Shown in pieces: positions 1-64,000 of a stretch of 64,000 bases of DNA (position 1 is the first letter of the stretch; each line of letters begins with the position of its first letter). Source of the DNA: Bacteroidales bacterium (GTDB lineage Bacteria > Bacteroidota > Bacteroidia > Bacteroidales > GCA-2748055). Below the pieces are notes generated by a model, which was given only the letters and a program-made list of their open reading frames with translations, made no database searches and was not told where the DNA came from. The position numbers and the translations under genes were made by a program. The DNA lies in the NCBI GenBank assembly GCA_029210585.1, contig JARGFP010000001.1, positions 144,050 to 208,049 of the forward strand, given 5' to 3'.

Positions 1-1020
1 ACGGATACAGATGCGAACACGGAATTGTTTCCCTATTCATACCGGATCATTCTTTATAATAATGAAGAAGGCAACAGGTTCATGATCAGCGACCCTGACA
101 TTCAGGAGCGCGCATCCTCATTCTACCCCGATCTTACCGGAGGAGACAACCAGATAAGTATCAGGATGGTGAAAAATGTTCCCTGGATCAACTATGACTA
201 TACCATCTACAGGCACAATGAAACTACGGGAGTATTCGATTCCATCGGCTACACCACTGACCCTGTGTATGTGGACCGGGGACTGAAAAACAATGAAGAA
301 TATTGCTACAGGGTAAAAAGTACCGGTTGGCGCAGTATCGAAGGGAGACTCTATGAAAATGTGAATTACAGCCACGTGAACTGTACGCAGCCTGTTGACA
401 CCATGCCGCCCTGTACGCCGATCCTCTCAGGGCAGTCGTTCTGCGATGCGTTCTATAACCTGCTCACATGGAGACTGCCTGCCGACAGCTGCATGGAGGA
501 CATTGTTGGATATAAGCTTTACTACTCCCCCACCGAGGCCGGGACACCCTTACTGATAGAGGATTATGAAAGCGAACCCACGGATACTTCTTATATTGAT
601 CTGAAAACCGAGGAGACCCTTACCGGGTGCTACTATATCAGTGCAGTTGACTCTTTTGCCAATGAATCGGCACTTTCTGCCCGACTATGCCTCGATGAAT
701 GTTCCAATTACGTGCTGCCGAATGTATTCTCCCCCAACAATGACAGGACCAATGACCTGTTTGTGCCGTTGAGAACGGCATACGTTGAAAAAGTGGATTT
801 CCAGGTGTTCAACAGGTGGGGGTTGCTGATCTTTCAAACGGATGATCCGGACCTGAACTGGGATGGCAAGATCATGGGCACCGACAAAGTAGTCTCTCCC
901 GGAGTGTATTATTATATTTGCGAGGTATTTGAGCCACGGCTGGGTGGAATAGAATCTTACACCCTCACGGGTTTTATCTATGTGTTTTCCGGAAATGAAA
1001 ATGATGTATTTATAGAATGA
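1..1020 (+). CDS. Surface protein with T9SS type-B sorting domain (gliding-motility-associated C-terminal domain), 5'-partial
   Basis: Frame 1 is open from base 1; the ORF-track start at 25 is an internal TTG. The C-terminal ~90 aa carry the CHU_C/type-B CTD signature 'NVFSPNNDRTNDLFVP...VFNRWGLLIFQ...WDGK...GVYYY'. Confidence 0.8.
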   Translation, partial: TDTDANTELFPYSYRIILYNNEEGNRFMISDPDIQERASSFYPDLTGGDNQISIRMVKNVPWINYDYTIYRHNETTGVFDSIGYTTDPVYVDRGLKNNEEYCYRVKSTGWRSIEGRLYENVNYSHVNCTQPVDTMPPCTPILSGQSFCDAFYNLLTWRLPADSCMEDIVGYKLYYSPTEAGTPLLIEDYESEPTDTSYIDLKTEETLTGCYYISAVDSFANESALSARLCLDECSNYVLPNVFSPNNDRTNDLFVPLRTAYVEKVDFQVFNRWGLLIFQTDDPDLNWDGKIMGTDKVVSPGVYYYICEVFEPRLGGIESYTLTGFIYVFSGNENDVFIE

Positions 1021-2225
1021 TGAGAAATGTTGCGCTGATCATAACCCTCTTCATGTTCCAGCAGGTCTGCGGCCAGCAGGATCCTGATGCACTGGTCCGG
1101 GCAAAAGCCCTGATGGAGGTGAACAATTTTGATTCAGCCATCCATTATCTCGAAGCAGTTGCTGCAGAGGATCCGGGCAATACAGAGGTGATCTTCAGCA
1201 GGGGAAAATGTTATTTTGCGCTGAAGCGGTACGACGAGGCCAGGGCTGATTTTATATTTGTGAATAAAAAAAGAAATGTGATGGCAAGCCTGATGCTGGC
1301 AAAAACCGAGGCGCGTCTGAATCGCCCGGAACTGGCTGTCAAGTACCTCAGGGAACACCTTGGATCCTATTACAAACTTCCGGAGAAGGACATCCTGCTT
1401 GATAAGGACCTTGCACTGATCGAATCCTCCGATGCCTGGATCTCTCTCTGGAGGGAGCGGGAATGGTATTCTCCATACGACCAGGAATTACAGGAAATCA
1501 TATACCTGAAGGAAAGAGGAGATTACCCGGAAGCGATCAACCGGCTTCGTGACCTGGAGAAGAAGGGATTCAGAAGAACGATCGTGAACCAGCACCTGGC
1601 AGAATTATACCATAGATCGGGGAACAACAGGGCAGCACTTGATGCATTGAACAAGGCAATCGGTGCTGACAGCAGGAATACAGAGGCACTGAAACTGAGG
1701 ATCGACCTCCTGGTGGAAGAAGGGGATTTCGAAGATGCCGCGCGGGATTGCAGCCGGCTCCTGCGCCAGGCTCCGGATGCCTTTGATTATTACCTGGTGG
1801 CAGGCCGCATCCACAGCAACCTTGGCGCATACGATGCAGCGGTCAGCCTGGTCAACAGTTACCTGGAATTGTATCCGCGTTCGCATGCTGCGTTGAATGT
1901 TCTTGGGGAAATCCATTTTACAGCAGGCAAATACCTGGATGCGTTATCTTCCTTCAACAAAGCCCTTGAACTGGACAAGGGAACAGCAGCCTATTATTTC
2001 AACAGGGGCCGCACCTACGCTGCCACCCGAACGCACAGGTATGCTGAAAAAGATTTTTCCATGGCACTTGACCTGGACCCTGTGAATCCTGAAATATGGT
2101 TTGCGAAGGGACTTACCGACCTGGAACTCGGAAATATGAATACCGCCTGTTTTGATTTCAGAAACGCGCTTCGTTATGGAAAATATGAAGCCCGGGAATA
2201 CCTTGACAGGCACTGCGGTAAATAA
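1017..2225 (+). CDS. TPR-repeat protein with signal peptide
   Basis: Signal-like N-terminus (MMRNVALIITLFMFQQVCGQ) followed by repeated 34-aa A/Y/L/G-patterned TPR units. The start overlaps the upstream stop (ATGA). Confidence 0.8.
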   Translation: MMRNVALIITLFMFQQVCGQQDPDALVRAKALMEVNNFDSAIHYLEAVAAEDPGNTEVIFSRGKCYFALKRYDEARADFIFVNKKRNVMASLMLAKTEARLNRPELAVKYLREHLGSYYKLPEKDILLDKDLALIESSDAWISLWREREWYSPYDQELQEIIYLKERGDYPEAINRLRDLEKKGFRRTIVNQHLAELYHRSGNNRAALDALNKAIGADSRNTEALKLRIDLLVEEGDFEDAARDCSRLLRQAPDAFDYYLVAGRIHSNLGAYDAAVSLVNSYLELYPRSHAALNVLGEIHFTAGKYLDALSSFNKALELDKGTAAYYFNRGRTYAATRTHRYAEKDFSMALDLDPVNPEIWFAKGLTDLELGNMNTACFDFRNALRYGKYEAREYLDRHCGK

Positions 2226-2227
2226 AT

Positions 2228-2764
2228 ATGGAAAACAAAAACGAAAAGGACCTGAAAGCCAAAGAAGCTGAAAAAAAACAGATCAGCATGCTCCGGTCCG
2301 GCAATGCTGAGGCAATTATTGAAACCATCAGGGAGATCAGGGAAAATGGCACCATAACCATTCTTCCCGAGATATTCGAAGTCATGCTCGATACCGAAGA
2401 CGACGAGGTCATGGAGGCATGCACGAGCCTCCTGAATGATCTTAAAAATGCAGAAGCGGTCAGTTACCTCGTAGCTGCGCTAAAGAACCAGCGGTTTCGT
2501 CCCATCCGGCCCATGCTGGTATCATCCTGCTGGCAATCCGGGCTGGATTACCATACGGAAGTTCCCCTGTTTGCCCGGTTCCTGCTACGGGAGGATTATG
2601 CAACTGCCATCGAAGCATTTACTGTGATCGAAAACAGCATCGGTGATCTTTCCGACGATGAGATCTTACAGTTGACCAGCACATTGAATACCGGGTTACA
2701 GGAAGCCAGTGACAACAAGAAGAAGTTGATCCGGGAAATGCTCGCTGTAATCCGGGAATTCTGA
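2228..2764 (+). CDS. Hypothetical protein (helical, HEAT-like?)
   Basis: 178-aa ORF starting 2 nt after the TPR gene stop, on the same strand. No family recognised. Confidence 0.55.
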   Translation: MENKNEKDLKAKEAEKKQISMLRSGNAEAIIETIREIRENGTITILPEIFEVMLDTEDDEVMEACTSLLNDLKNAEAVSYLVAALKNQRFRPIRPMLVSSCWQSGLDYHTEVPLFARFLLREDYATAIEAFTVIENSIGDLSDDEILQLTSTLNTGLQEASDNKKKLIREMLAVIREF

Positions 2765-2843
2765 ATCGTCGGCGCAGGTAAAACCTGAAGAAGTGTGTAC
2801 TGTGACATGCCCCATCCTGTTGCGAACGCGGCAGGACAGCTGG

Positions 2844-3821
2844 TCAGTGCATCTTTGAGAAATACTTGATGAACTGTGCACGCTCGTATGCAGCCGGATC
2901 CTTCAGGTTGGCATAGCTCATCTTTCCCCTGAACTCATCGATAGCGTTGTATTGCTTCTTCTCCATCCATTTCTTTATTTCGCCTACGAGTTCATGAACA
3001 TAATCCACACCGTTCCTGTAGAGAACAGAGCAGACCTGCACAGCCTGGGCCCCTGCCAGTAATTGCTTTACTGCACCCATTCCGCTGTGCACACCTGTTG
3101 ATGCAGCAATATCCAGTTTCGGGACTTCGGAAGAAATGATACCCACCCACCGGAGGCTGTTCCTGATATCTGCAGGGGAACTCAACACTTCTGCCGCACC
3201 CATGGTGAAGTTGTCGGTATCAATGTCGGGGGCATAAAAGCGGTTGAACATCACGATTCCGTCAGCCCCCCTGACTGAAAGTTCTTCTGCGATCCATGTA
3301 AGGTTTGTAAAATGCATTCCCAGTTTGACTGTTACGGGGATGCCCACCTTCTTTTTCACTTCTTCAAGAATACGCAGATAGACTTCCTCATAAGCGCGCG
3401 GATCCTTCTTCCTGTCATTGGCCATATAGTAAATGTTCAGCTCGATACCATCGGCACCGGCCTCCTCCATTTGCACGGTAAAATCGACCCACTCACTGTT
3501 GCTGTAACAGTTCACACTGGCAATCACCGGGATATCCACAGCGGCTTTCGCTTTCCTGATCAGTTCCAGGTAATTTCCAACGGAATTCTCCCGGGCGTAG
3601 GTCTTCAGATAATCCGAAGCCTCCGGGTAGTCACCACCTGTTTCCATGGCACCGATCTCGAATTGTATCTGTTCTTCGAACAATGACTTCAACACAACGG
3701 CACCTGCACCCGCAGCGGCAATTTTCCTGATCCTCGGAACGGTATTCGTAAGACCGCTGCTAGAAACGATGATCGGGCTTTTTAATTCTAAACCTGCGTA
3801 TTTAACTGATAGATCGATCAT
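2844..3821 (-). CDS. Dihydroorotate dehydrogenase-like (class 1 DHOD/DPD-type TIM barrel) protein
   Basis: N-terminus 'LSVKYAGLELKSPIIVSSSGLT', 'GADGIELNIY' and C-terminal 'STGVHSGMGAVKQLLAGAQAVQVCS' match the DHOD-like flavoprotein fold. Confidence 0.8.
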   Translation of the reverse strand: MIDLSVKYAGLELKSPIIVSSSGLTNTVPRIRKIAAAGAGAVVLKSLFEEQIQFEIGAMETGGDYPEASDYLKTYARENSVGNYLELIRKAKAAVDIPVIASVNCYSNSEWVDFTVQMEEAGADGIELNIYYMANDRKKDPRAYEEVYLRILEEVKKKVGIPVTVKLGMHFTNLTWIAEELSVRGADGIVMFNRFYAPDIDTDNFTMGAAEVLSSPADIRNSLRWVGIISSEVPKLDIAASTGVHSGMGAVKQLLAGAQAVQVCSVLYRNGVDYVHELVGEIKKWMEKKQYNAIDEFRGKMSYANLKDPAAYERAQFIKYFSKMH

Positions 3822-3833
3822 TTCAAAACTTTT

Positions 3834-4511
3834 TTATGTAGTTTCCCGCGGGCCAAATACCAGGCTGCCCACGCGGATCATGTTGCTTCCTTCTTCAATC
3901 GCCAGTTGATAATCGTCCGACATTCCCATCGACAAAACAGAAAATCCGGGTTGCGAACGGAAATGTACCGATTTTAGCTTCTCAAATATACGTTTTAGAT
4001 TCCGAAACTCCTCCCTTACCACTTCAGAATTGTCTGTAAAAGTAGCCATTCCCATGAGTCCGCGCACCTTTACGAATTCCATTTTCCGGAACTCTTCGGA
4101 AGCCAGGATCGTTTCAAGTTCCTCCTCGCTGAGGCCGAATTTTGCGGTTTCTTTAGCGATATGCATCTGCAGCAGGCAGTTGATCTGCCGTTCATTTTTC
4201 CTGCCTTCCTTGTCAAGCACCCTGAGCAGTTTCAGGCTGTCAACTCCGTGCACCAGGTGAACGAACGGGGCAATGTATTTCACCTTGTTTGACTGCAGGT
4301 GTCCGATCATATGCCAGCGTATCTCCCCCGGCAGTTCCTGCTGTTTTTCCACCAGCTCCTGCACCTTGTTTTCCCCGAAATCGAGGTGCCCGGCTTCAAA
4401 CAACTCACGTACCATATGTGCCGGCTTGGTCTTGGAGACGGCTACCAGTTCCACATGTTCAGGGATACGTTCCTTAAGTTGTTCCAGATTCGCTTTTATA
4501 TTCATCATCAA
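3834..4511 (-). CDS. yggS: YggS-family pyridoxal-phosphate homeostasis protein
   Basis: 'LVAVSKTKP', 'FGENKVQE' and 'WHMIGHLQSNKVKY' motifs; 225 aa. There is a 4-nt overlap with the upstream gene. Confidence 0.9.
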   Translation of the reverse strand: MMMNIKANLEQLKERIPEHVELVAVSKTKPAHMVRELFEAGHLDFGENKVQELVEKQQELPGEIRWHMIGHLQSNKVKYIAPFVHLVHGVDSLKLLRVLDKEGRKNERQINCLLQMHIAKETAKFGLSEEELETILASEEFRKMEFVKVRGLMGMATFTDNSEVVREEFRNLKRIFEKLKSVHFRSQPGFSVLSMGMSDDYQLAIEEGSNMIRVGSLVFGPRETT

Positions 4512-5755
4512 TCCAGCGAGTGGATCACCAGCCCGCTTCTCAATTTTGGTTCAAACCAGGTGGTTTTGGGAGGCATGATCAGGTCGTTGTCGGCAATATC
4601 CATCAGTTGTTTCATGGATACCGGGTAAAGTGCGAAAGCAACCTCCATGTTTCCCTGGTCCACCAGTTTTTTCAATTCTTCAAGTCCCCTGATTCCCCCG
4701 ACAAAATCGATCCGGTTCGATTTCCGGAGGTCGGTGATGTTCAGCACGGGGCCCAGCACCTGTTCGGAAAGGATCGTTACATCAAGGCAGCCAATGGGAT
4801 CGTCGTCGTTATACGTAGAAGGTTTGGCCTTCAGCGAAAACCAGTTTCCTTCGAGGTACATGCTGAACACATGTGGTGCATCGGGTTTGAAAATTTCCTT
4901 CCCGATCTGCTTCACCTCAAACCCTTTGTCGAGCTCTCCCAGGAACTGTTTCGTTGTCAGCTCATTCAGATCGGTTACCACGCGGTTGTAATCAATGATT
5001 GTAAGCTGCGAGGCAGGAAAATTCACTGAAAGGAAATAGTTATATTCCTCGTCCCCGGTATGATCCGGATTGTTCTTCCGGCGTTCGTTACCTACCAGTG
5101 CCGCGGCGGCTGTGCGATGGTGCCCGTCGGCCACATAGGTATTCGGGATATCCTTGTCAAAAAAGTCTGTGACCACATCAATATCTTCCTGTTGCTCCAT
5201 GATCCAGAAATGGTGCCCTACTCCATCGCCGGTTTCAAAATCATACACCGGTTTTTCCCTGATCACCCGTTGCACAATGGCATCGATGCCTGCATGGTCG
5301 GGGTATGCAAAAAATACCGGTTCGGCATTGAAATTGGTAACGCGGATATGGTTCATCCTGTCCTCTTCCTTGTCCGGACGGGTCAGTTCATGCTTTTTGA
5401 TCACCTCGTGCATGTAATCATCGACCGATGAACAACCTACGATGCCATACTGGGTTTTGCCAGACATGGTCTGTGCATACACATACAACAGGTCCCTGTG
5501 GTCCTGCACAAAAAACCCATCCTGTATAAGCTTGTTGATATTCTCCCTTGCCTTGTCATATACTTCGTCGGAATGCAGGTCGATCCCTTCCGGGAGGTCA
5601 ACTTCCGGTTTAACCACATGAAGGAAAGAATGCGGATTCCCTTCCACCTCTGCGCGTGCCTCTTTTGAATTCAGCACATCGTAAGGCCTTGATGCTACCT
5701 CTTTCACATGCTCCACCGGAGGCCGAAACCCCTTGAAAGGTTTTAGTACTGCCAT
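4508..5755 (-). CDS. DUF1015 family protein
   Basis: Typical N-terminus 'MAVLKPFKGFRP...RPYDVLNSKEAR' and ~415 aa length. It sits upstream of serA/serC, as is common. Confidence 0.85.
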   Translation of the reverse strand: MAVLKPFKGFRPPVEHVKEVASRPYDVLNSKEARAEVEGNPHSFLHVVKPEVDLPEGIDLHSDEVYDKARENINKLIQDGFFVQDHRDLLYVYAQTMSGKTQYGIVGCSSVDDYMHEVIKKHELTRPDKEEDRMNHIRVTNFNAEPVFFAYPDHAGIDAIVQRVIREKPVYDFETGDGVGHHFWIMEQQEDIDVVTDFFDKDIPNTYVADGHHRTAAAALVGNERRKNNPDHTGDEEYNYFLSVNFPASQLTIIDYNRVVTDLNELTTKQFLGELDKGFEVKQIGKEIFKPDAPHVFSMYLEGNWFSLKAKPSTYNDDDPIGCLDVTILSEQVLGPVLNITDLRKSNRIDFVGGIRGLEELKKLVDQGNMEVAFALYPVSMKQLMDIADNDLIMPPKTTWFEPKLRSGLVIHSLD

Positions 5756-5781
5756 AATCGGAAAAAATTAAGTTGAAACAA

Positions 5782-6702
5782 TCAGTTTACCTTGAAGGTG
5801 TTTTCGCCGTTCTCTATGAATGCCACGATCTGCTTCGCTGCAGCGACCCCCGCATTGAGATTCGCCTCCGCGGTTTGTGCACCCATCTTTTTAGGTGTAA
5901 AGAAATACCTTCCTGCATATTTCCCTTCGATCTCCTCCCTGCAATCCGGGGCGATGTCGGACAGGTAGCGAAAATCTTCCCGCTCGGCCATTACCTTCAG
6001 CAGCCCTGCCTCATCAATCACCTCTTTCCTGGCGGTATTTACCAGTGTTGCTCCTTCGGGCATCAGCGACAGCAGCGCTTCGTTGACGGAACCGCGGGTT
6101 TCCTGGTTGGCAGGAATATGCAATGAAATATACTGACATATGGAATACAACTCCTCAATGGTCTGGAGGCATGTAACGCCATCGTTTTCTATGACCACCC
6201 TGTCAACAAAAGGATCATACGCAAAGACCTTCATTCCCATTCCTTTGGCGATCAGGGCAACGATCCTCCCGACATACCCATAGGCATGGATACCGATTTT
6301 TTTTCCACGCAGTTCCGCACCGGCAGTGCCGTTAAAGCCATTCCTGTTGAGATAAATCAGCATTCCGAACACGAGTTCGGCAACAGCATTGGAATTTTGT
6401 CCGGGGGTATTCATTACGGTCACGCCTTTTTCTGTTGCTGCGGCAAGGTCCACATTGTCATACCCTGCTCCTGCGCGCACAACGATCTTCAGTGAAGGTG
6501 CTGCATTAATGATATCGCTGTCGACAATGTCACTGCGTACGATCATTCCGTGGACACCCGGCATCGCTGCGATCAGTTCATCCTTCGAAGTATACTTCTC
6601 GAGGATGTCCAGTTCAAATCCTGCTTCTTTAAATACCTGTGAAACTTCTGCTACAGCCTGTTTTGAAAAAGGCTTTTCCGTTGCAATCAATACTTTTGTC
6701 AT
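5782..6702 (-). CDS. serA: D-3-phosphoglycerate dehydrogenase (short form) / D-2-hydroxyacid dehydrogenase
   Basis: NAD-binding 'GIHAYGYVGRIVA' and a 2-hydroxyacid dehydrogenase layout, adjacent to serC. I prefer the ATG at 6702 (MTKVLIATEKPF) over the ORF-track start at 6729, which overlaps serC by 17 nt. Confidence 0.8.
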   Translation of the reverse strand: MTKVLIATEKPFSKQAVAEVSQVFKEAGFELDILEKYTSKDELIAAMPGVHGMIVRSDIVDSDIINAAPSLKIVVRAGAGYDNVDLAAATEKGVTVMNTPGQNSNAVAELVFGMLIYLNRNGFNGTAGAELRGKKIGIHAYGYVGRIVALIAKGMGMKVFAYDPFVDRVVIENDGVTCLQTIEELYSICQYISLHIPANQETRGSVNEALLSLMPEGATLVNTARKEVIDEAGLLKVMAEREDFRYLSDIAPDCREEIEGKYAGRYFFTPKKMGAQTAEANLNAGVAAAKQIVAFIENGENTFKVN

Positions 6703-6712
6703 ATCGTTGGGA

Positions 6713-7792
6713 TTAATGTTTCTGTTCAAATTCTTTCATCGTCTTAACAAGTGCATCCACGCTGGTAAGGGGCATCGCATTGTAGATGGAAGCCCTGAAA
6801 CCACCCACAGAGCGATGGCCTTTGATACCTACCATACCCTTTTCAGTGGCAAAAGCAAGGAAGTCTGCTTCCAGTTCCTGGTAGTCTGCATCCATCACGA
6901 AGGTAACATTCATGATGGAACGGTCGGCTTCATCCTCCACATTGCACCTGAAAAGCTTGTTGCGGTCGATTTCATTATATAACAATGCAGCTTTTGCCAG
7001 GTTCGATTGATGCATGGCCTCAACACCACCCTGCTGCTTGTACCATTCCAGTGTTTTCAGTGCTGCGAAGACCGGGACCACCGGGGGAGTGTTGAACATC
7101 GATTCCTTTTCAATGTGTACCTTGTAATCCAGCATTGTCGGGATGGCACGGTCCACCTTCCCAAGGATGTTGTTCTTTACAATCACAAATGTGACTCCTG
7201 AAGGTGCCAGGTTTTTCTGGGCACCGCCATAGATCAGTGCATATTTGGAAACATCCAGCGGCCTGCTGAAAATGTCAGATGACATGTCGGCAACGAGTGG
7301 CACCGAAACATCCAGGTCTTCCCTGATCTCGGTTCCATAGATCGTATTGTTGGTCGTGATGTGGAAATAATCGGCATCTGGGGGAAGCTCGTAACCTTTG
7401 GGGATATAGGAATAGGTCGACTCTTTTGAAGAAGCCACCACGTCTACTTCTCCAAACAATTTTGCCTCCTTGATGGCCTTGGAAGCCCAGGATCCGGTAT
7501 CGAGGTATGCTGCCTTTTTCGACATCAGGTTATACGGAACCATACAGAACTGCATGCTGGCACCTCCCTGCAGGAACAACACCGAGTAACCATCAGGTAT
7601 CTCCAGCAATTCCTTGAACAACAGCTGTGCCTGGTCCATCACAGCCACGAATTCCTTGCTCCTGTGGGATATCTCCATGATCGACAAACCCATCCCGGCA
7701 AAATCCAGGATTGCGTCGGCCGTATTCCTGATCGTGTATTCCGATAGAATGGAGGGTCCTGCATAAAAATTGTGCTTCTTCATCTGATTCAA
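6713..7792 (-). CDS. serC: 3-phosphoserine aminotransferase
   Basis: '[14 protein letters not shown]...', '[10 protein letters not shown]' and '[17 protein letters not shown]' signatures. The start could instead be the MKKHNF methionine 9 nt downstream. Confidence 0.95.
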
Positions 7793-7979
7793 TTTAAGGT
7801 ATTATCGTTATTTTAATAACAGTAAAGATAGTTATTCACAAAATTATCACAAAAACAATTGGTTTTAGTTATAAACTTAAAGTTAACAATTGTTTCTGCA
7901 TTCAATTAGTTAAATATTTATGTTATCTGTTGTGCCTGCATATTAGCCATTGACGTATACTGTCCATTGCATTTTACTG

Positions 7980-8696
7980 TCAGCCGTTAATCAGCGTGAT
8001 ACTTTTTTTTCTAAAAACAGGTATCATTGTTGTTTTGTCGATCTCATGACAATAGGCGATGACATCGTCGAGCCCGTTCTTCTTAAGGCGGTGCCGCTGT
8101 GCAACCTTTTCAATGTACCCCATCATGTCCTTTTTCGCTAAATTGTAGAGGTCGATGGCTCCGTGTGTCGAATCACAAATGGTTGTGAACCGGTCGTCTG
8201 CAAGGACCAGTCCGGCCAGTGCACCTGCAAAGAGGGTATCTTCCAGGTTGAACTTGTTCTTCCAGCCTGCGCAGAGGATCAGCAGGTCGCGGTTGCATGA
8301 CCTGATATAATCTGCCAGTGCCCCGAGGTTCAGGTATGCCCCGATCAGCACTTCGTGACCACTGGAAGCCAGGTGGATCGCGCGTGTACCATTCGTGGTG
8401 GAATAGACAATCTCTTTCCCATGTACACGGTCGGCACTGAAATTATAGGGTGAATTCCCGAAATCGGCAAAATCCCTGACAATGCCATCCCGTTCAGCAG
8501 CCACCATATAACCCTGGTTCTTATAGGCCTTCGCTTCTTCGAGGGTTCCCACCGGGATCAGTCTTTCCACGCCGTTCATAAAAGCGGTGACGATGGCTGA
8601 GCTTGCACGCAGGATATCTGTAACCACCACGATTGCCTCCTTATTCTCATAATCTGCATACAAGGCAGGACTAAAGCACACTTCAATATGGTTCAT
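7980..8696 (-). CDS. comB: 2-phosphosulfolactate phosphatase family protein
   Basis: 238 aa with 'VVVTDILRASSAIVTA' and 'AAERDG' motifs typical of the ComB family. Confidence 0.75.
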   Translation of the reverse strand: MNHIEVCFSPALYADYENKEAIVVVTDILRASSAIVTAFMNGVERLIPVGTLEEAKAYKNQGYMVAAERDGIVRDFADFGNSPYNFSADRVHGKEIVYSTTNGTRAIHLASSGHEVLIGAYLNLGALADYIRSCNRDLLILCAGWKNKFNLEDTLFAGALAGLVLADDRFTTICDSTHGAIDLYNLAKKDMMGYIEKVAQRHRLKKNGLDDVIAYCHEIDKTTMIPVFRKKSITLING

Positions 8697-8707
8697 TGCT
8701 CAATACC

Positions 8708-9799
8708 TTACGCGGGTTGATAAAAAGGGGGCTTGACAACAATTGCCGGAATCTGCTTGTTCCTGATCGCTACATATATGACAGTATCGACCTTATTGTA
8801 AGGCAGTTCCACGTATCCCATGCCGATCGTTTTTCCGGTCAGCGGCGACATGGTTCCGGAAGTGACACGACCGATGACGTTCCCTTCTTCATTCACGATC
8901 GGGTAATCCTTGCGTGCGATGCCCCGCTCCTGCAGTTCAAACCCAGCCAGTCGCTGTTTCAGTCCCTGCTCCTTCTGTTGCTCAAGGAAAGTCCTGTCGA
9001 TAAAGTCATTGCCCTCCGTGAATTTGGTGATCCATCCAAGTCCTGCTTCGAGGGGTGATGTGGTATCATCAATATCGTTGCCATACAGGCAAAATCCCAT
9101 TTCAAGCCGGAGTGTATCCCTGGCAGCCAGTCCGGCGGGTTGCAGATCGAATTCCCTGCCTGCTTCCATGAGGACGTCCATGATCTCCGGACCCTCTGCG
9201 TTGTTGAAATAGATCTCGAAACCACCCGATCCGGTATAGCCGGTATTGCTGATCAGTATATTTTTTTTACCGGCCAATTCGTCGAAAATGAAACTGTAAT
9301 ACGGAACGGCGCCGAGATCTGCCGGGGTGAGTTTCTGAAGTATTTTTGCCGCATCGGGACCCTGGATCGCGAGCTGACTGGTACTGTCTGAAGCATTTTC
9401 AAGGTCCGCACCATGATGGTTGTGCGCCACCACCCAGTTCCAGTCTTTTTCAATGTTGGAGGCATTGACCACCAACAGGTACTTATCGGCGTGCACCCTG
9501 TAAACGAGCAGATCATCGACGATACCGCCCTTCCCGTTGGGAAAACATGAATACTGTACCCTTCCATCGGTAAGTTTGTGCACATCATTGGTGGTAAGCC
9601 GCTGCACAAGTTCGGTGGCATGTTCACCGGACACCCATATCTCACCCATATGAGAAACATCGAAAATCCCGGCTTTTTCCCTGACATGTACATGTTCCTT
9701 TTTCACTCCCGCGAATTCCACCGGCATCTCGAATCCGGCAAATGGTACAAGCCGACCTCCCATTTTTCTGTGGATGTCGTTGAAAACTGTTTTTCTCAC
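8708..9799 (-). CDS. gcvT: Glycine cleavage system aminomethyltransferase T
   Basis: 'VPFAGFEMPVEF.G...EH..VREKAGIFDVSHMGE' and 'RDTLRLEMGFCLYGNDI'. The start is GTG at 9799. Confidence 0.95.
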   Translation of the reverse strand: MRKTVFNDIHRKMGGRLVPFAGFEMPVEFAGVKKEHVHVREKAGIFDVSHMGEIWVSGEHATELVQRLTTNDVHKLTDGRVQYSCFPNGKGGIVDDLLVYRVHADKYLLVVNASNIEKDWNWVVAHNHHGADLENASDSTSQLAIQGPDAAKILQKLTPADLGAVPYYSFIFDELAGKKNILISNTGYTGSGGFEIYFNNAEGPEIMDVLMEAGREFDLQPAGLAARDTLRLEMGFCLYGNDIDDTTSPLEAGLGWITKFTEGNDFIDRTFLEQQKEQGLKQRLAGFELQERGIARKDYPIVNEEGNVIGRVTSGTMSPLTGKTIGMGYVELPYNKVDTVIYVAIRNKQIPAIVVKPPFYQPA

Positions 9800-10077
9800 T
9801 GGTAAAATTTATTTTAAACGGCTGTTATTTAACGTATTGCAAAGCATTCGCGGCATATTGAAGCACCCAGGTCCTGTTCAGACCAGGGTCCATTGTCGTG
9901 ATACAATCTTCAGCAAAAGTAGTATTTTCTCTAAGGATTCCACTTGTTTAATAGCAGGGACCGGGGGAAAAAACACCCCTGCAAGCCGGGAAAAAGGACC
10001 TGCGTAGAAGTGAAATGAAAGCCGTTTCTCCAGTGCAGCCGTTATTACTACTGTACCTGCAATTTCTTCTGCACCCC

Positions 10078-12168
10078 TTATTTCTCCAGCACCTTGAATT
10101 CTACCCGCCTGTTCATCTCGCGACCTTCGGGTGTGTCATTATCAGCAACGGGCTGGGAATCGGCATAACCTTTATATTCCAGTCGTCCTGGAGTAATACC
10201 TTTATTTACAATATAATTCACTACCGCTTTTGCCCTGGCTTCCGAAAGCCTGGTGTTGATGCGCAGTGATCCGGTATTGTCGGTATGACCTGATATTTCC
10301 AGTCTGACAGACTGGTTGTTCTCGAGGAACCGCACCACCTGGTCGAGTGCTTCGTAGGAATTGGGAGTCAGCACCGATTTACCGGTTTCGAAGTAGATAT
10401 TGTCCAGGACGACCTTGGTGCCCACCTCGATCTTTTGCAGGTAAAAGTTCCTCTCCGCCGGTTCATCGGGGTTCAGTCCGGACAGGTCCAGTATATCGAG
10501 GTAATAGAGGTATCCTGTTGCATTGATCTCCACCCCGTAGATGCCGGGTTCAGGGATCCTGGCCCTGTAGAATCCGTCGGTTCCCGTCATGGCCCTGGCG
10601 ATGACCTCACCCGTTCCGGGATTCAGGAAGCTAAGTCCTGCCATGATGGTTGTATCTGCTCCCATAATCGTATCCTTCACCTGTCCGGACAGGATCAGTG
10701 TGGTATCAACGCTGAGTATTTCCGGATAACTGAGGAAGGGTTCCTTCACCAGTAGATTCAGTCCGGCAACCAGGCTGTCGCGGGTGAGCGTCAGCACCTG
10801 CTTTTCCGAACCGAGGCTGATTACCTTGTAGATATCCCTGCCGCCCCATCCGCCTTCGCGTTGTGTTGCGTAAAACCCGTAAACACCTTCTTTATCTGTA
10901 ACATAGAAAACCTCATCATTGGGGGTATTTACCGGGTAACCAATGTTTTCCGGGGCCTCCCACCGGGCGTCCTCTCCCATCACAGATTTGAAGACATCAA
11001 AACCACCCATGGAATTATGTCCCTTAGAGGAAAAATACATGACCTGCCCGTCGTCGGTAAGGTACACTCCTTCCTCGTCATAAATGGTATTGATCAGTCC
11101 GCCGACATTTTCAGGATCGCTCCATTTCCCCTTTTCATTCTTACGTACCACGAGGATGTCCTTGCCTCCCGTGGTAAGTTCGGGGTTGGCAGAAACGTAA
11201 TAGAGTGTCTGTCCGTCGGGCGCCATGGCCACCGTCGTTTCCGTCGCATCGCTTTCAATTTTCTTTGAAAAGCGTTTTGGTTTCTTCCATTTGTCTTTTT
11301 CAGGTTTGTATTCTGCGGCCAGGATATTGCCTCCATCCTCCTCTCCGACATACATAAATATGGTATTGCCATCGGGAGTCAGCCCGACAATGGCATTGTT
11401 TCCCCTGGCTTTAAACGGCTTCCCGGGCGCATATGCCTCCAGGAATGTCTTCCCGTCCTCCACCGGGCTGATGTAGATGTTTTCGTAGAATTTGTTGTCG
11501 AATTCACTTCTGCCGGGCTTTTTGCCAAAGGGTCTTCTGCTGGTAAAGAAAAGCGCGGTATCGTCATACGCAAACCTCGGATTGTAATCGTCAAACGGGG
11601 AATTGACCGCTTCGCCCAGGTTTTGAATGATCACCCTCCGGGGATTGGCTGAAAGGTCTTTTCCATATTCGCATTCCATAATCAGCTTATCGATGCGGTT
11701 GGTTTCCTTAACGATATCCTCCCCGGGTACCAGGTCCTGCCTGTATTCCATATAATATTGCTTCGCCTTGTCGAATTTTTCCACCATCTGGTAGGCCCTT
11801 CCGATCATTAAACTGATGTCGTCGGTGATCTCCGGGTCTGCGTTATATGCAGCCAGGAAATAATCGATGGCCCTGAATGCGTCATCTCCGAGCAGATAGC
11901 ATACTCCGATCCTGTAATTTAGTCCCGGGTGTTCACTATTGTATTGATGGGCAAATAGATAGTGATCGCGTGCAATGTTGTAGGTTCCCGCGCCTTCTTC
12001 ATAATATTTATCGCCTTCCCGGATACTTTTCCATGCTTCCCTGAACCCTTCGGTCTGCTCTGTGTCTTTCCTGAAATCCTTTTTCCTGATTTCAACGGTC
12101 TCCTGGCCCCGCAAGCCTGTTACAAACAGCGAAATAAAAATGAGTAGACTGATGTTTCTACTAGTCAT
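10078..12168 (-). CDS. OmpA-family outer-membrane protein with TPR, TolB-like beta-propeller and carboxypeptidase-regulatory-like regions
   Basis: Signal peptide, then repeated 'P.fs.DG..lyF.S' WD40-like propeller blades. The C-terminal OmpA domain reads 'IYFETGKSVL...ISGHTDNTGS...N..LSEARAKAV..Y...NRRVEF'. Confidence 0.85.
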   Translation of the reverse strand: MTSRNISLLIFISLFVTGLRGQETVEIRKKDFRKDTEQTEGFREAWKSIREGDKYYEEGAGTYNIARDHYLFAHQYNSEHPGLNYRIGVCYLLGDDAFRAIDYFLAAYNADPEITDDISLMIGRAYQMVEKFDKAKQYYMEYRQDLVPGEDIVKETNRIDKLIMECEYGKDLSANPRRVIIQNLGEAVNSPFDDYNPRFAYDDTALFFTSRRPFGKKPGRSEFDNKFYENIYISPVEDGKTFLEAYAPGKPFKARGNNAIVGLTPDGNTIFMYVGEEDGGNILAAEYKPEKDKWKKPKRFSKKIESDATETTVAMAPDGQTLYYVSANPELTTGGKDILVVRKNEKGKWSDPENVGGLINTIYDEEGVYLTDDGQVMYFSSKGHNSMGGFDVFKSVMGEDARWEAPENIGYPVNTPNDEVFYVTDKEGVYGFYATQREGGWGGRDIYKVISLGSEKQVLTLTRDSLVAGLNLLVKEPFLSYPEILSVDTTLILSGQVKDTIMGADTTIMAGLSFLNPGTGEVIARAMTGTDGFYRARIPEPGIYGVEINATGYLYYLDILDLSGLNPDEPAERNFYLQKIEVGTKVVLDNIYFETGKSVLTPNSYEALDQVVRFLENNQSVRLEISGHTDNTGSLRINTRLSEARAKAVVNYIVNKGITPGRLEYKGYADSQPVADNDTPEGREMNRRVEFKVLEK

Positions 12169-12184
12169 GGTGCTATGTATTTTT

Positions 12185-13228
12185 TTATTTACATTCTTTT
12201 AAAAATTCCGAAGCCTGCTGTTGCCCCATCTCAAGGGCGGTGTTCCAGTCTTCGCACGCTCCCACCAGGTCGCCCTGCATTTCCCTGATCAATCCCCGGT
12301 TCAGGAACAGCACGCCGGTCTGCGGATGTTCAGCAATCACCTGGTTCAGCAGTTCCACAGCCTCTTCCAGTTTGTCCTGCCTGGCCAGTGTACTGGAGGC
12401 ATTCAGCTGTGCCTCATTGAATCCGGGCCTGTAATCCAGCGCAGTGTGGAAGTCGACCAGCGCCGAATCCAGTCCGCCAAGCTGAAACCTGGCAAAACCA
12501 CGGTTATTGTATGCCAGGTACAGGTCGGGCGCCTGTTCAATCGCCTGTGTGAAATCATCGATCGCTCCCTCGTAATCACCCAGTGTCATTTTTACCGCCC
12601 CCATATTGTTGTAGGCAAGGGGGAAATCGGGCTGGTAGTTCACTGCTGCCTTGTAATCGTAAAGGGCCCCGAGGTAGTCGCCCATGGTGCGCTTTATCCC
12701 GGCCCTGTCGTGGTATGCCAGGGCATAATCATCCTTCCTGTCGATGGCCCTGTTGAAATGCAGCAGGGCCTGGTCGTCATTTCCCTTCATCAGGTTGCTC
12801 AGACCCAGACAATAATATGCTTCGGCTGCCTCAAATCCCTTTTCCAGCGCTGTCCGTATGTATGTTTCTGCCATCCCGGAAGTGTCAGTGCCGAACATCA
12901 GGTACCCCAGGTAAAAATAGGCCTCCCCCAGTTCCAGGTCGAATTGGATGGCCTGTTCCAGGTCTGAAAAGGCACCTTCCATCATTCCCAGTGCAGCCTT
13001 CACCCTTCCGCGCTGGAGATAGGCCTGTGCAAACGTGGAATCCAGTGCCAGGCACTGGTCGAAAGCAGTGACCGCCCCGGTATAATCCATTGATTTTAAG
13101 TGCTCGATTCCAACATTGTAGCTGCGTTTCATCTGCCTTTGTTCCTTAACAGAAAGCTGTGCTTCGGCCGTGCCGGCCAGAAAAATAAACAACAGGATAA
13201 AGATCATTTTGCTTTTCATGCGGACCAA
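12185..13228 (-). CDS. TPR-repeat protein with signal peptide
   Basis: Signal peptide followed by more than 8 tandem TPR units ('A..Y.N.G......G.Y..A..DF..A'). Confidence 0.8.
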   Translation of the reverse strand: MVRMKSKMIFILLFIFLAGTAEAQLSVKEQRQMKRSYNVGIEHLKSMDYTGAVTAFDQCLALDSTFAQAYLQRGRVKAALGMMEGAFSDLEQAIQFDLELGEAYFYLGYLMFGTDTSGMAETYIRTALEKGFEAAEAYYCLGLSNLMKGNDDQALLHFNRAIDRKDDYALAYHDRAGIKRTMGDYLGALYDYKAAVNYQPDFPLAYNNMGAVKMTLGDYEGAIDDFTQAIEQAPDLYLAYNNRGFARFQLGGLDSALVDFHTALDYRPGFNEAQLNASSTLARQDKLEEAVELLNQVIAEHPQTGVLFLNRGLIREMQGDLVGACEDWNTALEMGQQQASEFLKECK

Positions 13229-13423
13229 AATTTCATTTTTTTTTATGCCAGGAGAAAATCATTAGTGCCTGCCTTCCGGACATCCTTTTGACCGGCAAGA
13301 AACAGGTGTTGTCTTTGTGTCAGACTAAAATATCCTCAAAATGGTTTCATTTCTAAAAATAAAAAAATAAATTTAGAGTTTGTTAGCTAGTTATCAACCA
13401 TAGAATTTTAAAGGGAACAGCCA

Positions 13424-13765
13424 ATGATCACCGATCTCTCTTACCTCCAGTCAATGTCTGGAAGTGATTCGAAATTTATCAGGGAAATGGTGGAAATCTT
13501 TCGTGAGCAAATTGGAGAATATTCTTCAGAAATGCCAAGGTTGCTCGCGGCCTCAGATTATGAAAACCTGTCGAAAATTGCCCACAAGGCAAAATCATCC
13601 CTGGCTGTCATGGGCATGCATGCCGAGGCAGATTTGCTCAAGGACCTGGAGATAAAAGCCCACGACAGCATTGAGACGCATTCGTACAAGGAGATGATTG
13701 ATCGCTTTATTGAAAGATCTGCGCTTGCATTGAATGAGCTGGATGAGTATCTATCAAACCACTAA
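13424..13765 (+). CDS. Hpt (histidine phosphotransfer) domain protein
   Basis: 113 aa. 'FIREMVEIF.EQ......M' and 'LSKIAHKAKSSLAVMGM', with the conserved His in the H-K-x-K-S context typical of Hpt. Confidence 0.7.
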   Translation: MITDLSYLQSMSGSDSKFIREMVEIFREQIGEYSSEMPRLLAASDYENLSKIAHKAKSSLAVMGMHAEADLLKDLEIKAHDSIETHSYKEMIDRFIERSALALNELDEYLSNH

Positions 13766-13769
13766 CCAT

Positions 13770-14108
13770 ATGATCACAGTTGAAGAAAACAACGGCATAC
13801 TCGTGGCAGCTTTTACCGAAGAAGACCGCTTCAATGCCCTCATCACTGAACCTGTGAAGGAAAAACTGCTTCCCTATTTCAGCAGACCCAACACGCGGCT
13901 CATCATCAATCTCGAAGGAATCAAATTCATCGACAGTTCCGGTTTCAGCGTTTTCCTCTCATTGATGAAAGCTGCAAACAATAACTACGGGCAGCTCAAA
14001 ATCTGCAATGTCCACCCGGAAGTCAAGGAACTGTTCAAGGTGCTGCAACTGCACAATGTTTTTGAGCTGTATGATGCACTCGATGAATGCCTGGAAAGTT
14101 TTCAATGA
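13770..14108 (+). CDS. STAS-domain protein (anti-sigma-factor-antagonist type)
   Basis: 'INLEGIKFIDSSGFSVFLSL' carries a DSSG phospho-serine motif at residues 55-58. I prefer the ATG at 13770, 4 nt after the Hpt stop, over the ORF-track start at 13734. Confidence 0.8.
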   Translation: MITVEENNGILVAAFTEEDRFNALITEPVKEKLLPYFSRPNTRLIINLEGIKFIDSSGFSVFLSLMKAANNNYGQLKICNVHPEVKELFKVLQLHNVFELYDALDECLESFQ

Positions 14109-14161
14109 TTTTTTGAAATTATCACCAATTTTCTGCCTATTTTTGGGCAAAATTCAAAACC

Positions 14162-14653
14162 ATGAAAAAAATTCTGACTGTTGCAGCGATCGCAACGCTG
14201 CTCATTGCATGTAACACTGAAAACAGGAATACTGACGTCCAGGACGTCCGGAAACTGGATATTGCAACGCTCGAAACATCTGCCGGTGAATTCGAAAACC
14301 AGACGATCCAGGTTTCCGGCATGGTGCTGCACGTATGCAAGCACGGTGGACAGAAAATGTTCCTTACCACCGACTCCACCGAAGCAAGCCTGCTGGTGCG
14401 CGTTGGGCCATCCATCCCTGAATTTGATGTATCGCTTGAAGGCAGCAATGTTGAGGTAACAGGCAAGCTGGTGGCCACGGTCGTGTCCAATACTGAGGAA
14501 GAACATGATGGCGAAGGAGACGCATCTGCTGCATCATCGGAACCTGCCGACTGCCCCACCGAAGAGGCGCTGAAAGCCGTTGGTGAAGGAGAGGAGTGTA
14601 CGACCTCCGTCACCTACCATATTGAGGCTACATCCTTTAAAGAAATCCTGTAA
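14162..14653 (+). CDS. Hypothetical lipoprotein
   Basis: Lipobox 'ATLLIAC' after a basic N-terminus, with an acidic low-complexity segment near the C-terminus. No family recognised. Confidence 0.65.
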   Translation: MKKILTVAAIATLLIACNTENRNTDVQDVRKLDIATLETSAGEFENQTIQVSGMVLHVCKHGGQKMFLTTDSTEASLLVRVGPSIPEFDVSLEGSNVEVTGKLVATVVSNTEEEHDGEGDASAASSEPADCPTEEALKAVGEGEECTTSVTYHIEATSFKEIL

Positions 14654-14684
14654 AATCTGCTCACCTGTTTTATTCTTTTTTTAA

Positions 14685-15251
14685 ATGAAGTGGCGTAAGT
14701 GGAACCGGTGGATCCACCGGGAGTTGGGTTATTTGTTTTTTGGAATGGCAATTGTCTACGCGGTATCGGGAATTGCCCTGAACCACCACATCGCAAGGCA
14801 CTGGAATCCTTCCCTGGTGGAAAGGGTTGAACAGGTACCCAACGTCTCCCCAGTCCCACGCGGGGAGGTCACCAAAGAGTATGTGATGCAAATCCTGGAG
14901 GCCACGGGGGAGATGGATAACTACAAGCAATATTATTTCCCCAACGACCTCTCCGTGATGATCTACCTCGACAAGGGGCATATCTCGGTGAATCTCGAAA
15001 CGGGAGAGACCAACCTGGTAAAAATCCGCAACCGAAAGGTTTTCAGGGAAATGAACTTCCTGCACTACAACAAACCCAAGCAGTTGTGGACCTATTTCGC
15101 GGATTTGTTCGGACTTTCCATGGTAATCCTGGCCATCACCGGTCTCTTCATGGTGAGGGGGAAAAAGGGAATCCGGGGACAGGGGGCAGTGCTGCTGGCC
15201 ATCGGGATCCTCGTCCCGCTGGTTTTCCTGCTGATCTATCTGTGGTCCTGA
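14685..15251 (+). CDS. PepSY-associated transmembrane-helix protein
   Basis: 'KWNRWIHRELGYLFFGMAIVYAVSGIALNH' N-terminal TM and 'REMNFLH', with a second TM pair at the C-terminus. Confidence 0.75.
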   Translation: MKWRKWNRWIHRELGYLFFGMAIVYAVSGIALNHHIARHWNPSLVERVEQVPNVSPVPRGEVTKEYVMQILEATGEMDNYKQYYFPNDLSVMIYLDKGHISVNLETGETNLVKIRNRKVFREMNFLHYNKPKQLWTYFADLFGLSMVILAITGLFMVRGKKGIRGQGAVLLAIGILVPLVFLLIYLWS

Positions 15252-15342
15252 CGTGCGTATACGGGTGCAACCCTTTTGTTGTATAAATTTATTATCTTCG
15301 GTGGATCAGTCTTCTTAAGGTGCTTCACAAAGTACACTACAA

Positions 15343-18300
15343 ATGAGTGAAACGATACTCAAGGCACTGATGCAGCTGTTTGCCATCATCGCCCGGCCCG
15401 AAAGCCCGATCGAAGAGCGGCGGGCAATCGTTGCATCTTTTTTGATCCGGCAACTCAACAAGGAGCTTGCCGAGGAATTCCTGGTGATCTATGATGATTT
15501 TGTTGCCAGGTTCGCCGAAGAGGACGAAAAAAAATCGCGAAATGCAAGCCGTGTGCTTGCCAGGAGATCGGTCAGGGTATTGAAGATCTGTACGACCATC
15601 AATGAAGAACTGACGCAACAACAGAAGGTGGTATTCCTGATCCAGCTCCTGGAATTCATCAAATCAGATGCTGAAGCCGCAGCCCGCGAAATGGAATTCA
15701 TCAACACGGTTTCCGACACATTCAATATCGACAAGCAGGAATATGAAGCCATCCGTGAGTTTGTGATGAATGACGGGCAGCTTGCACCGTCACCCCACTT
15801 CCTGTTCATCGACAACACAGAAAAGGGACAGGATCTCCCCGCTGCCGCGAAGCACATCAGGAGAAAGAATATGTCGGGACAGGTCAGGGTACTGCACATT
15901 CTTTCCACGAACCTGTATTTTGTCAAGTATATCGGGCAGGCCGAAATCTATATCAATGGTCACCTGCTGGAACAATTCAAGACCTATCCGCTCAACACCG
16001 GGTCATCTATCCGAAACCAGCAGGTCGTTCCCATCTATTACAGCGATATAGTCAGTTCATTTGTCGGAGACCGTGTGAAATCACGCATCGTTTTCCAGGC
16101 AGACCACATCACGTACAGATTTCCCAACGGCACCGAAGGGCTGCACGACATCAGCTTCACCGAAACATCCGGAAGACTGGTGGGCATCATGGGGGCAAGT
16201 GGCGCAGGAAAATCCACGCTGCTGAATGTGCTGAACGGTTCCAGCGAACCCACCAACGGCAGGGTACTGATCAATGACATCGATATCAACAGCGACGATC
16301 CGGCGATGGAGGGGATCATTGGTTTTGTATCACAGGACGACCTCCTGATCGAGGAGCTTTCGGTTTACCAGAATCTTTATTTCAATGCCAGGCTCTGTTT
16401 CGACAATTATTCGGAAGATGCGCTGAAAAACACTGTCAATACGGTTCTCAGGAACCTCGGACTTTTCGAGATCCGCGATATCCAGGTCGGATCGCCCCTG
16501 AACAAAAAGATCAGTGGCGGTCAGCGAAAAAGGCTGAACATTGCCCTTGAACTGATCCGGGAGCCCGCGGTGCTTTTCCTCGACGAACCCACATCGGGAC
16601 TTTCGAGCCGGGACTCGGAAAACATCCTTGATCTGCTGAAGGAATTGTCGCTGAAGGGAAAACTGGTATTCGTGGTGATCCACCAACCCTCTTCGGATAT
16701 TTTCAAGATGTTCGACCGCCTGCTGATCCTCGATACAGGGGGGTACCTTATATATAATGGTAATCCCATCGATTCCATCCAGTATTTCAAGACCAGGGTA
16801 CAGCATGCCGACTGGAACGAGAGCGAATGTCCAGAGTGCGGTAATGTAAATCCTGAACAGGTCTTCAACATCGTGGAAACCAGTGTACTCGATGAATACG
16901 GAAAGATCACCCATACCAGGAAAATATCACCCATCCAGTGGAGTGACTATTTCAGGGAGGAGTACAGGGAAGCTGACCAGCCCAGCGCTACCCGGGAGGA
17001 CCTCCCGGAAATCTCCTTCAAGACACCATCCGCGTTCAGGCAATTTGTTGTCTTTCTGAAACGCGATATCCTGAAGAAAATAAGCGATACACAATACCTG
17101 GTGGTCAATTTACTGGAAGCCCCTGTGCTGGCATTTTTGCTCGCTTTCATCGTTAAATACTACAGCGTGAGTGTCACCAATACATTCGACTACACGCTGG
17201 CCGACAACAGCAACCTCCCGGTGTATATTTTCATGTCAGTGATCGTCGCTGTTTTCATGGGATTGTCGGTGAGTGCCGAAGAGATCATCAAGGACAGAAA
17301 GATCCTCAAGCGCGAAGCATTTCTTCACCTCAGCTGGTCGGGATACCTGCTCTCGAAAGTTGCAGTTCAGCTGATGCTATCCGCGATCCAGGCTGCCGCT
17401 TTCGTATTGATCGGCAACAGCATCATGGAGATCAGGGGGATGTATCTTGAATACTGGATCGTGCTCTTTTCGGCGTGGGCGGCAGCAAATATCATGGGAC
17501 TGCTGATCTCAGACAGCTTTAAAACCGTGGTGACCATTTATATCCTGATTCCATTCCTGGTCATCCCGCAGATCATCCTGAGCGGTATCATCGTCAAGTT
17601 CGAAAACCTGAATCCCAGAATCTCCGCACCCGACCGGGTTCCCATCTACGGGGAGGTTATTACTGCACGGTGGGCCTACGAAGCGCTGGCCACCTACCAG
17701 TTCAAGGAAAACGATTACCAGGAACACTTTTACCTGGCCGAAAAGAAAAAAAGCGTTGCAGGCTTTATGTCGAACTACCTGCTCAAAAACCTGGAAAACA
17801 AGCTGAATGTTATTGCCGACAAGTACCAGGACCCTGCAGAGGCGGAGCTGGTGAAAAGTCATCTTTCGCTCATCCGGAATGAGTTGCAGAAGGAATACAA
17901 CGACCGCCTGGTGTTCGCAGGGTACACCGAAGCGGTCCCGAGGTGGAAGATGAAAAATATTGAACAGCTGGTACCCGGGAAACTGAATGATTCAATCCTG
18001 AATCACACCATGGAATATGTACAAGCCCTGACGGATGCCTACACGGAGATTTACCGGCTGGCATTCAGGGAAAGCAATGATATCAAGCAGGAGTTTGAGC
18101 TGGAGAAACTGCAGGAACTAAAACGCAACCATCACAATACCAGCCTGGAAGAATTGGTCACCAACAAGAATGAGTTTGAGAAGATCGTTGAATACAATGG
18201 CAAACTCATCCAGAAAACAGATCCGATTTATAATGATCCGCGGTCGAAATTCATCAAGGCACATTTCTATGCGCCGCGAAAGATGGTATTTGGATCTTTC

Positions 18301-18441
18301 ATTCCTACGATCTGGGTGAATGTGATCGTGATCTGGATAATGACCTTTATGCTTTACGCCTTACTGTATTACCGGGTGTTGAAAAAGTTCCTCGACTTCT
18401 TCGAAAACTTTTCGTGGAAAAAGAAAGCCACCCCAGGATAA
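15343..18441 (+). CDS. ABCG/ABC-2-type fused ATPase-permease with TerB-like N-terminal domain
   Basis: Walker A 'GASGAGKST', signature 'ISGGQRKRLNIALEL' and Walker B 'VLFLDEPTSGLS', followed by a multi-TM ABC-2 permease region. About 270 aa precede the NBD; the first ~150 aa are helical and TerB-like. Confidence 0.9.
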   Translation: MSETILKALMQLFAIIARPESPIEERRAIVASFLIRQLNKELAEEFLVIYDDFVARFAEEDEKKSRNASRVLARRSVRVLKICTTINEELTQQQKVVFLIQLLEFIKSDAEAAAREMEFINTVSDTFNIDKQEYEAIREFVMNDGQLAPSPHFLFIDNTEKGQDLPAAAKHIRRKNMSGQVRVLHILSTNLYFVKYIGQAEIYINGHLLEQFKTYPLNTGSSIRNQQVVPIYYSDIVSSFVGDRVKSRIVFQADHITYRFPNGTEGLHDISFTETSGRLVGIMGASGAGKSTLLNVLNGSSEPTNGRVLINDIDINSDDPAMEGIIGFVSQDDLLIEELSVYQNLYFNARLCFDNYSEDALKNTVNTVLRNLGLFEIRDIQVGSPLNKKISGGQRKRLNIALELIREPAVLFLDEPTSGLSSRDSENILDLLKELSLKGKLVFVVIHQPSSDIFKMFDRLLILDTGGYLIYNGNPIDSIQYFKTRVQHADWNESECPECGNVNPEQVFNIVETSVLDEYGKITHTRKISPIQWSDYFREEYREADQPSATREDLPEISFKTPSAFRQFVVFLKRDILKKISDTQYLVVNLLEAPVLAFLLAFIVKYYSVSVTNTFDYTLADNSNLPVYIFMSVIVAVFMGLSVSAEEIIKDRKILKREAFLHLSWSGYLLSKVAVQLMLSAIQAAAFVLIGNSIMEIRGMYLEYWIVLFSAWAAANIMGLLISDSFKTVVTIYILIPFLVIPQIILSGIIVKFENLNPRISAPDRVPIYGEVITARWAYEALATYQFKENDYQEHFYLAEKKKSVAGFMSNYLLKNLENKLNVIADKYQDPAEAELVKSHLSLIRNELQKEYNDRLVFAGYTEAVPRWKMKNIEQLVPGKLNDSILNHTMEYVQALTDAYTEIYRLAFRESNDIKQEFELEKLQELKRNHHNTSLEELVTNKNEFEKIVEYNGKLIQKTDPIYNDPRSKFIKAHFYAPRKMVFGSFIPTIWVNVIVIWIMTFMLYALLYYRVLKKFLDFFENFSWKKKATPG

Positions 18442-18477
18442 GTGAGATGGCTTCGCTAATTCTGTTTGATCCGTGTG

Positions 18478-18858
18478 CTATTCCACGATCTCGATCATTT
18501 TAAAGGGAACCCTGATAATTGATTCATAGTCTTCACCGGCTTCCAGCATGTCTTCATCATCTTCTTCGTAGTGCCAGTTGATGATCACCTCATTCTTGCC
18601 CTTGTGGATAGCTTCCAGTTTCTTGAATACGTCAAGAATACACTTGGATGAGCTGGTATTAAAGTATTCCAGCTGAACATTCACCTGCGTCAGACCAAGA
18701 GGAGTTGCACTGTATTCATCCAACCAGTCAACAAGGGGTTTGTAAAATTCAATTGAATTTTCCGGTATCGAGCGCCCCTTGATCTCAATCACACCATCCT
18801 TTGCATCAAACTTAACGGTTGGCGTTTTTGCAGTTCCTTCAATCAACAATGGTTCCAT
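18478..18858 (-). CDS. DUF1987 / SiaC-like regulatory phosphoprotein
   Basis: 'IEGTAKTPTVKFDAKDGVIEIKGRSIPENSIEFYKPLVDWL' is the typical DUF1987 N-terminus. 'EYFNTSSSK' places Thr68 at the reported SiaC phosphosite (recalled from memory). Confidence 0.8.
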   Translation of the reverse strand: MEPLLIEGTAKTPTVKFDAKDGVIEIKGRSIPENSIEFYKPLVDWLDEYSATPLGLTQVNVQLEYFNTSSSKCILDVFKKLEAIHKGKNEVIINWHYEEDDEDMLEAGEDYESIIRVPFKMIEIVE

Positions 18859-18889
18859 AGTATGTATTTTAAATATTTGCTATCAGTTT

Positions 18890-19441
18890 TTAATAATCAA
18901 TGTATACATCAAGGTTGAAAAAGGCATAATCGGCATTGTACTCGTGGAAGCTATAATCCAGCTGGTTCCCGGTCTTCCTGGCAATATCAACCAGTCCGAG
19001 ACCACCTCCGCCCTTCTTTGAAAGTCGTTGATGATTCAGGATAAATTTGTACATATCCTTCAGTTCCTCGGCATTCATCGAATTGATCTTGTCGATTTTA
19101 CCTTTCAGTTGCGGAACTTTTTCCGACTCAATAAAATTACCTGTCGAGATCCTGTACCGGGACTCTTCGCGTGAAACCACAAGAATTCCAAATTTTTCAT
19201 CGAATCCTTTCCTGGTTTCCGGAGGCAATATGTCGATGTGGTGGTAGAGGTTCTGCAGACTTTCAACGAGCACATTGTATACCTTTTTCCGGATCCTGGA
19301 GGTTTCACTGTAATCGTCCATCCGAGCCTCAATGACTTCGAGCACGTTACTGATCAGCTCACTTGTAACGTTGCCTTTATAGGCAATCAGTACATCGTCA
19401 CTGTTTAGGTTAGAGTAATACTCGTTTACATCAAAGCTCAT
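18890..19441 (-). CDS. SiaB-like small GHKL-type protein kinase
   Basis: 183 aa with a 'KKGGGGLGLVDIARK' ATP-lid/G-box. It lies immediately upstream of the DUF1987 gene with a 31-nt gap, the canonical SiaB-SiaC arrangement. Confidence 0.7.
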   Translation of the reverse strand: MSFDVNEYYSNLNSDDVLIAYKGNVTSELISNVLEVIEARMDDYSETSRIRKKVYNVLVESLQNLYHHIDILPPETRKGFDEKFGILVVSREESRYRISTGNFIESEKVPQLKGKIDKINSMNAEELKDMYKFILNHQRLSKKGGGGLGLVDIARKTGNQLDYSFHEYNADYAFFNLDVYIDY

Positions 19442-19763
19442 TGAAGCTTTTTTTGTTTACAGGTAATGAAATGTTTTTCTCTCGCTCAGCAAATATAAAA
19501 AAAATAATTGCTTCACAAAACAGTATAATAGTGGCCTGGTACCACAGCTATTCCTGTTAATCTGAATTAAATATAAGTAAAATTACATGTCCTGCATAAA
19601 TAATACATACAATTTCACATTTTTTTTCAGCGAACAAGTGAATATTGGGGATGAAATCCCGATCGGCACCCTGCGATCTTACATCAATACATCGTATATG
19701 TAACCAAAATAAATCTGCAGGGACATGATCAATCTTTGGTCATTGAAAAGCGAACCTCCTGCT

Positions 19764-20912
19764 TCAGGGAGTAACAAAATCCCTTCGTGTTCCGCTGAAT
19801 AGCTGGTATTTCAAAAATTTTCCCTCAAGACCGGCATTGAAAAGGGGGATTTTCTTTTCAGGTTTGAGTCCGATGAAACGCAATGCATCCAGGCTGGCTG
19901 TGTACAACCAGGATTCTGATCCCGGGAAACGGTGCTTCAGTGCTGCACCTATCCCGCTGTACAATGCCTCAATATCAGCAACTTCAATACGTTCTCCATA
20001 GGGCGGGTTCATGATCAGCAGGGCGGGTTCCCGGACATCTCCCGAAGCCAGGAAATCTTCCTTCTTCACCTCGATCAGCGCATCAAGCCCTGCCACCCGC
20101 GCATTGTTTTTTGTCATACGGACCGCCTCGGGATCGCTATCGGTGGCAAAGATGGGATGTGCGGGTTGCCGTGGAGGCGGCAATGACTCTTTCAGTCGTT
20201 CAAAAAGCACTGCATCATAGTCCGGCCAGTTCTGGAAGCAATAGCCCCTGCCCATTGCGCCCGGGTACACCCCCGACGCGATCATGGCAGCTTCAATCGC
20301 AATTGTTCCCGAGCCGCACATGGGATTCCTGAGCGGACGCTCGCCTGTATAGCCTGTGATCATGACCATCCCGGCAGCAAGCACTTCACTGAGTGATGCC
20401 GGATGGGCAAATTTTTTGTATCCACGCCGGTGCAGCGATTCTCCCGAGCTGTCGAGAGAAACGGTAACATAGGTCTCCTGCACATGTACATTGATCCTGA
20501 CATCCGCATTTCTAAGGTCCACAGGAGGACGCAGGGAGGTATTGTCGCGAAACTGATCGGCAATGGCATCCTTGATCTTCAGTTCCACAAAATGGTTGTT
20601 CCTGAATACGTTTGAGAAGGTTACCGCATCCACCGCGAAAGACTGCTTGTAGGTCATGTATTCCGACCAGTCGATTTCCCGGATCTTCCGGTAGAGTTTT
20701 TCTTCGTTGAATGCCTTGAAACGGGCAATGGGTTTCAGCACCCTCAGGGCGGTTCTCGCACAATAATTGGCTTTGTACATCATGGATGTGGATCCGCTGA
20801 AATCAACGCCCCTGTTGACCGGGCGGACGTCCTCTGCTCCGATGGCCTGCAATTCCCCGGCAAGGAGCGTTTCAAACCCCTTTAATGTTTTCGCGTGGTA
20901 TGGACTGCTCAC
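19764..20912 (-). CDS. THUMP-domain class I SAM-dependent RNA methyltransferase (RlmL/YpsC-like)
   Basis: N-terminal THUMP region, 'DPMCGSGTI'-like 'NPMCGSGTIAIEAA' SAM motif and catalytic 'NPPYGERI'. Confidence 0.9.
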   Translation of the reverse strand: MSSPYHAKTLKGFETLLAGELQAIGAEDVRPVNRGVDFSGSTSMMYKANYCARTALRVLKPIARFKAFNEEKLYRKIREIDWSEYMTYKQSFAVDAVTFSNVFRNNHFVELKIKDAIADQFRDNTSLRPPVDLRNADVRINVHVQETYVTVSLDSSGESLHRRGYKKFAHPASLSEVLAAGMVMITGYTGERPLRNPMCGSGTIAIEAAMIASGVYPGAMGRGYCFQNWPDYDAVLFERLKESLPPPRQPAHPIFATDSDPEAVRMTKNNARVAGLDALIEVKKEDFLASGDVREPALLIMNPPYGERIEVADIEALYSGIGAALKHRFPGSESWLYTASLDALRFIGLKPEKKIPLFNAGLEGKFLKYQLFSGTRRDFVTP

Positions 20913-20995
20913 AATTTCGTTGTTTCGGTATATTCCTGTACTGCAAAGATAGCGTTAATGATCTGTTCTTCGCCCGTTCTGAAGATGATCGTCAG

Positions 20996-21574
20996 TTACT
21001 GATTTTTCGACCGTCGCCATTCCAGGTAACCCACAACTGCCATGATGGTGTAGACCAGGAACAGGAAGGCTGTGGGATACAATCCCCTGTATATGTATAA
21101 TCCCATGGACATCAGGTCAACAACTATCCACACGATCCAGTGTTCCAGTATCTTCCTGGTAAGCATCCATGTAGCCACGATACTTCCGGCGGTTGTCAGG
21201 GCATCCCAGTACGGTATGGGTGAATCGGTATACTGTTTCAGCAGGCACCCGATCATAAAAAAGATGGCGACCATGACCAGGAGCAACAGCAACCCCTGCT
21301 TCAGACCTGCAGAGATAACAGGGGGTTCGCCCTGCTCCTTCCGCGCAGCACCCGACCAGTTGATCCAGCCATAGATGCTGATGACAAAATAATAGGCATT
21401 CAGTCCCATGTCGGCATAGAACTTTGACTGATAAAAAACGATCACATACATGACCGCACTCAGGATTCCGACAGGCCAGAGCAGAATATTCTGCCTGATG
21501 CTCAGCACAAGGTAGATGATACTCAGCACCACGCCCAGTACTTCCACATAATGCTGCGCCAGCCAGTCGCTCAT
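20996..21574 (-). CDS. pnuC: Nicotinamide riboside transporter
   Basis: 192-aa polytopic protein with 'LSIRQNILLWPVGILSAVMY...YGWINW', typical of PnuC. Confidence 0.9.
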   Translation of the reverse strand: MSDWLAQHYVEVLGVVLSIIYLVLSIRQNILLWPVGILSAVMYVIVFYQSKFYADMGLNAYYFVISIYGWINWSGAARKEQGEPPVISAGLKQGLLLLLVMVAIFFMIGCLLKQYTDSPIPYWDALTTAGSIVATWMLTRKILEHWIVWIVVDLMSMGLYIYRGLYPTAFLFLVYTIMAVVGYLEWRRSKNQ

Positions 21575-21587
21575 GGTCCGCTTTTTT

Positions 21588-23168
21588 TCAGAGCTTATCG
21601 CTGTAAAAATGAGGCTCTTCCAGTACTTCGCGTGCCTTCATGAAGATGGGATCGGATTCATTGAAAACCTGGTAAAAATCGCTGGTATCCCAGAGGTCCC
21701 TTGCCACGTATGCCTTGATCAGCATTTCAATCTGGTCCCTGGAACGCTGAAACTCTTCCTCGTTATAGCTAACCCCTTCCTGTTCAGCAAATGAGATGAG
21801 TACATCCAGCATTTCCGTGGCATCAAATTTTGACCTGAAAGATTCGAAGTTCCTGTATTTACGTTCAAGTGCAGACCGTTCTTCATCTATATAACCGAGT
21901 ACGAACCTGTTGAATACGCCGTTACTGAATAAACGGCGCAGGTATTCGGTATTGGTCGTGGTATCGATGGGAACAAAATAATCGGGCATGATCCCGCCAC
22001 CGCCATACACGGTGCGTCCTTTTTCCAGGGTTTTAAATTTTTCGTCTTCCGGAAAGAGGATGCTGTCGGAAGTGTTCAGTTCACCGGTATTGTACCTGTT
22101 GATCAGATCCATGGCATAATTGTCGAACCCTTCATCATAGGGTTTCTGAATCAGCCTGCCGGTAGGGGTGTAATACCTTGCAATGGTGAGGCGCATTTCC
22201 GACCCGTCGTTCAGCCGGAAGGGCTGTTGCACGAGTCCTTTCCCGAAGGACCTTCTGCCCACCAGGACTCCCCTGTCCCATTCCTGCACGGCTCCACTAA
22301 CGATCTCACTGGCCGATGCCGAAGTTTCGTCGATCATGATGACCAGTTTCCCTTTTTCGAAGAGTCCCTTCGAAGTGGCTTTGTAGTCCCGCCTCGGTAC
22401 TTTATCCCCTTCGGTATACACAATCTGTCGTCCTGCACCCAGGAAATGATCGGCCAGTTCAATGGCGATCCGGAGGTACCCTCCCCCGTTCCCGCTCAGG
22501 TCGAGGATCAGGCTTTCCATCCCTTTTTTCTGCAGTTCCTTCAGTGCTTCCTCAAACTCCTCTGCCGTGGTCTGGGAAAAACGGGAGAGCTTGATGTAGC
22601 CAATCTCGTCATCCACCATGTAGGAAGCGTCGAGACTGTACACCGGGATTTTATCGCGTATAATGGTAAAATCCAGTTCCTTGTCGACCGACTTCCTGTA
22701 AACGGTCACTTCCACTTCGGTTCCTTTCTTTCCCTTCAGTCTTTTCTGCACACCGGCAGTGGTGATGCCGGTACCGGCCACATTTTCACCATTCACTTCG
22801 ATGATGCGGTCGCCTGCCATGATGCCGACCCTTTCAGAAGGTCCTCCCTGGATGGTGCCCACTATAAATATGGTATCCTCGAGAATATTGAATGAAACGC
22901 CTATTCCTTCGAATTCACCTGTCAGCTGTTCACTGATCTCTTTCAGTTCCTCGGCACTGATGTAGGAAGAGTGCGGATCGAGCTCATGCAGCATCTGTAC
23001 AATGGTCTTTTCCACAAACTGTTCTTCGTCGAGCGTGTCAACGTAATACCTGCTCACCTTGTCCATTACCTCCATGAGCTTCAGTCCGTTCACATCGAAT
23101 TGTGCCCCGACCGGTGCAACAGTGAATAGCAATACCGGTAAGATGATGACTTTTAAAAAGTTTCTCAT
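21588..23168 (-). CDS. S41-family carboxy-terminal processing peptidase
   Basis: Signal peptide, PDZ region ('GDRIIEVNG'), 'DLSGNGGGYL' and catalytic 'SASASEI...GKG' motifs. Confidence 0.9.
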   Translation of the reverse strand: MRNFLKVIILPVLLFTVAPVGAQFDVNGLKLMEVMDKVSRYYVDTLDEEQFVEKTIVQMLHELDPHSSYISAEELKEISEQLTGEFEGIGVSFNILEDTIFIVGTIQGGPSERVGIMAGDRIIEVNGENVAGTGITTAGVQKRLKGKKGTEVEVTVYRKSVDKELDFTIIRDKIPVYSLDASYMVDDEIGYIKLSRFSQTTAEEFEEALKELQKKGMESLILDLSGNGGGYLRIAIELADHFLGAGRQIVYTEGDKVPRRDYKATSKGLFEKGKLVIMIDETSASASEIVSGAVQEWDRGVLVGRRSFGKGLVQQPFRLNDGSEMRLTIARYYTPTGRLIQKPYDEGFDNYAMDLINRYNTGELNTSDSILFPEDEKFKTLEKGRTVYGGGGIMPDYFVPIDTTTNTEYLRRLFSNGVFNRFVLGYIDEERSALERKYRNFESFRSKFDATEMLDVLISFAEQEGVSYNEEEFQRSRDQIEMLIKAYVARDLWDTSDFYQVFNESDPIFMKAREVLEEPHFYSDKL

Positions 23169-23227
23169 AATTGATCTTTAGCGATTCCTATAGTATATTA
23201 ACCCCGGGAAGAATGAATTGTTGTGTA

Positions 23228-24757
23228 TCATTCCCACTCAATGGTGGCAGGAGGTTTTGAGCTGATGTCGTAGACAACCCGGTTGATGCCCCTGACTTTG
23301 TTAATGATCTCGTTGGAGACCCTGCTGAGGAAAGCGTGCGGAAGGTCTGCCCAGTCGGCAGTCATCCCGTCGGTTGCGGTCACCGCGCGCAATGCCACCA
23401 CGTATTCATAGGTTCTTTCGTCGCCCATGACACCTACCGACTGCACCGGCAGCAACATGGCTCCCGCCTGCCATACCCGGTTGTAGAGCCCGTATTCCTT
23501 CAATCGTGTTATGAAGATATGATCGGCTTCCTGCGCCAGGGTAACCTTTTCAGGAGTGACCTCTCCCAGCACCCTGATGCCCAGTCCGGGACCCGGGAAG
23601 GGGTGCCGTGACAGGATATGTGCACCGATGCCCAGGGTATAGCCTACTTTGCGTACCTCATCCTTGAAGAGGAGGCGCAGTGGCTCGACCACTTTCAGGT
23701 GCATTTTTTCAGGCAGACCACCAACGTTGTGGTGGGACTTGATGGTGACCGAGGGACCATTGACCGAAACAGATTCGATCACATCGGGGTAGATCGTTCC
23801 TTGTCCCAGCCACCTGATGTCTTTCAGTTTTTTGGCCTCTTCCTCGAAGACTTCAATAAAGTTCTTCCCTATACTTTTTCTTTTCAGCTCGGGGTCGGCA
23901 ATTCCCTTGAGATCATCCAGGAATTTCTGTTTGGCATCCACGCCGATTACATTTAATCCCAGGTCTTTGTAGGAATGAAGCACGTCTTCAAATTCATTTT
24001 TGCGCAGGAGTCCGTTGTCCACGAAGATACAGGTAAGCTGTTTGCCAATGGCCTGGTGCAACAGCATTGCTGCCACTGAGGAGTCCACTCCCCCGGAAAG
24101 TCCAAGCACCACGTGATCGCTGCCCAGGCGCCGCTTCAGGTCGCTGACCGTTGCTTCGATAAAGGATTCGGGGGTCCAGTCCTGGTGGCATCCGCACACG
24201 CCGCGCAGGAAATTACCGAGGATTTTTGTGCCCTCCGTAGTGTGGTACACCTCCGGGTGAAACTGAAGTCCATAGACCTGTTCCTCCTCTGCGGCATAGG
24301 CGCCCACTTCAATATCGCCTGTGCTGGCAATGACCCGGTAGTGGTCCGGCAGCCTGACGATGGTATCTCCGTGTGACATCCATACCTGGGTATTTACCGG
24401 GATATCCTTCAGCAGGGTGTTACCGGTATCGATGCTTGTGAGCAGTGCACGGCCGTATTCCCTCGAATCGGAAGCTTCCACTTTTCCTCCATAATGGTGG
24501 GAAAGGTATTGGGCACCGTAGCAGATCCCGAGGATCGGCAATTTGCCCTTGATGGCAGAAAGGTCTGGTACCGGTGCATTCTGATCCCGCACCGAAAAGG
24601 GACTTCCCGAGAGAATAACTCCTTTCACATCCTCATCGTGTTGCGTATAGGAGTTAAAGGGATGTATTTCACAATAAACATTATTTTCGCGCACTTTCCG
24701 GGCGATCAGCTGGGTGTACTGGGAACCGAAATCGAGTATAATGATCTTTTCTGCCAC
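23228..24757 (-). CDS. guaA: GMP synthase (glutamine-hydrolysing)
   Basis: GATase 'ILGICYGAQ', PP-loop '[10 protein letters not shown]' and C-terminal 'KPPATIEWE'. Confidence 0.97.
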
Positions 24758-24842
24758 TTTTTTCTTTGATTTTTGAAACCGTAAAATTAGTACAATTTAT
24801 ATGTTCACGAAGAAAGAAAAGGTTTAAATCATTTTCTGTCCC

Positions 24843-25769
24843 TCAATCCCGTTGAACGCGACGCTGCTCCACCGTAAACCTGTCACCGTCATTGACTGCC
24901 ACGGATTCGGGGAATTCGGCCCGTGCTTCTTCCAGGAAAAGTTCATCAGATTTGTACCGTGTCGAAAAATGTCCGAGGAGCAGTTTCCCTGCCCCGGCAG
25001 CTTTGGCCACAAGGGCCGCCTGTCTTGCAGTGGAATGTAAAGTCTGATTGGCGAGTCCCAGGTCCTTTTCCAGGAAAGTTGCCTCATGGAAAAGCAGGTC
25101 CACTCCCCTGATTTGTTCAGCGATCCCGGGCAAATATGCTGTATCGGAGATATATGCGTAGGAACGTTGCCTGATGGGCGGGAGGGTCAGTGACGCATTC
25201 GGCACCACGGTTCCGTCCTCCAGCAGGTGGTCTCTTCCTTCCTTGATGTTTTTAATGTCGGCCACACCGAGTCCGTATTCTTCGATCTTCGCTTTGTCCA
25301 CGTTGAGGAGGCGGGGTTTTTCCCGGAAGAGATAGCCGAAGGTTTCGGCCCTGTGTTTGAGCCGCACCGGGATCACCTCGGTTTTCGAGTCCTGGTAAAT
25401 GACCTGTTTTTCCTGTGCCACATGAAAACGCAGCTCAAAAGGCAGTGTGCCGGAAAAACCAAGGTGCACCCGTATCATCTCCTCCAGTGCTGTGGGTCCG
25501 TAGAGGTTCAGGATTGCCTTCCTGCCCATCAGTCCCAGGCTGGAGATCATCCCGAACAGCCCGAACACATGATCGCCATGCAGGTGTGAAATGAAGATGT
25601 GGTTGATCCGTGCCGGGCTGAGCCGGAACCTCCGGAGCTGGATCTGCGTACCTTCCCCGCAATCGATCAAAAAAAACCGCTCATTCATATTTAATAAATG
25701 AGCGGCTGTAGATCGTTTTGAAGTAGGCAGTGCAGAGCTGCTACCCAAAATTATCAATTCAAAAGACAC
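24843..25769 (-). CDS. rnz: Ribonuclease Z
   Basis: Metallo-beta-lactamase 'ISHLHGDH', 'LIDCGEGTQ' and ~308 aa. Confidence 0.9.
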   Translation of the reverse strand: MSFELIILGSSSALPTSKRSTAAHLLNMNERFFLIDCGEGTQIQLRRFRLSPARINHIFISHLHGDHVFGLFGMISSLGLMGRKAILNLYGPTALEEMIRVHLGFSGTLPFELRFHVAQEKQVIYQDSKTEVIPVRLKHRAETFGYLFREKPRLLNVDKAKIEEYGLGVADIKNIKEGRDHLLEDGTVVPNASLTLPPIRQRSYAYISDTAYLPGIAEQIRGVDLLFHEATFLEKDLGLANQTLHSTARQAALVAKAAGAGKLLLGHFSTRYKSDELFLEEARAEFPESVAVNDGDRFTVEQRRVQRD

Positions 25770-25783
25770 TTAATAAGTACTGA

Positions 25784-26131
25784 TTATTCAGCTTCCTTGA
25801 TCATCTTTTTTGCATCATCCACCGATTCTGCAATATTAAGCACAGTATCCAGTTGTGAAATGGTGATGAGCCTCTCAACTGCATCATTCAAACCAGCCAG
25901 CACAAATGTTCCGCTGGCGTTTTTACACAAACGGTTGGCAACCAGTATTGCACTTAGCCCGGAAGAATCACAATAGCGACAATTCTCGAGATCGAGGATG
26001 ATGTTTTTTTCGCCATTTCCGGATACAAGCACCAGCTCCGACTTTAAGGTTGGAGCAATGTGCGTGTCCAATTTTTCTTCCAATACTTTGATCAAAGTAT
26101 GGTTTTCAAATTTGTCAATTTTGAACTCCAT
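25784..26131 (-). CDS. STAS-domain protein (anti-sigma-factor-antagonist type)
   Basis: 115 aa. 'LDLENCRYCDSSGLSAILVA' has the DSSG motif at residues 55-58. Confidence 0.8.
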   Translation of the reverse strand: MEFKIDKFENHTLIKVLEEKLDTHIAPTLKSELVLVSGNGEKNIILDLENCRYCDSSGLSAILVANRLCKNASGTFVLAGLNDAVERLITISQLDTVLNIAESVDDAKKMIKEAE

Positions 26132-26161
26132 TGCTGAAAATTTAGTTTTTAGATTATAATA

Positions 26162-28435
26162 TTACTTGTTTCCAGCCTTATTCTTCTCATTCTCTTCCAT
26201 TTCATTCTTCAGGGCTGCCAGGTCAGAAATGTCACCGAGCGTGGTTTTCTCAAGTTTGCTCTTGATCTTCCTTGCGGTTTTCCTTGTTTCAGCAGCTTCT
26301 GATTGCTTTTCCGGCTTACCTGAAGACTGTCTCTTCTCATCTTCGTGAATTCGGCTATGAGACAAGATAATCTTTTTTGCTGACTTATTAAACTCAATCA
26401 CCTTAAAAGATAACTTTTCGTCCTGTTTTGCAGAAGAACCGTCCTCTTTCACCAGGTGTTTTGGCGTAACAAATCCTTCAACACCATAAGGCAGTGCAAC
26501 AACTGCACCTTTATCCATCAATTCAATGATCGTTCCCTCGTGGATGGAATCTACTTCGAATACTGATTCGAATACATCCCATGGGTTCTCTTCGAGTTGT
26601 TTGTGACCAAGACTCAGACGGCGGTTTTCCACATCAATTTCAAGTACAACAACCTCGATGTCAGCTCCGATGGAAGTAAATTCCGCCGGGTGCTTCACTT
26701 TCTTGGTCCATGACAGGTCTGAAATATGGATCAGGCCGTCAACGCCTTCCTCGATTTCAACGAACACTCCAAAGTTAGTAAAGTTACGAACTTTTGCGGT
26801 ATGTTTGGTACCCACTGCAAATTTTTCCTGTACCTTATCCCATGGGTCTTCTTTCAATTGCTTGATACCCAGCGACATTTTTCTTTCTTCCCTGTCAAGG
26901 GTCAGGATCACTGCCTCTACTTCGTCGCCCACTTTCATGAATTCCTGTGCGCTCTTGAGGTGTTGTGACCAGCTCATTTCGGAAACATGGATCAGTCCTT
27001 CGACGCCTGGCGCAATCTCGATAAATGCGCCATAGTCTGCCATGACAACCACTTTGCCTTTAACCTTGTCGCCCACCTTCAGGTTTTCATCCAGTGAATC
27101 CCACGGATGTGGTGTCAGTTGCTTGAGGCCAAGTGCGATACGCTTCTTGTCATCATCGAAGTCGAGAATAACCACGTTCAGTTTCTCGTCCAGCGAAAGA
27201 ATTTCTTCCGGGTGATTTACGCGGCCCCATGAGAGGTCGGTAATGTGGATCAGTCCGTCGACACCGCCCAGGTCGATAAATACACCGTATGAAGTAATGT
27301 TCTTCACAGTGCCTTCTAGCACCTGTCCTTTTTCGAGTTTAGCAATGATTTCTTTCTTTTGCTGCTCAAGCTCTTCTTCGATCAGTGCTTTGTGGGATAC
27401 CACAACGTTCTTGAATTCCTGGTTGATCTTCACCACCTTGAATTCCATGGTTTTGTCAACATATGCATCGTAGTCCCTGATAGGTTTCACGTCGATCTGT
27501 GATCCCGGGAGGAATGCTTCGATTCCGAATACATCCACGATCATACCACCTTTTGTGCGGCACTTGATGTATCCCTTGATGACCTCGTCCTGGTCCAGTG
27601 CCTGGTTGACGCGGTCCCACGAACGCATGGCGCGGGCTTTCTTGTGGGAAAGCACCAGCTGGCCCCTTTTGTCTTCCTGGCTCTCAACGTATATTTCAAC
27701 GGTATCTCCGGGTTTCAGATCAGGATTGTACCTGAATTCGTTCAGCGATACAACACCTTCGGATTTGTAACCGATATTGATCACTACCTCGCGCTTGTTC
27801 ATGGAGATCACTGTGCCATCGATCACTTCATTTTCAGCGATGGTAGAGAGCGTGCTGCTGTACATTTTCTCCAGTTTCGCCTGGTTCTCAGCAGTCTCAT
27901 CAAGTACATTGGCTCCGTATGCATCCCAGTCAAAATCGGCATTACCGGTAGTGTCATCTGAGGATGCGGCAGGAGTTGTTTTTTCTTCGGCAGCTTGTTC
28001 TGAGGCAGTCACTTCAGTTTCTTCGCTTTCCGGTGCTTCGGTTTCAGTTTCAGCCTTTTGGGCTTCAGCTTCCGGTTCCTGTGCAACAGGTGCATCGGCA
28101 GTTTCTTCTTTTGCAGTTTCCTGCGCTTCAGTTTCAGTTTTAGCTTCCCCGGCCTCAGCTTCGGCTTTTTCCTCTTCTGCTGCAGGTGCTTCGGATGTTT
28201 CTTCCGTGGCAGCCTCAGGTGTTTCTTCCGTGGCAGCCTCAGGCGTTTCATTTACCGCTTCATCTGCTTCTTTTTTCGCAGCCTTCGGAGCTTCAACTTC
28301 CTCTTCAGCTTTTTCTTCCACAGGTTCGGTTTTGGTTTCCCCGGCTACTTCCTGGGTCGATTCTTCGTTGGTTTCATCGACATTTTGGGTGGTTTGCTTT
28401 TCTTCATTCAAACCATCTTTTTCTTTTTCAGTCAT
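26162..28435 (-). CDS. rpsA: 30S ribosomal protein S1 with ~165-aa acidic N-terminal extension
   Basis: Six S1 OB repeats ('G.V....GA.V.I.G.EGFLP.S...'). The conserved body starts at 'DFDWDAYG'. Upstream there is only E/A/T/K-rich low complexity, with no internal Met before the body. Confidence 0.95.
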   Translation of the reverse strand: MTEKEKDGLNEEKQTTQNVDETNEESTQEVAGETKTEPVEEKAEEEVEAPKAAKKEADEAVNETPEAATEETPEAATEETSEAPAAEEEKAEAEAGEAKTETEAQETAKEETADAPVAQEPEAEAQKAETETEAPESEETEVTASEQAAEEKTTPAASSDDTTGNADFDWDAYGANVLDETAENQAKLEKMYSSTLSTIAENEVIDGTVISMNKREVVINIGYKSEGVVSLNEFRYNPDLKPGDTVEIYVESQEDKRGQLVLSHKKARAMRSWDRVNQALDQDEVIKGYIKCRTKGGMIVDVFGIEAFLPGSQIDVKPIRDYDAYVDKTMEFKVVKINQEFKNVVVSHKALIEEELEQQKKEIIAKLEKGQVLEGTVKNITSYGVFIDLGGVDGLIHITDLSWGRVNHPEEILSLDEKLNVVILDFDDDKKRIALGLKQLTPHPWDSLDENLKVGDKVKGKVVVMADYGAFIEIAPGVEGLIHVSEMSWSQHLKSAQEFMKVGDEVEAVILTLDREERKMSLGIKQLKEDPWDKVQEKFAVGTKHTAKVRNFTNFGVFVEIEEGVDGLIHISDLSWTKKVKHPAEFTSIGADIEVVVLEIDVENRRLSLGHKQLEENPWDVFESVFEVDSIHEGTIIELMDKGAVVALPYGVEGFVTPKHLVKEDGSSAKQDEKLSFKVIEFNKSAKKIILSHSRIHEDEKRQSSGKPEKQSEAAETRKTARKIKSKLEKTTLGDISDLAALKNEMEENEKNKAGNK
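28201..28248. repeat. 24-bp tandem repeat x2 (1 mismatch) inside the rpsA 5' extension
   Basis: cttccgtggcagcctcaggtgttt / cttccgtggcagcctcaggcgttt, encoding ETPEAATE twice on the minus strand. Confidence 0.9.
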
Positions 28436-28646
28436 TAGATAAATCCTTAAACATTAATAAGTTAGACATTATAATTATTTAATCGAGCCGCAAAGATACA
28501 ATTTTTAGTATACATTCCCTAATTCTCAGAAAACTATAAGGCAATGATAACGCGGGTTTTATATGCTGTATAACAAATCTTCCGGCGTGATTGATGGCAT
28601 TCTTCGAAAAACTATAACTTTAGGGGTTCAAAAAAAAAGATTATAG

Positions 28647-29981
28647 ATGAAAACAGCTGTGATTGGCACCGGGTATGTCGGGTTGGTATCCGGAACATGT
28701 TTTGCCGAAACTGGTATCCAGGTAACCTGCGTGGATATTGATAAAAAGAAAATTGAGCGCCTCAGGAACGGTGAGGTGCCGATTTATGAACCGGGACTTA
28801 CCCGCCTGGTGAAAAACAACCTGGAAAAGAACAGGCTGACGTTTTCAACGGATCTTGGTGAAAGCATCCAGGATTGCGAAGCGGTCTTTATCGCGGTGGG
28901 CACCCCTCCTGATGAAGACGGAAGTGCCGACCTGCAGTATGTGCTGGATGTAGCCAGGAAGATCGGGCGCCACATGAAAGAATATATGGTGGTGATCACC
29001 AAGAGTACGGTACCAATCCTCACGTCAGAGAAAGTCAGGATGGCGGTTGCCGAAGAGCTGAAAAAGCGCAATGCCGACATTCCATTCGACGTGGCCTCCA
29101 ACCCGGAGTTCCTGAAAGAGGGTGCTGCGGTGAACGACTTCCTCAAACCGGACCGCATCGTGGTGGGGACCGACTCGGAGCGGGCCGAAAAGATCATCAA
29201 CCGCCTCTACAAACCGTTTTTGCTGAATGGCCACCCGGTCATCATCATGGATATCCGTTCGGCCGAGATGACCAAGTATGCTGCCAACGCCATGCTGGCC
29301 ACCAAGATCAGCTTCATGAACGAGATCGCCAATCTCTGCGAGGCCGTGGGCGCCGACGTGAACATGGTCAGGAAAGGCATCGGTTCTGATCCGCGGATCG
29401 GCAACAAGTTCATCTACCCCGGCGCCGGGTATGGCGGATCCTGCTTCCCGAAAGATGTGAAGGCACTGGTTAAAACCGCGAAGGATTATCATTCACCTTT
29501 GCGCATCCTGCAGTCTGTTGAAGACGCCAACGAACACCAGAAAACGATCATCGGGCGTAAAGTGATCGATCATTTCGGCGGGAGCCTGGAAGGAAAACAG
29601 ATCGCCGTATGGGGACTTTCCTTCAAGCCGGAGACCGACGACATGCGTGAAGCACCTTCGCTGGTGATCATCGATGCGCTGCTCAGCGCAGGAGCAACCG
29701 TGACCGCCTACGACCCGGTGGCCATGGAGGTAGGCAAGCGTATTTTGGGGGACAAGATCGGGTACGCCAAAGACAGGCACGAGGCGGTGCTCGATGCAAG
29801 TGCGCTGGTGATCGTTACGGAATGGTCCGAGTTCAGGGTACCCAACTACAGGATGATGGAAAAGCTGATGAAGGAAAAAGTTATCTTTGACGGCAGGAAT
29901 ATTTATGAAGCAGCCGAGATGAATGAGTACGGGTTCACGTACTACAGCATCGGCCGGAAACCTATGATTGCAAAGCAATAA
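28647..29981 (+). CDS. ugd: UDP-glucose 6-dehydrogenase
   Basis: 'AVIGTGYVGLVSGTCFAE', catalytic 'GGSCFPKD', 444 aa. Confidence 0.95.
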   Translation: MKTAVIGTGYVGLVSGTCFAETGIQVTCVDIDKKKIERLRNGEVPIYEPGLTRLVKNNLEKNRLTFSTDLGESIQDCEAVFIAVGTPPDEDGSADLQYVLDVARKIGRHMKEYMVVITKSTVPILTSEKVRMAVAEELKKRNADIPFDVASNPEFLKEGAAVNDFLKPDRIVVGTDSERAEKIINRLYKPFLLNGHPVIIMDIRSAEMTKYAANAMLATKISFMNEIANLCEAVGADVNMVRKGIGSDPRIGNKFIYPGAGYGGSCFPKDVKALVKTAKDYHSPLRILQSVEDANEHQKTIIGRKVIDHFGGSLEGKQIAVWGLSFKPETDDMREAPSLVIIDALLSAGATVTAYDPVAMEVGKRILGDKIGYAKDRHEAVLDASALVIVTEWSEFRVPNYRMMEKLMKEKVIFDGRNIYEAAEMNEYGFTYYSIGRKPMIAKQ

Positions 29982-30040
29982 GGAAATAAGCTGCATCTAT
30001 CAACGATGTGCGCTGCATGTAATGACTAAAAACGAAAACT

Positions 30041-30982
30041 GTGAAACGAATATTGGTAACCGGGGGAGCCGGTTTCATCGGGTCCCATCTTTGTGAAAGA
30101 TTGCTTGGCGATGGACATGATGTGATCTGCCTTGACAATTATTTTACAGGCAGCAAGAAAAATATCGTTCACCTGCTCGATCACCCCTATTTTGAGCTGG
30201 TCAGGCACGATGTAACGCAGTCTTTCTATGCCGAAGTAGACGAGATTTACAACCTGGCCTGCCCCGCATCCCCGATTCACTACCAGTACAACCCCATCAA
30301 GACCGTCAAGACCTCCGTTATGGGTGCGATCAATATGCTCGGCCTCGCCAAGCGGGTCAGGGCAAAAATACTGCAGGCCTCCACCAGCGAGGTATACGGC
30401 GACCCTTCGGTACATCCCCAACCGGAATCCTACTGGGGCAATGTGAACCCCGTGGGAAAAAGATCGTGTTATGACGAAGGCAAACGGTGTGCCGAGACCC
30501 TGTTCATGGATTACCACATCCAGAACAAGGTAAAGATCAAGATCGTCCGCATTTTCAATACCTATGGTCCGAACATGCATCCCAACGACGGGCGCGTGGT
30601 GTCCAACTTCATCATGCAGGCACTGCGAAACGAGGACATTACCGTTTACGGGGATGGTTCACAAACCAGGAGCTTCCAGTACGTCGACGACCTGGTGGAT
30701 GCACTGATCAGGATGATGGCAACGCCCGACAAGGTCACAGGGCCGGTGAATATCGGCAACCCGAAAGAATTCACCATCCTTGAACTGGCTGAAAAGATCA
30801 TTGCGCTGACCGGATCGGGGTCGAAGATCATTTACCAGACCCTGCCTGAAGACGACCCGGTACAGCGGAAACCCGACATCACCATTGCCCGGAATCTGCT
30901 GGACGGGTGGACACCGGGTATCCCACTCGGGGAGGGACTGGAACGAACCATTGCATATTTCAAAAATCAATTGTCAGAATAA
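30041..30982 (+). CDS. UDP-glucuronate decarboxylase (UDP-xylose synthase)
   Basis: SDR '[12 protein letters not shown]', '[12 protein letters not shown]', '[10 protein letters not shown]' and 'YDEGKR'. Confidence 0.9.
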
Positions 30983-31001
30983 ATCAAAAGCAAAAAAACA
31001 G

Positions 31002-31892
31002 ATGAAAGGAATTATCCTCGCCGGCGGATCCGGCACCAGGCTGTACCCCATCACCAAGAGCATATCAAAACAGATCATCCCGGTCTATGACAAACCGATG
31101 ATCTATTATCCCCTATCCGTACTGATGCTTGCAGGCATCAGGGAGATCCTGATCATCTCCACGCCAGACGACCTGCACCTGTACCAGCAGTTGCTCGGCG
31201 ATGGCAACCACCTGGGCATTGCTCTGGAATATGCCATGCAGCCTTCGCCCGACGGACTGGCGCAGGCCTTTATCATCGGGGAGGATTTCATTGGCGACGA
31301 CAGTGTCTGCCTGATCCTGGGAGACAATATCTTTTACGGACATGGTTTTGAACGGACACTCTCCGCCTCCGCTTCCCTGGAAGACGGGGCCATGGTGTTC
31401 GGATACTATGTGACAGATCCGGACCGGTATGGCGTGGTGGAATTTGACCAGGCAGGAAAGGTCATCAGCCTGGAGGAGAAACCGAAAAAACCAAAATCCA
31501 ACTACGCGGTAACAGGGCTTTATTTCTACGGCAACGACGTGGTGGGCAAGGCCAAAACGCTGAAGCCCTCCGCGCGCGGAGAATACGAGATCACCGACCT
31601 GAACAGGCTCTACCTGGAAGAAGAAAGGCTGCAGGTAAAGATCATGGGACGCGGAATGGCCTGGCTGGACACAGGCACACCGGAGAGCCTGTTGCAGGCT
31701 TCCAGCTATATTTACACCGTGGAAAAGCGGCAGGGCCTGAAGATCTCGTGTATCGAGGAGATCGCCTACAAGAAAAAATTTATTGATAAGAAACAATTGC
31801 TGAAGCTGGCCGAAGGCCTCAGGAAAAGTGTATACGGAAACTACCTGTTCAGCATTGCGAACGAAAAAATATTCACTTTTGGTGCAAAATAG
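31002..31892 (+). CDS. rfbA: Glucose-1-phosphate thymidylyltransferase
   Basis: '[18 protein letters not shown]...[16 protein letters not shown]'. The start is set at the ATG at 31002; the ORF-track start at 30885 overlaps the preceding gene. Confidence 0.95.
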
Positions 31893-31894
31893 AT

Positions 31895-32437
31895 ATGGAG
31901 GTACAGAAAACGGAGATTGAAGGATTGCTGGTGATCAGGCCGAGGGTTTTCGAAGACAGCCGCGGCTATTTCTTCGAGAGCTACAATGAACAGCTTTTCA
32001 GGGAGGCAGGTGTGGATACCCACTTCGTGCAGGACAACCAGTCGAGGTCATCCTACGGGGTGATCCGTGGCCTGCACATGCAGAAGGAACCTCATGTTCA
32101 GGCCAAGCTGCTGCGGGTGCTTGAGGGGGCTATATTTGATGTGGCCGTTGACCTCAGGAAGGGATCGGCCACCTACGGAAAATGGTATGGACTGGAGATC
32201 ACTTCGGCCAACCACATGCAACTTTTAATCCCGGCCGGATTCTGCCACGGATTTTCGGTACTGAGCGAAAAAGCAACCGTGCTGTATAAATGTGATGCAT
32301 TTTACCACCCGGGATCCGAGGCCGGCATCAGGTACAACGATCCGGAACTGGCGATTGACTGGAGGATTCCGGCCGCCAACGTATCGGTGTCGGAAAAAGA
32401 CAGCAAACTGCCTTATCTGAAAGACTTTAACCATTGA
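31895..32437 (+). CDS. rfbC: dTDP-4-dehydrorhamnose 3,5-epimerase
   Basis: 'F.D.RGYFFESYN', 'QDNQSRSSYGVIRGLH' and 'GFCHGF'. Confidence 0.95.
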   Translation: MEVQKTEIEGLLVIRPRVFEDSRGYFFESYNEQLFREAGVDTHFVQDNQSRSSYGVIRGLHMQKEPHVQAKLLRVLEGAIFDVAVDLRKGSATYGKWYGLEITSANHMQLLIPAGFCHGFSVLSEKATVLYKCDAFYHPGSEAGIRYNDPELAIDWRIPAANVSVSEKDSKLPYLKDFNH

Positions 32438-32441
32438 TCCT

Positions 32442-33302
32442 ATGGCACAACAGATTCTTGTTACAGGCGGCAACGGACAGCTGGGTTCTGAACTCAGGGA
32501 ACTCAGCGCACTGACGGGTGATGTTTTTACATTCGTTGATATCGACACCATCGACCTCACCGACAGGGCCAGGGCACTGGCATTCCTGGAAGAGCGGTCC
32601 CCGGACTGGATCATTAACTGTGCAGCCTATACTGCAGTTGACAGGGCCGAAGAAGAACCCGGTATCGCGGAAAAAGTGAATGCCGGGATTCCGGCCATGC
32701 TTGCTGAATATGGGAACAAAAGCGGCTGCAGGGTGATTCATATCTCCACTGATTATGTGTTTCCGGGCGACGTTGCCCGTCCGCTGACGGAAGAAGACCC
32801 TCCTGCCCCCCTCAGTGCCTATGGAACTTCGAAACGAAACGGTGAAACAGCAATGCTTTCGTACAAAAACGGAATGGTGATCCGCACTTCCTGGCTCTAT
32901 TCCACCTATGGAAATAATTTCGTGAAGTCGATGATGCGCATGATGGATGAACGGGATGAACTACGGGTGGTATACGACCAGGTTGGTACCCCCACCTACG
33001 GGACAGACCTGGCCGGGGTGATTCTAAGGATCATTGAACCCGGTGCCGGTACCTATCTCCCGGGTATTTACCATTACTCCAACGAAGGCATTGCCTCATG
33101 GTATGATTTTGCACACGAGATCAGGGAGATCACGCAGGCCAGTTGCCGGATCATCCCCATTGAAACAGAGGAATATCCCCTGCCCGCCCGCAGACCCGCA
33201 TTTGCAGTGCTGAGCAAGAAAAAGATCAGGCAGCAGTATATGCTGCAGATCCCGCACTGGAAATCAGGACTGCAACGGTGTATTGAAAAGATGAAGCGAT
33301 AA
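32442..33302 (+). CDS. rfbD: dTDP-4-dehydrorhamnose reductase
   Basis: 'ILVTGGNGQLG', 'INCAAYTAVDRAEEE', 'STDYVF' and 'YGTSK'. Confidence 0.9.
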   Translation: MAQQILVTGGNGQLGSELRELSALTGDVFTFVDIDTIDLTDRARALAFLEERSPDWIINCAAYTAVDRAEEEPGIAEKVNAGIPAMLAEYGNKSGCRVIHISTDYVFPGDVARPLTEEDPPAPLSAYGTSKRNGETAMLSYKNGMVIRTSWLYSTYGNNFVKSMMRMMDERDELRVVYDQVGTPTYGTDLAGVILRIIEPGAGTYLPGIYHYSNEGIASWYDFAHEIREITQASCRIIPIETEEYPLPARRPAFAVLSKKKIRQQYMLQIPHWKSGLQRCIEKMKR

Positions 33303-33322
33303 ACAACTGAATTGTAATTGTT

Positions 33323-35068
33323 ATGGAAAAGAAAGAACTACTTGCACAGGTAAAGGAAAAAGCACAGCAATGGCTGAACAGCAATATCGATGACACGACA
33401 AGGAAGCAAATCGAACACATGCTGGAGCATGATGAAAAGGAACTGATCGAAAGTTTTTACCGCGTACTTGAATTCGGAACCGGCGGATTACGCGGCATTA
33501 TGGGAGTGGGAACCAACCGGATGAACATCTATACCGTTGGCATGGCCACACAGGGATTGTGCAATTACCTGCTCAGGGAATTCAGCGACAGGAAGGAAAT
33601 CAGCGTCGTGATCGCACACGACTGTCGCAACAACAGTCCCCTGTTCGCACGCACCACCGCCGATGTCTGTTCAGCAAACGGAATCAAAGCCTACCTGTTC
33701 GACGGGCTCCGGCCCACGCCCGAGCTGAGTTTCGCGATCCGCGAGCTGAACTGCCAGGCCGGGGTGATGGTCACCGCCTCTCACAACCCAAAAGAATACA
33801 ACGGTTACAAGGCCTATTGGGAAGACGGCGGACAAATCATCAGCCCCCATGACGTGAATATCGTGGAAGAGGTAAAAAATATCTCTTCCATTGATGATGT
33901 GAAATTCGAGGGTGACACTTCACTGATTCAGACGGTCGGCAAGGAAGTGGATGAAAAATTCCTCGCTACTTCCGTATCCAAGGCACTGAACGTTGACCTG
34001 ATCGAAAAACATTCCGATATCAGGATCGTGTACACACCGATCCACGGGACAGGGGTGTACATGGTGCCTGAAGCAATGCGCAGGCTGGGATTCAAAAACA
34101 TCTACAATGTACCCGAACAGGACGTGGTGAGTGGTGATTTCCCCACGGTGGTATCACCGAATCCCGAGGAGTCTGCCGCACTTGACCTGGCCCTGAAGAA
34201 AGCCGACGAGGTGCAGGCCGACATGGTCATGGCCACGGATCCGGATGCAGACAGGGTCGGGATTGCAGTGAGGGACAACCTTGGCAAGCTGATCCTTGTG
34301 AACGGCAACCAGATGTCGGTGCTGCTCACCTACTACCTGCTATCGCAATGGAGTGCAAAGGGACTGCTGCAGGGGAAGGAGTTCATGGCCAAGACCATTG
34401 TGACGACCGAACTTGTTGCCGATATATACAAGAACTACGACATACAGTACTTTGATGTGCTGACAGGGTTCAAGTTCATTGCCGACATGATCCATAAATA
34501 CGAGGATGAGTTGACCTTCATTGGCGGTGGAGAAGAGAGTTACGGGTTTATGATCGGTGATTTTGTACGCGACAAGGATGCTGTGACCACCTGTTCCATG
34601 ATTGCCGAGATCGCTGCCTGGGCACGCGAACAGGGAAAAAGCCTGTTTGACCTGCTGCTGGATATCTACCAGGAATATGCCTTTTACAGGGAATCGCTGG
34701 TATCGGTATACAGGCATGGCAAGGAAGGTGCTGAGGAGATTGCAGCAATGATGGAAAATTTCAGGTCTTCCCCACCTGCTGAGATCGACGGTTCCAAAGT
34801 GGTGATGATCAAGGATTTTCTACTACAAAAAACCTTCGACAAAATGAGTGGTAAAGAGGAACCCACCGGCCTGCCCAAATCCAATGTACTGCAGTTCCTC
34901 ACGGAAAACGGCACCAAGGTAAGCGTGCGACCTTCGGGAACCGAGCCGAAGATCAAATTCTATTTCAGTGTGCGGGGTGCGCTGAATTCACGGGAAGAAT
35001 ACGAAAAAGTGAATGCTGCACTCGGCGATCGGATCGAAGCAATCAAGGAAGAACTAAAACTCAATTAG
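33323..35068 (+). CDS. Phospho-sugar mutase (phosphoglucomutase/phosphomannomutase family)
   Basis: Active-site loop '[13 protein letters not shown]', Mg loop 'ATDPDADR', 'GGEESYG', 581 aa. Confidence 0.9.
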
Positions 35069-35070
35069 AA

Positions 35071-35487
35071 ATGAAATCTTATCACAAGGAATTATGGTTT
35101 GAGATCAACCGCAGGCGGGAACTGATCAATATCACACCTGCAGTGAACGAAGCACTGGCAGAGAGTGGAATTAAGGAAGGCCTCTGCCTGGTGAATGCCA
35201 TGCACATTTCAGCCTCGGTCTTCATCAATGATGATGAACCGGGCCTGCACAACGACTTTGAAAAATGGCTGGAAAAACTGGCCCCGGAAAAGCCGTACGA
35301 TCATTACCAGCACAATGGCTACGAGGACAATGCCGATGCACACCTGAAGCGCACGATCATGGGTCGTGAGGTAGTGGTGGCAGTGACCGAAGGCAAGTTG
35401 CATTTCGGTCCGTGGGAACAGGTCTTCTACGGCGAATTTGACGGGAAACGCAGGAAAAGGGTGCTGGTAAAGATCATCGGAGAATAG
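35071..35487 (+). CDS. yjbQ: YjbQ/UPF0047 family (secondary thiamine-phosphate synthase) protein
   Basis: 138 aa with '[16 protein letters not shown]' and 'DNADAHLK', typical of UPF0047. Confidence 0.85.
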
Positions 35488-35499
35488 GGCCTCGGAAAA

Positions 35500-36912
35500 T
35501 CACTCAAAAAAACGGTCCGGAAAATTCACCAGGTACATTTTTTCCGTAGCCCTTGTAAACGCGGTATACAGCCAGCGGAGGTAATCCAGTGTGATCATAT
35601 CATCGGTAAAATATCCCAGGTCGAGAAAGACCGATTTCCACTGTCCGCCCTGGGCCTTATGACAGGTGACCGAGTAGGCAAACTTCACCTGGAGAGCATT
35701 GAAATAGCGGTCCTGCTGCATATGCTCCATCCGCTTCTTCTTGCTGGTCAGGTCGGGGTAATCTTCAAGAATCGTATTGTACAGTTCCCGCTGGATATCG
35801 ACCGGGAGGGACGGGCCTTCCACTTCCAGCACATCCAGCAGGATCTTCGCTTCAATCACCACGTCGTTGTAATCAATGAGTGTCATCTCCACATCGGCAT
35901 ACTTCATCCCGTAGATTTCCTCGAATCCGATCACCCGTTCAATTCTGCCAATGTCGCCGTTGGCGATAAAATCAATCCGCTGTTCCTCGTCCTTCCAGAA
36001 ATAGTTGTTCTTCACAACCATCAGCAGGTCGCCCCTGCTGATCTTTTCTTCCCTCCAGAGGATCTGTCCGCGCACCCCGGCATTGAACCTGTTGGCACGT
36101 TTGTTCGACCTGGTCACGATGATTGTATCCTCATCCCCGTATTTATCATAGCTGTTGCTGATGGCTTCCAGCAAATCGGCACCCCCGATGCGCTGAACAT
36201 CAGCATAACCATTGAGGCTGAGCCCGGGAATGGAAATGTTCTCAGTGGTGATATGGTCCCTGATAGCCGTTGCGTTCACCAGGATTCCGGAATCCTGCTG
36301 GTGCCGCACAATATCTGTGAGTGTATAATCCCGTACCGTGTATCCGAATGACTGCAGCACTTTTTTGTCCAGTGCAGGACTCACTTCAAGCCGAACCGGG
36401 GGCAACTGTGCCGTGTCGCCGATAAGAATGAGCCTGCACTGCACACCTCCTTCCACATACTGAAGGAGATCGGAAAGCAGGTTGCCGGTACCGAAAATGG
36501 ATTCTGAGGCCGACTGCCCGATCATGGAAGCTTCGTCAATAATAAAATAGGTGTTTTTGTGCATGTTCCTGTCGAGCACAAAACTTCCCAGTCCGTCGCT
36601 ACCCGATTTCTGCCGGTAAATTTTCTTGTGAATGGTCCATGCAGTATGACCCGTATAGGCAAACATCACCTTTGCTGCGCGTCCTGTGGGTGCCAGCAGC
36701 ACCGACCTGGCCCCCGTCTCTTTCAGTGTACGGACAATAGAATTTACGATCGTGGTCTTTCCCGTGCCCGCGTACCCCCTGATCAGCATGATCTCCTGCT
36801 GATTTCCAGTGGTGATGAATTCACTGATCTCACCTATTAATTCCTCCTGACTTTCAGTTGGCTGAAAATCAAGATTATCAAGCAATTTCGTTGAGACGAA
36901 TTTTTTGAGCAT
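35500..36912 (-). CDS. RecD/Pif1-like SF1 DNA helicase
   Basis: Walker A 'GYAGTGKTT', 'FIIDEASM', 'LILIGDTAQLPPV' and C-terminal 'AYSVTCHKAQGGQW'. Confidence 0.85.
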   Translation of the reverse strand: MLKKFVSTKLLDNLDFQPTESQEELIGEISEFITTGNQQEIMLIRGYAGTGKTTIVNSIVRTLKETGARSVLLAPTGRAAKVMFAYTGHTAWTIHKKIYRQKSGSDGLGSFVLDRNMHKNTYFIIDEASMIGQSASESIFGTGNLLSDLLQYVEGGVQCRLILIGDTAQLPPVRLEVSPALDKKVLQSFGYTVRDYTLTDIVRHQQDSGILVNATAIRDHITTENISIPGLSLNGYADVQRIGGADLLEAISNSYDKYGDEDTIIVTRSNKRANRFNAGVRGQILWREEKISRGDLLMVVKNNYFWKDEEQRIDFIANGDIGRIERVIGFEEIYGMKYADVEMTLIDYNDVVIEAKILLDVLEVEGPSLPVDIQRELYNTILEDYPDLTSKKKRMEHMQQDRYFNALQVKFAYSVTCHKAQGGQWKSVFLDLGYFTDDMITLDYLRWLYTAFTRATEKMYLVNFPDRFFE

Positions 36913-36993
36913 AGGTTTTAAGAAAAGGCTAAATTAAAATTTATAATTTATTTTTTTTGTTAAATTTGTGCGCAAACAATTAATGTAATTCCC

Positions 36994-37629
36994 ATGAAAA
37001 AAATAATTCAGCCAATATTGATCATCGCAATCTTCGTATTAGGCTACCTGATTGTTGAAAGTATCATGCGCCCAATTCGCTTTAAGCGACAGGCTGCAGA
37101 GCGTGAAAGGGCTGTTATAACTAAGCTGGAAGACATCCGTGAAGCACAAAAAGCGTATAAGGATGTTTATAAAAGATATACCGGGAGTTTTGATACCCTG
37201 GAAATGTTCCTGAGAAATGATTCCTTCACCGTTACCAAAGCAATCGGTCAGATACCTGAAGAATGGCTGGAAGAACTCGGACTCGAAGAGGCCAGGCAAA
37301 AAGCCATCGAGGAAGGGGTGATTGTAAGGGAAACTACAAAACGGCAGGTGCTCGATTCATTATTCGGGAAAGCCTACCCGGTTGATTCCATGAAATACGT
37401 TCCATATACAAACCAGATAGAGTTTGACATTGAATCCAGTGAAGTGCTTACTTCATCCAACCTGATGGTACAGGTGGTAGAAGTAAAGGCCTATTATGAG
37501 GATCTGCTGAAGGGATTGAATGAACAACTGGCGATAAACTATATTGATCAAAAGGAAACAATGACGGGTTTCCCGGGAATTAAGTTTGGTTCGCTTGAAG
37601 AAGGTACCCTGTCAGGTAACTGGGAATAG
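36994..37629 (+). CDS. Hypothetical membrane-anchored protein
   Basis: Single N-terminal TM (IIQPILIIAIFVLGYLIV) followed by a soluble domain. No family recognised. Confidence 0.6.
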   Translation: MKKIIQPILIIAIFVLGYLIVESIMRPIRFKRQAAERERAVITKLEDIREAQKAYKDVYKRYTGSFDTLEMFLRNDSFTVTKAIGQIPEEWLEELGLEEARQKAIEEGVIVRETTKRQVLDSLFGKAYPVDSMKYVPYTNQIEFDIESSEVLTSSNLMVQVVEVKAYYEDLLKGLNEQLAINYIDQKETMTGFPGIKFGSLEEGTLSGNWE

Positions 37630-37650
37630 CGGGTCAAACGTCTATTTCTA

Positions 37651-38481
37651 ATGCAGATACATAGTATCATATCCAATACTATATCAGAAGAAATTCTTGC
37701 AACAGGACACTTATCCATCCGTTTTATGGCGGATGGATTTTCTTTGCTCCTTGAAGACAGGAATTTCGTGCCTGTTGTTTTGATCCGGGCCACAGGGGAA
37801 TCTCCGATGACCCGAAAAAGTCATTTGCAGGCCTGTGAGGACTGGCTGCACAGACAGACGCTCCTGGAAAATTTCCTTGGTGAGATTACCCTGGTAATTG
37901 ATGCCCTCCCCACCACACTTGTTCCCGAAGCGCTGTTCTCAGAAAACGATAAGTTATTGTACCTGGAGCCGGTCACACGTCTGCATGCAGGTGAAAAGGT
38001 TGAATTCACGGCCATCCGGAACAGTCCATTCCTTCTGGTTTATGCGGTGCCGGTCGATTACCTGTTGCTGGCTGAAAAGCTGGCCGGAAGTGTACGTATC
38101 AAATCCTCACTGGAGGTGCTCTTTTCCTTATCTGACCAGGTGAATGCCGCTGATCATCAGCGTGGGTTTGCACTCGTGGAGGGACAACCCGGATATATGG
38201 GGATACTGATGATCAGGAACGACGAGTTGATGATCGCCAACAACCAGCAGCTTGGAAAAACGGGTGAACTGGTATACCATACCCTGAACACCATCCAGCA
38301 GGTGGAATTCGACCGCGTCAACAGGCCGCTTTACCATGCAGGGGTCACCGGTGATGAGGAACTGGGGATGCTGCGAAAGTATGTGCGTCATTTACAACCT
38401 CTTCCCTACCATATCAGCGAGATTGACAAGTCTGCGATCAGTGAACATGTTTTACTTGCAGAAGCAACACGGTGCGCATAA
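37651..38481 (+). CDS. Hypothetical protein (possibly DUF3822 family)
   Basis: 276-aa ORF overlapping the rsmD start by 10 nt. The size and the position upstream of rsmD recall DUF3822; this is from memory and not verified. Confidence 0.6.
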   Translation: MQIHSIISNTISEEILATGHLSIRFMADGFSLLLEDRNFVPVVLIRATGESPMTRKSHLQACEDWLHRQTLLENFLGEITLVIDALPTTLVPEALFSENDKLLYLEPVTRLHAGEKVEFTAIRNSPFLLVYAVPVDYLLLAEKLAGSVRIKSSLEVLFSLSDQVNAADHQRGFALVEGQPGYMGILMIRNDELMIANNQQLGKTGELVYHTLNTIQQVEFDRVNRPLYHAGVTGDEELGMLRKYVRHLQPLPYHISEIDKSAISEHVLLAEATRCA

Positions 38482-39008
38482 TCAGCGGGAAATATAAAAG
38501 CAAACAGATCCATCCGCCTGCAAACTTCAAAGCAAGGCCCACTACCGATTTTGCCAAAGAGGCGCTTTTCAACATCCTCGAAAACAATTTCGACATAGAA
38601 GAATTATCTGTCCTCGACCTGTTTGCAGGTACCGGGAGCATAACCTATGAATTTGCCTCCAGGGGTGCCCGCAGAATTTCCACGGTGGAAATAAATTCCA
38701 CCCATTTCCGGTTCATTCAGCAAACGGTCCGGCAACTTGACTTCGTGCAGGTTAACGCGGTGCGCTCTGATGCATATAAAGTGATCAGGAATCCCTGGGA
38801 GGCATATGACCTGGTATTTGCAGATCCCCCATTTGATCTGCCGGACCTTGAAAAGCTTCCCGAACTGGCACTGGGCAGTGCACTGATGGAACCGGGCAGC
38901 TGGTTCGTACTGGAACATCCTTCCAGGATGCGGTTCAACCATGTCACGGGCATCTTCGACCACAGGAACTACGGCAATGTGAATTTCAGTTTTTTTAAGA
39001 AGGGCTGA
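38472..39008 (+). CDS. rsmD: 16S rRNA (guanine966-N2)-methyltransferase
   Basis: 'RIISGKYK...RPTTDFAKEALFNIL', 'DLFAGTGS' and 'ADPPF'. Confidence 0.9.
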   Translation: MRIISGKYKSKQIHPPANFKARPTTDFAKEALFNILENNFDIEELSVLDLFAGTGSITYEFASRGARRISTVEINSTHFRFIQQTVRQLDFVQVNAVRSDAYKVIRNPWEAYDLVFADPPFDLPDLEKLPELALGSALMEPGSWFVLEHPSRMRFNHVTGIFDHRNYGNVNFSFFKKG

Positions 39009-39053
39009 ACAGGGCCGGGACTTTACCCGGGTTTGAGCCATGATGGCATTAAC

Positions 39054-40916
39054 TTAGCCAATGGGCAAAATGAACGATTCGAGTGGTTCCAGTGTCAGCT
39101 GCACGCTGGCCCCCGAGTCGCTGACCTGCATTTCGAATTGCTTGGTACTTCCCATTATGTCGCTTAGCTGGTATTTTCCATATTTCAATCCGAGCTGAGT
39201 GATGATTTCCCGGGGTATTTTGAGTTCGAATCCGGCCCGTTGCCGGTCGTCAAAATTCACTACCACCAACAGCTTTTCCGCTTCGTTCCAGCGCAGGAAG
39301 GAAAACTGCTTATTGCCATAACCGTCACTGTGCTCCCTGTTGTATGCATGCAGACCGGTATAATTGCCCATGAGCGCATCGCTGTTGATGGTAACATTCA
39401 GCAGGGTTGCATAGAACTCCCTGAGCGCTTTTTCTGATGCAGTCAGCGCTCCGCCATCAAATGCTCCCCCGTTCATCCACCGCTGGTGTGCCGGCACCCC
39501 CCAGTAATCGAAGATGGTGGTCCTGCCGGTTTTACCGAACCCGGCATCACCTTCGCCTTTCTCTCCCACCTCCTGGCCGAAATAGACCATCGCAGGTGAA
39601 CTGCTCACGGTGGCAGATACCACCATGGCGGGCCTGGCTTTTTCCGGGTCGCCGGCAAATTCCGGACTGGCGATGCGATGCTCATCATGGTTTTCCAGGA
39701 AATGGAGCATGTGGTGTTGTATATCTTCCAGTCCGCTGATGATTCCGGGAAGGTGATCGGTGCTTCCGTGTCCCTGGATGATGTTCTTCAGGGTATCGTA
39801 CATCTCCACCTTGTCGTAGAGGTAATCCATCTTCCCGAGGTGAATATAATCGCGGTACATCTCCGGAACATAGATCTCGGAAAGCAGGAAGGCATCCCGT
39901 TTTTTCATCTTAATGGAGGAGTTCAGGTAGCTCCAGAATTCAACGGGCACCATCTGCGCCATGTCGTACCTGAACCCGTCGACCTCCTTTTCGAGCCAGT
40001 AATGGGCAATCTGCTTAAATTTCTTCCAGGAATCCGGAACTTCCTGGTTTTTCCAGAATGCTGCATGGTCTTCGTACGGCCTGTTTTCATAGCCCTCCGG
40101 CAGGGACGGGAATTCCTTTTCACCGTTGGGCGTTACCCCAAAATTGATCTTCACTGTTTCGTACCAGTCGTGCAGTTCGGGCTTCGGTTGCCTGGACCCG
40201 TTCCCGGTCCATTTTGCCGGGTATTCATCAAACTTGCCGTCGCGCAACGGGTGCGGCTCCCCTCCCAGGGGCAGGAATCCTTGCTCGAAGTCGGGCACCT
40301 CGAACCGTTCTCCCGGGATATAATAGAAATTATTGTCGCGGTGATACACTACGGTAGTGTCGTCGCCTGCTCCGAAATTTTCGACACCGGCCGGATTGGT
40401 AATGGAATGGTAGTTCCTGGCCACGTGGTTGGGGACAATGTCGATGATTACTTTCAGTCCTGCATTGTGTGTGCGATCGATCAGTGCCTCAAATTCTTCC
40501 AACCGTTGCGCAGGATCCACGGCAAGGTCGGGATTCACGTTGTAGTAATCCCTGATGGCATAGGGAGAGCCTGCCCTGCCCTTGACCACATCGGGATCGT
40601 CCTGTGAAATACCATATGCGGTATAATCCCTGATCACAGCATGGTGCAGTACACCGGTGTACCAGACATGCGTCACGCCCATTTCCCGGATCTCTCTGAG
40701 GGCCTTGTCGGTGATATTATTGAATTTTCCCACCCCATTCTCTTCGATGGTACCCCAGGGTGTGTTGGTAGTGTTCGTGTTTCCGAACAGTCGTGGCAGG
40801 AGCTGGTAAATGACGACCTTTGTATCTTGTTCTTTCATCTCTTCATGGGTTCTGCATTGCGGTAAAATTGCGGCACAGACCAGGCTGATAATGGTGATGT
40901 ACACTGCTTTTTTCAT
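39054..40916 (-). CDS. GH13 alpha-amylase-family glycoside hydrolase (secreted)
   Basis: Signal peptide plus GH13 regions 'DIVPNHV', 'DGFRYDMAQMV' and 'FLENHDE'. Confidence 0.9.
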   Translation of the reverse strand: MKKAVYITIISLVCAAILPQCRTHEEMKEQDTKVVIYQLLPRLFGNTNTTNTPWGTIEENGVGKFNNITDKALREIREMGVTHVWYTGVLHHAVIRDYTAYGISQDDPDVVKGRAGSPYAIRDYYNVNPDLAVDPAQRLEEFEALIDRTHNAGLKVIIDIVPNHVARNYHSITNPAGVENFGAGDDTTVVYHRDNNFYYIPGERFEVPDFEQGFLPLGGEPHPLRDGKFDEYPAKWTGNGSRQPKPELHDWYETVKINFGVTPNGEKEFPSLPEGYENRPYEDHAAFWKNQEVPDSWKKFKQIAHYWLEKEVDGFRYDMAQMVPVEFWSYLNSSIKMKKRDAFLLSEIYVPEMYRDYIHLGKMDYLYDKVEMYDTLKNIIQGHGSTDHLPGIISGLEDIQHHMLHFLENHDEHRIASPEFAGDPEKARPAMVVSATVSSSPAMVYFGQEVGEKGEGDAGFGKTGRTTIFDYWGVPAHQRWMNGGAFDGGALTASEKALREFYATLLNVTINSDALMGNYTGLHAYNREHSDGYGNKQFSFLRWNEAEKLLVVVNFDDRQRAGFELKIPREIITQLGLKYGKYQLSDIMGSTKQFEMQVSDSGASVQLTLEPLESFILPIG

Positions 40917-41105
40917 GTGATAAAAATAGGGAAATTATTGATTATAAAATGTTTCTGAATGCCGTAAGTTTCGAGCACGGATTCGTGGAAATTGCATGTC
41001 GCAGCCTGTTGTTTTGCCAGCTGATTTCCTTCTCCTTTTTCAAGGATATGCTGAAATTCGAAAGGCAATTTGGATAATATTAGATACATTCCTTACATAT
41101 CGATC

Positions 41106-43052
41106 TTATTTTGAAATGATGAACTTTGCATGCCGCGTAACGACATTTCCGGTGCTATCCTGCCCGTTAAGTTCGAGCAGATACCATCCATTAGTGAATT
41201 CACCCGGAAGCGTAATCCTGCCCGTATTGTCATCTACCCGTCCACGGATCAGCAATCTTCCGGAGGCATCATAGATATGGTAGGTTGGCTGTGCAACCGG
41301 CAGTCTGTCAGCATCGTTGAATGCAACTTCCATGAATGACGAAGCAGGATTGGGGTAGATAGACACACTGCCAGCAGTTTCAACGATCCTGCCGGATGCC
41401 GAAGTAACACCATAGTATATTGAATACCAGCCTTCTTCCGGATCCCGGGAAGTGTTCATCTCATCATCGGTTGCTTCCAGGTAGAACCTGACCACACCAT
41501 CCGAGGAAAGTCCCGGATGAATCGCACGGTACACGCCGTCATTCAGTCTGGCAAGCGGTCGTTCGGTGAATGCATCGCCCGAAGAGAAGAATACCTTTAC
41601 TTCGGAGATCTCCCCGTCGTCTTCAACGAGGAACTGCACCTCTGCTTTTTCAGTAAGGATGGGCTGGCTCACATACAGCAGCGTGATGATCGGATCCACC
41701 GGGTTGAGATTGAGCTGGTCCAGTGCACTTGCAGACCTGGTATTGATAAACGGCTTGATACCCTTCCTGACATGGGCCCCGGCGGCTAATTCAAATGAAT
41801 TATAGAAATCCTGGTAGGTGTATCCATAATCCAGCGTCCTGTACAGGTCATCTGCTGCAGCCCCCAGTATCTGCTCCCTGGCACTGTCCAGCCACGGATC
41901 AAGGTGCGTACTGCTGTAGGTCGCATCAAGCAACCGATCCATATAGAAGGAGAACCGGTCGCGGTACACCTGGTGCTGCAGGATTCTTTCGGTCAGGGGA
42001 CGTGGTTCCCCGTGTTTGGACCAGCCATAGATGTCCCTGGTGGTCCAGTCATCATCGAACCACGAGATCCCGAAGGTATTGTCGGGGTCGTAGGGGATGA
42101 ACTCGAACTTGCGCGTTCCTTCGTTGTAATAGAGGTAGTAATTGTTTTTGTTGTAGGAGTATGCATCCCAGTGTCCTGCGAGGATTTCCACCGCCAGGTA
42201 TTTCAGATAGGAATTGATATTGAACACCCTGTTCATTTCAAGGGGAAAAATATCCGGAGTTGTATTATTCAGAATGCCGATAAAGTGTGCCAGGTCGCTG
42301 TAATCATCTGCCTCCACGTTGGTTTTCAGCTCATAGGCCCTCCTTCCGTCGTTTCCCTGTTTATACTTATCCGGGTCGCTCCCCCGGTACACCAGGTCGG
42401 CCGGCCACAGGCATTTGTAGAGGTTGCCATTGTTGTTCCCGAAGCGCAGGTCGACAAATTCCTCATCGACATGTTCCACGTTGAGATAGAGTCCGCGGTA
42501 CGCGCCGTTGATATAGAGGCGGACGTGGTTGGCACGTGATCCGGGCACGCCTGCTTCGCGGAACAGGTACCAGCTAAGCAGGGCGCGTGACATGCTGGGG
42601 TCGTTGTGTTCCCCGTTCAGGTTGATCTTCTCCACCCCGTAAAATTTTTGTCCGCGGATAAAGGTGTTGAGTGACACCTTGAAGGATTTTTTGGCAGAAT
42701 TGCGGGAAGTGTTGCCCCGGAGGCGGAAGCCGATGGAATCGATGGTTTCGGAATAGTTGCCTCGGTTGAAGGTGAACGTAGCCATATATTCATGGTCACT
42801 CTGTTCATTTCCTTCAGCGAGGATCATGGCCAGGGAGTCGGGATGGATGGTGATATCCACTCGTGCCAGCGTGCTGTTATCGAACAATGGTCCGTTAATG
42901 GGGAACCTGTCCTGGGCATTGGCTGCCCCGGAGAGAAGCAAAAAGAACAGTACGTAATGTGTGGCAAACGGTGCCCTTGAGAAAAAATGCATCATACGCG
43001 ATAAAGTTACATGCTTTTTTATGTTTTTTCTTTGGTGGAATGAAAAAATCAC
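41106..43052 (-). CDS. CotH-family protein with T9SS type-A C-terminal sorting domain
   Basis: CotH-like 'GFRLRGNTSRNSAKKSFKVSLN' and 'LNGEHNDPSMSR'. The C-terminal ~80 aa read 'SIYPNPASSFMEV...Y.IYDASGRL...G.Y.LEL', typical of a Por/T9SS CTD. Confidence 0.85.
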   Translation of the reverse strand: MIFSFHQRKNIKKHVTLSRMMHFFSRAPFATHYVLFFLLLSGAANAQDRFPINGPLFDNSTLARVDITIHPDSLAMILAEGNEQSDHEYMATFTFNRGNYSETIDSIGFRLRGNTSRNSAKKSFKVSLNTFIRGQKFYGVEKINLNGEHNDPSMSRALLSWYLFREAGVPGSRANHVRLYINGAYRGLYLNVEHVDEEFVDLRFGNNNGNLYKCLWPADLVYRGSDPDKYKQGNDGRRAYELKTNVEADDYSDLAHFIGILNNTTPDIFPLEMNRVFNINSYLKYLAVEILAGHWDAYSYNKNNYYLYYNEGTRKFEFIPYDPDNTFGISWFDDDWTTRDIYGWSKHGEPRPLTERILQHQVYRDRFSFYMDRLLDATYSSTHLDPWLDSAREQILGAAADDLYRTLDYGYTYQDFYNSFELAAGAHVRKGIKPFINTRSASALDQLNLNPVDPIITLLYVSQPILTEKAEVQFLVEDDGEISEVKVFFSSGDAFTERPLARLNDGVYRAIHPGLSSDGVVRFYLEATDDEMNTSRDPEEGWYSIYYGVTSASGRIVETAGSVSIYPNPASSFMEVAFNDADRLPVAQPTYHIYDASGRLLIRGRVDDNTGRITLPGEFTNGWYLLELNGQDSTGNVVTRHAKFIISK

Positions 43053-43122
43053 CTATTTTTGCCACGCGTTTGAATGACGCACGTTCGCTGGAAGTATTGA
43101 TACTAATAGTTAACATTCTAAA

Positions 43123-43196
43123 GGTCTGGTAGTTCAGTTGGTTAGAATGCCGGCCTGTCACGCCGGAGGTCGCGAGTTCGAGTCTCGTCCAGACCG
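43123..43196 (+). tRNA. tRNA-Asp (anticodon GTC)
   Basis: Hand-folded cloverleaf: acceptor GGTCTGG/CCAGACC, anticodon stem CCGGC/GCCGG with loop CTGTCAC, T-arm GCGAG-TTCGAGT-CTCGT, discriminator G. No CCA is encoded. Confidence 0.95.
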
Positions 43197-43204
43197 CTTA
43201 AAAC

Positions 43205-43238
43205 CCTGCAAGTCACTGATTTGCAGGGCTTTTTGTTG
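43205..43238 (+). terminator. Rho-independent terminator after tRNA-Asp
   Basis: Stem ccctgcaa/ttgcaggg with a 9-nt loop, followed by cttttt. Confidence 0.7.
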
Positions 43239-43261
43239 TTAACAACCAAAAGCATGGGTTA

Positions 43262-43285
43262 ATTCGCAACCAGCATTCGCAACCA
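43262..43285. repeat. 11-bp direct repeat ATTCGCAACCA x2 (2-nt spacer)
   Basis: aATTCGCAACCAgcATTCGCAACCAaaa, read directly, about 65 nt downstream of the tRNA. Confidence 0.9.
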
Positions 43286-43362
43286 AAATCGAAAATAAGC
43301 TATAAGAAATGGCAAGGTTAATTATTACTACAAATTTTGATTGAGGACGAATTCCATTAACG

Positions 43363-43400
43363 AAAACACCTCGCAAACTCTATGTTTACGAGGTGTTTTT
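43363..43400. terminator. Bidirectional hairpin terminator
   Basis: aaaacacctcg-N15-cgaggtgtttt with an A-run before and a T-run after. It lies just downstream of the minus-strand ORF ending at 43435. Confidence 0.6.
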
Positions 43401-43434
43401 CATTTTTGGGCAACCGAATTTAGGTCGAATGATA

Positions 43435-44109
43435 TCAGTGTTCCCAGAAATCAGTTCCCTTATTATAGATTATATAAAAATGGTAGGGTGAAAAATATTT
43501 CATTTTATAAGTTACAAGCGAACTTTTCTGTCCACAATATTCTTCATATGTACTTTTAACTAACATATCTTTCGGATAATTTGTAATTTCAGAAATATAA
43601 AACTCATTTTCCACAGTTATTGGGTTCATTGGGGTTCCGACATAATACAGTAATCTGTTGCTAAATACAATTGGACTGCCAGATTTTTCAAATTCCAAGG
43701 TTATTATATCCTTTTCTTTTTTCGGGTATTTCAATAAATCACAATCTCTTATTAAAGCCTCATTTATATTGTATTCTGCAATAATTTTTGCTGAATTAGA
43801 TGGAATACGGACAATCTGTTTTTCGGTAAATGATACGGACTCTTCTGAGGATATTGCGTTTGCAACTTGATTTGCTGTCATGAATTTACTATTAAAAGAT
43901 GAACCCGATACAGAAACCCCCGTCCCTTCAGAAACAGTGAAGACTCTATTCTTAAAATAATCATAGGCTATTCCGTTCTGTAAGAAAAAACTCTCTTCCA
44001 TATTTAGGAAAATTGTTTCATCGGTTTTATTATAGAATGTGAATCCAATATTTCCCTTTTCTCCCCATAGGTCATAAATGACTTCACAATTTTCATCTTC
44101 ATAGACCAA
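43435..44109 (-). CDS. Hypothetical protein, probably 5'-truncated
   Basis: 224 codons, AT-rich. The only start is TTG, 11 codons after an in-frame TGA, with no signal peptide or ATG. No family recognised. Confidence 0.45.
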   Translation of the reverse strand: MVYEDENCEVIYDLWGEKGNIGFTFYNKTDETIFLNMEESFFLQNGIAYDYFKNRVFTVSEGTGVSVSGSSFNSKFMTANQVANAISSEESVSFTEKQIVRIPSNSAKIIAEYNINEALIRDCDLLKYPKKEKDIITLEFEKSGSPIVFSNRLLYYVGTPMNPITVENEFYISEITNYPKDMLVKSTYEEYCGQKSSLVTYKMKYFSPYHFYIIYNKGTDFWEH

Positions 44110-44320
44110 ATAATTGTCTCGCTCAACAATCTTTGTCTTTCAGGTAGTAATGTCAGATATTACTAAAGCCAAAATGAACACCTGCCATTAACTGCTTCGA
44201 AAACGAAGATTACGGAACTCCTGTTACACTGATAATCGGCATTTCCCGGAGAATGAAGCAATGAATTATGGATGAGTGGAATGCGTGACAAGGGTTGCAA
44301 TCCACACCGAACAAACCAAA

Positions 44321-44352
44321 AAAGCCGGTACATTGCTGCACCGGCTTTTTTT
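44321..44352. terminator. Bidirectional hairpin terminator
   Basis: aaagccggt-N10-accggcttt flanked by an A-run and a T-run. Confidence 0.6.
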
Positions 44353-45025
44353 CTGGTCTGAATACGAAGGCTGGATTTACTCTTCAGCGGTCTCAGTTTC
44401 CATCACCTTTTCCCAAACCTGGGCTTTCACGATGGTCCTGAGCTTCGTAACATCATCGAACCATTCCACAATAGAATGTAAAGAGGTGGAACACTTTCAG
44501 AAGGGACAATTTGTGTCAGGCGGCAACGCAAGGGATGATAACAGGCATTTATGTTAAATGTGCTTAGTAAGTTGAAAACATCCTGATCATTGGATTGGTT
44601 CGCACATATTACACTGATTAACAACTATTTAACATGATGATTACTGCCTTTTTCATTTTTCCTGCTGTAACCGACGTAGTTTACCCGAAGCTGGCCCTTC
44701 AAAAACAGGCCCATGACCTAATAAGCAGCCAGGGGATTATTCCCTGCAGTTGCATGAAGATTCAAATCAAATTCTATATTTCGCAACCTGCCTGTTGTTG
44801 CACTCGAAGCAAATACCAATGGTGGCGCCCGGTTTCAAAACATGTGAATGATGTAAAGAATAGGTAAAGTTGTGTAATACATTCTGTATGGAATACGCCC
44901 ACCTTTGTACCTACAGATAGTGCGCCCAGAAAACATGATGGCGGGGAAAATCTGCTTTATGTTATAAAAAAATGTAAAGCCACTACAATGTAATTGACTA
45001 TACCAATAGATTAATACACCATATC

Positions 45026-45175
45026 ATGTCACACGAAAAGGAAAAAAAAGAAAAATCAGGTAAGAAGGTTGCAGTCATGAACCTGAAAGAAAAACGTGCT
45101 GCCAAAGCAGCGAAACGCAATAAGAAAGACCCGTTAAGTTCCGTACTGCTTAATCCTCTTAAGAAAACAAAATAA
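45026..45175 (+). CDS. Candidate 49-aa lysine-rich small protein
   Basis: ATG...TAA ORF below the ORF-track cutoff: MSHEKEKKEKSGKKVAVMNLKEKRAAKAAKRNKKDPLSSVLLNPLKKTK. It ends 25 nt before the next gene. An A-rich sequence could produce this ORF by chance. Confidence 0.3.
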   Translation: MSHEKEKKEKSGKKVAVMNLKEKRAAKAAKRNKKDPLSSVLLNPLKKTK

Positions 45176-45200
45176 TTACCATAATAAAAACTTAAACACA

Positions 45201-45605
45201 ATGAAAAATTTAAGAAATATCTCGTTACTGGCACTCATGGTCTTTTTTACCTCATGTATGACGACTATAAAGTTTCCCACTTCTGATGTAACCCCGGCAG
45301 CAGATATCTCGGCTTCGAAGAAGTCTGCGGATAAGAATGGGAATTACAAGATCTCAATTACTGCTAAGAACCTGGCTTCAGCCGACAGGCTGGATCCTTC
45401 ACAAAGTGTATACGTTGCCTGGATTGTCACCAATACTGAGGGAACAAAGAGCATTGGACGGCTTACGAACAAGAATGCAAAAACCGCAAATTTAGAAACA
45501 TTAACACCTTTTGCATTTAACGAGATATTCATTACCGCCGAGGGTCTGTCCGATGTCTCATATCCTTATGGGATTGAGATTACCAGGGCAAACTTCAGAA
45601 AATAA
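45201..45605 (+). CDS. Hypothetical lipoprotein
   Basis: Lipobox 'VFFTSC' after MKNLRNISLLALM; 134 aa, beta-rich. No family recognised. Confidence 0.7.
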   Translation: MKNLRNISLLALMVFFTSCMTTIKFPTSDVTPAADISASKKSADKNGNYKISITAKNLASADRLDPSQSVYVAWIVTNTEGTKSIGRLTNKNAKTANLETLTPFAFNEIFITAEGLSDVSYPYGIEITRANFRK

Positions 45606-45640
45606 TTCACTATAAGTCAGAATAATTCAATAACATATTC

Positions 45641-45664
45641 ATAAATAAATAAATAAATAAATAA
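45641..45664. repeat. Tetranucleotide microsatellite (ATAA)x6
   Basis: Six perfect ATAA units ending 4 nt before the ATG at 45669. Confidence 0.95.
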
Positions 45665-45668
45665 TAAA

Positions 45669-46733
45669 ATGAGATTTAAAATAATTTTACCAGTCATAGC
45701 CATGCTATTGCCGGTTGTATTCCTTACAAGCTGCGAAGATGATAACGACAACTTAAAGCCCATCGTAACATCTACATTTCCCCTTGATGATGAAGATGGA
45801 ATTGCACGAAATGCGGTATTCACGGCTACTTTCAGCATGGAAATGGATCCATCAACCATAAATACCACCACCTTCACAGTTAAACAAGGTGCTACTGGTA
45901 TTCCCGGAACCGTAGCGTATGCAGGACAAACTGCGACCTTTTCCCCACTTGGCACGCTGGGAGCATCAACCGATTATTCTGTTACAGTATCTACCAATGC
46001 AAAAAGTGCAACAGGTGAAGCCTTAGCCAGTAATCACACATGGAATTTTACTACAGGAGGGAATCAACTTGGCCTTAACGCTGTGAATCTTCGTGCGGCA
46101 GGCAATTACGTTCTACTTGCAAAAACAGCTGTGAACAATAATCCAACCTCTGCGATTACCGGGGATATTGGCCTTAGTCCGGCAGCAACCTCATACATGG
46201 TAGGTTTTTCTTTAACAGATGAAACAGGGTATGCCACTTCAGACCAGGTTACAGGAAATTTATATGCTGCCGATATGGCCGATCCCACGCCCATTAATCT
46301 TACCACAGCTGTGGAGAACATGATTACGGCATACAACGATGCGGCAGGTCGTTCATTTCCTGATTTTAGTGAATTAGCTTCGGGAAGCATCGGCGGATTA
46401 TCCATTGACCCGGGGCTTTACAAGTGGACCAGTACGGTTGATATATCTTCTGATATCACCATTTCTGGTAATTCTACCGATGTCTGGATCTTCCAGATTA
46501 CCGATAACCTTACTGTCAGCTCAGCATCGAGGGTAATTCTCAGCGGCGGAGCACAAGCAAAAAATATCTTTTGGCAGGTGGCAGGTCAGGCAACCTTTGG
46601 AACAACCTCGCATTTCGAGGGAGTCATCCTATCCATGACAGGCATCACCTTTCAAACCGGTGCTTCATTAAATGGTCGTGCTCTGGCACAAACAGCCGTT
46701 GTGCTCGATGACAACGTTATTGCTCAACCATAA
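45669..46733 (+). CDS. DUF3494 ice-binding-protein-like lipoprotein with N-terminal bacterial Ig-like domain
   Basis: Lipobox 'VFLTSC'. An Ig-like segment follows ('TSTFPLDDEDGIARNAVFTATFSMEMDPSTIN..TFTV'). The DUF3494 hallmarks then read 'AAGNYVLLAKTAV.N...SAITGDIGLSPAA', 'AYNDAAGR', 'PGLYKW.S', 'NIFWQVAGQATFGTTSHFEGVILS...ITFQTGASLNGRALAQTAV.L'. Confidence 0.85.
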   Translation: MRFKIILPVIAMLLPVVFLTSCEDDNDNLKPIVTSTFPLDDEDGIARNAVFTATFSMEMDPSTINTTTFTVKQGATGIPGTVAYAGQTATFSPLGTLGASTDYSVTVSTNAKSATGEALASNHTWNFTTGGNQLGLNAVNLRAAGNYVLLAKTAVNNNPTSAITGDIGLSPAATSYMVGFSLTDETGYATSDQVTGNLYAADMADPTPINLTTAVENMITAYNDAAGRSFPDFSELASGSIGGLSIDPGLYKWTSTVDISSDITISGNSTDVWIFQITDNLTVSSASRVILSGGAQAKNIFWQVAGQATFGTTSHFEGVILSMTGITFQTGASLNGRALAQTAVVLDDNVIAQP

Positions 46734-46759
46734 AGGATAAGCAATCCTCCCTGCATTAA

Positions 46760-46791
46760 AGGAGCTGCCAGATGGCAGCTCCTTTTTTTTT
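46760..46791 (+). terminator. Rho-independent terminator
   Basis: aggagctgcc-agat-ggcagctcct followed by T9. Confidence 0.85.
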
Positions 46792-46850
46792 ATGATTGCT
46801 CCTCCATCTCATCTTTTTCAAAAGGACCTCTGCCCCGTGAAATCCAATAT

Positions 46851-46887
46851 GTGTGAATAATACAAATCTTAGGCTGAATTATGTAAC
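46851..46887 (+). promoter_or_regulatory. Copy 1 of bipartite motif GTGTGAAT-N23-TGTAAC
   Basis: Exact 8-mer and 6-mer with an exact 23-nt spacer. The element ends 55 nt upstream of the ATG at 46943. Confidence 0.7.
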
Positions 46888-46942
46888 AGGAAAGGTACGT
46901 TTGTCCAGTATCTTTGGGTATATAAATTAAAAAAAATACAAG

Positions 46943-47278
46943 ATGAAAAAAATTATTTTTTTCGTGATCGTCGCGGTATTCACATTGAGCTCATCATTAG
47001 TATTTGCCGGGAATACCGACAGAACCGCTGATCCGGATAAATTGGCTGTTCCCGCGCAAACGGAAAACAAATTATCTGATGCTGAAATTGACCGCATCAC
47101 AAAACGTGTTGAAGAAATCCGCAACATGGACAAAGGTGACTTAACCTCAGAAGAAAAAATTGAACTTAAAAATGAAATGAAGGAAATGAGAAAAACTATA
47201 AAAGGTCCTGGTGGGGTGATTTACATTGGTGCCGGTTCACTTTTATTAATTATCATCCTTGTAATATTGTTGGTTTAA
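46943..47278 (+). CDS. Small secreted / C-terminally TM-anchored coiled-coil protein
   Basis: Signal peptide, charged helical middle (EEKIELKNEMKEMRK), and a C-terminal 'GGVIYIGAGSLLLIIILVILLV' anchor. Confidence 0.7.
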   Translation: MKKIIFFVIVAVFTLSSSLVFAGNTDRTADPDKLAVPAQTENKLSDAEIDRITKRVEEIRNMDKGDLTSEEKIELKNEMKEMRKTIKGPGGVIYIGAGSLLLIIILVILLV

Positions 47279-47298
47279 TTAGGGGTTCGTTCAACATT

Positions 47299-47334
47299 TG
47301 TGCAGCACGCTTCATGTGCTGCACATTTTTTTTG
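47299..47334 (+). terminator. Rho-independent terminator
   Basis: tgtgcagcac-N7-gtgctgcaca followed by T8. Confidence 0.85.
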
Positions 47335-47431
47335 TTAAACATCCAATGTGAAAAGTTACCCATCCAACCGGGTACAAAAGAACAGGCAAGCAAGTATATG
47401 AGGGCGCCATATACCTCTTCAAATAATCATC

Positions 47432-50400
47432 ATGGCAGGCATCCATCCATCAAAAATCAACATGAAAATTCCTTCCGGCACCCTGGATTCCCGGAGGTTT
47501 CTATGCATCTGTTTGTTTGCTGCCGTATCATTTTATACTGCTTTCTCCCAGGAGTATTTCCAGCAGGAAGTCAAATACACGATCAGCGTTACGCTTCGGG
47601 ATACGTCTCACGAGTTAGATGCGTTTGAAAAAATCGTGTACATCAACCATTCTCCCGATACGCTTCATTTTATCTATTTCCATCTTTGGCCAAATGCCTG
47701 GTCGGACAACAATACCGCTTTGGCCAGGCAGGTATTCCAGGTGAACGGGCCATCAAAGTTGTTCAATGATCCGGAATTGAAAGGGTATATTGACGCACTG
47801 GACTTCCAGGTAAATGGCAGCCAGGTTCAATGGAACTTACTGACTGACCGGCCCGACATTTGCAGGATTGAACTGAACCAACCCCTGGAAGCCGGCGATA
47901 CAATGCACATTACCACACCCTTCCATGTTAAAATACCCAGTGGTGCTACATCCAGGCTGGGACATATCGGGGAATCCTATCAAATCTCCCAGTGGTATCC
48001 CAAACCGGCGGTATATGACCGGGACGGATGGCATCCAATGTCTTATCTCGATCGGGGTGAATTTTATTCAGAATTCGGATCTTTCGATGTCAGGATTACA
48101 CTTCCCTCCAACTATATTGTGGGAGCAACCGGGAACCTGCACAGCCAACAGGAGATTGAAATGCTTGATGCACTTGCTGCCGACACCTCCTGGACAGATG
48201 CCTCGCACATTGGGAAAGTCCCGTTTCCGGCTTCGACAAAACAGGTGAAAACCCTGCACTATACCGCCAATGCGGTGCATGATTTTGCCTGGTTCGCCGA
48301 CAAGCGATTTAATGTAATGAAGGGGCATGTATCACTTCCCGGCTCAGGCAGGGAAGTTACCACCTGGGTGATGTTTACCAACAGGCAGTCCAACCTCTGG
48401 AAGGAGGCCCTGAATTACGTAAATGACGCGATTTTATGGGCCTCAATGAAAACCGGTGATTATCCGTACCAGCATTTCACGGCCGTTCAAAGTGACCGGA
48501 GTGCCGGTTACGGTATGGAATACCCGGGAATCGCTGTAATTGGTATTGCAAAGGATGCATACACGCTGGACGTTGTGCTGACACACGAAATTTTTCATAA
48601 TTGGTTTTATGCGGCACTGGCATCAAATGAGCGCAAGTATCCGTTTATGGACGAAGGCATTACAAGCGCATATACAACGCGGTATTTGAATCAAAAATAT
48701 CCGTATAAAAAACTTTGGCAAGTGTATCTGAAAAACTGGGAACTGGCCCGGTTTCTAGATATCGACCAATTGCCAGTGGAGCGGATGCGGGAGCTGGAAT
48801 GGCTTATACAGGCCCGCAGCAACCTCGAACAGCCAGTGAATTTGCCTGCAACCGAATACAGTGAAATAAATTATGGCATATCCCTTTACAATAAAGCCGA
48901 TCTTGCCTTCAATTATCTGCGGGAATTCCTCGGAGATTCGCTATTTGATGCTGCCATGCGCGAATACTATCAGAGCTGGATGTTCATGCATCCTCAACCC
49001 AACGATTTGCAACAAGAGTTTGAAAAGAAACCCGGCAAAAACCTGGATTGGTTTTTTAATGATTTAATAGGCACTAATCAACGCCTGGACTATCAAATGG
49101 TGCGCATAAAGCAACGCCAGGTGCTTATCAAAAACAAGGGCGAACTGGTAGCTCCGCTCATTGTTGCCGGCATGAACGGAGATTCCGTCTTTTTTGAAAA
49201 ATGGGTGGATGGATTCGCAGGTCAGCAATGGATCGAACTGCCCGACGGTAATTATACAGAAATTAGCATTGACCCCTGGCATGTAATGCCCGAAATTCAC
49301 AGGATGAACAACAACATCCGGAAAACAGGTACTTTTCCCCGGACCGATCCCATACATACCCAGCTCCTTTTTACCCTTGATGATCCTGAAAAACACACAC
49401 TTATGTACTTACCGTTAATCAACTGGACGCGGGAAAACGGGTTTATGGCGGGGTTGGCAGTCTATAACGGAATGATCATTCCAAAGCATGCGGAATTTGT
49501 TGTAATACCGTTTTATGCATTCGGAAATAATGATTTGGCAGGATTTGGCAAGATCACTTACAAGATTACACCCTACGATACATTTATCAGGCTGGCAGAA
49601 ATTTACCTGGAAGGAATCCGGTTCGGTGCACCGGGCAACCAAAACTACAGGAAGGTAACAACCGGGGCTGATTTGTTTTTCAGAAACCAGGACATGAGGA
49701 GCCCGCTTTCCCACCAATTATCAGGGGAATACATTTTTGCCTCCAACCTTTACCAGGTTGAACTTCAGGAGCAGGCTAAAATGAATTTTTTTATCCATTA
49801 TGGTTATCGGCTGGAGAGGCGCAGTACCATTCATCCATTCACCCTGCAGGCAGGTTATGAATCCGGAAGATCACACCAAAAAACTACGGTTGAATTCAAT
49901 TACAGACTGGGTTACTATGGCAGGAAGAATGGATTGGACCTCCGATTCTTTGCAGGGACCATGCTGAAAGAAGATCCGAAATTTCCATTTTATTCGTTTG
50001 CACCAGGAGGCAGAAGTGGTCGCGAATTATATCTTTTCCAGGAGACCTTTCCCGACCGGTTTGCCGTTTTCCCAACCAATTTATGGTCGCGACAAATGAG
50101 CCTGTCCGAAGGAGCTTTGGTGACGCCTGTTAATGAACACCTGGGCTACAGCCGCTGGCTTGTTTCCCTGTCGTTGACCAGCAGTTTGCCTGGAAAAATC
50201 AGCCGGTTGCCACTGAAGCCTTTTGTCAATCTGCTTATAAACGACCAGAGGGCCGGCAGTAATAACGCTCCGCCCATTTTCTATGAGGCAGGCATAAAAA
50301 CAGGTCTTTGGAATATCCTGGAAATATATGTCCCATTACTGGTTTCCAACAACATCGCATCAGTCGGTGGACCATTCAAAAACAGGATTCGTTTTGTTTT

Positions 50401-50443
50401 CTCACTCGGCTCATTTGACACTAAACGGTTGGTCTCAAGATGA
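47432..50443 (+). CDS. M1-family zinc metallopeptidase with long C-terminal extension
   Basis: Exact gluzincin signature HEIFH-X18-E ('HEIFHNWFYAALASNERKYPFMDEG') and a signal-like N-terminus. An alternative start (MKIPSG) lies at 47462. Confidence 0.9.
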   Translation: MAGIHPSKINMKIPSGTLDSRRFLCICLFAAVSFYTAFSQEYFQQEVKYTISVTLRDTSHELDAFEKIVYINHSPDTLHFIYFHLWPNAWSDNNTALARQVFQVNGPSKLFNDPELKGYIDALDFQVNGSQVQWNLLTDRPDICRIELNQPLEAGDTMHITTPFHVKIPSGATSRLGHIGESYQISQWYPKPAVYDRDGWHPMSYLDRGEFYSEFGSFDVRITLPSNYIVGATGNLHSQQEIEMLDALAADTSWTDASHIGKVPFPASTKQVKTLHYTANAVHDFAWFADKRFNVMKGHVSLPGSGREVTTWVMFTNRQSNLWKEALNYVNDAILWASMKTGDYPYQHFTAVQSDRSAGYGMEYPGIAVIGIAKDAYTLDVVLTHEIFHNWFYAALASNERKYPFMDEGITSAYTTRYLNQKYPYKKLWQVYLKNWELARFLDIDQLPVERMRELEWLIQARSNLEQPVNLPATEYSEINYGISLYNKADLAFNYLREFLGDSLFDAAMREYYQSWMFMHPQPNDLQQEFEKKPGKNLDWFFNDLIGTNQRLDYQMVRIKQRQVLIKNKGELVAPLIVAGMNGDSVFFEKWVDGFAGQQWIELPDGNYTEISIDPWHVMPEIHRMNNNIRKTGTFPRTDPIHTQLLFTLDDPEKHTLMYLPLINWTRENGFMAGLAVYNGMIIPKHAEFVVIPFYAFGNNDLAGFGKITYKITPYDTFIRLAEIYLEGIRFGAPGNQNYRKVTTGADLFFRNQDMRSPLSHQLSGEYIFASNLYQVELQEQAKMNFFIHYGYRLERRSTIHPFTLQAGYESGRSHQKTTVEFNYRLGYYGRKNGLDLRFFAGTMLKEDPKFPFYSFAPGGRSGRELYLFQETFPDRFAVFPTNLWSRQMSLSEGALVTPVNEHLGYSRWLVSLSLTSSLPGKISRLPLKPFVNLLINDQRAGSNNAPPIFYEAGIKTGLWNILEIYVPLLVSNNIASVGGPFKNRIRFVFSLGSFDTKRLVSR

Positions 50444-50462
50444 CGGGTGTACACGCTGACAT

Positions 50463-50499
50463 GTGTGAATCATGTAATTCTTTGGAATGATGATGTAAC
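50463..50499 (+). promoter_or_regulatory. Copy 2 of bipartite motif GTGTGAAT-N23-TGTAAC
   Basis: Exact 8-mer and 6-mer with a 23-nt spacer. It starts 20 nt after the M1 peptidase stop and ends 65 nt upstream of the ATG at 50565. Confidence 0.7.
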
Positions 50500-50564
50500 G
50501 CTTTCTGCATTGCAAATGCTGACCTTCGTATAGTAGAATCAGAAACAAAAATAAATTTAATTGT

Positions 50565-50750
50565 ATGTCCGTATTAACAATCCTTATCGTAATCCTGGTA
50601 GCCGGGGTGATACTCTGGCTGGTGAACAGTTACATTCCCATGCAACGAACAATCAAGACAATTCTGAATGTCGTTGTGATCGTCATCCTTGTGATTTGGC
50701 TGCTGAAAGTATTTGGCATTCTGGATAATTTAAACAGCATAAATATATAG
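50565..50750 (+). CDS. 61-aa two-TM membrane protein (resembles the Thivi_2564 family)
   Basis: 'LTILIVILVAGVILWLVNSYIPM...IKTILNVVVIVILVIWLLKVFG'. The family name is from memory. Confidence 0.65.
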   Translation: MSVLTILIVILVAGVILWLVNSYIPMQRTIKTILNVVVIVILVIWLLKVFGILDNLNSINI

Positions 50751-50951
50751 CAACACTTTGTGCTGAAAGAAATTCCAGGCAACAACCCGGAGGTCCGGTC
50801 TGGGAAATTGGCGCTTTTCAAGACTTCTATGAGAACAGGGAGAAGTCTATTGCATCAGGATGTAAGAACCATGTCACCAAACCATTAGACAGCGTCAGAT
50901 TAAACATAATGATCAACAACTATTTTTCAGAATTCATTAAAAACTAACATC

Positions 50952-51107
50952 ATGGGAAATTTACTTTACATTGTCGCAGTAATCCTGATTATTGCTTGGG
51001 CAATCGGCTTTATTGGGTACAGTGCAGGTGGGCTCGTACACGTTTTACTGGTAATAGCAGCTATTATAATTATAGTGAAGCTTTTGCAGGGAAGAAGGGT
51101 TTTTTAG
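50952..51107 (+). CDS. 51-aa two-TM membrane protein (lmo0937/DUF5670-like)
   Basis: Not in the ORF track (under 60 aa): MGNLLYIVAVILIIAWAIGFIGYSAGGLVHVLLVIAAIIIIVKLLQGRRVF. The two TM helices and basic C-terminal tail match the lmo0937 family as I recall it. Confidence 0.7.
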   Translation: MGNLLYIVAVILIIAWAIGFIGYSAGGLVHVLLVIAAIIIIVKLLQGRRVF

Positions 51108-51158
51108 AGGTTTTGAAAGCACTGTTTAAAATCTTCAACCATCAACAGGAGAATAAAG

Positions 51159-51204
51159 AAACGCCCCGTAAAACATGCAACATTGCATGTTTTACGGGGC
51201 GTTT
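51159..51204. terminator. 21-bp perfect hairpin, bidirectional terminator between convergent genes
   Basis: aaacgccccgtaaaacatgca-acat-tgcatgttttacggggcgttt, with A-rich 5' and T-rich 3' flanks. Confidence 0.75.
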
Positions 51205-51217
51205 TAAATATGCTGAT

Positions 51218-51898
51218 CTAGAACCTGTATCCCAGCGACAGTCCGTAGCCGGTATTTTTCAGCAATGCATTATTATCAGCACCTATCCGGTTGTCTTCAG
51301 GATTGATATTGATCAACCCAAGTTGTGTATTCAACTGCAAGAACAGTCCGGACGATAATTCGTAACCGAAAAACAGGTTGGCGCCGGCATCAAATGGCTT
51401 CATATATACCGTGGTAAGGGGATCGCCGGATTCCACCACATTCTGGAATTCAATATCCGTCTCAATTTCCACAGATCCGCTTTCGTAAATAACTTTACCG
51501 CTGATACCATATGCCACATAAGGACCGAATCCAAGCATAAAATAACCATTGCCAACCAGGGCCTTATAAACAAAATTCAGAGGCAGTTCAATATACGAAA
51601 GCTTGTATGTGCCTGTTATTGATAACATTGTGTTTTTAGCTCCTTTGGTGCTAAACATCAACCCGGGCTGAAAATAAAACTCGGGGGCAACAGGAAGCTG
51701 CAGATTAACCCCGGCGTGAAAACCGATGAGCAGGTCATTTTCCAGTTTGCTGCCATCTTCATGCTGTCCATTCAAATTTTGAAAATTAACGCCACCGAGA
51801 ATCGCAAAGGAAGTTTTTGAACCAGCAGGTCCCTGGGCAAATGCCACAGATCCTGTAAGTGCGAAAATCAGTATCAGTGAAAATATTTTACCTTTCAT
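51218..51898 (-). CDS. Outer-membrane beta-barrel (porin-family) protein
   Basis: Signal peptide ending AFAQ, alternating beta-strand pattern, C-terminal 'GYGLSLGYRF'. Confidence 0.8.
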   Translation of the reverse strand: MKGKIFSLILIFALTGSVAFAQGPAGSKTSFAILGGVNFQNLNGQHEDGSKLENDLLIGFHAGVNLQLPVAPEFYFQPGLMFSTKGAKNTMLSITGTYKLSYIELPLNFVYKALVGNGYFMLGFGPYVAYGISGKVIYESGSVEIETDIEFQNVVESGDPLTTVYMKPFDAGANLFFGYELSSGLFLQLNTQLGLININPEDNRIGADNNALLKNTGYGLSLGYRF

Positions 51899-51926
51899 TA
51901 TGTAATGTATTATAAATTATTAGAAA

Positions 51927-52607
51927 TTAATTGGACGCTTCTTTTGCTGCTTCAGCTTTCATTTTTTCATTGGCTGTGATCAGAAATTCAACCCTGCGGT
52001 TCTGGGTCTGACCTTCTGCTGTATCATTTGAGTATTTTGGTACATTTTCGCCAAAACCCTTGATTGATAAACGGTCGTATGTAATTCCCTTAACCGACAA
52101 ATAATCAGAAACCTTATTGGCCCGTTCTTCCGATAAGTTCTGGTTATAGGCTTCACTCCCTTTACTGTCGGTATGTCCTTGAATTTCAATATCGGTATCA
52201 GGATAATTATCCAATACGACAACCAGTTTATCCAGGTTTCTTCTGGCATCATCTGACAGATTTGATTGATCGAAAGCAAATAAAATGTTGCTGCTGAATT
52301 CCACAACAATCCCTTCGCCAACACGTTCAACTTTTGCATCGGGAACTGTTTTTGCAATTTCCTCCGCCTGTTTATCCATTTCCCTGCCAATTACGGCACC
52401 GGATGCACCACCTACGGCAGCACCAATTATTGCTCCAAGAGCTGTATTCCCCGAAGCACGACCTATGACTGCTCCTGCTGCACCACCTGTTGCAGTCCCA
52501 ACGGCGGCTCCTTTTTGTGTTTTATTCCATGAAGCACAGCCTGTAAAAAGGAATGCCACGCTTAAAACCACGGCTACACCCATTCTTAATTTTTTCATTT
52601 CTTGCAT
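51927..52607 (-). CDS. OmpA-family lipoprotein with N-terminal glycine-zipper
   Basis: Lipobox 'LFTGC', glycine zipper 'GAAVGTATGGAAGAVIG...GAIIGAAVGGASGAVIG', and an OmpA domain 'ILFAFDQSNL...IQGHTDSKGSEAYNQNLSEERA...NRRVEF'. Confidence 0.9.
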   Translation of the reverse strand: MQEMKKLRMGVAVVLSVAFLFTGCASWNKTQKGAAVGTATGGAAGAVIGRASGNTALGAIIGAAVGGASGAVIGREMDKQAEEIAKTVPDAKVERVGEGIVVEFSSNILFAFDQSNLSDDARRNLDKLVVVLDNYPDTDIEIQGHTDSKGSEAYNQNLSEERANKVSDYLSVKGITYDRLSIKGFGENVPKYSNDTAEGQTQNRRVEFLITANEKMKAEAAKEASN

Positions 52608-52649
52608 CTTAAATTTTGAATAAAGTTATATGCATTTACATCGTGAAAT

Positions 52650-52686
52650 GTTACACAACTCTTAGTATAAGTTACATTATTCACAC
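52650..52686 (-). promoter_or_regulatory. Copy 4 (minus strand) of bipartite motif GTGTGAAT-N23-TGTAAC
   Basis: The plus strand reads GTTACA-N23-ATTCACAC. The TGTAAC end lies 42 nt upstream of the ompA-like ATG (52607). Confidence 0.7.
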
Positions 52687-52704
52687 AATTCGGAATTGTA
52701 AAAA

Positions 52705-52741
52705 GTGTGAATAATGCAAACTTTCCTGTGAATGGTGTAAC
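52705..52741 (+). promoter_or_regulatory. Copy 3 of bipartite motif GTGTGAAT-N23-TGTAAC
   Basis: Exact 8-mer and 6-mer with a 23-nt spacer. It ends 41 nt upstream of the ATG at 52783 and is divergent from copy 4. Confidence 0.7.
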
Positions 52742-52782
52742 ACGATCATACGATAGGTTTTCTATTTTTAGCAACAGATGAC

Positions 52783-52929
52783 ATGCCCTGGAAACTGGCT
52801 GCTGAGCAGTCTGATCTGAGCGCCGGTGCGATACATTTCTATCATGGCAGCAGTAATCATCTTGCTGTTATTGAAGAGTGGAAGAAGCAGGATGACAAAA
52901 TCAGTGCATGGTGCGGGGAGTTGAAATAA
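52783..52929 (+). CDS. Candidate 48-aa small protein
   Basis: ATG...TAA ORF below the track cutoff: MPWKLAAEQSDLSAGAIHFYHGSSNHLAVIEEWKKQDDKISAWCGELK. The only support is its position 41 nt after motif copy 3, mirroring the 42 nt of copy 4. Confidence 0.3.
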   Translation: MPWKLAAEQSDLSAGAIHFYHGSSNHLAVIEEWKKQDDKISAWCGELK

Positions 52930-53122
52930 ACAACCAGATGAAAACCGGTGCTGCTCCTGGAAAGAACCGGATGCACTGTATTAAAGGAGCATCTGAAAAC
53001 GTTACAATAGAATGTGTATATTTATAGTGGTATAATGTAGCTGATTTTCAGCCCGGATACTCATGACAACAGGCATCATAAGGCGGATGGTCACTAAGTA
53101 TACATTGCAAAAACGGAAATAG

Positions 53123-55711
53123 TTGAAAAGTAAAAACACAATACCGTCAGCAACATCAAAAGTTAAGCCACCCGGACGAAATGCGGGAAAATTTCCTGTT
53201 GTGGGTATCGGTGCTTCGGCAGGTGGACTGGAAGCGCTGGAGAAAGTACTAAGCAATGTGCCGAAAAACAGCAACATGGCTTATGTAATCATTCAGCATT
53301 TGGATCCGACACAAAAAGGGATGCTCCCTGAATTACTGCAACGGGTTTCCGGCATGAAGGTTTTCCTGGTCGAAGACCGTATGATCGTAAAGCCTGACTG
53401 CGTATATGTCATTCCACCGAACAAGAGCATGTCCATATACAAGGGTGCGCTTCACCTGTTTGAACCAGTTGAAGCACGCGGACTTCGTCTTCCTGTTGAT
53501 TTCTTTCTACGCTCTCTGGCCGATGACCAGACTGAGTATGCAGTTGGTATAATCCTTTCGGGGATGGGCTCCGACGGCAGCAGTGGGATACGTGCTATAA
53601 AAGAAAAAAACGGGATTGTACTGGTACAGGAACCCGAAACAGCGCGATTTGACAGTATGCCACGGAATGCCATTGATTCAGGGCTTGTTGATATTGTCGC
53701 CCCACCTGACAAGTTGCCTTTTGAACTTATCAATTTTCTGAAGCACCTGCCTGTCGTTAAATCAAACCTGGATGTTGAAGTAAAAGATAAAAGCGCATTT
53801 GAGAAAATAATCATTTTACTGCGTACACATACAGACAATGATTTTTCACTCTATAAAAAAAATACGATCTACCGCCGTATAGAAAGAAGAATGGGCATCC
53901 ATAAAATTGACAATATCTATTCATATGTCCATTTTTTGCAGGAAAATCCAGAAGAGATACACGTCCTGTTCAAAGAATTATTGATTGGTGTTACTGGCTT
54001 TTTCCGTGATCCACAGGTCTGGGAAAAACTAAAAAAAAGACTGATATCCGGACTGAATGATAACATAAAATCCAATACACAATTACGGGCCTGGGTGCCT
54101 GGCTGCTCAACCGGAGAGGAAGCCTATTCTCTGGCCATCGTATTTAAGGAAGCGCTGGAAAAAGTCAATCCCAACTTGCGGGTATCATTGCAGATTTTTG
54201 CTTCCGATCTCGATCGTGATGCTATTGATGTTGCGCGCAAGGGAATTTTCCCGGAAAATATCGCAACCGATATGCCGTCCAGAAGGCTTAGTCGTTATTT
54301 TACCAAAACAGAGGACGGATTCCGCATCAATTCAGAAATAAGGGAAATGGTTGTGTTTGCCCAACACAACATCATTATGCATCCGCCATTTACCAAAATG
54401 GATTTTATTTCGTGCCGGAACCTGCTCATCTACATGAATCCCGAATTGCAGAAAAAAATACTGGGCTTGTTTTTCCACAGCCTCAACAATGAAGGGATTT
54501 TGATACTCGGCACCTCCGAAACGCTAGGTGTGCAAAACCATCTTTTTACGTCGGTTGATAACAGCCTGAAAATTTTCAAACGATCGGCTGATAATCACAG
54601 TACGATTTTGTACGATTTTCCATCTACATTTACAAGGGCCAAAATGGGAAACAGTGATCATACGGAACCTGACAAGCCAATAATGAATATCCAATCGCTG
54701 GCCGACCAACTGCTGCTGCAAAAATTTTTACCTGCCGGAGTCATGGTGAATGAAAACGGCGATATATTGTATATTAGCGGACGAACGGGAAAATACCTGG
54801 AGCCGGCAGTGGGAAAGGCAAACCTGAATATTTTTGCGATGCTAAGGCCCGGTTTTCATAATGATTTTGCCATTGCATTTCGCAAGGCGGTGATGAACCA
54901 GCAAACCGTGGAACTGGAGCATGTTAAAATAGGCACAAATGGAGACACATTAACTGTAAATGTAAATATTCAATGGATTGCTAAGCCTGAACCTTTACAC
55001 GGCAAGCTGATGATTATTTTTACAGATGTTCCGCAAACTGATGGTTCACACCTCCGGAAAAAAAAGGAAAAAAAAGGAGCAGTCAGCGCCAGGGAAGCTG
55101 AACTTGAGCAAGAATTAAAGCATGCCCGCGAAGAGCTACAAAATATTCTCGAAGAGATGCAAACTTCACAGGAAGAGCTTAAATCGACCAATGAAGAATT
55201 ACAATCAACCAATGAAGAACTGCAATCGACCAATGAAGAACTCACCACATCGAAAGAAGAAATGCAGAGCCTGAATGAAGAACTTCAGACAGTAAATGCC
55301 GAATTGATGGCGAAGGTGGAGGATTATTCACGGGTAAACAACGATATGAAAAACCTGCTCAACAGTACCGATATTGCTACCCTGTTCCTCGACAAAGATT
55401 TGAATATACGTCGTTACACCAACCAGGCAACAAAAATATTTAAGCTTATAAAAAGCGACATCGGGAGACCCTTTACCGACCAAGTTTCACAACTTCAATA
55501 TCCCGACCTTCCAGAAGATGCACGCGAAGTGCTGAGGACGCTCATTTTTATGGAAAAGCAAATACCAACCAAAGACGGAAGGTGGTTTTCCATCCGAATC
55601 ATGCCCTACCGTACCCTGGACGACCGGATTGACGGATTGGTTATCACGTTTATTGATATATCAGAATTAAAACTGGTGGAAGAAAAATTACAAAAAATGA
55701 ATAAGTCATGA
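53123..55711 (+). CDS. CheB methylesterase - CheR methyltransferase - PAS fusion signalling protein
   Basis: CheB-like 'VVGIGASAGGLEAL...IIQHLDP', CheR-like 'TGFFRD...RAWVPGCSTGEEAYS', a coiled coil with 'STNEELQSTNEELQSTNEEL', and flanking PAS-like regions. The start is TTG at 53123, with no upstream ATG in frame. Confidence 0.9.
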   Translation: MKSKNTIPSATSKVKPPGRNAGKFPVVGIGASAGGLEALEKVLSNVPKNSNMAYVIIQHLDPTQKGMLPELLQRVSGMKVFLVEDRMIVKPDCVYVIPPNKSMSIYKGALHLFEPVEARGLRLPVDFFLRSLADDQTEYAVGIILSGMGSDGSSGIRAIKEKNGIVLVQEPETARFDSMPRNAIDSGLVDIVAPPDKLPFELINFLKHLPVVKSNLDVEVKDKSAFEKIIILLRTHTDNDFSLYKKNTIYRRIERRMGIHKIDNIYSYVHFLQENPEEIHVLFKELLIGVTGFFRDPQVWEKLKKRLISGLNDNIKSNTQLRAWVPGCSTGEEAYSLAIVFKEALEKVNPNLRVSLQIFASDLDRDAIDVARKGIFPENIATDMPSRRLSRYFTKTEDGFRINSEIREMVVFAQHNIIMHPPFTKMDFISCRNLLIYMNPELQKKILGLFFHSLNNEGILILGTSETLGVQNHLFTSVDNSLKIFKRSADNHSTILYDFPSTFTRAKMGNSDHTEPDKPIMNIQSLADQLLLQKFLPAGVMVNENGDILYISGRTGKYLEPAVGKANLNIFAMLRPGFHNDFAIAFRKAVMNQQTVELEHVKIGTNGDTLTVNVNIQWIAKPEPLHGKLMIIFTDVPQTDGSHLRKKKEKKGAVSAREAELEQELKHAREELQNILEEMQTSQEELKSTNEELQSTNEELQSTNEELTTSKEEMQSLNEELQTVNAELMAKVEDYSRVNNDMKNLLNSTDIATLFLDKDLNIRRYTNQATKIFKLIKSDIGRPFTDQVSQLQYPDLPEDAREVLRTLIFMEKQIPTKDGRWFSIRIMPYRTLDDRIDGLVITFIDISELKLVEEKLQKMNKS

Positions 55712-56280
55712 TCAACGATAATATAGACTATACCGATGCAAAACAGCTGCGCGAGAAAGCTGAAAAGAAATTGACCGAGAGGAAATTGAATAAAAAACAA
55801 TTGACTGCCAGGCAAACCAAAGAGAACAGATTGCTGGCGGAAACACTTCTGCACGAAATACAGGTTCACGAGATCGAATTGGAGATGCAAAATGAGGAGT
55901 TGCGACAGGCCTACCAAACAGCAGAAAAAGCCTTAAAAAAATATACCATGTTGTTTGATCTGGCCCCCATCGGTTATTTCACCCTTGATGTTGATGGATC
56001 CATCTGCGAACTGAATTTTACAGGGGCAGATATGTTGGGTGAAAGGCGCTTTAGCCTGGTCAACAGTAATTTCAAACTTTTTGTTTCAGATGAATCGAGA
56101 CTGGTATTCAATAGTTTTTTTAAAAAGTTATATACCAACGAGGCCAAAGAATCCTGCGAAGTATCACTTGTTCATAACGATAAGCATCTCTTCCGGGTAT
56201 ATATGGAAGGAGTAGTTACAGAGGATGAACAAAAATGCCTGATGACGGTGGTCGATATTTCGAAATTCCTGGATAGGTGA
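55708..56280 (+). CDS. Coiled-coil + PAS domain protein
   Basis: 'HEIQVHEIELEMQNEELRQA' linker then a PAS-like core ('APIGYFTLDVDGSICELNFTGADMLG'). There is a 4-nt ATGA overlap with the upstream gene. Confidence 0.75.
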   Translation: MINDNIDYTDAKQLREKAEKKLTERKLNKKQLTARQTKENRLLAETLLHEIQVHEIELEMQNEELRQAYQTAEKALKKYTMLFDLAPIGYFTLDVDGSICELNFTGADMLGERRFSLVNSNFKLFVSDESRLVFNSFFKKLYTNEAKESCEVSLVHNDKHLFRVYMEGVVTEDEQKCLMTVVDISKFLDR

Positions 56281-56281
56281 A

Positions 56282-56842
56282 TCACACATCTTCAAGTGAG
56301 TCGCGCCTCCTGTTTGTGAGCATTTTGTACTGGGTTAAAGTTAACCCTGTAAATTTTTTAAACTGATTTGAAAGATGCGCAATACTGCTGTATTTCAGCA
56401 TGTATGCTATTTCTGAAAGATTAATCTCATCATACACGATTAATTCCTTTACCCTTTCAATCTTATGTCTCAGGTAAAACTTTTCAATGGTAACCCCGGT
56501 CTTTTCTGAAAAAAGATTGGCAAGATAGGTATAGTTATAATTCAGCTTTTCGCTGAGAAAGTCAGACAGGTTGACTTTAATCTGCTCCTCGGTATAATGC
56601 ACAAGCTCAATAATCAGACTTTTCGTTTTTTCAACCAGTATGCTTTGTTTATCATCCATCAAAAACAGCCCGAATGCTTCTAAGGCTGTTTCCAATTGCT
56701 TTTTTTGCCCGGATTGTATTTCTCCGATAATTTCAGCTTCTCCAATATCGACATAGGAATACTGCAACCCGATTTTTTCCAGTTCGGTTTTCACTACCAT
56801 CTGGCAGCGGATGCACACCATATTCTTAATATATAACTTCAA
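56282..56842 (-). CDS. AraC-family transcriptional regulator with N-terminal CxxC (HMA-like) domain
   Basis: C-terminal AraC HTH ('SEIAYMLKYSSIAHLSNQFKKFTGLTLTQYK') and N-terminal 'KLYIKNMVCIRCQMVVKTELEKIG'. I prefer the TTG at 56842 (giving MKLYIKNMVC). ATGs at 56890 or 56821 are alternatives. The ORF-track start at 57049 overlaps the MFS gene. Confidence 0.8.
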   Translation of the reverse strand: MKLYIKNMVCIRCQMVVKTELEKIGLQYSYVDIGEAEIIGEIQSGQKKQLETALEAFGLFLMDDKQSILVEKTKSLIIELVHYTEEQIKVNLSDFLSEKLNYNYTYLANLFSEKTGVTIEKFYLRHKIERVKELIVYDEINLSEIAYMLKYSSIAHLSNQFKKFTGLTLTQYKMLTNRRRDSLEDV

Positions 56843-56951
56843 TTCATGTTGAATATAAAAGTTATATTGTAAAAATACACTAATAAACATACGTAACTTG
56901 CGCTTATCAGGATATTTTTTCTTTCGATCGTATGTGGATGTAACACCATTC

Positions 56952-58271
56952 TCATCCAGGAGACCCAGGGTTTTCCGCCTTAAAGGACAGCAGGAACAGG
57001 AGAGTCTCAATACCCAGGCACAGCCAGGCCACGGGTCCGTACCCATCAAAATACTTGTAGGAGAGACTGAACAGGTAAGGGCCCAGGGCTGAGCCTATGA
57101 CGGTCCAGCTCAGGGAGAACCCGGAGATGGCACCCAGGTGCTTCAGTCCGAAAAACCGGGGCCATGTGACCCCGATCAGCACCGCGTAGAGTCCCCAGAC
57201 GATCCCGTTACCACCGATCAGCAGCATATATCCCGGGCCTGTGTCACCGAGGATCAGCAAACCGGTTGCAGAGATAAGCATCCCGGCCACGAACAGGATC
57301 AGCAGGTATTTCAGCTTCACAAAGTCGCTCAGGTAGCTGAACCCAAACTGGATCGACATGGCGATAAACGAAGTGGGCAGAAAGATTCCCAGTGCCCTGA
57401 CTTCGTCCATGCCACCATCCTCAAAAATGGATACCACGTGGAAAGTGAGCCCTGTAACATAGAGTGAGGAAAGCGCCAGTGCCAGGGTAAAGGCCCAAAA
57501 CGCAAGGGTCGACCGGGCTTCTTTCAGGGTAAAATCGTGATCGGGCAGACTTGGCGGACGCTTACGCTGTTGCCTGGCAGACAGCCTGCCGTCGGGTTGC
57601 AGCCCGCAGCCCGCCGGGTTGTCCCTGAAAATCAGCAGGACAAATACAGCGAAAATAACACCCACGGCCAGTGCCAGTGCCTCCCAGGCGCCCCGCCATT
57701 CCAGTTTGTCGATGATCAGGCTGAAAATCCGGGGAGCCAGCGAAAAGCCGAATGCCGTAAAGATCCCCAGCACTGCGTTGGCCATCCCCCGGCGCTTGTC
57801 GAACCATTTCATCACCATGTTCCTGGAGACCATCGTGAGCATTCCCTGTCCGAAAAACCGGATCCCCCAGAAACCCACAGCAAGAAGCAGGAACGTTACC
57901 AGCACCGGGGAGAAAAAGCCGGCCCCGCCGATTCCCGCCACGATCACATCGACGCGTGTCAGGTACAGCAGCATGATTCCCAGCATCACCCCCGCAATGA
58001 AGGCCATGATCCTGGCACCATACCTGTCGTAAAGTTTCCCGGCCCGCGTAATCATCAGTCCTGAACCCAGGGTTCCAAACAGGTACGCCAGGCTCAGGTT
58101 GTCACGGTCGATCTGCAGGTCTTTGAGCAGGTATTCCGTGAATGCCGAAACGCCTACGGTCTGTCCCGGGCCACTCATCAGCATACCGAGCGTGCCTGCT
58201 GCCAGGATGATCCAGCCATAGAAAACAGGAAGTTTTGACGGGTCAAATGGTTGGGTACCTTTGTCTTTCAT
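56952..58271 (-). CDS. MFS transporter
   Basis: 439 aa with about 12 predicted TM segments and a central charged loop, an MFS-type layout. Confidence 0.85.
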   Translation of the reverse strand: MKDKGTQPFDPSKLPVFYGWIILAAGTLGMLMSGPGQTVGVSAFTEYLLKDLQIDRDNLSLAYLFGTLGSGLMITRAGKLYDRYGARIMAFIAGVMLGIMLLYLTRVDVIVAGIGGAGFFSPVLVTFLLLAVGFWGIRFFGQGMLTMVSRNMVMKWFDKRRGMANAVLGIFTAFGFSLAPRIFSLIIDKLEWRGAWEALALAVGVIFAVFVLLIFRDNPAGCGLQPDGRLSARQQRKRPPSLPDHDFTLKEARSTLAFWAFTLALALSSLYVTGLTFHVVSIFEDGGMDEVRALGIFLPTSFIAMSIQFGFSYLSDFVKLKYLLILFVAGMLISATGLLILGDTGPGYMLLIGGNGIVWGLYAVLIGVTWPRFFGLKHLGAISGFSLSWTVIGSALGPYLFSLSYKYFDGYGPVAWLCLGIETLLFLLSFKAENPGSPG

Positions 58272-58418
58272 CGATCAACTGTGCCTGCACAAGTGTGCTG
58301 TAAATATTTTTTTTTCCTGATAACTCCCGAAGCGTAGTTCCGTCGGTTCCTCTTCTTACTGTATGATCTTAAAGATTAATCCGTATGCTGCCTGATATTG
58401 GTTGTTCGCATTCCTGCA

Positions 58419-58847
58419 TTACCTGTTCCCCTTCCTGCTCCTGTGCGAAGATCCCCGCTGCATCTGGACGATCGTGGTATAGATCGCTATCCAGAGAATC
58501 AGTACAATGACCAGGGCAATGGATCTCTTGTGAATGTAAAAGCCGGAAAGACTCGCAATGATGTACTCATCCTCCTTATCGGGGTGAATGATCAGCGGTA
58601 TCGTCTCCCCGATTTCATATTTCAGATTTTCCGGGCCAAAGATACGGGAGGTGCGTTCCCCGTAGCTGTATTCAATCACAGCCCTGAATTCGGTCAGCCT
58701 GATCAGGGCATCTTCCCCGGATGAGACCTTCTGCATTTCAACTACTTCTCCCTGCACGCGTTCACCATTGAGCAGCAACCGCCACTCACGTGCAACGGGC
58801 ATTGCCAGGATCAACAGGAAGATGATCCAGAAATGAACGATATTCAA
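58419..58847 (-). CDS. Membrane protein (DUF3592-like)
   Basis: N-terminal TM, a beta-rich middle ('GEVVEMQKV...VIEYSYGERT') and a C-terminal TM, recalling DUF3592. Not verified. Confidence 0.6.
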   Translation of the reverse strand: MNIVHFWIIFLLILAMPVAREWRLLLNGERVQGEVVEMQKVSSGEDALIRLTEFRAVIEYSYGERTSRIFGPENLKYEIGETIPLIIHPDKEDEYIIASLSGFYIHKRSIALVIVLILWIAIYTTIVQMQRGSSHRSRKGNR

Positions 58848-58956
58848 ACGATGAATTTTCAGAGTTGAATATTATTATAACGTTTGCTACAGGTACCTGG
58901 AAACTATATTGAAGCAAGCTTATTTCAGCATGAATGCTTCGAATATTTGCGCGTCG

Positions 58957-59394
58957 CTATTCTTCAACAACGACGATCTTCTCAATCTTGTCGCCTTGCC
59001 TGATGTCATCGATTACCTCCTGTCCATCAACCACCTTGCCAAAACAGGTATGGTTGCGGTCGAGGTGGACCGTGTTCCTGCGGCTGTGGCAGATAAAAAA
59101 CTGAGATCCTCCGGTATTTCTACCGGCATGCGCCATGGAGAGCACACCACGGTCATGGTACTGGTTGTCACCATCAAGTTCGCAGTCGATGGTATACCCC
59201 GGTCCGCCCATTCCTGTTCCGTCCGGACAACCGCCCTGGATCACGAAATCAGGAATCACCCTGTGGAACGTGAGGCCATCATAGAATCCCTCTTTGGAAA
59301 GTTTGATAAAATTGTCGACGGTATTGGGCGCATCCTGGTCATAAAACTCAACATGCATCACCCCTTTTTCGGTATGTATATCTGCCTTCTTCAT
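58957..59394 (-). CDS. ppiB: Cyclophilin-type peptidyl-prolyl cis-trans isomerase
   Basis: '[13 protein letters not shown]', '[19 protein letters not shown]' and 'HTCFGKVV'. Confidence 0.95.
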
Positions 59395-59439
59395 TCGTTA
59401 ATCATTTTTTTGTTGCCGCAAAAGTACGAAAAAAAAGCA

Positions 59440-60414
59440 CTATTTCCCGGCATACCAGAATCCCCGGTTCCAGGCGTGTTCCCTGAGGCCGATCAGCGTA
59501 TCTGCTTTCAGATCGGGCAGCTTTGCCACTTTCGTGTTTTTCAGGGCCTGTTCCCTGTTCCTGATCCCGGGTATCACAGTTCCCACAGCAGGATGGGAAA
59601 GTGAAAATTTCAGTGCCAGCTCTGCCATGGATAAACCGTTGTTTCCAAACTCATCCGTGATCTCCTGCACGCGGTCCACTGCCCGTTGCAGGCGGTCTCC
59701 TTCAAAATACTTCTGGCGGAAATCGCCGTCCTCAAATTCTTCGTTCCCCTTGAATTTTCCCGTGAGCACACCTTCGTCGAATGCAACCCTGACAATGACT
59801 CCCACGTTTTTTTCCCTGGCCACGGGAAGCAGCTCCGCGGCAGGTTCCTGTTCAAAAATATTGTAAATCACCTGGACAGCATCCAGTAATCCTTCCTTCA
59901 TCAGCGCAACAACGCAGTTCTGGTCATGTTCAGGGGTGGAGATACCCACATTTTTAATCAGTCCCTCCTGTTTCATTTTGTGAAGGATCTCCAGTGCTTT
60001 CGGCTTCCTGTTCCATGCGCGTGTCCAGGTATGCAGCAACAGGATATCAAGGCTGTCGGTCTTCAGGTTTTTTAACCGCTCTTCTACGTTTTCCCGCAGG
60101 TACGCTTCGGGGTACCGCTCGTCGATGTCACAATAGGGCGAAGGGGGCCATTTCCCCTGTACAGGCGGGGTTTTGGTGCACACAAACACCTCTTCATCCC
60201 GTGTTTCCAGGAAATCACCGATGATCCTTTCGCTTTTGCCATTGCCATACCCGGCTGCCGTGTCGATAAAATTCACACCATTGTCGAGGGCAGCTTCAAG
60301 CGCTTCAAATGAATCGGTTACACTCTGCACACCCCAGCTTCCCCCGATGGCCCAGGCTCCAAAACCAATTTCCGACACGTTCAATCCTGTCTTTCCAAGT
60401 TGTCTGTATTTCAT
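59440..60414 (-). CDS. Aldo/keto reductase
   Basis: 'LGKTGLNVSEIGFGAW', 'NFIDTAAGYG.G.SE' and 'LDILLLH'. Confidence 0.9.
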   Translation of the reverse strand: MKYRQLGKTGLNVSEIGFGAWAIGGSWGVQSVTDSFEALEAALDNGVNFIDTAAGYGNGKSERIIGDFLETRDEEVFVCTKTPPVQGKWPPSPYCDIDERYPEAYLRENVEERLKNLKTDSLDILLLHTWTRAWNRKPKALEILHKMKQEGLIKNVGISTPEHDQNCVVALMKEGLLDAVQVIYNIFEQEPAAELLPVAREKNVGVIVRVAFDEGVLTGKFKGNEEFEDGDFRQKYFEGDRLQRAVDRVQEITDEFGNNGLSMAELALKFSLSHPAVGTVIPGIRNREQALKNTKVAKLPDLKADTLIGLREHAWNRGFWYAGK

Positions 60415-60486
60415 AGGTTCGGGATTATTGATTATGATGACGTCGTTTGTGTACCAAATATAGAGAATATCCGAATGAATCGAAAG

Positions 60487-61767
60487 TCAGGTAACTGCTC
60501 CCCTCTCCTCCCTGAAATCCAGGAACAGTTCCTTCTGAACGATCACCTGCATCTCCTGCACAGCCAAAAAAATCTCCTCGTAGGTGGTATACAGGGGACT
60601 GATGCCCAGCCTGATATTATCCGGTTCCCTGAAATCCGGGATGACCTGGAAGTTTCCTGTTCCCGGGTCGGTAAGTGCCTGGCTGATCCTGAAGGCTTCC
60701 GGATGCCGCAGAGACAGATGTGATCCGCGCCGGTCGCTTTCTGACGGGGATCCAGGTGAAAACCCAATGTTGTACAGGCAGGATGCTGCGAGCGTCTCAA
60801 GGAAAGCCAGCTGGTCCATGCTCTTTCTCCGCACCTGGTCCATTCCTGCCTCAGTAAGCATTTGCAGCGTCCGCTCCACCGGGACCATCGCAATAACTGG
60901 AGGCGTCCCGGTAAGAAACCGGCTGATCCCCTTTCCCGGCCTGTAACCGAGTCCGAACTCAAAGGGCGACAATTCCCCGAACCAGCCCCAGATGGGTGAA
61001 TGCAACTGTTCCTGCAGGTCTTTCCTGACATACAGGAATGCAGGCGCACCCGGTCCCCCGTTCAGGTACTTATAGGTACAGCCCACCGCAAGGTCTGCCG
61101 CAGCCCCGTTCAGGTCGACCGGAACAGCCCCGACGCTGTGACTGAGGTCCCACAACACCATTGCCCCCTTCCTGTGCGCCATTTCGGTCACCGTTTTCAT
61201 ATCATACATGAAAGCACTTTTGAATACCACATGGGAGAGGCTGACCAGCGCCGTGTCGTCATCGATTGCTTCTTCGAGCTGACCGGCCTGGATGGTCATG
61301 CCATCCCGGGATTCCAGTACCACGAGTTCATGATCATCTCCCAGCTGTTCGACAAGTCCCTGGAGGATATATATATCGGAAGGGAAATTCAGGTTATCGG
61401 TAATGATCTTTTTCTTTCCCTGCTGTCTCTTCAGGGCTGCTGCAGCAAGTTTATACAGGTTGACAGAGGTTGTGTCGGAAATGACCACCTCCCCTTCTGA
61501 TGCCCCGGTAATGGCAGCGATGCTGTTGCCCAGTGAATAACTGCGCGTATACCAGCCTTCATTCCATGACCTGATGAGCCGGTCACCCCAGGTCTGTTCA
61601 ACAGTATCTGCAATATCTCCGGGAGCCTTTTCCGGCAACCTGCCCAGTGAATTCCCGTCGAGGTATATCAGCCGATGGTCGGTAATCCTGAACTGTTCAC
61701 GGTACTGCCGCAACGGATCCTTTCGATCCAGTTCCCGTGCCTGATCCAGTGTTGGTAAAGTCATCAT
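60487..61767 (-). CDS. kynU: Kynureninase
   Basis: 'IYLDGNSLGRLP', 'WDLSHSVGAVP', 'CTYKYLNGGPGAP' and 'PDNIRLG'. The start is set at MMTLPTLDQ (61767); the 24 upstream codons look non-native. Confidence 0.9.
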   Translation of the reverse strand: MMTLPTLDQARELDRKDPLRQYREQFRITDHRLIYLDGNSLGRLPEKAPGDIADTVEQTWGDRLIRSWNEGWYTRSYSLGNSIAAITGASEGEVVISDTTSVNLYKLAAAALKRQQGKKKIITDNLNFPSDIYILQGLVEQLGDDHELVVLESRDGMTIQAGQLEEAIDDDTALVSLSHVVFKSAFMYDMKTVTEMAHRKGAMVLWDLSHSVGAVPVDLNGAAADLAVGCTYKYLNGGPGAPAFLYVRKDLQEQLHSPIWGWFGELSPFEFGLGYRPGKGISRFLTGTPPVIAMVPVERTLQMLTEAGMDQVRRKSMDQLAFLETLAASCLYNIGFSPGSPSESDRRGSHLSLRHPEAFRISQALTDPGTGNFQVIPDFREPDNIRLGISPLYTTYEEIFLAVQEMQVIVQKELFLDFREERGAVT

Positions 61768-61843
61768 TATACAGCGTTTATGGCAACGTAAAAAAATGAT
61801 CAACAAATAACTGGTCGAAATATCCGGCACTTGAAGCAAAACC

Positions 61844-62578
61844 TCAACTCAGCTCGCTTGCAGCTGCCTCATCCAGGTACCATTCCATCTCGCCGTGATG
61901 CGGGTCCACGAGGGCGGCCGGATATGCAGCAAAATTGCCCGTACGCATAACCACCTCCTTAACAACACCGGCTTTTTCCTGACCGGTGACAAGAAATGCA
62001 ACCCTGGCTGCCGCGTTGATCAGGTGGCCGGTAAAAGAGACCCGCTGCTGGCCCGTATCCGGATGTATTCCCACCGTACAGAGCTGCTCTTCGTTCCACA
62101 ATGCTGCCTGGTAGGGAAAGATCGAGGCTGTATGCCCATCGGCACCCATTCCCAGGAACACGATGTCAAACACCGGGAATGTCAATTCCGGTGAAACCTG
62201 GTCGAGGATCAGTTCCCCGTAACGTATCGCCTCCTTTAACGGATCCTCCTCTCCGCGGATCCTGAACCAGGAACTTCCGGGAATCTGCAATGGTTCCAGG
62301 AATGCTTGATATGCTGCCCCAAAATTACTTTCGGGGTGGACTGGCGGAACACAGCGGTCATCCACCCAGTACAACCTTACCTTGTTCCAGTTAATCGGTG
62401 GATTGAGCCGCACCATCGCCTTGAAGAACAGGTTTGGCGTACTGCCTCCTGAAAAGGCGATATCCACTTGCTGCTTTTCCTTTGCCAGGCGCATAACAAG
62501 CTCAGAGAATTCTCTCGCCAGGCTGTCGGCCAGTTTCTCCTTATCCGCAAAAATTTTCAATACAGGTGAAGTGTTCAT
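61844..62578 (-). CDS. pgl: 6-phosphogluconolactonase
   Basis: 'IAFSGGSTP', 'WVDDRCVP' and 'LGMGADGHTASIFP'. There is a 4-nt overlap with zwf. Confidence 0.9.
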   Translation of the reverse strand: MNTSPVLKIFADKEKLADSLAREFSELVMRLAKEKQQVDIAFSGGSTPNLFFKAMVRLNPPINWNKVRLYWVDDRCVPPVHPESNFGAAYQAFLEPLQIPGSSWFRIRGEEDPLKEAIRYGELILDQVSPELTFPVFDIVFLGMGADGHTASIFPYQAALWNEEQLCTVGIHPDTGQQRVSFTGHLINAAARVAFLVTGQEKAGVVKEVVMRTGNFAAYPAALVDPHHGEMEWYLDEAAASELS

Positions 62579-64000
62579 AATTCACAATATAATCCGTTAT
62601 CGACCAGGTTTTTACAGGGATAGCGCCAGGTCTTGCCCTCGCCCTCAATCATCTCATTGGCCTGCTCCGGACCCCAGGTCCCGCAGGGATAGCCATACAA
62701 CGGGAAATCCGGGTCCTCCTCCCACCGCTCCAGAATGGGCGCCACGAAGCGCCAGGCCTCCTCAACCGCATCGCCGCGTGAATACAGGGTTGAATCGCCC
62801 TGCATGCAGTCAAGCAGCAACCGCTCATAGGCATCAGGTAACTCGTCATCCGACAAATCCTTGTAATGAAAATCCATATTCACGGTTTGCACATTGTACC
62901 CGGCACCCTGTACCTTCATGCCAAACTTAAGCAGGATCCCTTCATTGGGCTGGATCCTTATCACGAGCTGGTTGGTGGAGTTGTATCCTACGCCCTCACT
63001 GCAAAACAGGGTATGTGGGGAAGATTTGAAATGGATCACAATCTCTGTTACCTTGGTGGGAAGTCTTTTTCCTGTGCGTATATAAAAAGGAACGCCGCCC
63101 CAGCGCCAGTTATCGATATACAGTTTCAGGGCCACGAAGGTTTCCGTCCGGGAATCTTCGGGAACGCCTTTTTCCGAACGGTAGGCCGGCAACAGCTCGC
63201 CACGCACATGGGACGCGCTGTATTGTCCCCTGATCAGTGATTGCTCAAGCTTTTCCTTTTCCAGTGGACGGAGTGACTGGAACACCTTCAGCATCTCGTT
63301 CCTGATGGTATCCGAACTGATCTCCGATGGTGGCTCCATGGCTACCAGGGCCACCAGTTGCATCAGGTGGTTCTGTAGCATGTCACGTAACGCACCTGAC
63401 CGGTCGTAATAACCTCCGCGGCTGCCCACACCCAGGCTTTCCGCCGAGGTGATCTCAACGTGATCGATATAATTCCTGTTCCAGAGCGGTTCAAAGATCC
63501 CGTTGGAAAAACGTGTCACCAGGATATTCTGAACAGTTTCCTTGCCCAGGTAGTGATCAATCCTGTAGACCTGGTCCTCATCCAGGTATTCGAGGAGTTC
63601 CCTGTTCAGTTCCCTGGCCGATTCCAGATCGAGACCGAAGGGCTTTTCGATAATTATGCGCTTCCAGGTTCCCTCCTCTTGTGTTGCAAGTCCATGTTCA
63701 TGAAGGAAGCGGGGAATCGTCCCGTACAATGAAGGAGGTGTGGCCAGGTAGAATATGTACCTGGCAGGTATTCCGGACGCTTCCCTGATCTTTTCCAGCT
63801 TTGCTGCCAGTCCCTTGTATCCCGACTCCTCCGCCGGGTCCATGGAAAGGTAATGCAGCATCCTGATAAATTCCTTGCCGCCATTGAATTTATCGGCAAA
63901 CTCCTGTAACGATTCTTCGGTGTAGGAACGGAAGGATGCATCATCATATTTTGTACGCCCGACGCCCAGGATCGCAAATTTTTCAGGGAGCAGCTTATCG
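62575..64000 (-). CDS. zwf: Glucose-6-phosphate dehydrogenase, 5'-partial (continues beyond window end)
   Basis: 'RIDHYLGKE' and 'EKPFG'. The frame stays open upstream of the ORF-track Met to base 64000 (…DKLLPEKFAILGVGRTKYDD…), which is the canonical Zwf N-terminal region. Confidence 0.95.
   Translation of the reverse strand, partial: DKLLPEKFAILGVGRTKYDDASFRSYTEESLQEFADKFNGGKEFIRMLHYLSMDPAEESGYKGLAAKLEKIREASGIPARYIFYLATPPSLYGTIPRFLHEHGLATQEEGTWKRIIIEKPFGLDLESARELNRELLEYLDEDQVYRIDHYLGKETVQNILVTRFSNGIFEPLWNRNYIDHVEITSAESLGVGSRGGYYDRSGALRDMLQNHLMQLVALVAMEPPSEISSDTIRNEMLKVFQSLRPLEKEKLEQSLIRGQYSASHVRGELLPAYRSEKGVPEDSRTETFVALKLYIDNWRWGGVPFYIRTGKRLPTKVTEIVIHFKSSPHTLFCSEGVGYNSTNQLVIRIQPNEGILLKFGMKVQGAGYNVQTVNMDFHYKDLSDDELPDAYERLLLDCMQGDSTLYSRGDAVEEAWRFVAPILERWEEDPDFPLYGYPCGTWGPEQANEMIEGEGKTWRYPCKNLVDNGLYCEL

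Follow-up and report, generated by a model that had tools for sequence, protein, structure and literature searches.

A promoter module of Bacteroidota with a putative AraC-type operator, found upstream of envelope and stress genes

What role does a bipartite motif play that recurs in front of envelope-protein genes in a Bacteroidales genome? The earlier note had reported four exact copies of GTGTGAAT-N23-TGTAAC in the window (the whole 64-kb stretch of DNA analysed here). We reproduced all four at the same positions (sites B, C, E and D in Table 1), together with their distances of 55, 65, 41 and 42 nt, respectively, to the next ATG and, comparing the copies by column, the invariant spacer columns 2, 3, 6, 7, 12 and 21 (20 of 37 positions identical). 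The count of four was too low, however, since a fifth copy (site A) with two mismatches to this pattern (ATGTGAAT...TGTAAT) had been overlooked. Scanning with a weight matrix derived from sites of other genomes picked out these five sites and no others in the window (scores 41-65). The next-best score was 2.4, a gap of ~40 bits, and shuffle maxima were no higher than 5.6. Any copy of the exact pattern was found in 0 of 100 dinucleotide-preserving shuffles of the window, in agreement with the claim that the copies are not due to chance.

The flanks of the copies had been described as not alike. This holds for most of the flanking sequence, but not for a -7 box that is common to all five copies and is located exactly 21 nt downstream of the TGTAAC box in each of them. 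Identity among the copies reached 0.69 for the core and 0.64 for the -7 box, whereas the remaining flanks were at the background level of 0.26-0.29, which excludes a longer repeat or a miniature mobile element (MITE).

Table 1. Operators, -7 boxes and genes associated with the motif in the window.
Feature	Positions	Strand	Remarks
Site A, operator	44842-44878	+	Weight-matrix score 60.8
Site A, box TGTGAAT	44843-44849	+	
Site A, box TGTAAA	44852-44857	+	
Site A, box TGTAAT	44873-44878	+	
Site A, -7 box	44900-44907	+	CACCTTTG; 21 nt after the TGTAAT box; predicted transcription start ~44912
Site A, likely transcription unit	45026-46733	+	
49-codon lysine-rich ORF	45026-45175	+	Uncertain
134-aa lipoprotein	45201-45605	+	
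Big_5 + Ice_binding protein	45669-46733	+	Pfam
Site B, operator	46851-46887	+	Weight-matrix score 44.9
Site B, -7 box	46909-46916	+	TATCTTTG; predicted transcription start ~46921
Site B, targets	46943-50443	+	Pfam
111-aa secreted protein	46943-47278	+	C-terminally membrane-anchored
M1-family peptidase	47432-50443	+	Probable target
Site C, operator	50463-50499	+	Weight-matrix score 57.1
Site C, -7 box	50521-50528	+	GACCTTCG; predicted transcription start ~50533
Site C, targets	50565-51107	+	NCBIfam, Pfam
Thivi_2564-family membrane protein	50565-50750	+	61 aa
lmo0937/DUF5670 membrane protein	50952-51107	+	51 aa; possible target
Site D, operator	52650-52686	-	Weight-matrix score 64.9
Site D, -7 box	52621-52628	-	TAACTTTA; predicted transcription start ~52616
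Site D, targets	51218-52607	-	
YiaD-family glycine-zipper/OmpA lipoprotein	51927-52607	-	
OMP beta-barrel protein (porin-like)	51218-51898	-	
Site E, operator	52705-52741	+	Weight-matrix score 41.3
Site E, -7 box	52763-52770	+	TATTTTTA; predicted transcription start ~52775
Site E, probable targets	53123-56280	+	Past a ~350-nt leader
CheB-CheR-PAS_10 protein	53123-55711	+	Probable target; Pfam
190-aa PAS protein	55708-56280	+	Probable target; Pfam
Candidate cognate regulator, AraC family	56282-56842	-	186 aa; TTG start

A scan of one genome per species found the motif at a minimum of 120 loci, ~116 of them in Bacteroidota. Rather than defining a small local regulon, as had been proposed, the module is distributed phylum-wide in five orders (Bacteroidales, Chitinophagales, Flavobacteriales, Cytophagales and Saprospirales), and the motif is found at orthologous promoters across orders. 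Positions outside the search pattern are conserved among 155 instances, with AAATG upstream, a T-rich stretch at 16-20, AATTR at 26-30 and yACCTTTG at a fixed 21 nt downstream (A in 141/155, the paired Ts in 154/155 and 149/155). At this 21-nt spacing, nAnnTT followed 137 of 157 pattern hits, versus 4% expected by chance. The intergenic, gene-directed placement noted for the window copies is general: ORFs of 100 aa or more cover 70% of bases but hold only 3% of 389 sites, and at 340 of the 389 an ORF begins no more than 200 nt from the predicted start site, with a modal leader of 30-40 nt. We found no published description of the motif in the literature. The motif is the upstream half, a putative operator, of a promoter module conserved across Bacteroidota.

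Numbered from the T of TGTGAAT (position 1), the module reads aAATG-TGTGAAT-n-ATGTAAC-(T-rich)-nnAnAATTR-TGTAAC-AnTT-N17-yACCTTTG. Its three TGTrAA boxes start at 1, 10 and 31, and thus lie on one face of the helix. Self-similarity peaks at offsets of 21, 9 and 30 bp, with 10.3, 9.1 and 8.7 of 21 positions identical, respectively, over a background of ~5-7. Since the -7 box is fixed 21 nt downstream, TGTAAC would lie at about -39 to -34 and TGTGAAT at about -69 to -63. The module would then consist of a distal unit at about -69 to -55 and a proximal unit at about -48 to -34, with a 21-bp period that is clearest in site E (TGTGAATAATGCAAA / TGTGAATGGTGTAAC). The proximal unit has a weak A-box, with only AAT common to the distal unit, and equivalence of two bound protomers is therefore less secure.

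By its sequence, the downstream box nAnnTTTG is the sigma-A-type -7 box of Bacteroidota, which in flavobacteria occupies -12 to -5 (PMC9723704). The usual -33 element is absent from the module, with the proximal box in its place. In addition, the -7 box departs from TAnnTTTG, having the first T in only ~30% of sites and favouring CC at 'nn', which could signal a different sigma specificity.

Genes related to those at the five sites accompany the motif in other genomes as well. The 134-aa lipoprotein and the ice-binding-like protein (site A) have homologues directly after it elsewhere. The family of the 111-aa anchored protein (site B) follows it at 9 sites, and in three motif loci (L004, L006 and L051) the motif is followed by a 105-111-aa ORF of this family and M1-peptidase-like DNA is present. 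For site C, the Thivi_2564 family was found behind the motif at 6 sites and lmo0937/DUF5670 at 21, and for site D the YiaD-family OmpA lipoprotein at 18 and the OMP beta-barrel at 7. Sites D and E are divergent and 18 bp apart, an arrangement kept in L038, L097 and L102. In L038 and L097 the motif is followed by an M48 peptidase gene and then by the orthologous CheB/CheR gene. The 48-codon ORF that immediately follows site E (52783-52929) had no homologue in any of 200 loci.

Which protein reads the operator? The AraC-type gene singled out in the earlier note (56282-56842) showed tight linkage to the motif throughout the phylum. A homologue was present in 24 of the 120 motif loci, each no longer than 8 kb (21 of them full-length), and no other DNA-binding family was recurrent among the neighbours. 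Conversely, in 80 metagenomic loci picked solely by similarity to the 186-aa protein, 72 carried one site or more (151 sites in 580 kb), and the motif rebuilt from 149 aligned sites of this set was the same. Site density fell ~60-fold within 10 kb of the regulator gene, from 11.9 per 10 kb at less than 500 bp to 0.19 per 10 kb at 8-10 kb. For 44 of the 91 regulator genes, TGTGAAT includes the TGA stop codon in identical register, while 18 others have a divergent site and 9 a same-strand site directly upstream, the latter suggestive of autoregulation. The window's own regulator gene has no upstream site, and downstream of its stop codon nothing more than a remnant, ATGTGTGAtT, was found, so that the link in the source genome is one of proximity only (3.5-12 kb). 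In principle, the linkage could reflect a mere conserved neighbour, or a regulon member under another factor.

The regulator matches Pfam HTH_18 / HTH_AraC. Its AlphaFold2 model (pLDDT 85) has a beta-alpha-beta-beta-alpha-beta domain, a linker helix and a seven-helix DNA-binding domain with two helix-turn-helix motifs. In Foldseek searches, the modelled N-terminal domain (residues 1-62, with C10-x-x-C13) resembled the HMA proteins CopZ, Atx1 and TTHA1718 (TM 0.62-0.69), and the DNA-binding domain resembled MarA, SoxS, AraT and AdpA (TM 0.74-0.82) as well as YesN. Conservation within the family is highest in the putative recognition-helix regions, in keeping with an operator that does not vary across the phylum. 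This HMA-fold/AraC-family protein is very probably the cognate factor of the motif.

Our combined comparative-genomic findings make it likely that the motif forms the operator half of a promoter that depends on an activator, being bound by the 186-aa regulator and driving a stress regulon in response to a putative inducing signal. The protein would bind the distal and proximal units, probably as two protomers, with the two helix-turn-helix motifs of each contacting adjacent major grooves, and by abutting -33 would recruit the RNA polymerase holoenzyme. This class II arrangement would be that of AraC at araI1-I2 and XylS at Pm, and we infer activation rather than repression only from the position of the site and the absent -33 element. 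In the window, five transcription units would be driven, one per site, producing the lipoprotein and the ice-binding-like protein, the 111-aa anchored protein and the M1 peptidase, the Thivi_2564 and lmo0937 membrane peptides, the YiaD-OmpA lipoprotein and the porin-like barrel, and the CheB/CheR-PAS signalling proteins. The evidence thus supports the earlier reading of a dedicated promoter or operator defining an envelope/stress regulon, and favours the AraC/XylS-type activator site, with TGTGAA and TGTAAC boxes roughly 2-3 helical turns apart, among the options then offered.

An alternative sigma factor could instead read TGTAAC and its upstream extension as a -35 element and yACCTTTG as the -10 element, the AraC-type protein being just a regulon member or neighbour. 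TGTAAC is similar to ECF-sigma -35 elements of the AAC type, the -7 box has the unusual features described above, and the regulator gene lies downstream of the motif at 15 sites, as would a regulon member. ECF genes normally lie next to their own promoters, yet no sigma or anti-sigma gene was found among the recurrent gene families of the 120 motif loci. The ECF -35 reading, raised when the motif was first noticed, also failed in that neither CGT nor any other information was conserved 16-17 nt past AAC in the 155 and 149 sites; the conserved downstream element is instead the box at 21 nt, matching the sigma-A -7 box in sequence and position. Furthermore, sigma factors do not read three phased boxes conserved over 30 bp upstream of a would-be -35, and the stop-codon overlap in exact register and the steep decay of site density are typical of a transcription factor and its operator. 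In favour of a sigma promoter, non-canonical, stationary-phase-linked promoters in B. thetaiotaomicron have been attributed to ECF sigmas (PMC7366714, PMC12596196). On balance, we consider an alternative sigma promoter unlikely.

Several AraC-family members are repressors as well as activators. The site might thus be the operator of a repressor or anti-activator, be it the AraC-type protein or another factor, with constitutive sigma-A promoters de-repressed under stress. Ending at about -34, the site would extend into the -33 region, and two -7 boxes, TATCTTTG of site B and TACCTTTG of several loci, come close to the consensus. Nonetheless, the lack of a -33 TTTG element and, mostly, of the conserved -7-box T is what activator-dependent promoters would show, the strictly fixed distance to the -7 box points to a stereospecific contact with RNA polymerase and not to simple occlusion, and the operator leaves the -7 box and start site uncovered, all of which renders repression improbable.

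Direct repeats at 21-bp and 9-bp offsets would also suit a response regulator, of LytTR type (21-bp-period direct repeats) or OmpR/PhoB type (10-11-bp tandem repeats), and the genes most often found next to the motif are those for histidine kinases and receiver proteins (33/120 loci). However, the adjacent receivers consist of a single domain (~144-149 aa), too short to accommodate a DNA-binding domain as well, output proteins of LytTR or OmpR type are not recurrent in the motif loci, and the AraC-type protein already explains the linkage; we regard this reading as very unlikely. That the copies are MITE remnants, a structured RNA or chance, as multiple copies clustered within 8 kb might suggest, is almost certainly wrong, being refuted by flanks at background identity and by phylum-wide conservation at orthologous promoters, as well as by shuffles devoid of copies, a motif lying upstream of the predicted start site, and the lack of any Rfam match at the sites.

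How does the proposed activator system compare with known ones? The class II activator sites of the AraC/XylS family are typified by AraC at araI1-I2 and XylS at Pm. The present geometry is similar to these, with tandem direct-repeat units of 21-bp period, two sub-boxes per unit spaced by about one helical turn, which would suit a pair of helix-turn-helix motifs, and a proximal unit that abuts or overlaps -35/-33 in a promoter that itself has no good upstream element. The modelled regulator likewise has the canonical seven-helix AraC DNA-binding domain, but an HMA-fold domain of ~62 aa in place of the cupin ligand-binding/dimerisation domain. The box sequence (TGTrAA) differs too, the host polymerase works with promoters of the Bacteroidota -7/-33 type, and in about half of the homologues the operator starts inside the regulator's own stop codon. 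As with MarA, SoxS and Rob, we find a small AraC-family protein that is mainly a DNA-binding domain (Foldseek: 1bl0, 7w5w) and a dispersed stress regulon with asymmetric, oriented sites at a fixed distance from the core promoter. The marbox, in contrast, is a single 20-bp monomer-bound site, whereas here two or three phased boxes span 36 bp, and the regulon content, the taxon and the added HMA-fold domain are different.

Within Bacteroidota, the non-canonical promoter motif PM2 of B. thetaiotaomicron (PMC7366714), later assigned to ECF sigmas (PMC12596196), is similarly tied to stress and stationary-phase genes. Going by its text description, PM2 is near-palindromic with elements centred at -10 and -30, unlike the present module of direct repeats, which reaches ~-69 and keeps a -7 box.

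Gene content overlaps strikingly with the general stress regulons of sigma-B in Firmicutes, sigma-S in Enterobacteria and EcfG in Alphaproteobacteria. Shared elements include CsbD, YtxH, lmo0937-type peptides, YiaD/OmpA glycine-zipper lipoproteins, BON-domain proteins, UspA, GSP26-like proteins and, in some loci, a Dps gene, and histidine kinases and single-domain receivers are encoded beside the regulator, as in those systems. Unlike in the sigma-driven regulons, specificity here apparently lies in a transcription-factor operator before a housekeeping-type -7 box. Across the phylum, the module would drive genes for CsbD, YtxH, UspA, BON-domain proteins and small cupins, and its predicted targets, which also include lmo0937, YiaD-OmpA and ice-binding-like proteins, resemble a general-stress regulon.

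The earlier note described four copies of GTGTGAAT-N23-TGTAAC in the window, and we recovered all four on their strands (sites B to E below), with the same six invariant spacer columns and the same distances of 55, 65, 41 and 42 nt to the next ATG. Missed at that time were a fifth copy, found when two mismatches were allowed (site A), and a box (CACCTTTG, TATCTTTG, GACCTTCG, TAACTTTA or TATTTTTA) that follows TGTAAC/T at exactly 21 nt in all five copies and is the Bacteroidota -7 promoter element, TAnnTTTG. The statement that the flanks are not alike holds outside the core and this box, where pairwise identity among the five copies (0.26-0.29) is at background, and fails at the conserved -7 box (0.64; core, 0.69). 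The copies are thus not parts of a longer repeat, and a MITE or other dispersed mobile repeat was rejected on the same background-level flanks, whose columns also carry no information over 155 sites. Chance is refuted, since 0 of 100 dinucleotide-preserving shuffles contained any copy, and a known structured RNA was dropped because Rfam covariance models, run over positions 44000-54000 at permissive E-values, gave sub-threshold chance matches elsewhere and none at the sites. A weight matrix built from foreign sites found exactly five sites in the 64-kb window, with scores of 41-65; the runner-up scored 2.4 and shuffle maxima were at most 5.6.

Features of the window, with predicted transcription starts and the units downstream of the sites
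Feature	Position	Strand	Predicted start	Downstream unit or remark
CotH-kinase-family protein	41106-43052	-		just upstream of the regulon cluster
Site A	44842-44878	+	~44912	49-codon ORF (uncertain), 134-aa lipoprotein, Big_5/ice-binding-like protein
-7 box of site A	44900-44907			module positions 58-65
Site B	46851-46887	+	~46921	111-aa anchored protein; probably M1 peptidase
Site C	50463-50499	+	~50533	Thivi_2564 peptide; possibly lmo0937 peptide
Site D	52650-52686	-	~52616	YiaD-type glycine-zipper OmpA lipoprotein, OMP beta-barrel
Site E	52705-52741	+	~52775	~350-nt leader, CheB-CheR-PAS, PAS protein
Gap after site E	52775-53123			predicted start to CheB/CheR-PAS gene
48-codon ORF	52783-52929			in the gap after site E
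3' end of regulator gene	56279-56290			GAA GAT GTG TGA TTCACC
Regulator (AraC-type gene)	56282-56842	-		186 aa
GAATGGTGTTACA	56930-56945	-		~90 nt upstream of the regulator start

Sites D and E form a divergent, back-to-back pair with 18 bp between their distal boxes. The pair is kept in three relatives (L038:3944/4023, L097:4515/4538 and L102:2370/2477), where it separates an OmpA lipoprotein gene from M48/CheB-CheR genes. Elsewhere in the window, just past the stop codon of an MFS gene, GAATGGTGTTACA matches GAATGGTGTAACA, the proximal unit of site E, at all but one position; the -7 box is absent 21 nt downstream, and this may be a chance match or a degenerate half-site.

We searched one genome per bacterial or archaeal species for TGTGAATNATRYAA-N16-TGTAAY, which returned at least 120 loci. 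Among the 120 listed, about 116 are from Bacteroidota, spanning Bacteroidales, Chitinophagales, Flavobacteriales, Cytophagales and Saprospirales, and the remainder are unclassified or probably mis-binned MAG contigs. A Woesearchaeota MAG (L108) carries the complete module, -7 box included (TATCTTTG), and a Chlorobiales MAG (L022) has the three boxes of the site with a poor -7 box (TAAGTTGA); both contigs are probably Bacteroidota DNA placed in the wrong bin and not evidence that the module exists in other phyla.

An ungapped stack of 155 instances revealed strong conservation at positions that the search pattern had not fixed: AAATG before the first box, a T-rich stretch at positions 16-20 (numbered from the first T of TGTGAAT) and AATTR ahead of the second TGTAAC. 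At the fixed distance of 21 nt stands yACCTTTG, with A in 141/155 instances (91%), the two Ts in 154/155 and 149/155 (96-99%), the following T in 80% and G in 94/155 (61%), whereas the first T of TAnnTTTG occurs in only ~30% of sites. The sequence nAnnTT was found at exactly this spacing in 137 of 157 pattern matches, where chance would give 4%. The two "free" positions of the -7 box show a strong preference for CC. The use of yACCTTTG instead of TAnnTTTG may tune activator dependence or reflect a different sigma specificity. The -33 TTTG element is absent, its position being taken by the TGTAAC box, and only TT at about -31/-30 is conserved. Since the flavobacterial -7 box occupies -12 to -5 (PMC9723704), TGTAAC would lie at about -39 to -34 and TGTGAAT at about -69 to -63, and transcription would start ~5 nt after the -7 box.

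Placement was assessed for 389 sites from 200 loci and the window. The proximal box and the -7 box both fell within an ORF of at least 100 aa at 3% of the sites, compared with the 70% of bases that such ORFs occupy, and at 340 of the 389 an ORF begins within 200 nt of the predicted start, with a modal leader of 30-40 nt. The module is intergenic and oriented, as expected of a promoter.

A blastn comparison of the window with the motif loci gave unexpected matches to the AraC-type gene, hereafter the regulator, in many of these loci, and we therefore carried out three linkage tests. In the forward direction, 24 of the 120 motif loci listed, each at most 8 kb long, contained a homologue of the regulator, and 21 of these homologues were full-length (~183-186 aa). 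When all ORFs of the same listed loci were clustered without bias, the regulator alone among the recurrent neighbour families was DNA-binding; the rest comprised histidine kinases and receivers, OmpA proteins, beta-barrels, ice-binding-like proteins, cupins, UspA and YtxH. For the reverse test, 24 homologues were aligned and 80 metagenomic loci were collected on protein similarity alone (L121-L200). At least one site (score ≥ 15) was present in 72 of the 80, with 151 sites in 580 kb, and sites thinned out 60-fold with distance: their density was 11.9 per 10 kb in the first 500 bp around the regulator gene and 0.19 per 10 kb at 8-10 kb from it. Rebuilding the motif from the loci chosen by protein gave the same motif, now with natural variation at formerly fixed positions (G/A at 11 and 32, C/T at 36).

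The position of the site relative to the regulator gene is also constrained. In 44 of 91 regulator genes the site lies in identical register, beginning one base before the end of the last sense codon, so that the stop codon TGA is the TGA of TGTGAAT (...GAA AAT GTG TGA AT; for example L124:643, L172:10557 and L192:1718). Because the stop codon lies in this box, the last codons of the regulator (E-N/D-V/M/L) are shared with the AAATG flank of the operator. Further genes among the 91 have a site within 150 nt downstream (11) or in divergent orientation (18), and nine have one directly upstream on the same strand, the arrangement for autoregulation. In comparative genomics, linkage of this kind classically marks a transcription factor together with its operator and, judged from sequence, it is displayed by the AraC-type regulator and the site. 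The window regulator itself keeps a one-mismatch remnant of the first box at its 3' end (GATGTGTGAtT), with no site behind it because the convergent PAS gene ends there; upstream it shows an unremarkable -7 box, TAACTTTT, and lacks an operator. With this remnant as its only trace of the operator, it is probably not autoregulated, and would probably act on the five promoters 3.5-12 kb away.

The regulator begins with a TTG codon, and its homologues align from residue 1 (MKLYIK). Pfam recognized only HTH_18/HTH_AraC, in the C-terminal half; Pfam HMA was not detected, and neither Pfam nor NCBIfam assigned the N-terminal domain to a specific family. An AlphaFold2 model (pLDDT 85) consists of a beta-alpha-beta-beta-alpha-beta domain (residues 2-62), a linker helix and seven helices (residues 85-184). 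Foldseek searches against the PDB matched the C-terminal part to the AraC-family DNA-binding domains of AraT, YesN, MarA, SoxS and AdpA (TM 0.74-0.82) and the N-terminal part to the HMA domains of TTHA1718, CopZ, Atx1 and ZiaA (TM 0.62-0.69), and found no solved structure joining the two. The regulator is thus modelled with an AraC DNA-binding domain of two HTH motifs. The window protein has a C10-x-x-C13 motif that its close relatives share without exception. Over the wider family C13 alone is invariant, and most members have Ser at position 10. Searches with the N-terminal 90 residues (HMA-fold domain and linker helix) retrieved 1,379 cluster representatives at 50% identity (E ≤ 0.001), the full-length ones typically ~186 aa long; the best full-length homologues, from Draconibacterium, Maribellus and Prolixibacter, are all labelled "AraC family transcriptional regulator" and assign the window to the Prolixibacteraceae.

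Self-comparison of 149 independent sites gave peaks at offsets of 21, 9 and 30, corresponding to three TGTrAA boxes at positions 1, 10 and 31, each preceded by AAT and all on one helical face. We read the operator as two units, a distal TGTGAAT-n-ATGTAAC and, one 21-bp period on, a proximal AAT-TR-TGTAAC that ends at the would-be -33; the proximal A-box is weak, with only AAT in common with the distal unit. In AraC at araI1-I2 and XylS at Pm, the two HTH motifs of each protomer touch adjacent major grooves, and the units repeat directly every 21 bp, the proximal one overlapping -35. The present operator resembles these in its 21-bp direct-repeat units, its paired sub-boxes and the placement of the proximal unit, here at -33. 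Of the two readings offered by the earlier note, that of an AraC/XylS-type activator site therefore gains from the linked AraC-family gene, the 21-bp repeat units and the fixed position at -33.

At these promoters the regulator would activate the sigma-A holoenzyme in a class II-type manner. We infer this because both the -33 TTTG and, mostly, the T of the -7 box are absent, as in activator-dependent promoters; going by the predicted start sites, moreover, the proximal unit abuts or overlaps the -33 position at a fixed distance from the -7 box. Binding, activation and stoichiometry at the operator would follow the AraC model. The other reading in the earlier note took TGTAAC for the -35 element of an ECF sigma promoter, and an AAC-type element is indeed present, TGTAAC/T being almost invariant across the aligned sites. 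However, positions 50-57 carry at most 0.3 bit, with no CGT 16-17 nt downstream of AAC, no sigma family is found among the 30 most recurrent neighbour families of the 120 listed loci, and only two small sigma-region-2-like ORFs were seen. An ECF promoter was rejected on the missing -10 CGT and the lack of a linked sigma gene; conservation also reaches too far upstream for an alternative sigma factor of any kind, which makes recognition by one improbable. We consider it equally doubtful that the sites are operators for a repressor, with which a weak core promoter and rigid spacing fit less well than with an activator. A LytTR site, our first guess from the 21-bp period, which is present, was abandoned since no LytTR protein recurs in the loci; nor is an OmpR-type protein linked to the motif, the adjacent receivers being single-domain proteins.

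Class II activation by the regulator would place a varied set of genes under common control. The first gene after the 389 sites encodes a small cupin of ~118 aa in 37 cases, CsbD in 23, an lmo0937-family protein in 21, an ice-binding-like protein or a YiaD-OmpA lipoprotein in 18 each, the regulator itself in 15, a 107-111-aa anchored protein in nine, an OMP beta-barrel or a B12-binding radical-SAM enzyme in seven each and a Thivi_2564-family protein in six; YtxH, UspA, BON-domain, M48, YihY and DnaJ/CbpA-like proteins also occur. This content overlaps that of the sigma-B, sigma-S and EcfG general-stress regulons. In the window we searched for homologues of cupin, CsbD, YtxH, single-domain receiver and UspA and found none, and the 111-aa protein, the 134-aa lipoprotein and the 49-aa ORF matched no specific family in Pfam or NCBIfam. 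M1-peptidase-like DNA, as at site B, is present in motif loci L004, L006 and L051. At site E, the predicted start is separated from the CheB/CheR-PAS gene by a ~350-nt gap. The 48-codon ORF within it has no homologue in 200 related loci, and no remnant is detectable there of the M48 peptidase gene that occupies this position in L038 and L097; a long leader, a small RNA or the scar of a deletion might account for the gap. The CotH-kinase-family protein next to the cluster is unrelated to the motif; its similarity to the C-terminal sorting domain of type IX secretion is weak and, at 25.0 bits, falls below the cut-off of 27.

Two kinds of neighbour bear on the input to the regulator. The regulator is often encoded in a conserved operon, in which the operator is followed by the genes for the regulator, a hybrid PAS-HisKA-HATPase-receiver-HPt kinase (800-1045 aa) and a ~144-aa single-domain receiver (L031:2444-6404, L048:435-4534, L065, L028, L059, L064 and L119); Flavobacterium, for example in L059 and L064, has CsbD, regulator, receiver and kinase in that order. 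This gene order suggests that the regulator, itself without a receiver domain, may take its input from a phosphorelay. The small cupin, with weak Cupin_2 and AraC_binding similarity (L189:10557, L056:6607, L058:3343 and 34 further sites), lies directly downstream of the regulator in 22 of 117 genes and could be a "split AraC" sensor or a feedback partner of the regulator.

To our knowledge, Bacteroidota have no equivalent of RpoS, sigma-B or EcfG. Searches of the literature on the motif, general stress in Bacteroidota, AraC proteins, CsbD/YtxH and start-site maps found no description of the motif or the regulator, and no account in Bacteroidota of co-ordination of CsbD, YtxH, lmo0937 and OmpA-type lipoproteins. 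The PM2 motif of B. thetaiotaomicron, described as near-palindromic with -10/-30 elements and attributed to ECF sigmas (PMC7366714, PMC12596196), appears different from the present module, a distinction drawn from the text description of PM2 only. As a class of mechanism, the AraC-type class II operator is already known; what appears new is the HMA-AraC architecture, the fusion of the operator to the regulator's stop codon and the control of a stress-type regulon across the phylum by a transcription factor.

Taken together, we tentatively propose, as one possibility, that the module and its HMA-fold/AraC regulator are the master switch of a general stress response (stationary-phase or envelope-stress) common to environmental Bacteroidota, in which a transcription factor takes the place of an alternative sigma. 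Its input would come from the phosphorelay of hybrid PAS histidine kinase and single-domain receiver, from the separate small cupin (a "split AraC" with sensor and DNA-binding domain on two polypeptides), or from both, and the operator would be welded to the regulator gene through the stop codon, an unusual overlap of coding and regulatory sequence. Thousands of entries now labelled "AraC family transcriptional regulator" or "hypothetical protein" would gain in annotation, and the operator could probably serve as an inducible promoter part in a phylum that has few genetic tools. The findings offer a regulator family and a 36-bp operator with fixed promoter geometry, and they allow the regulon to be predicted in any Bacteroidota genome.
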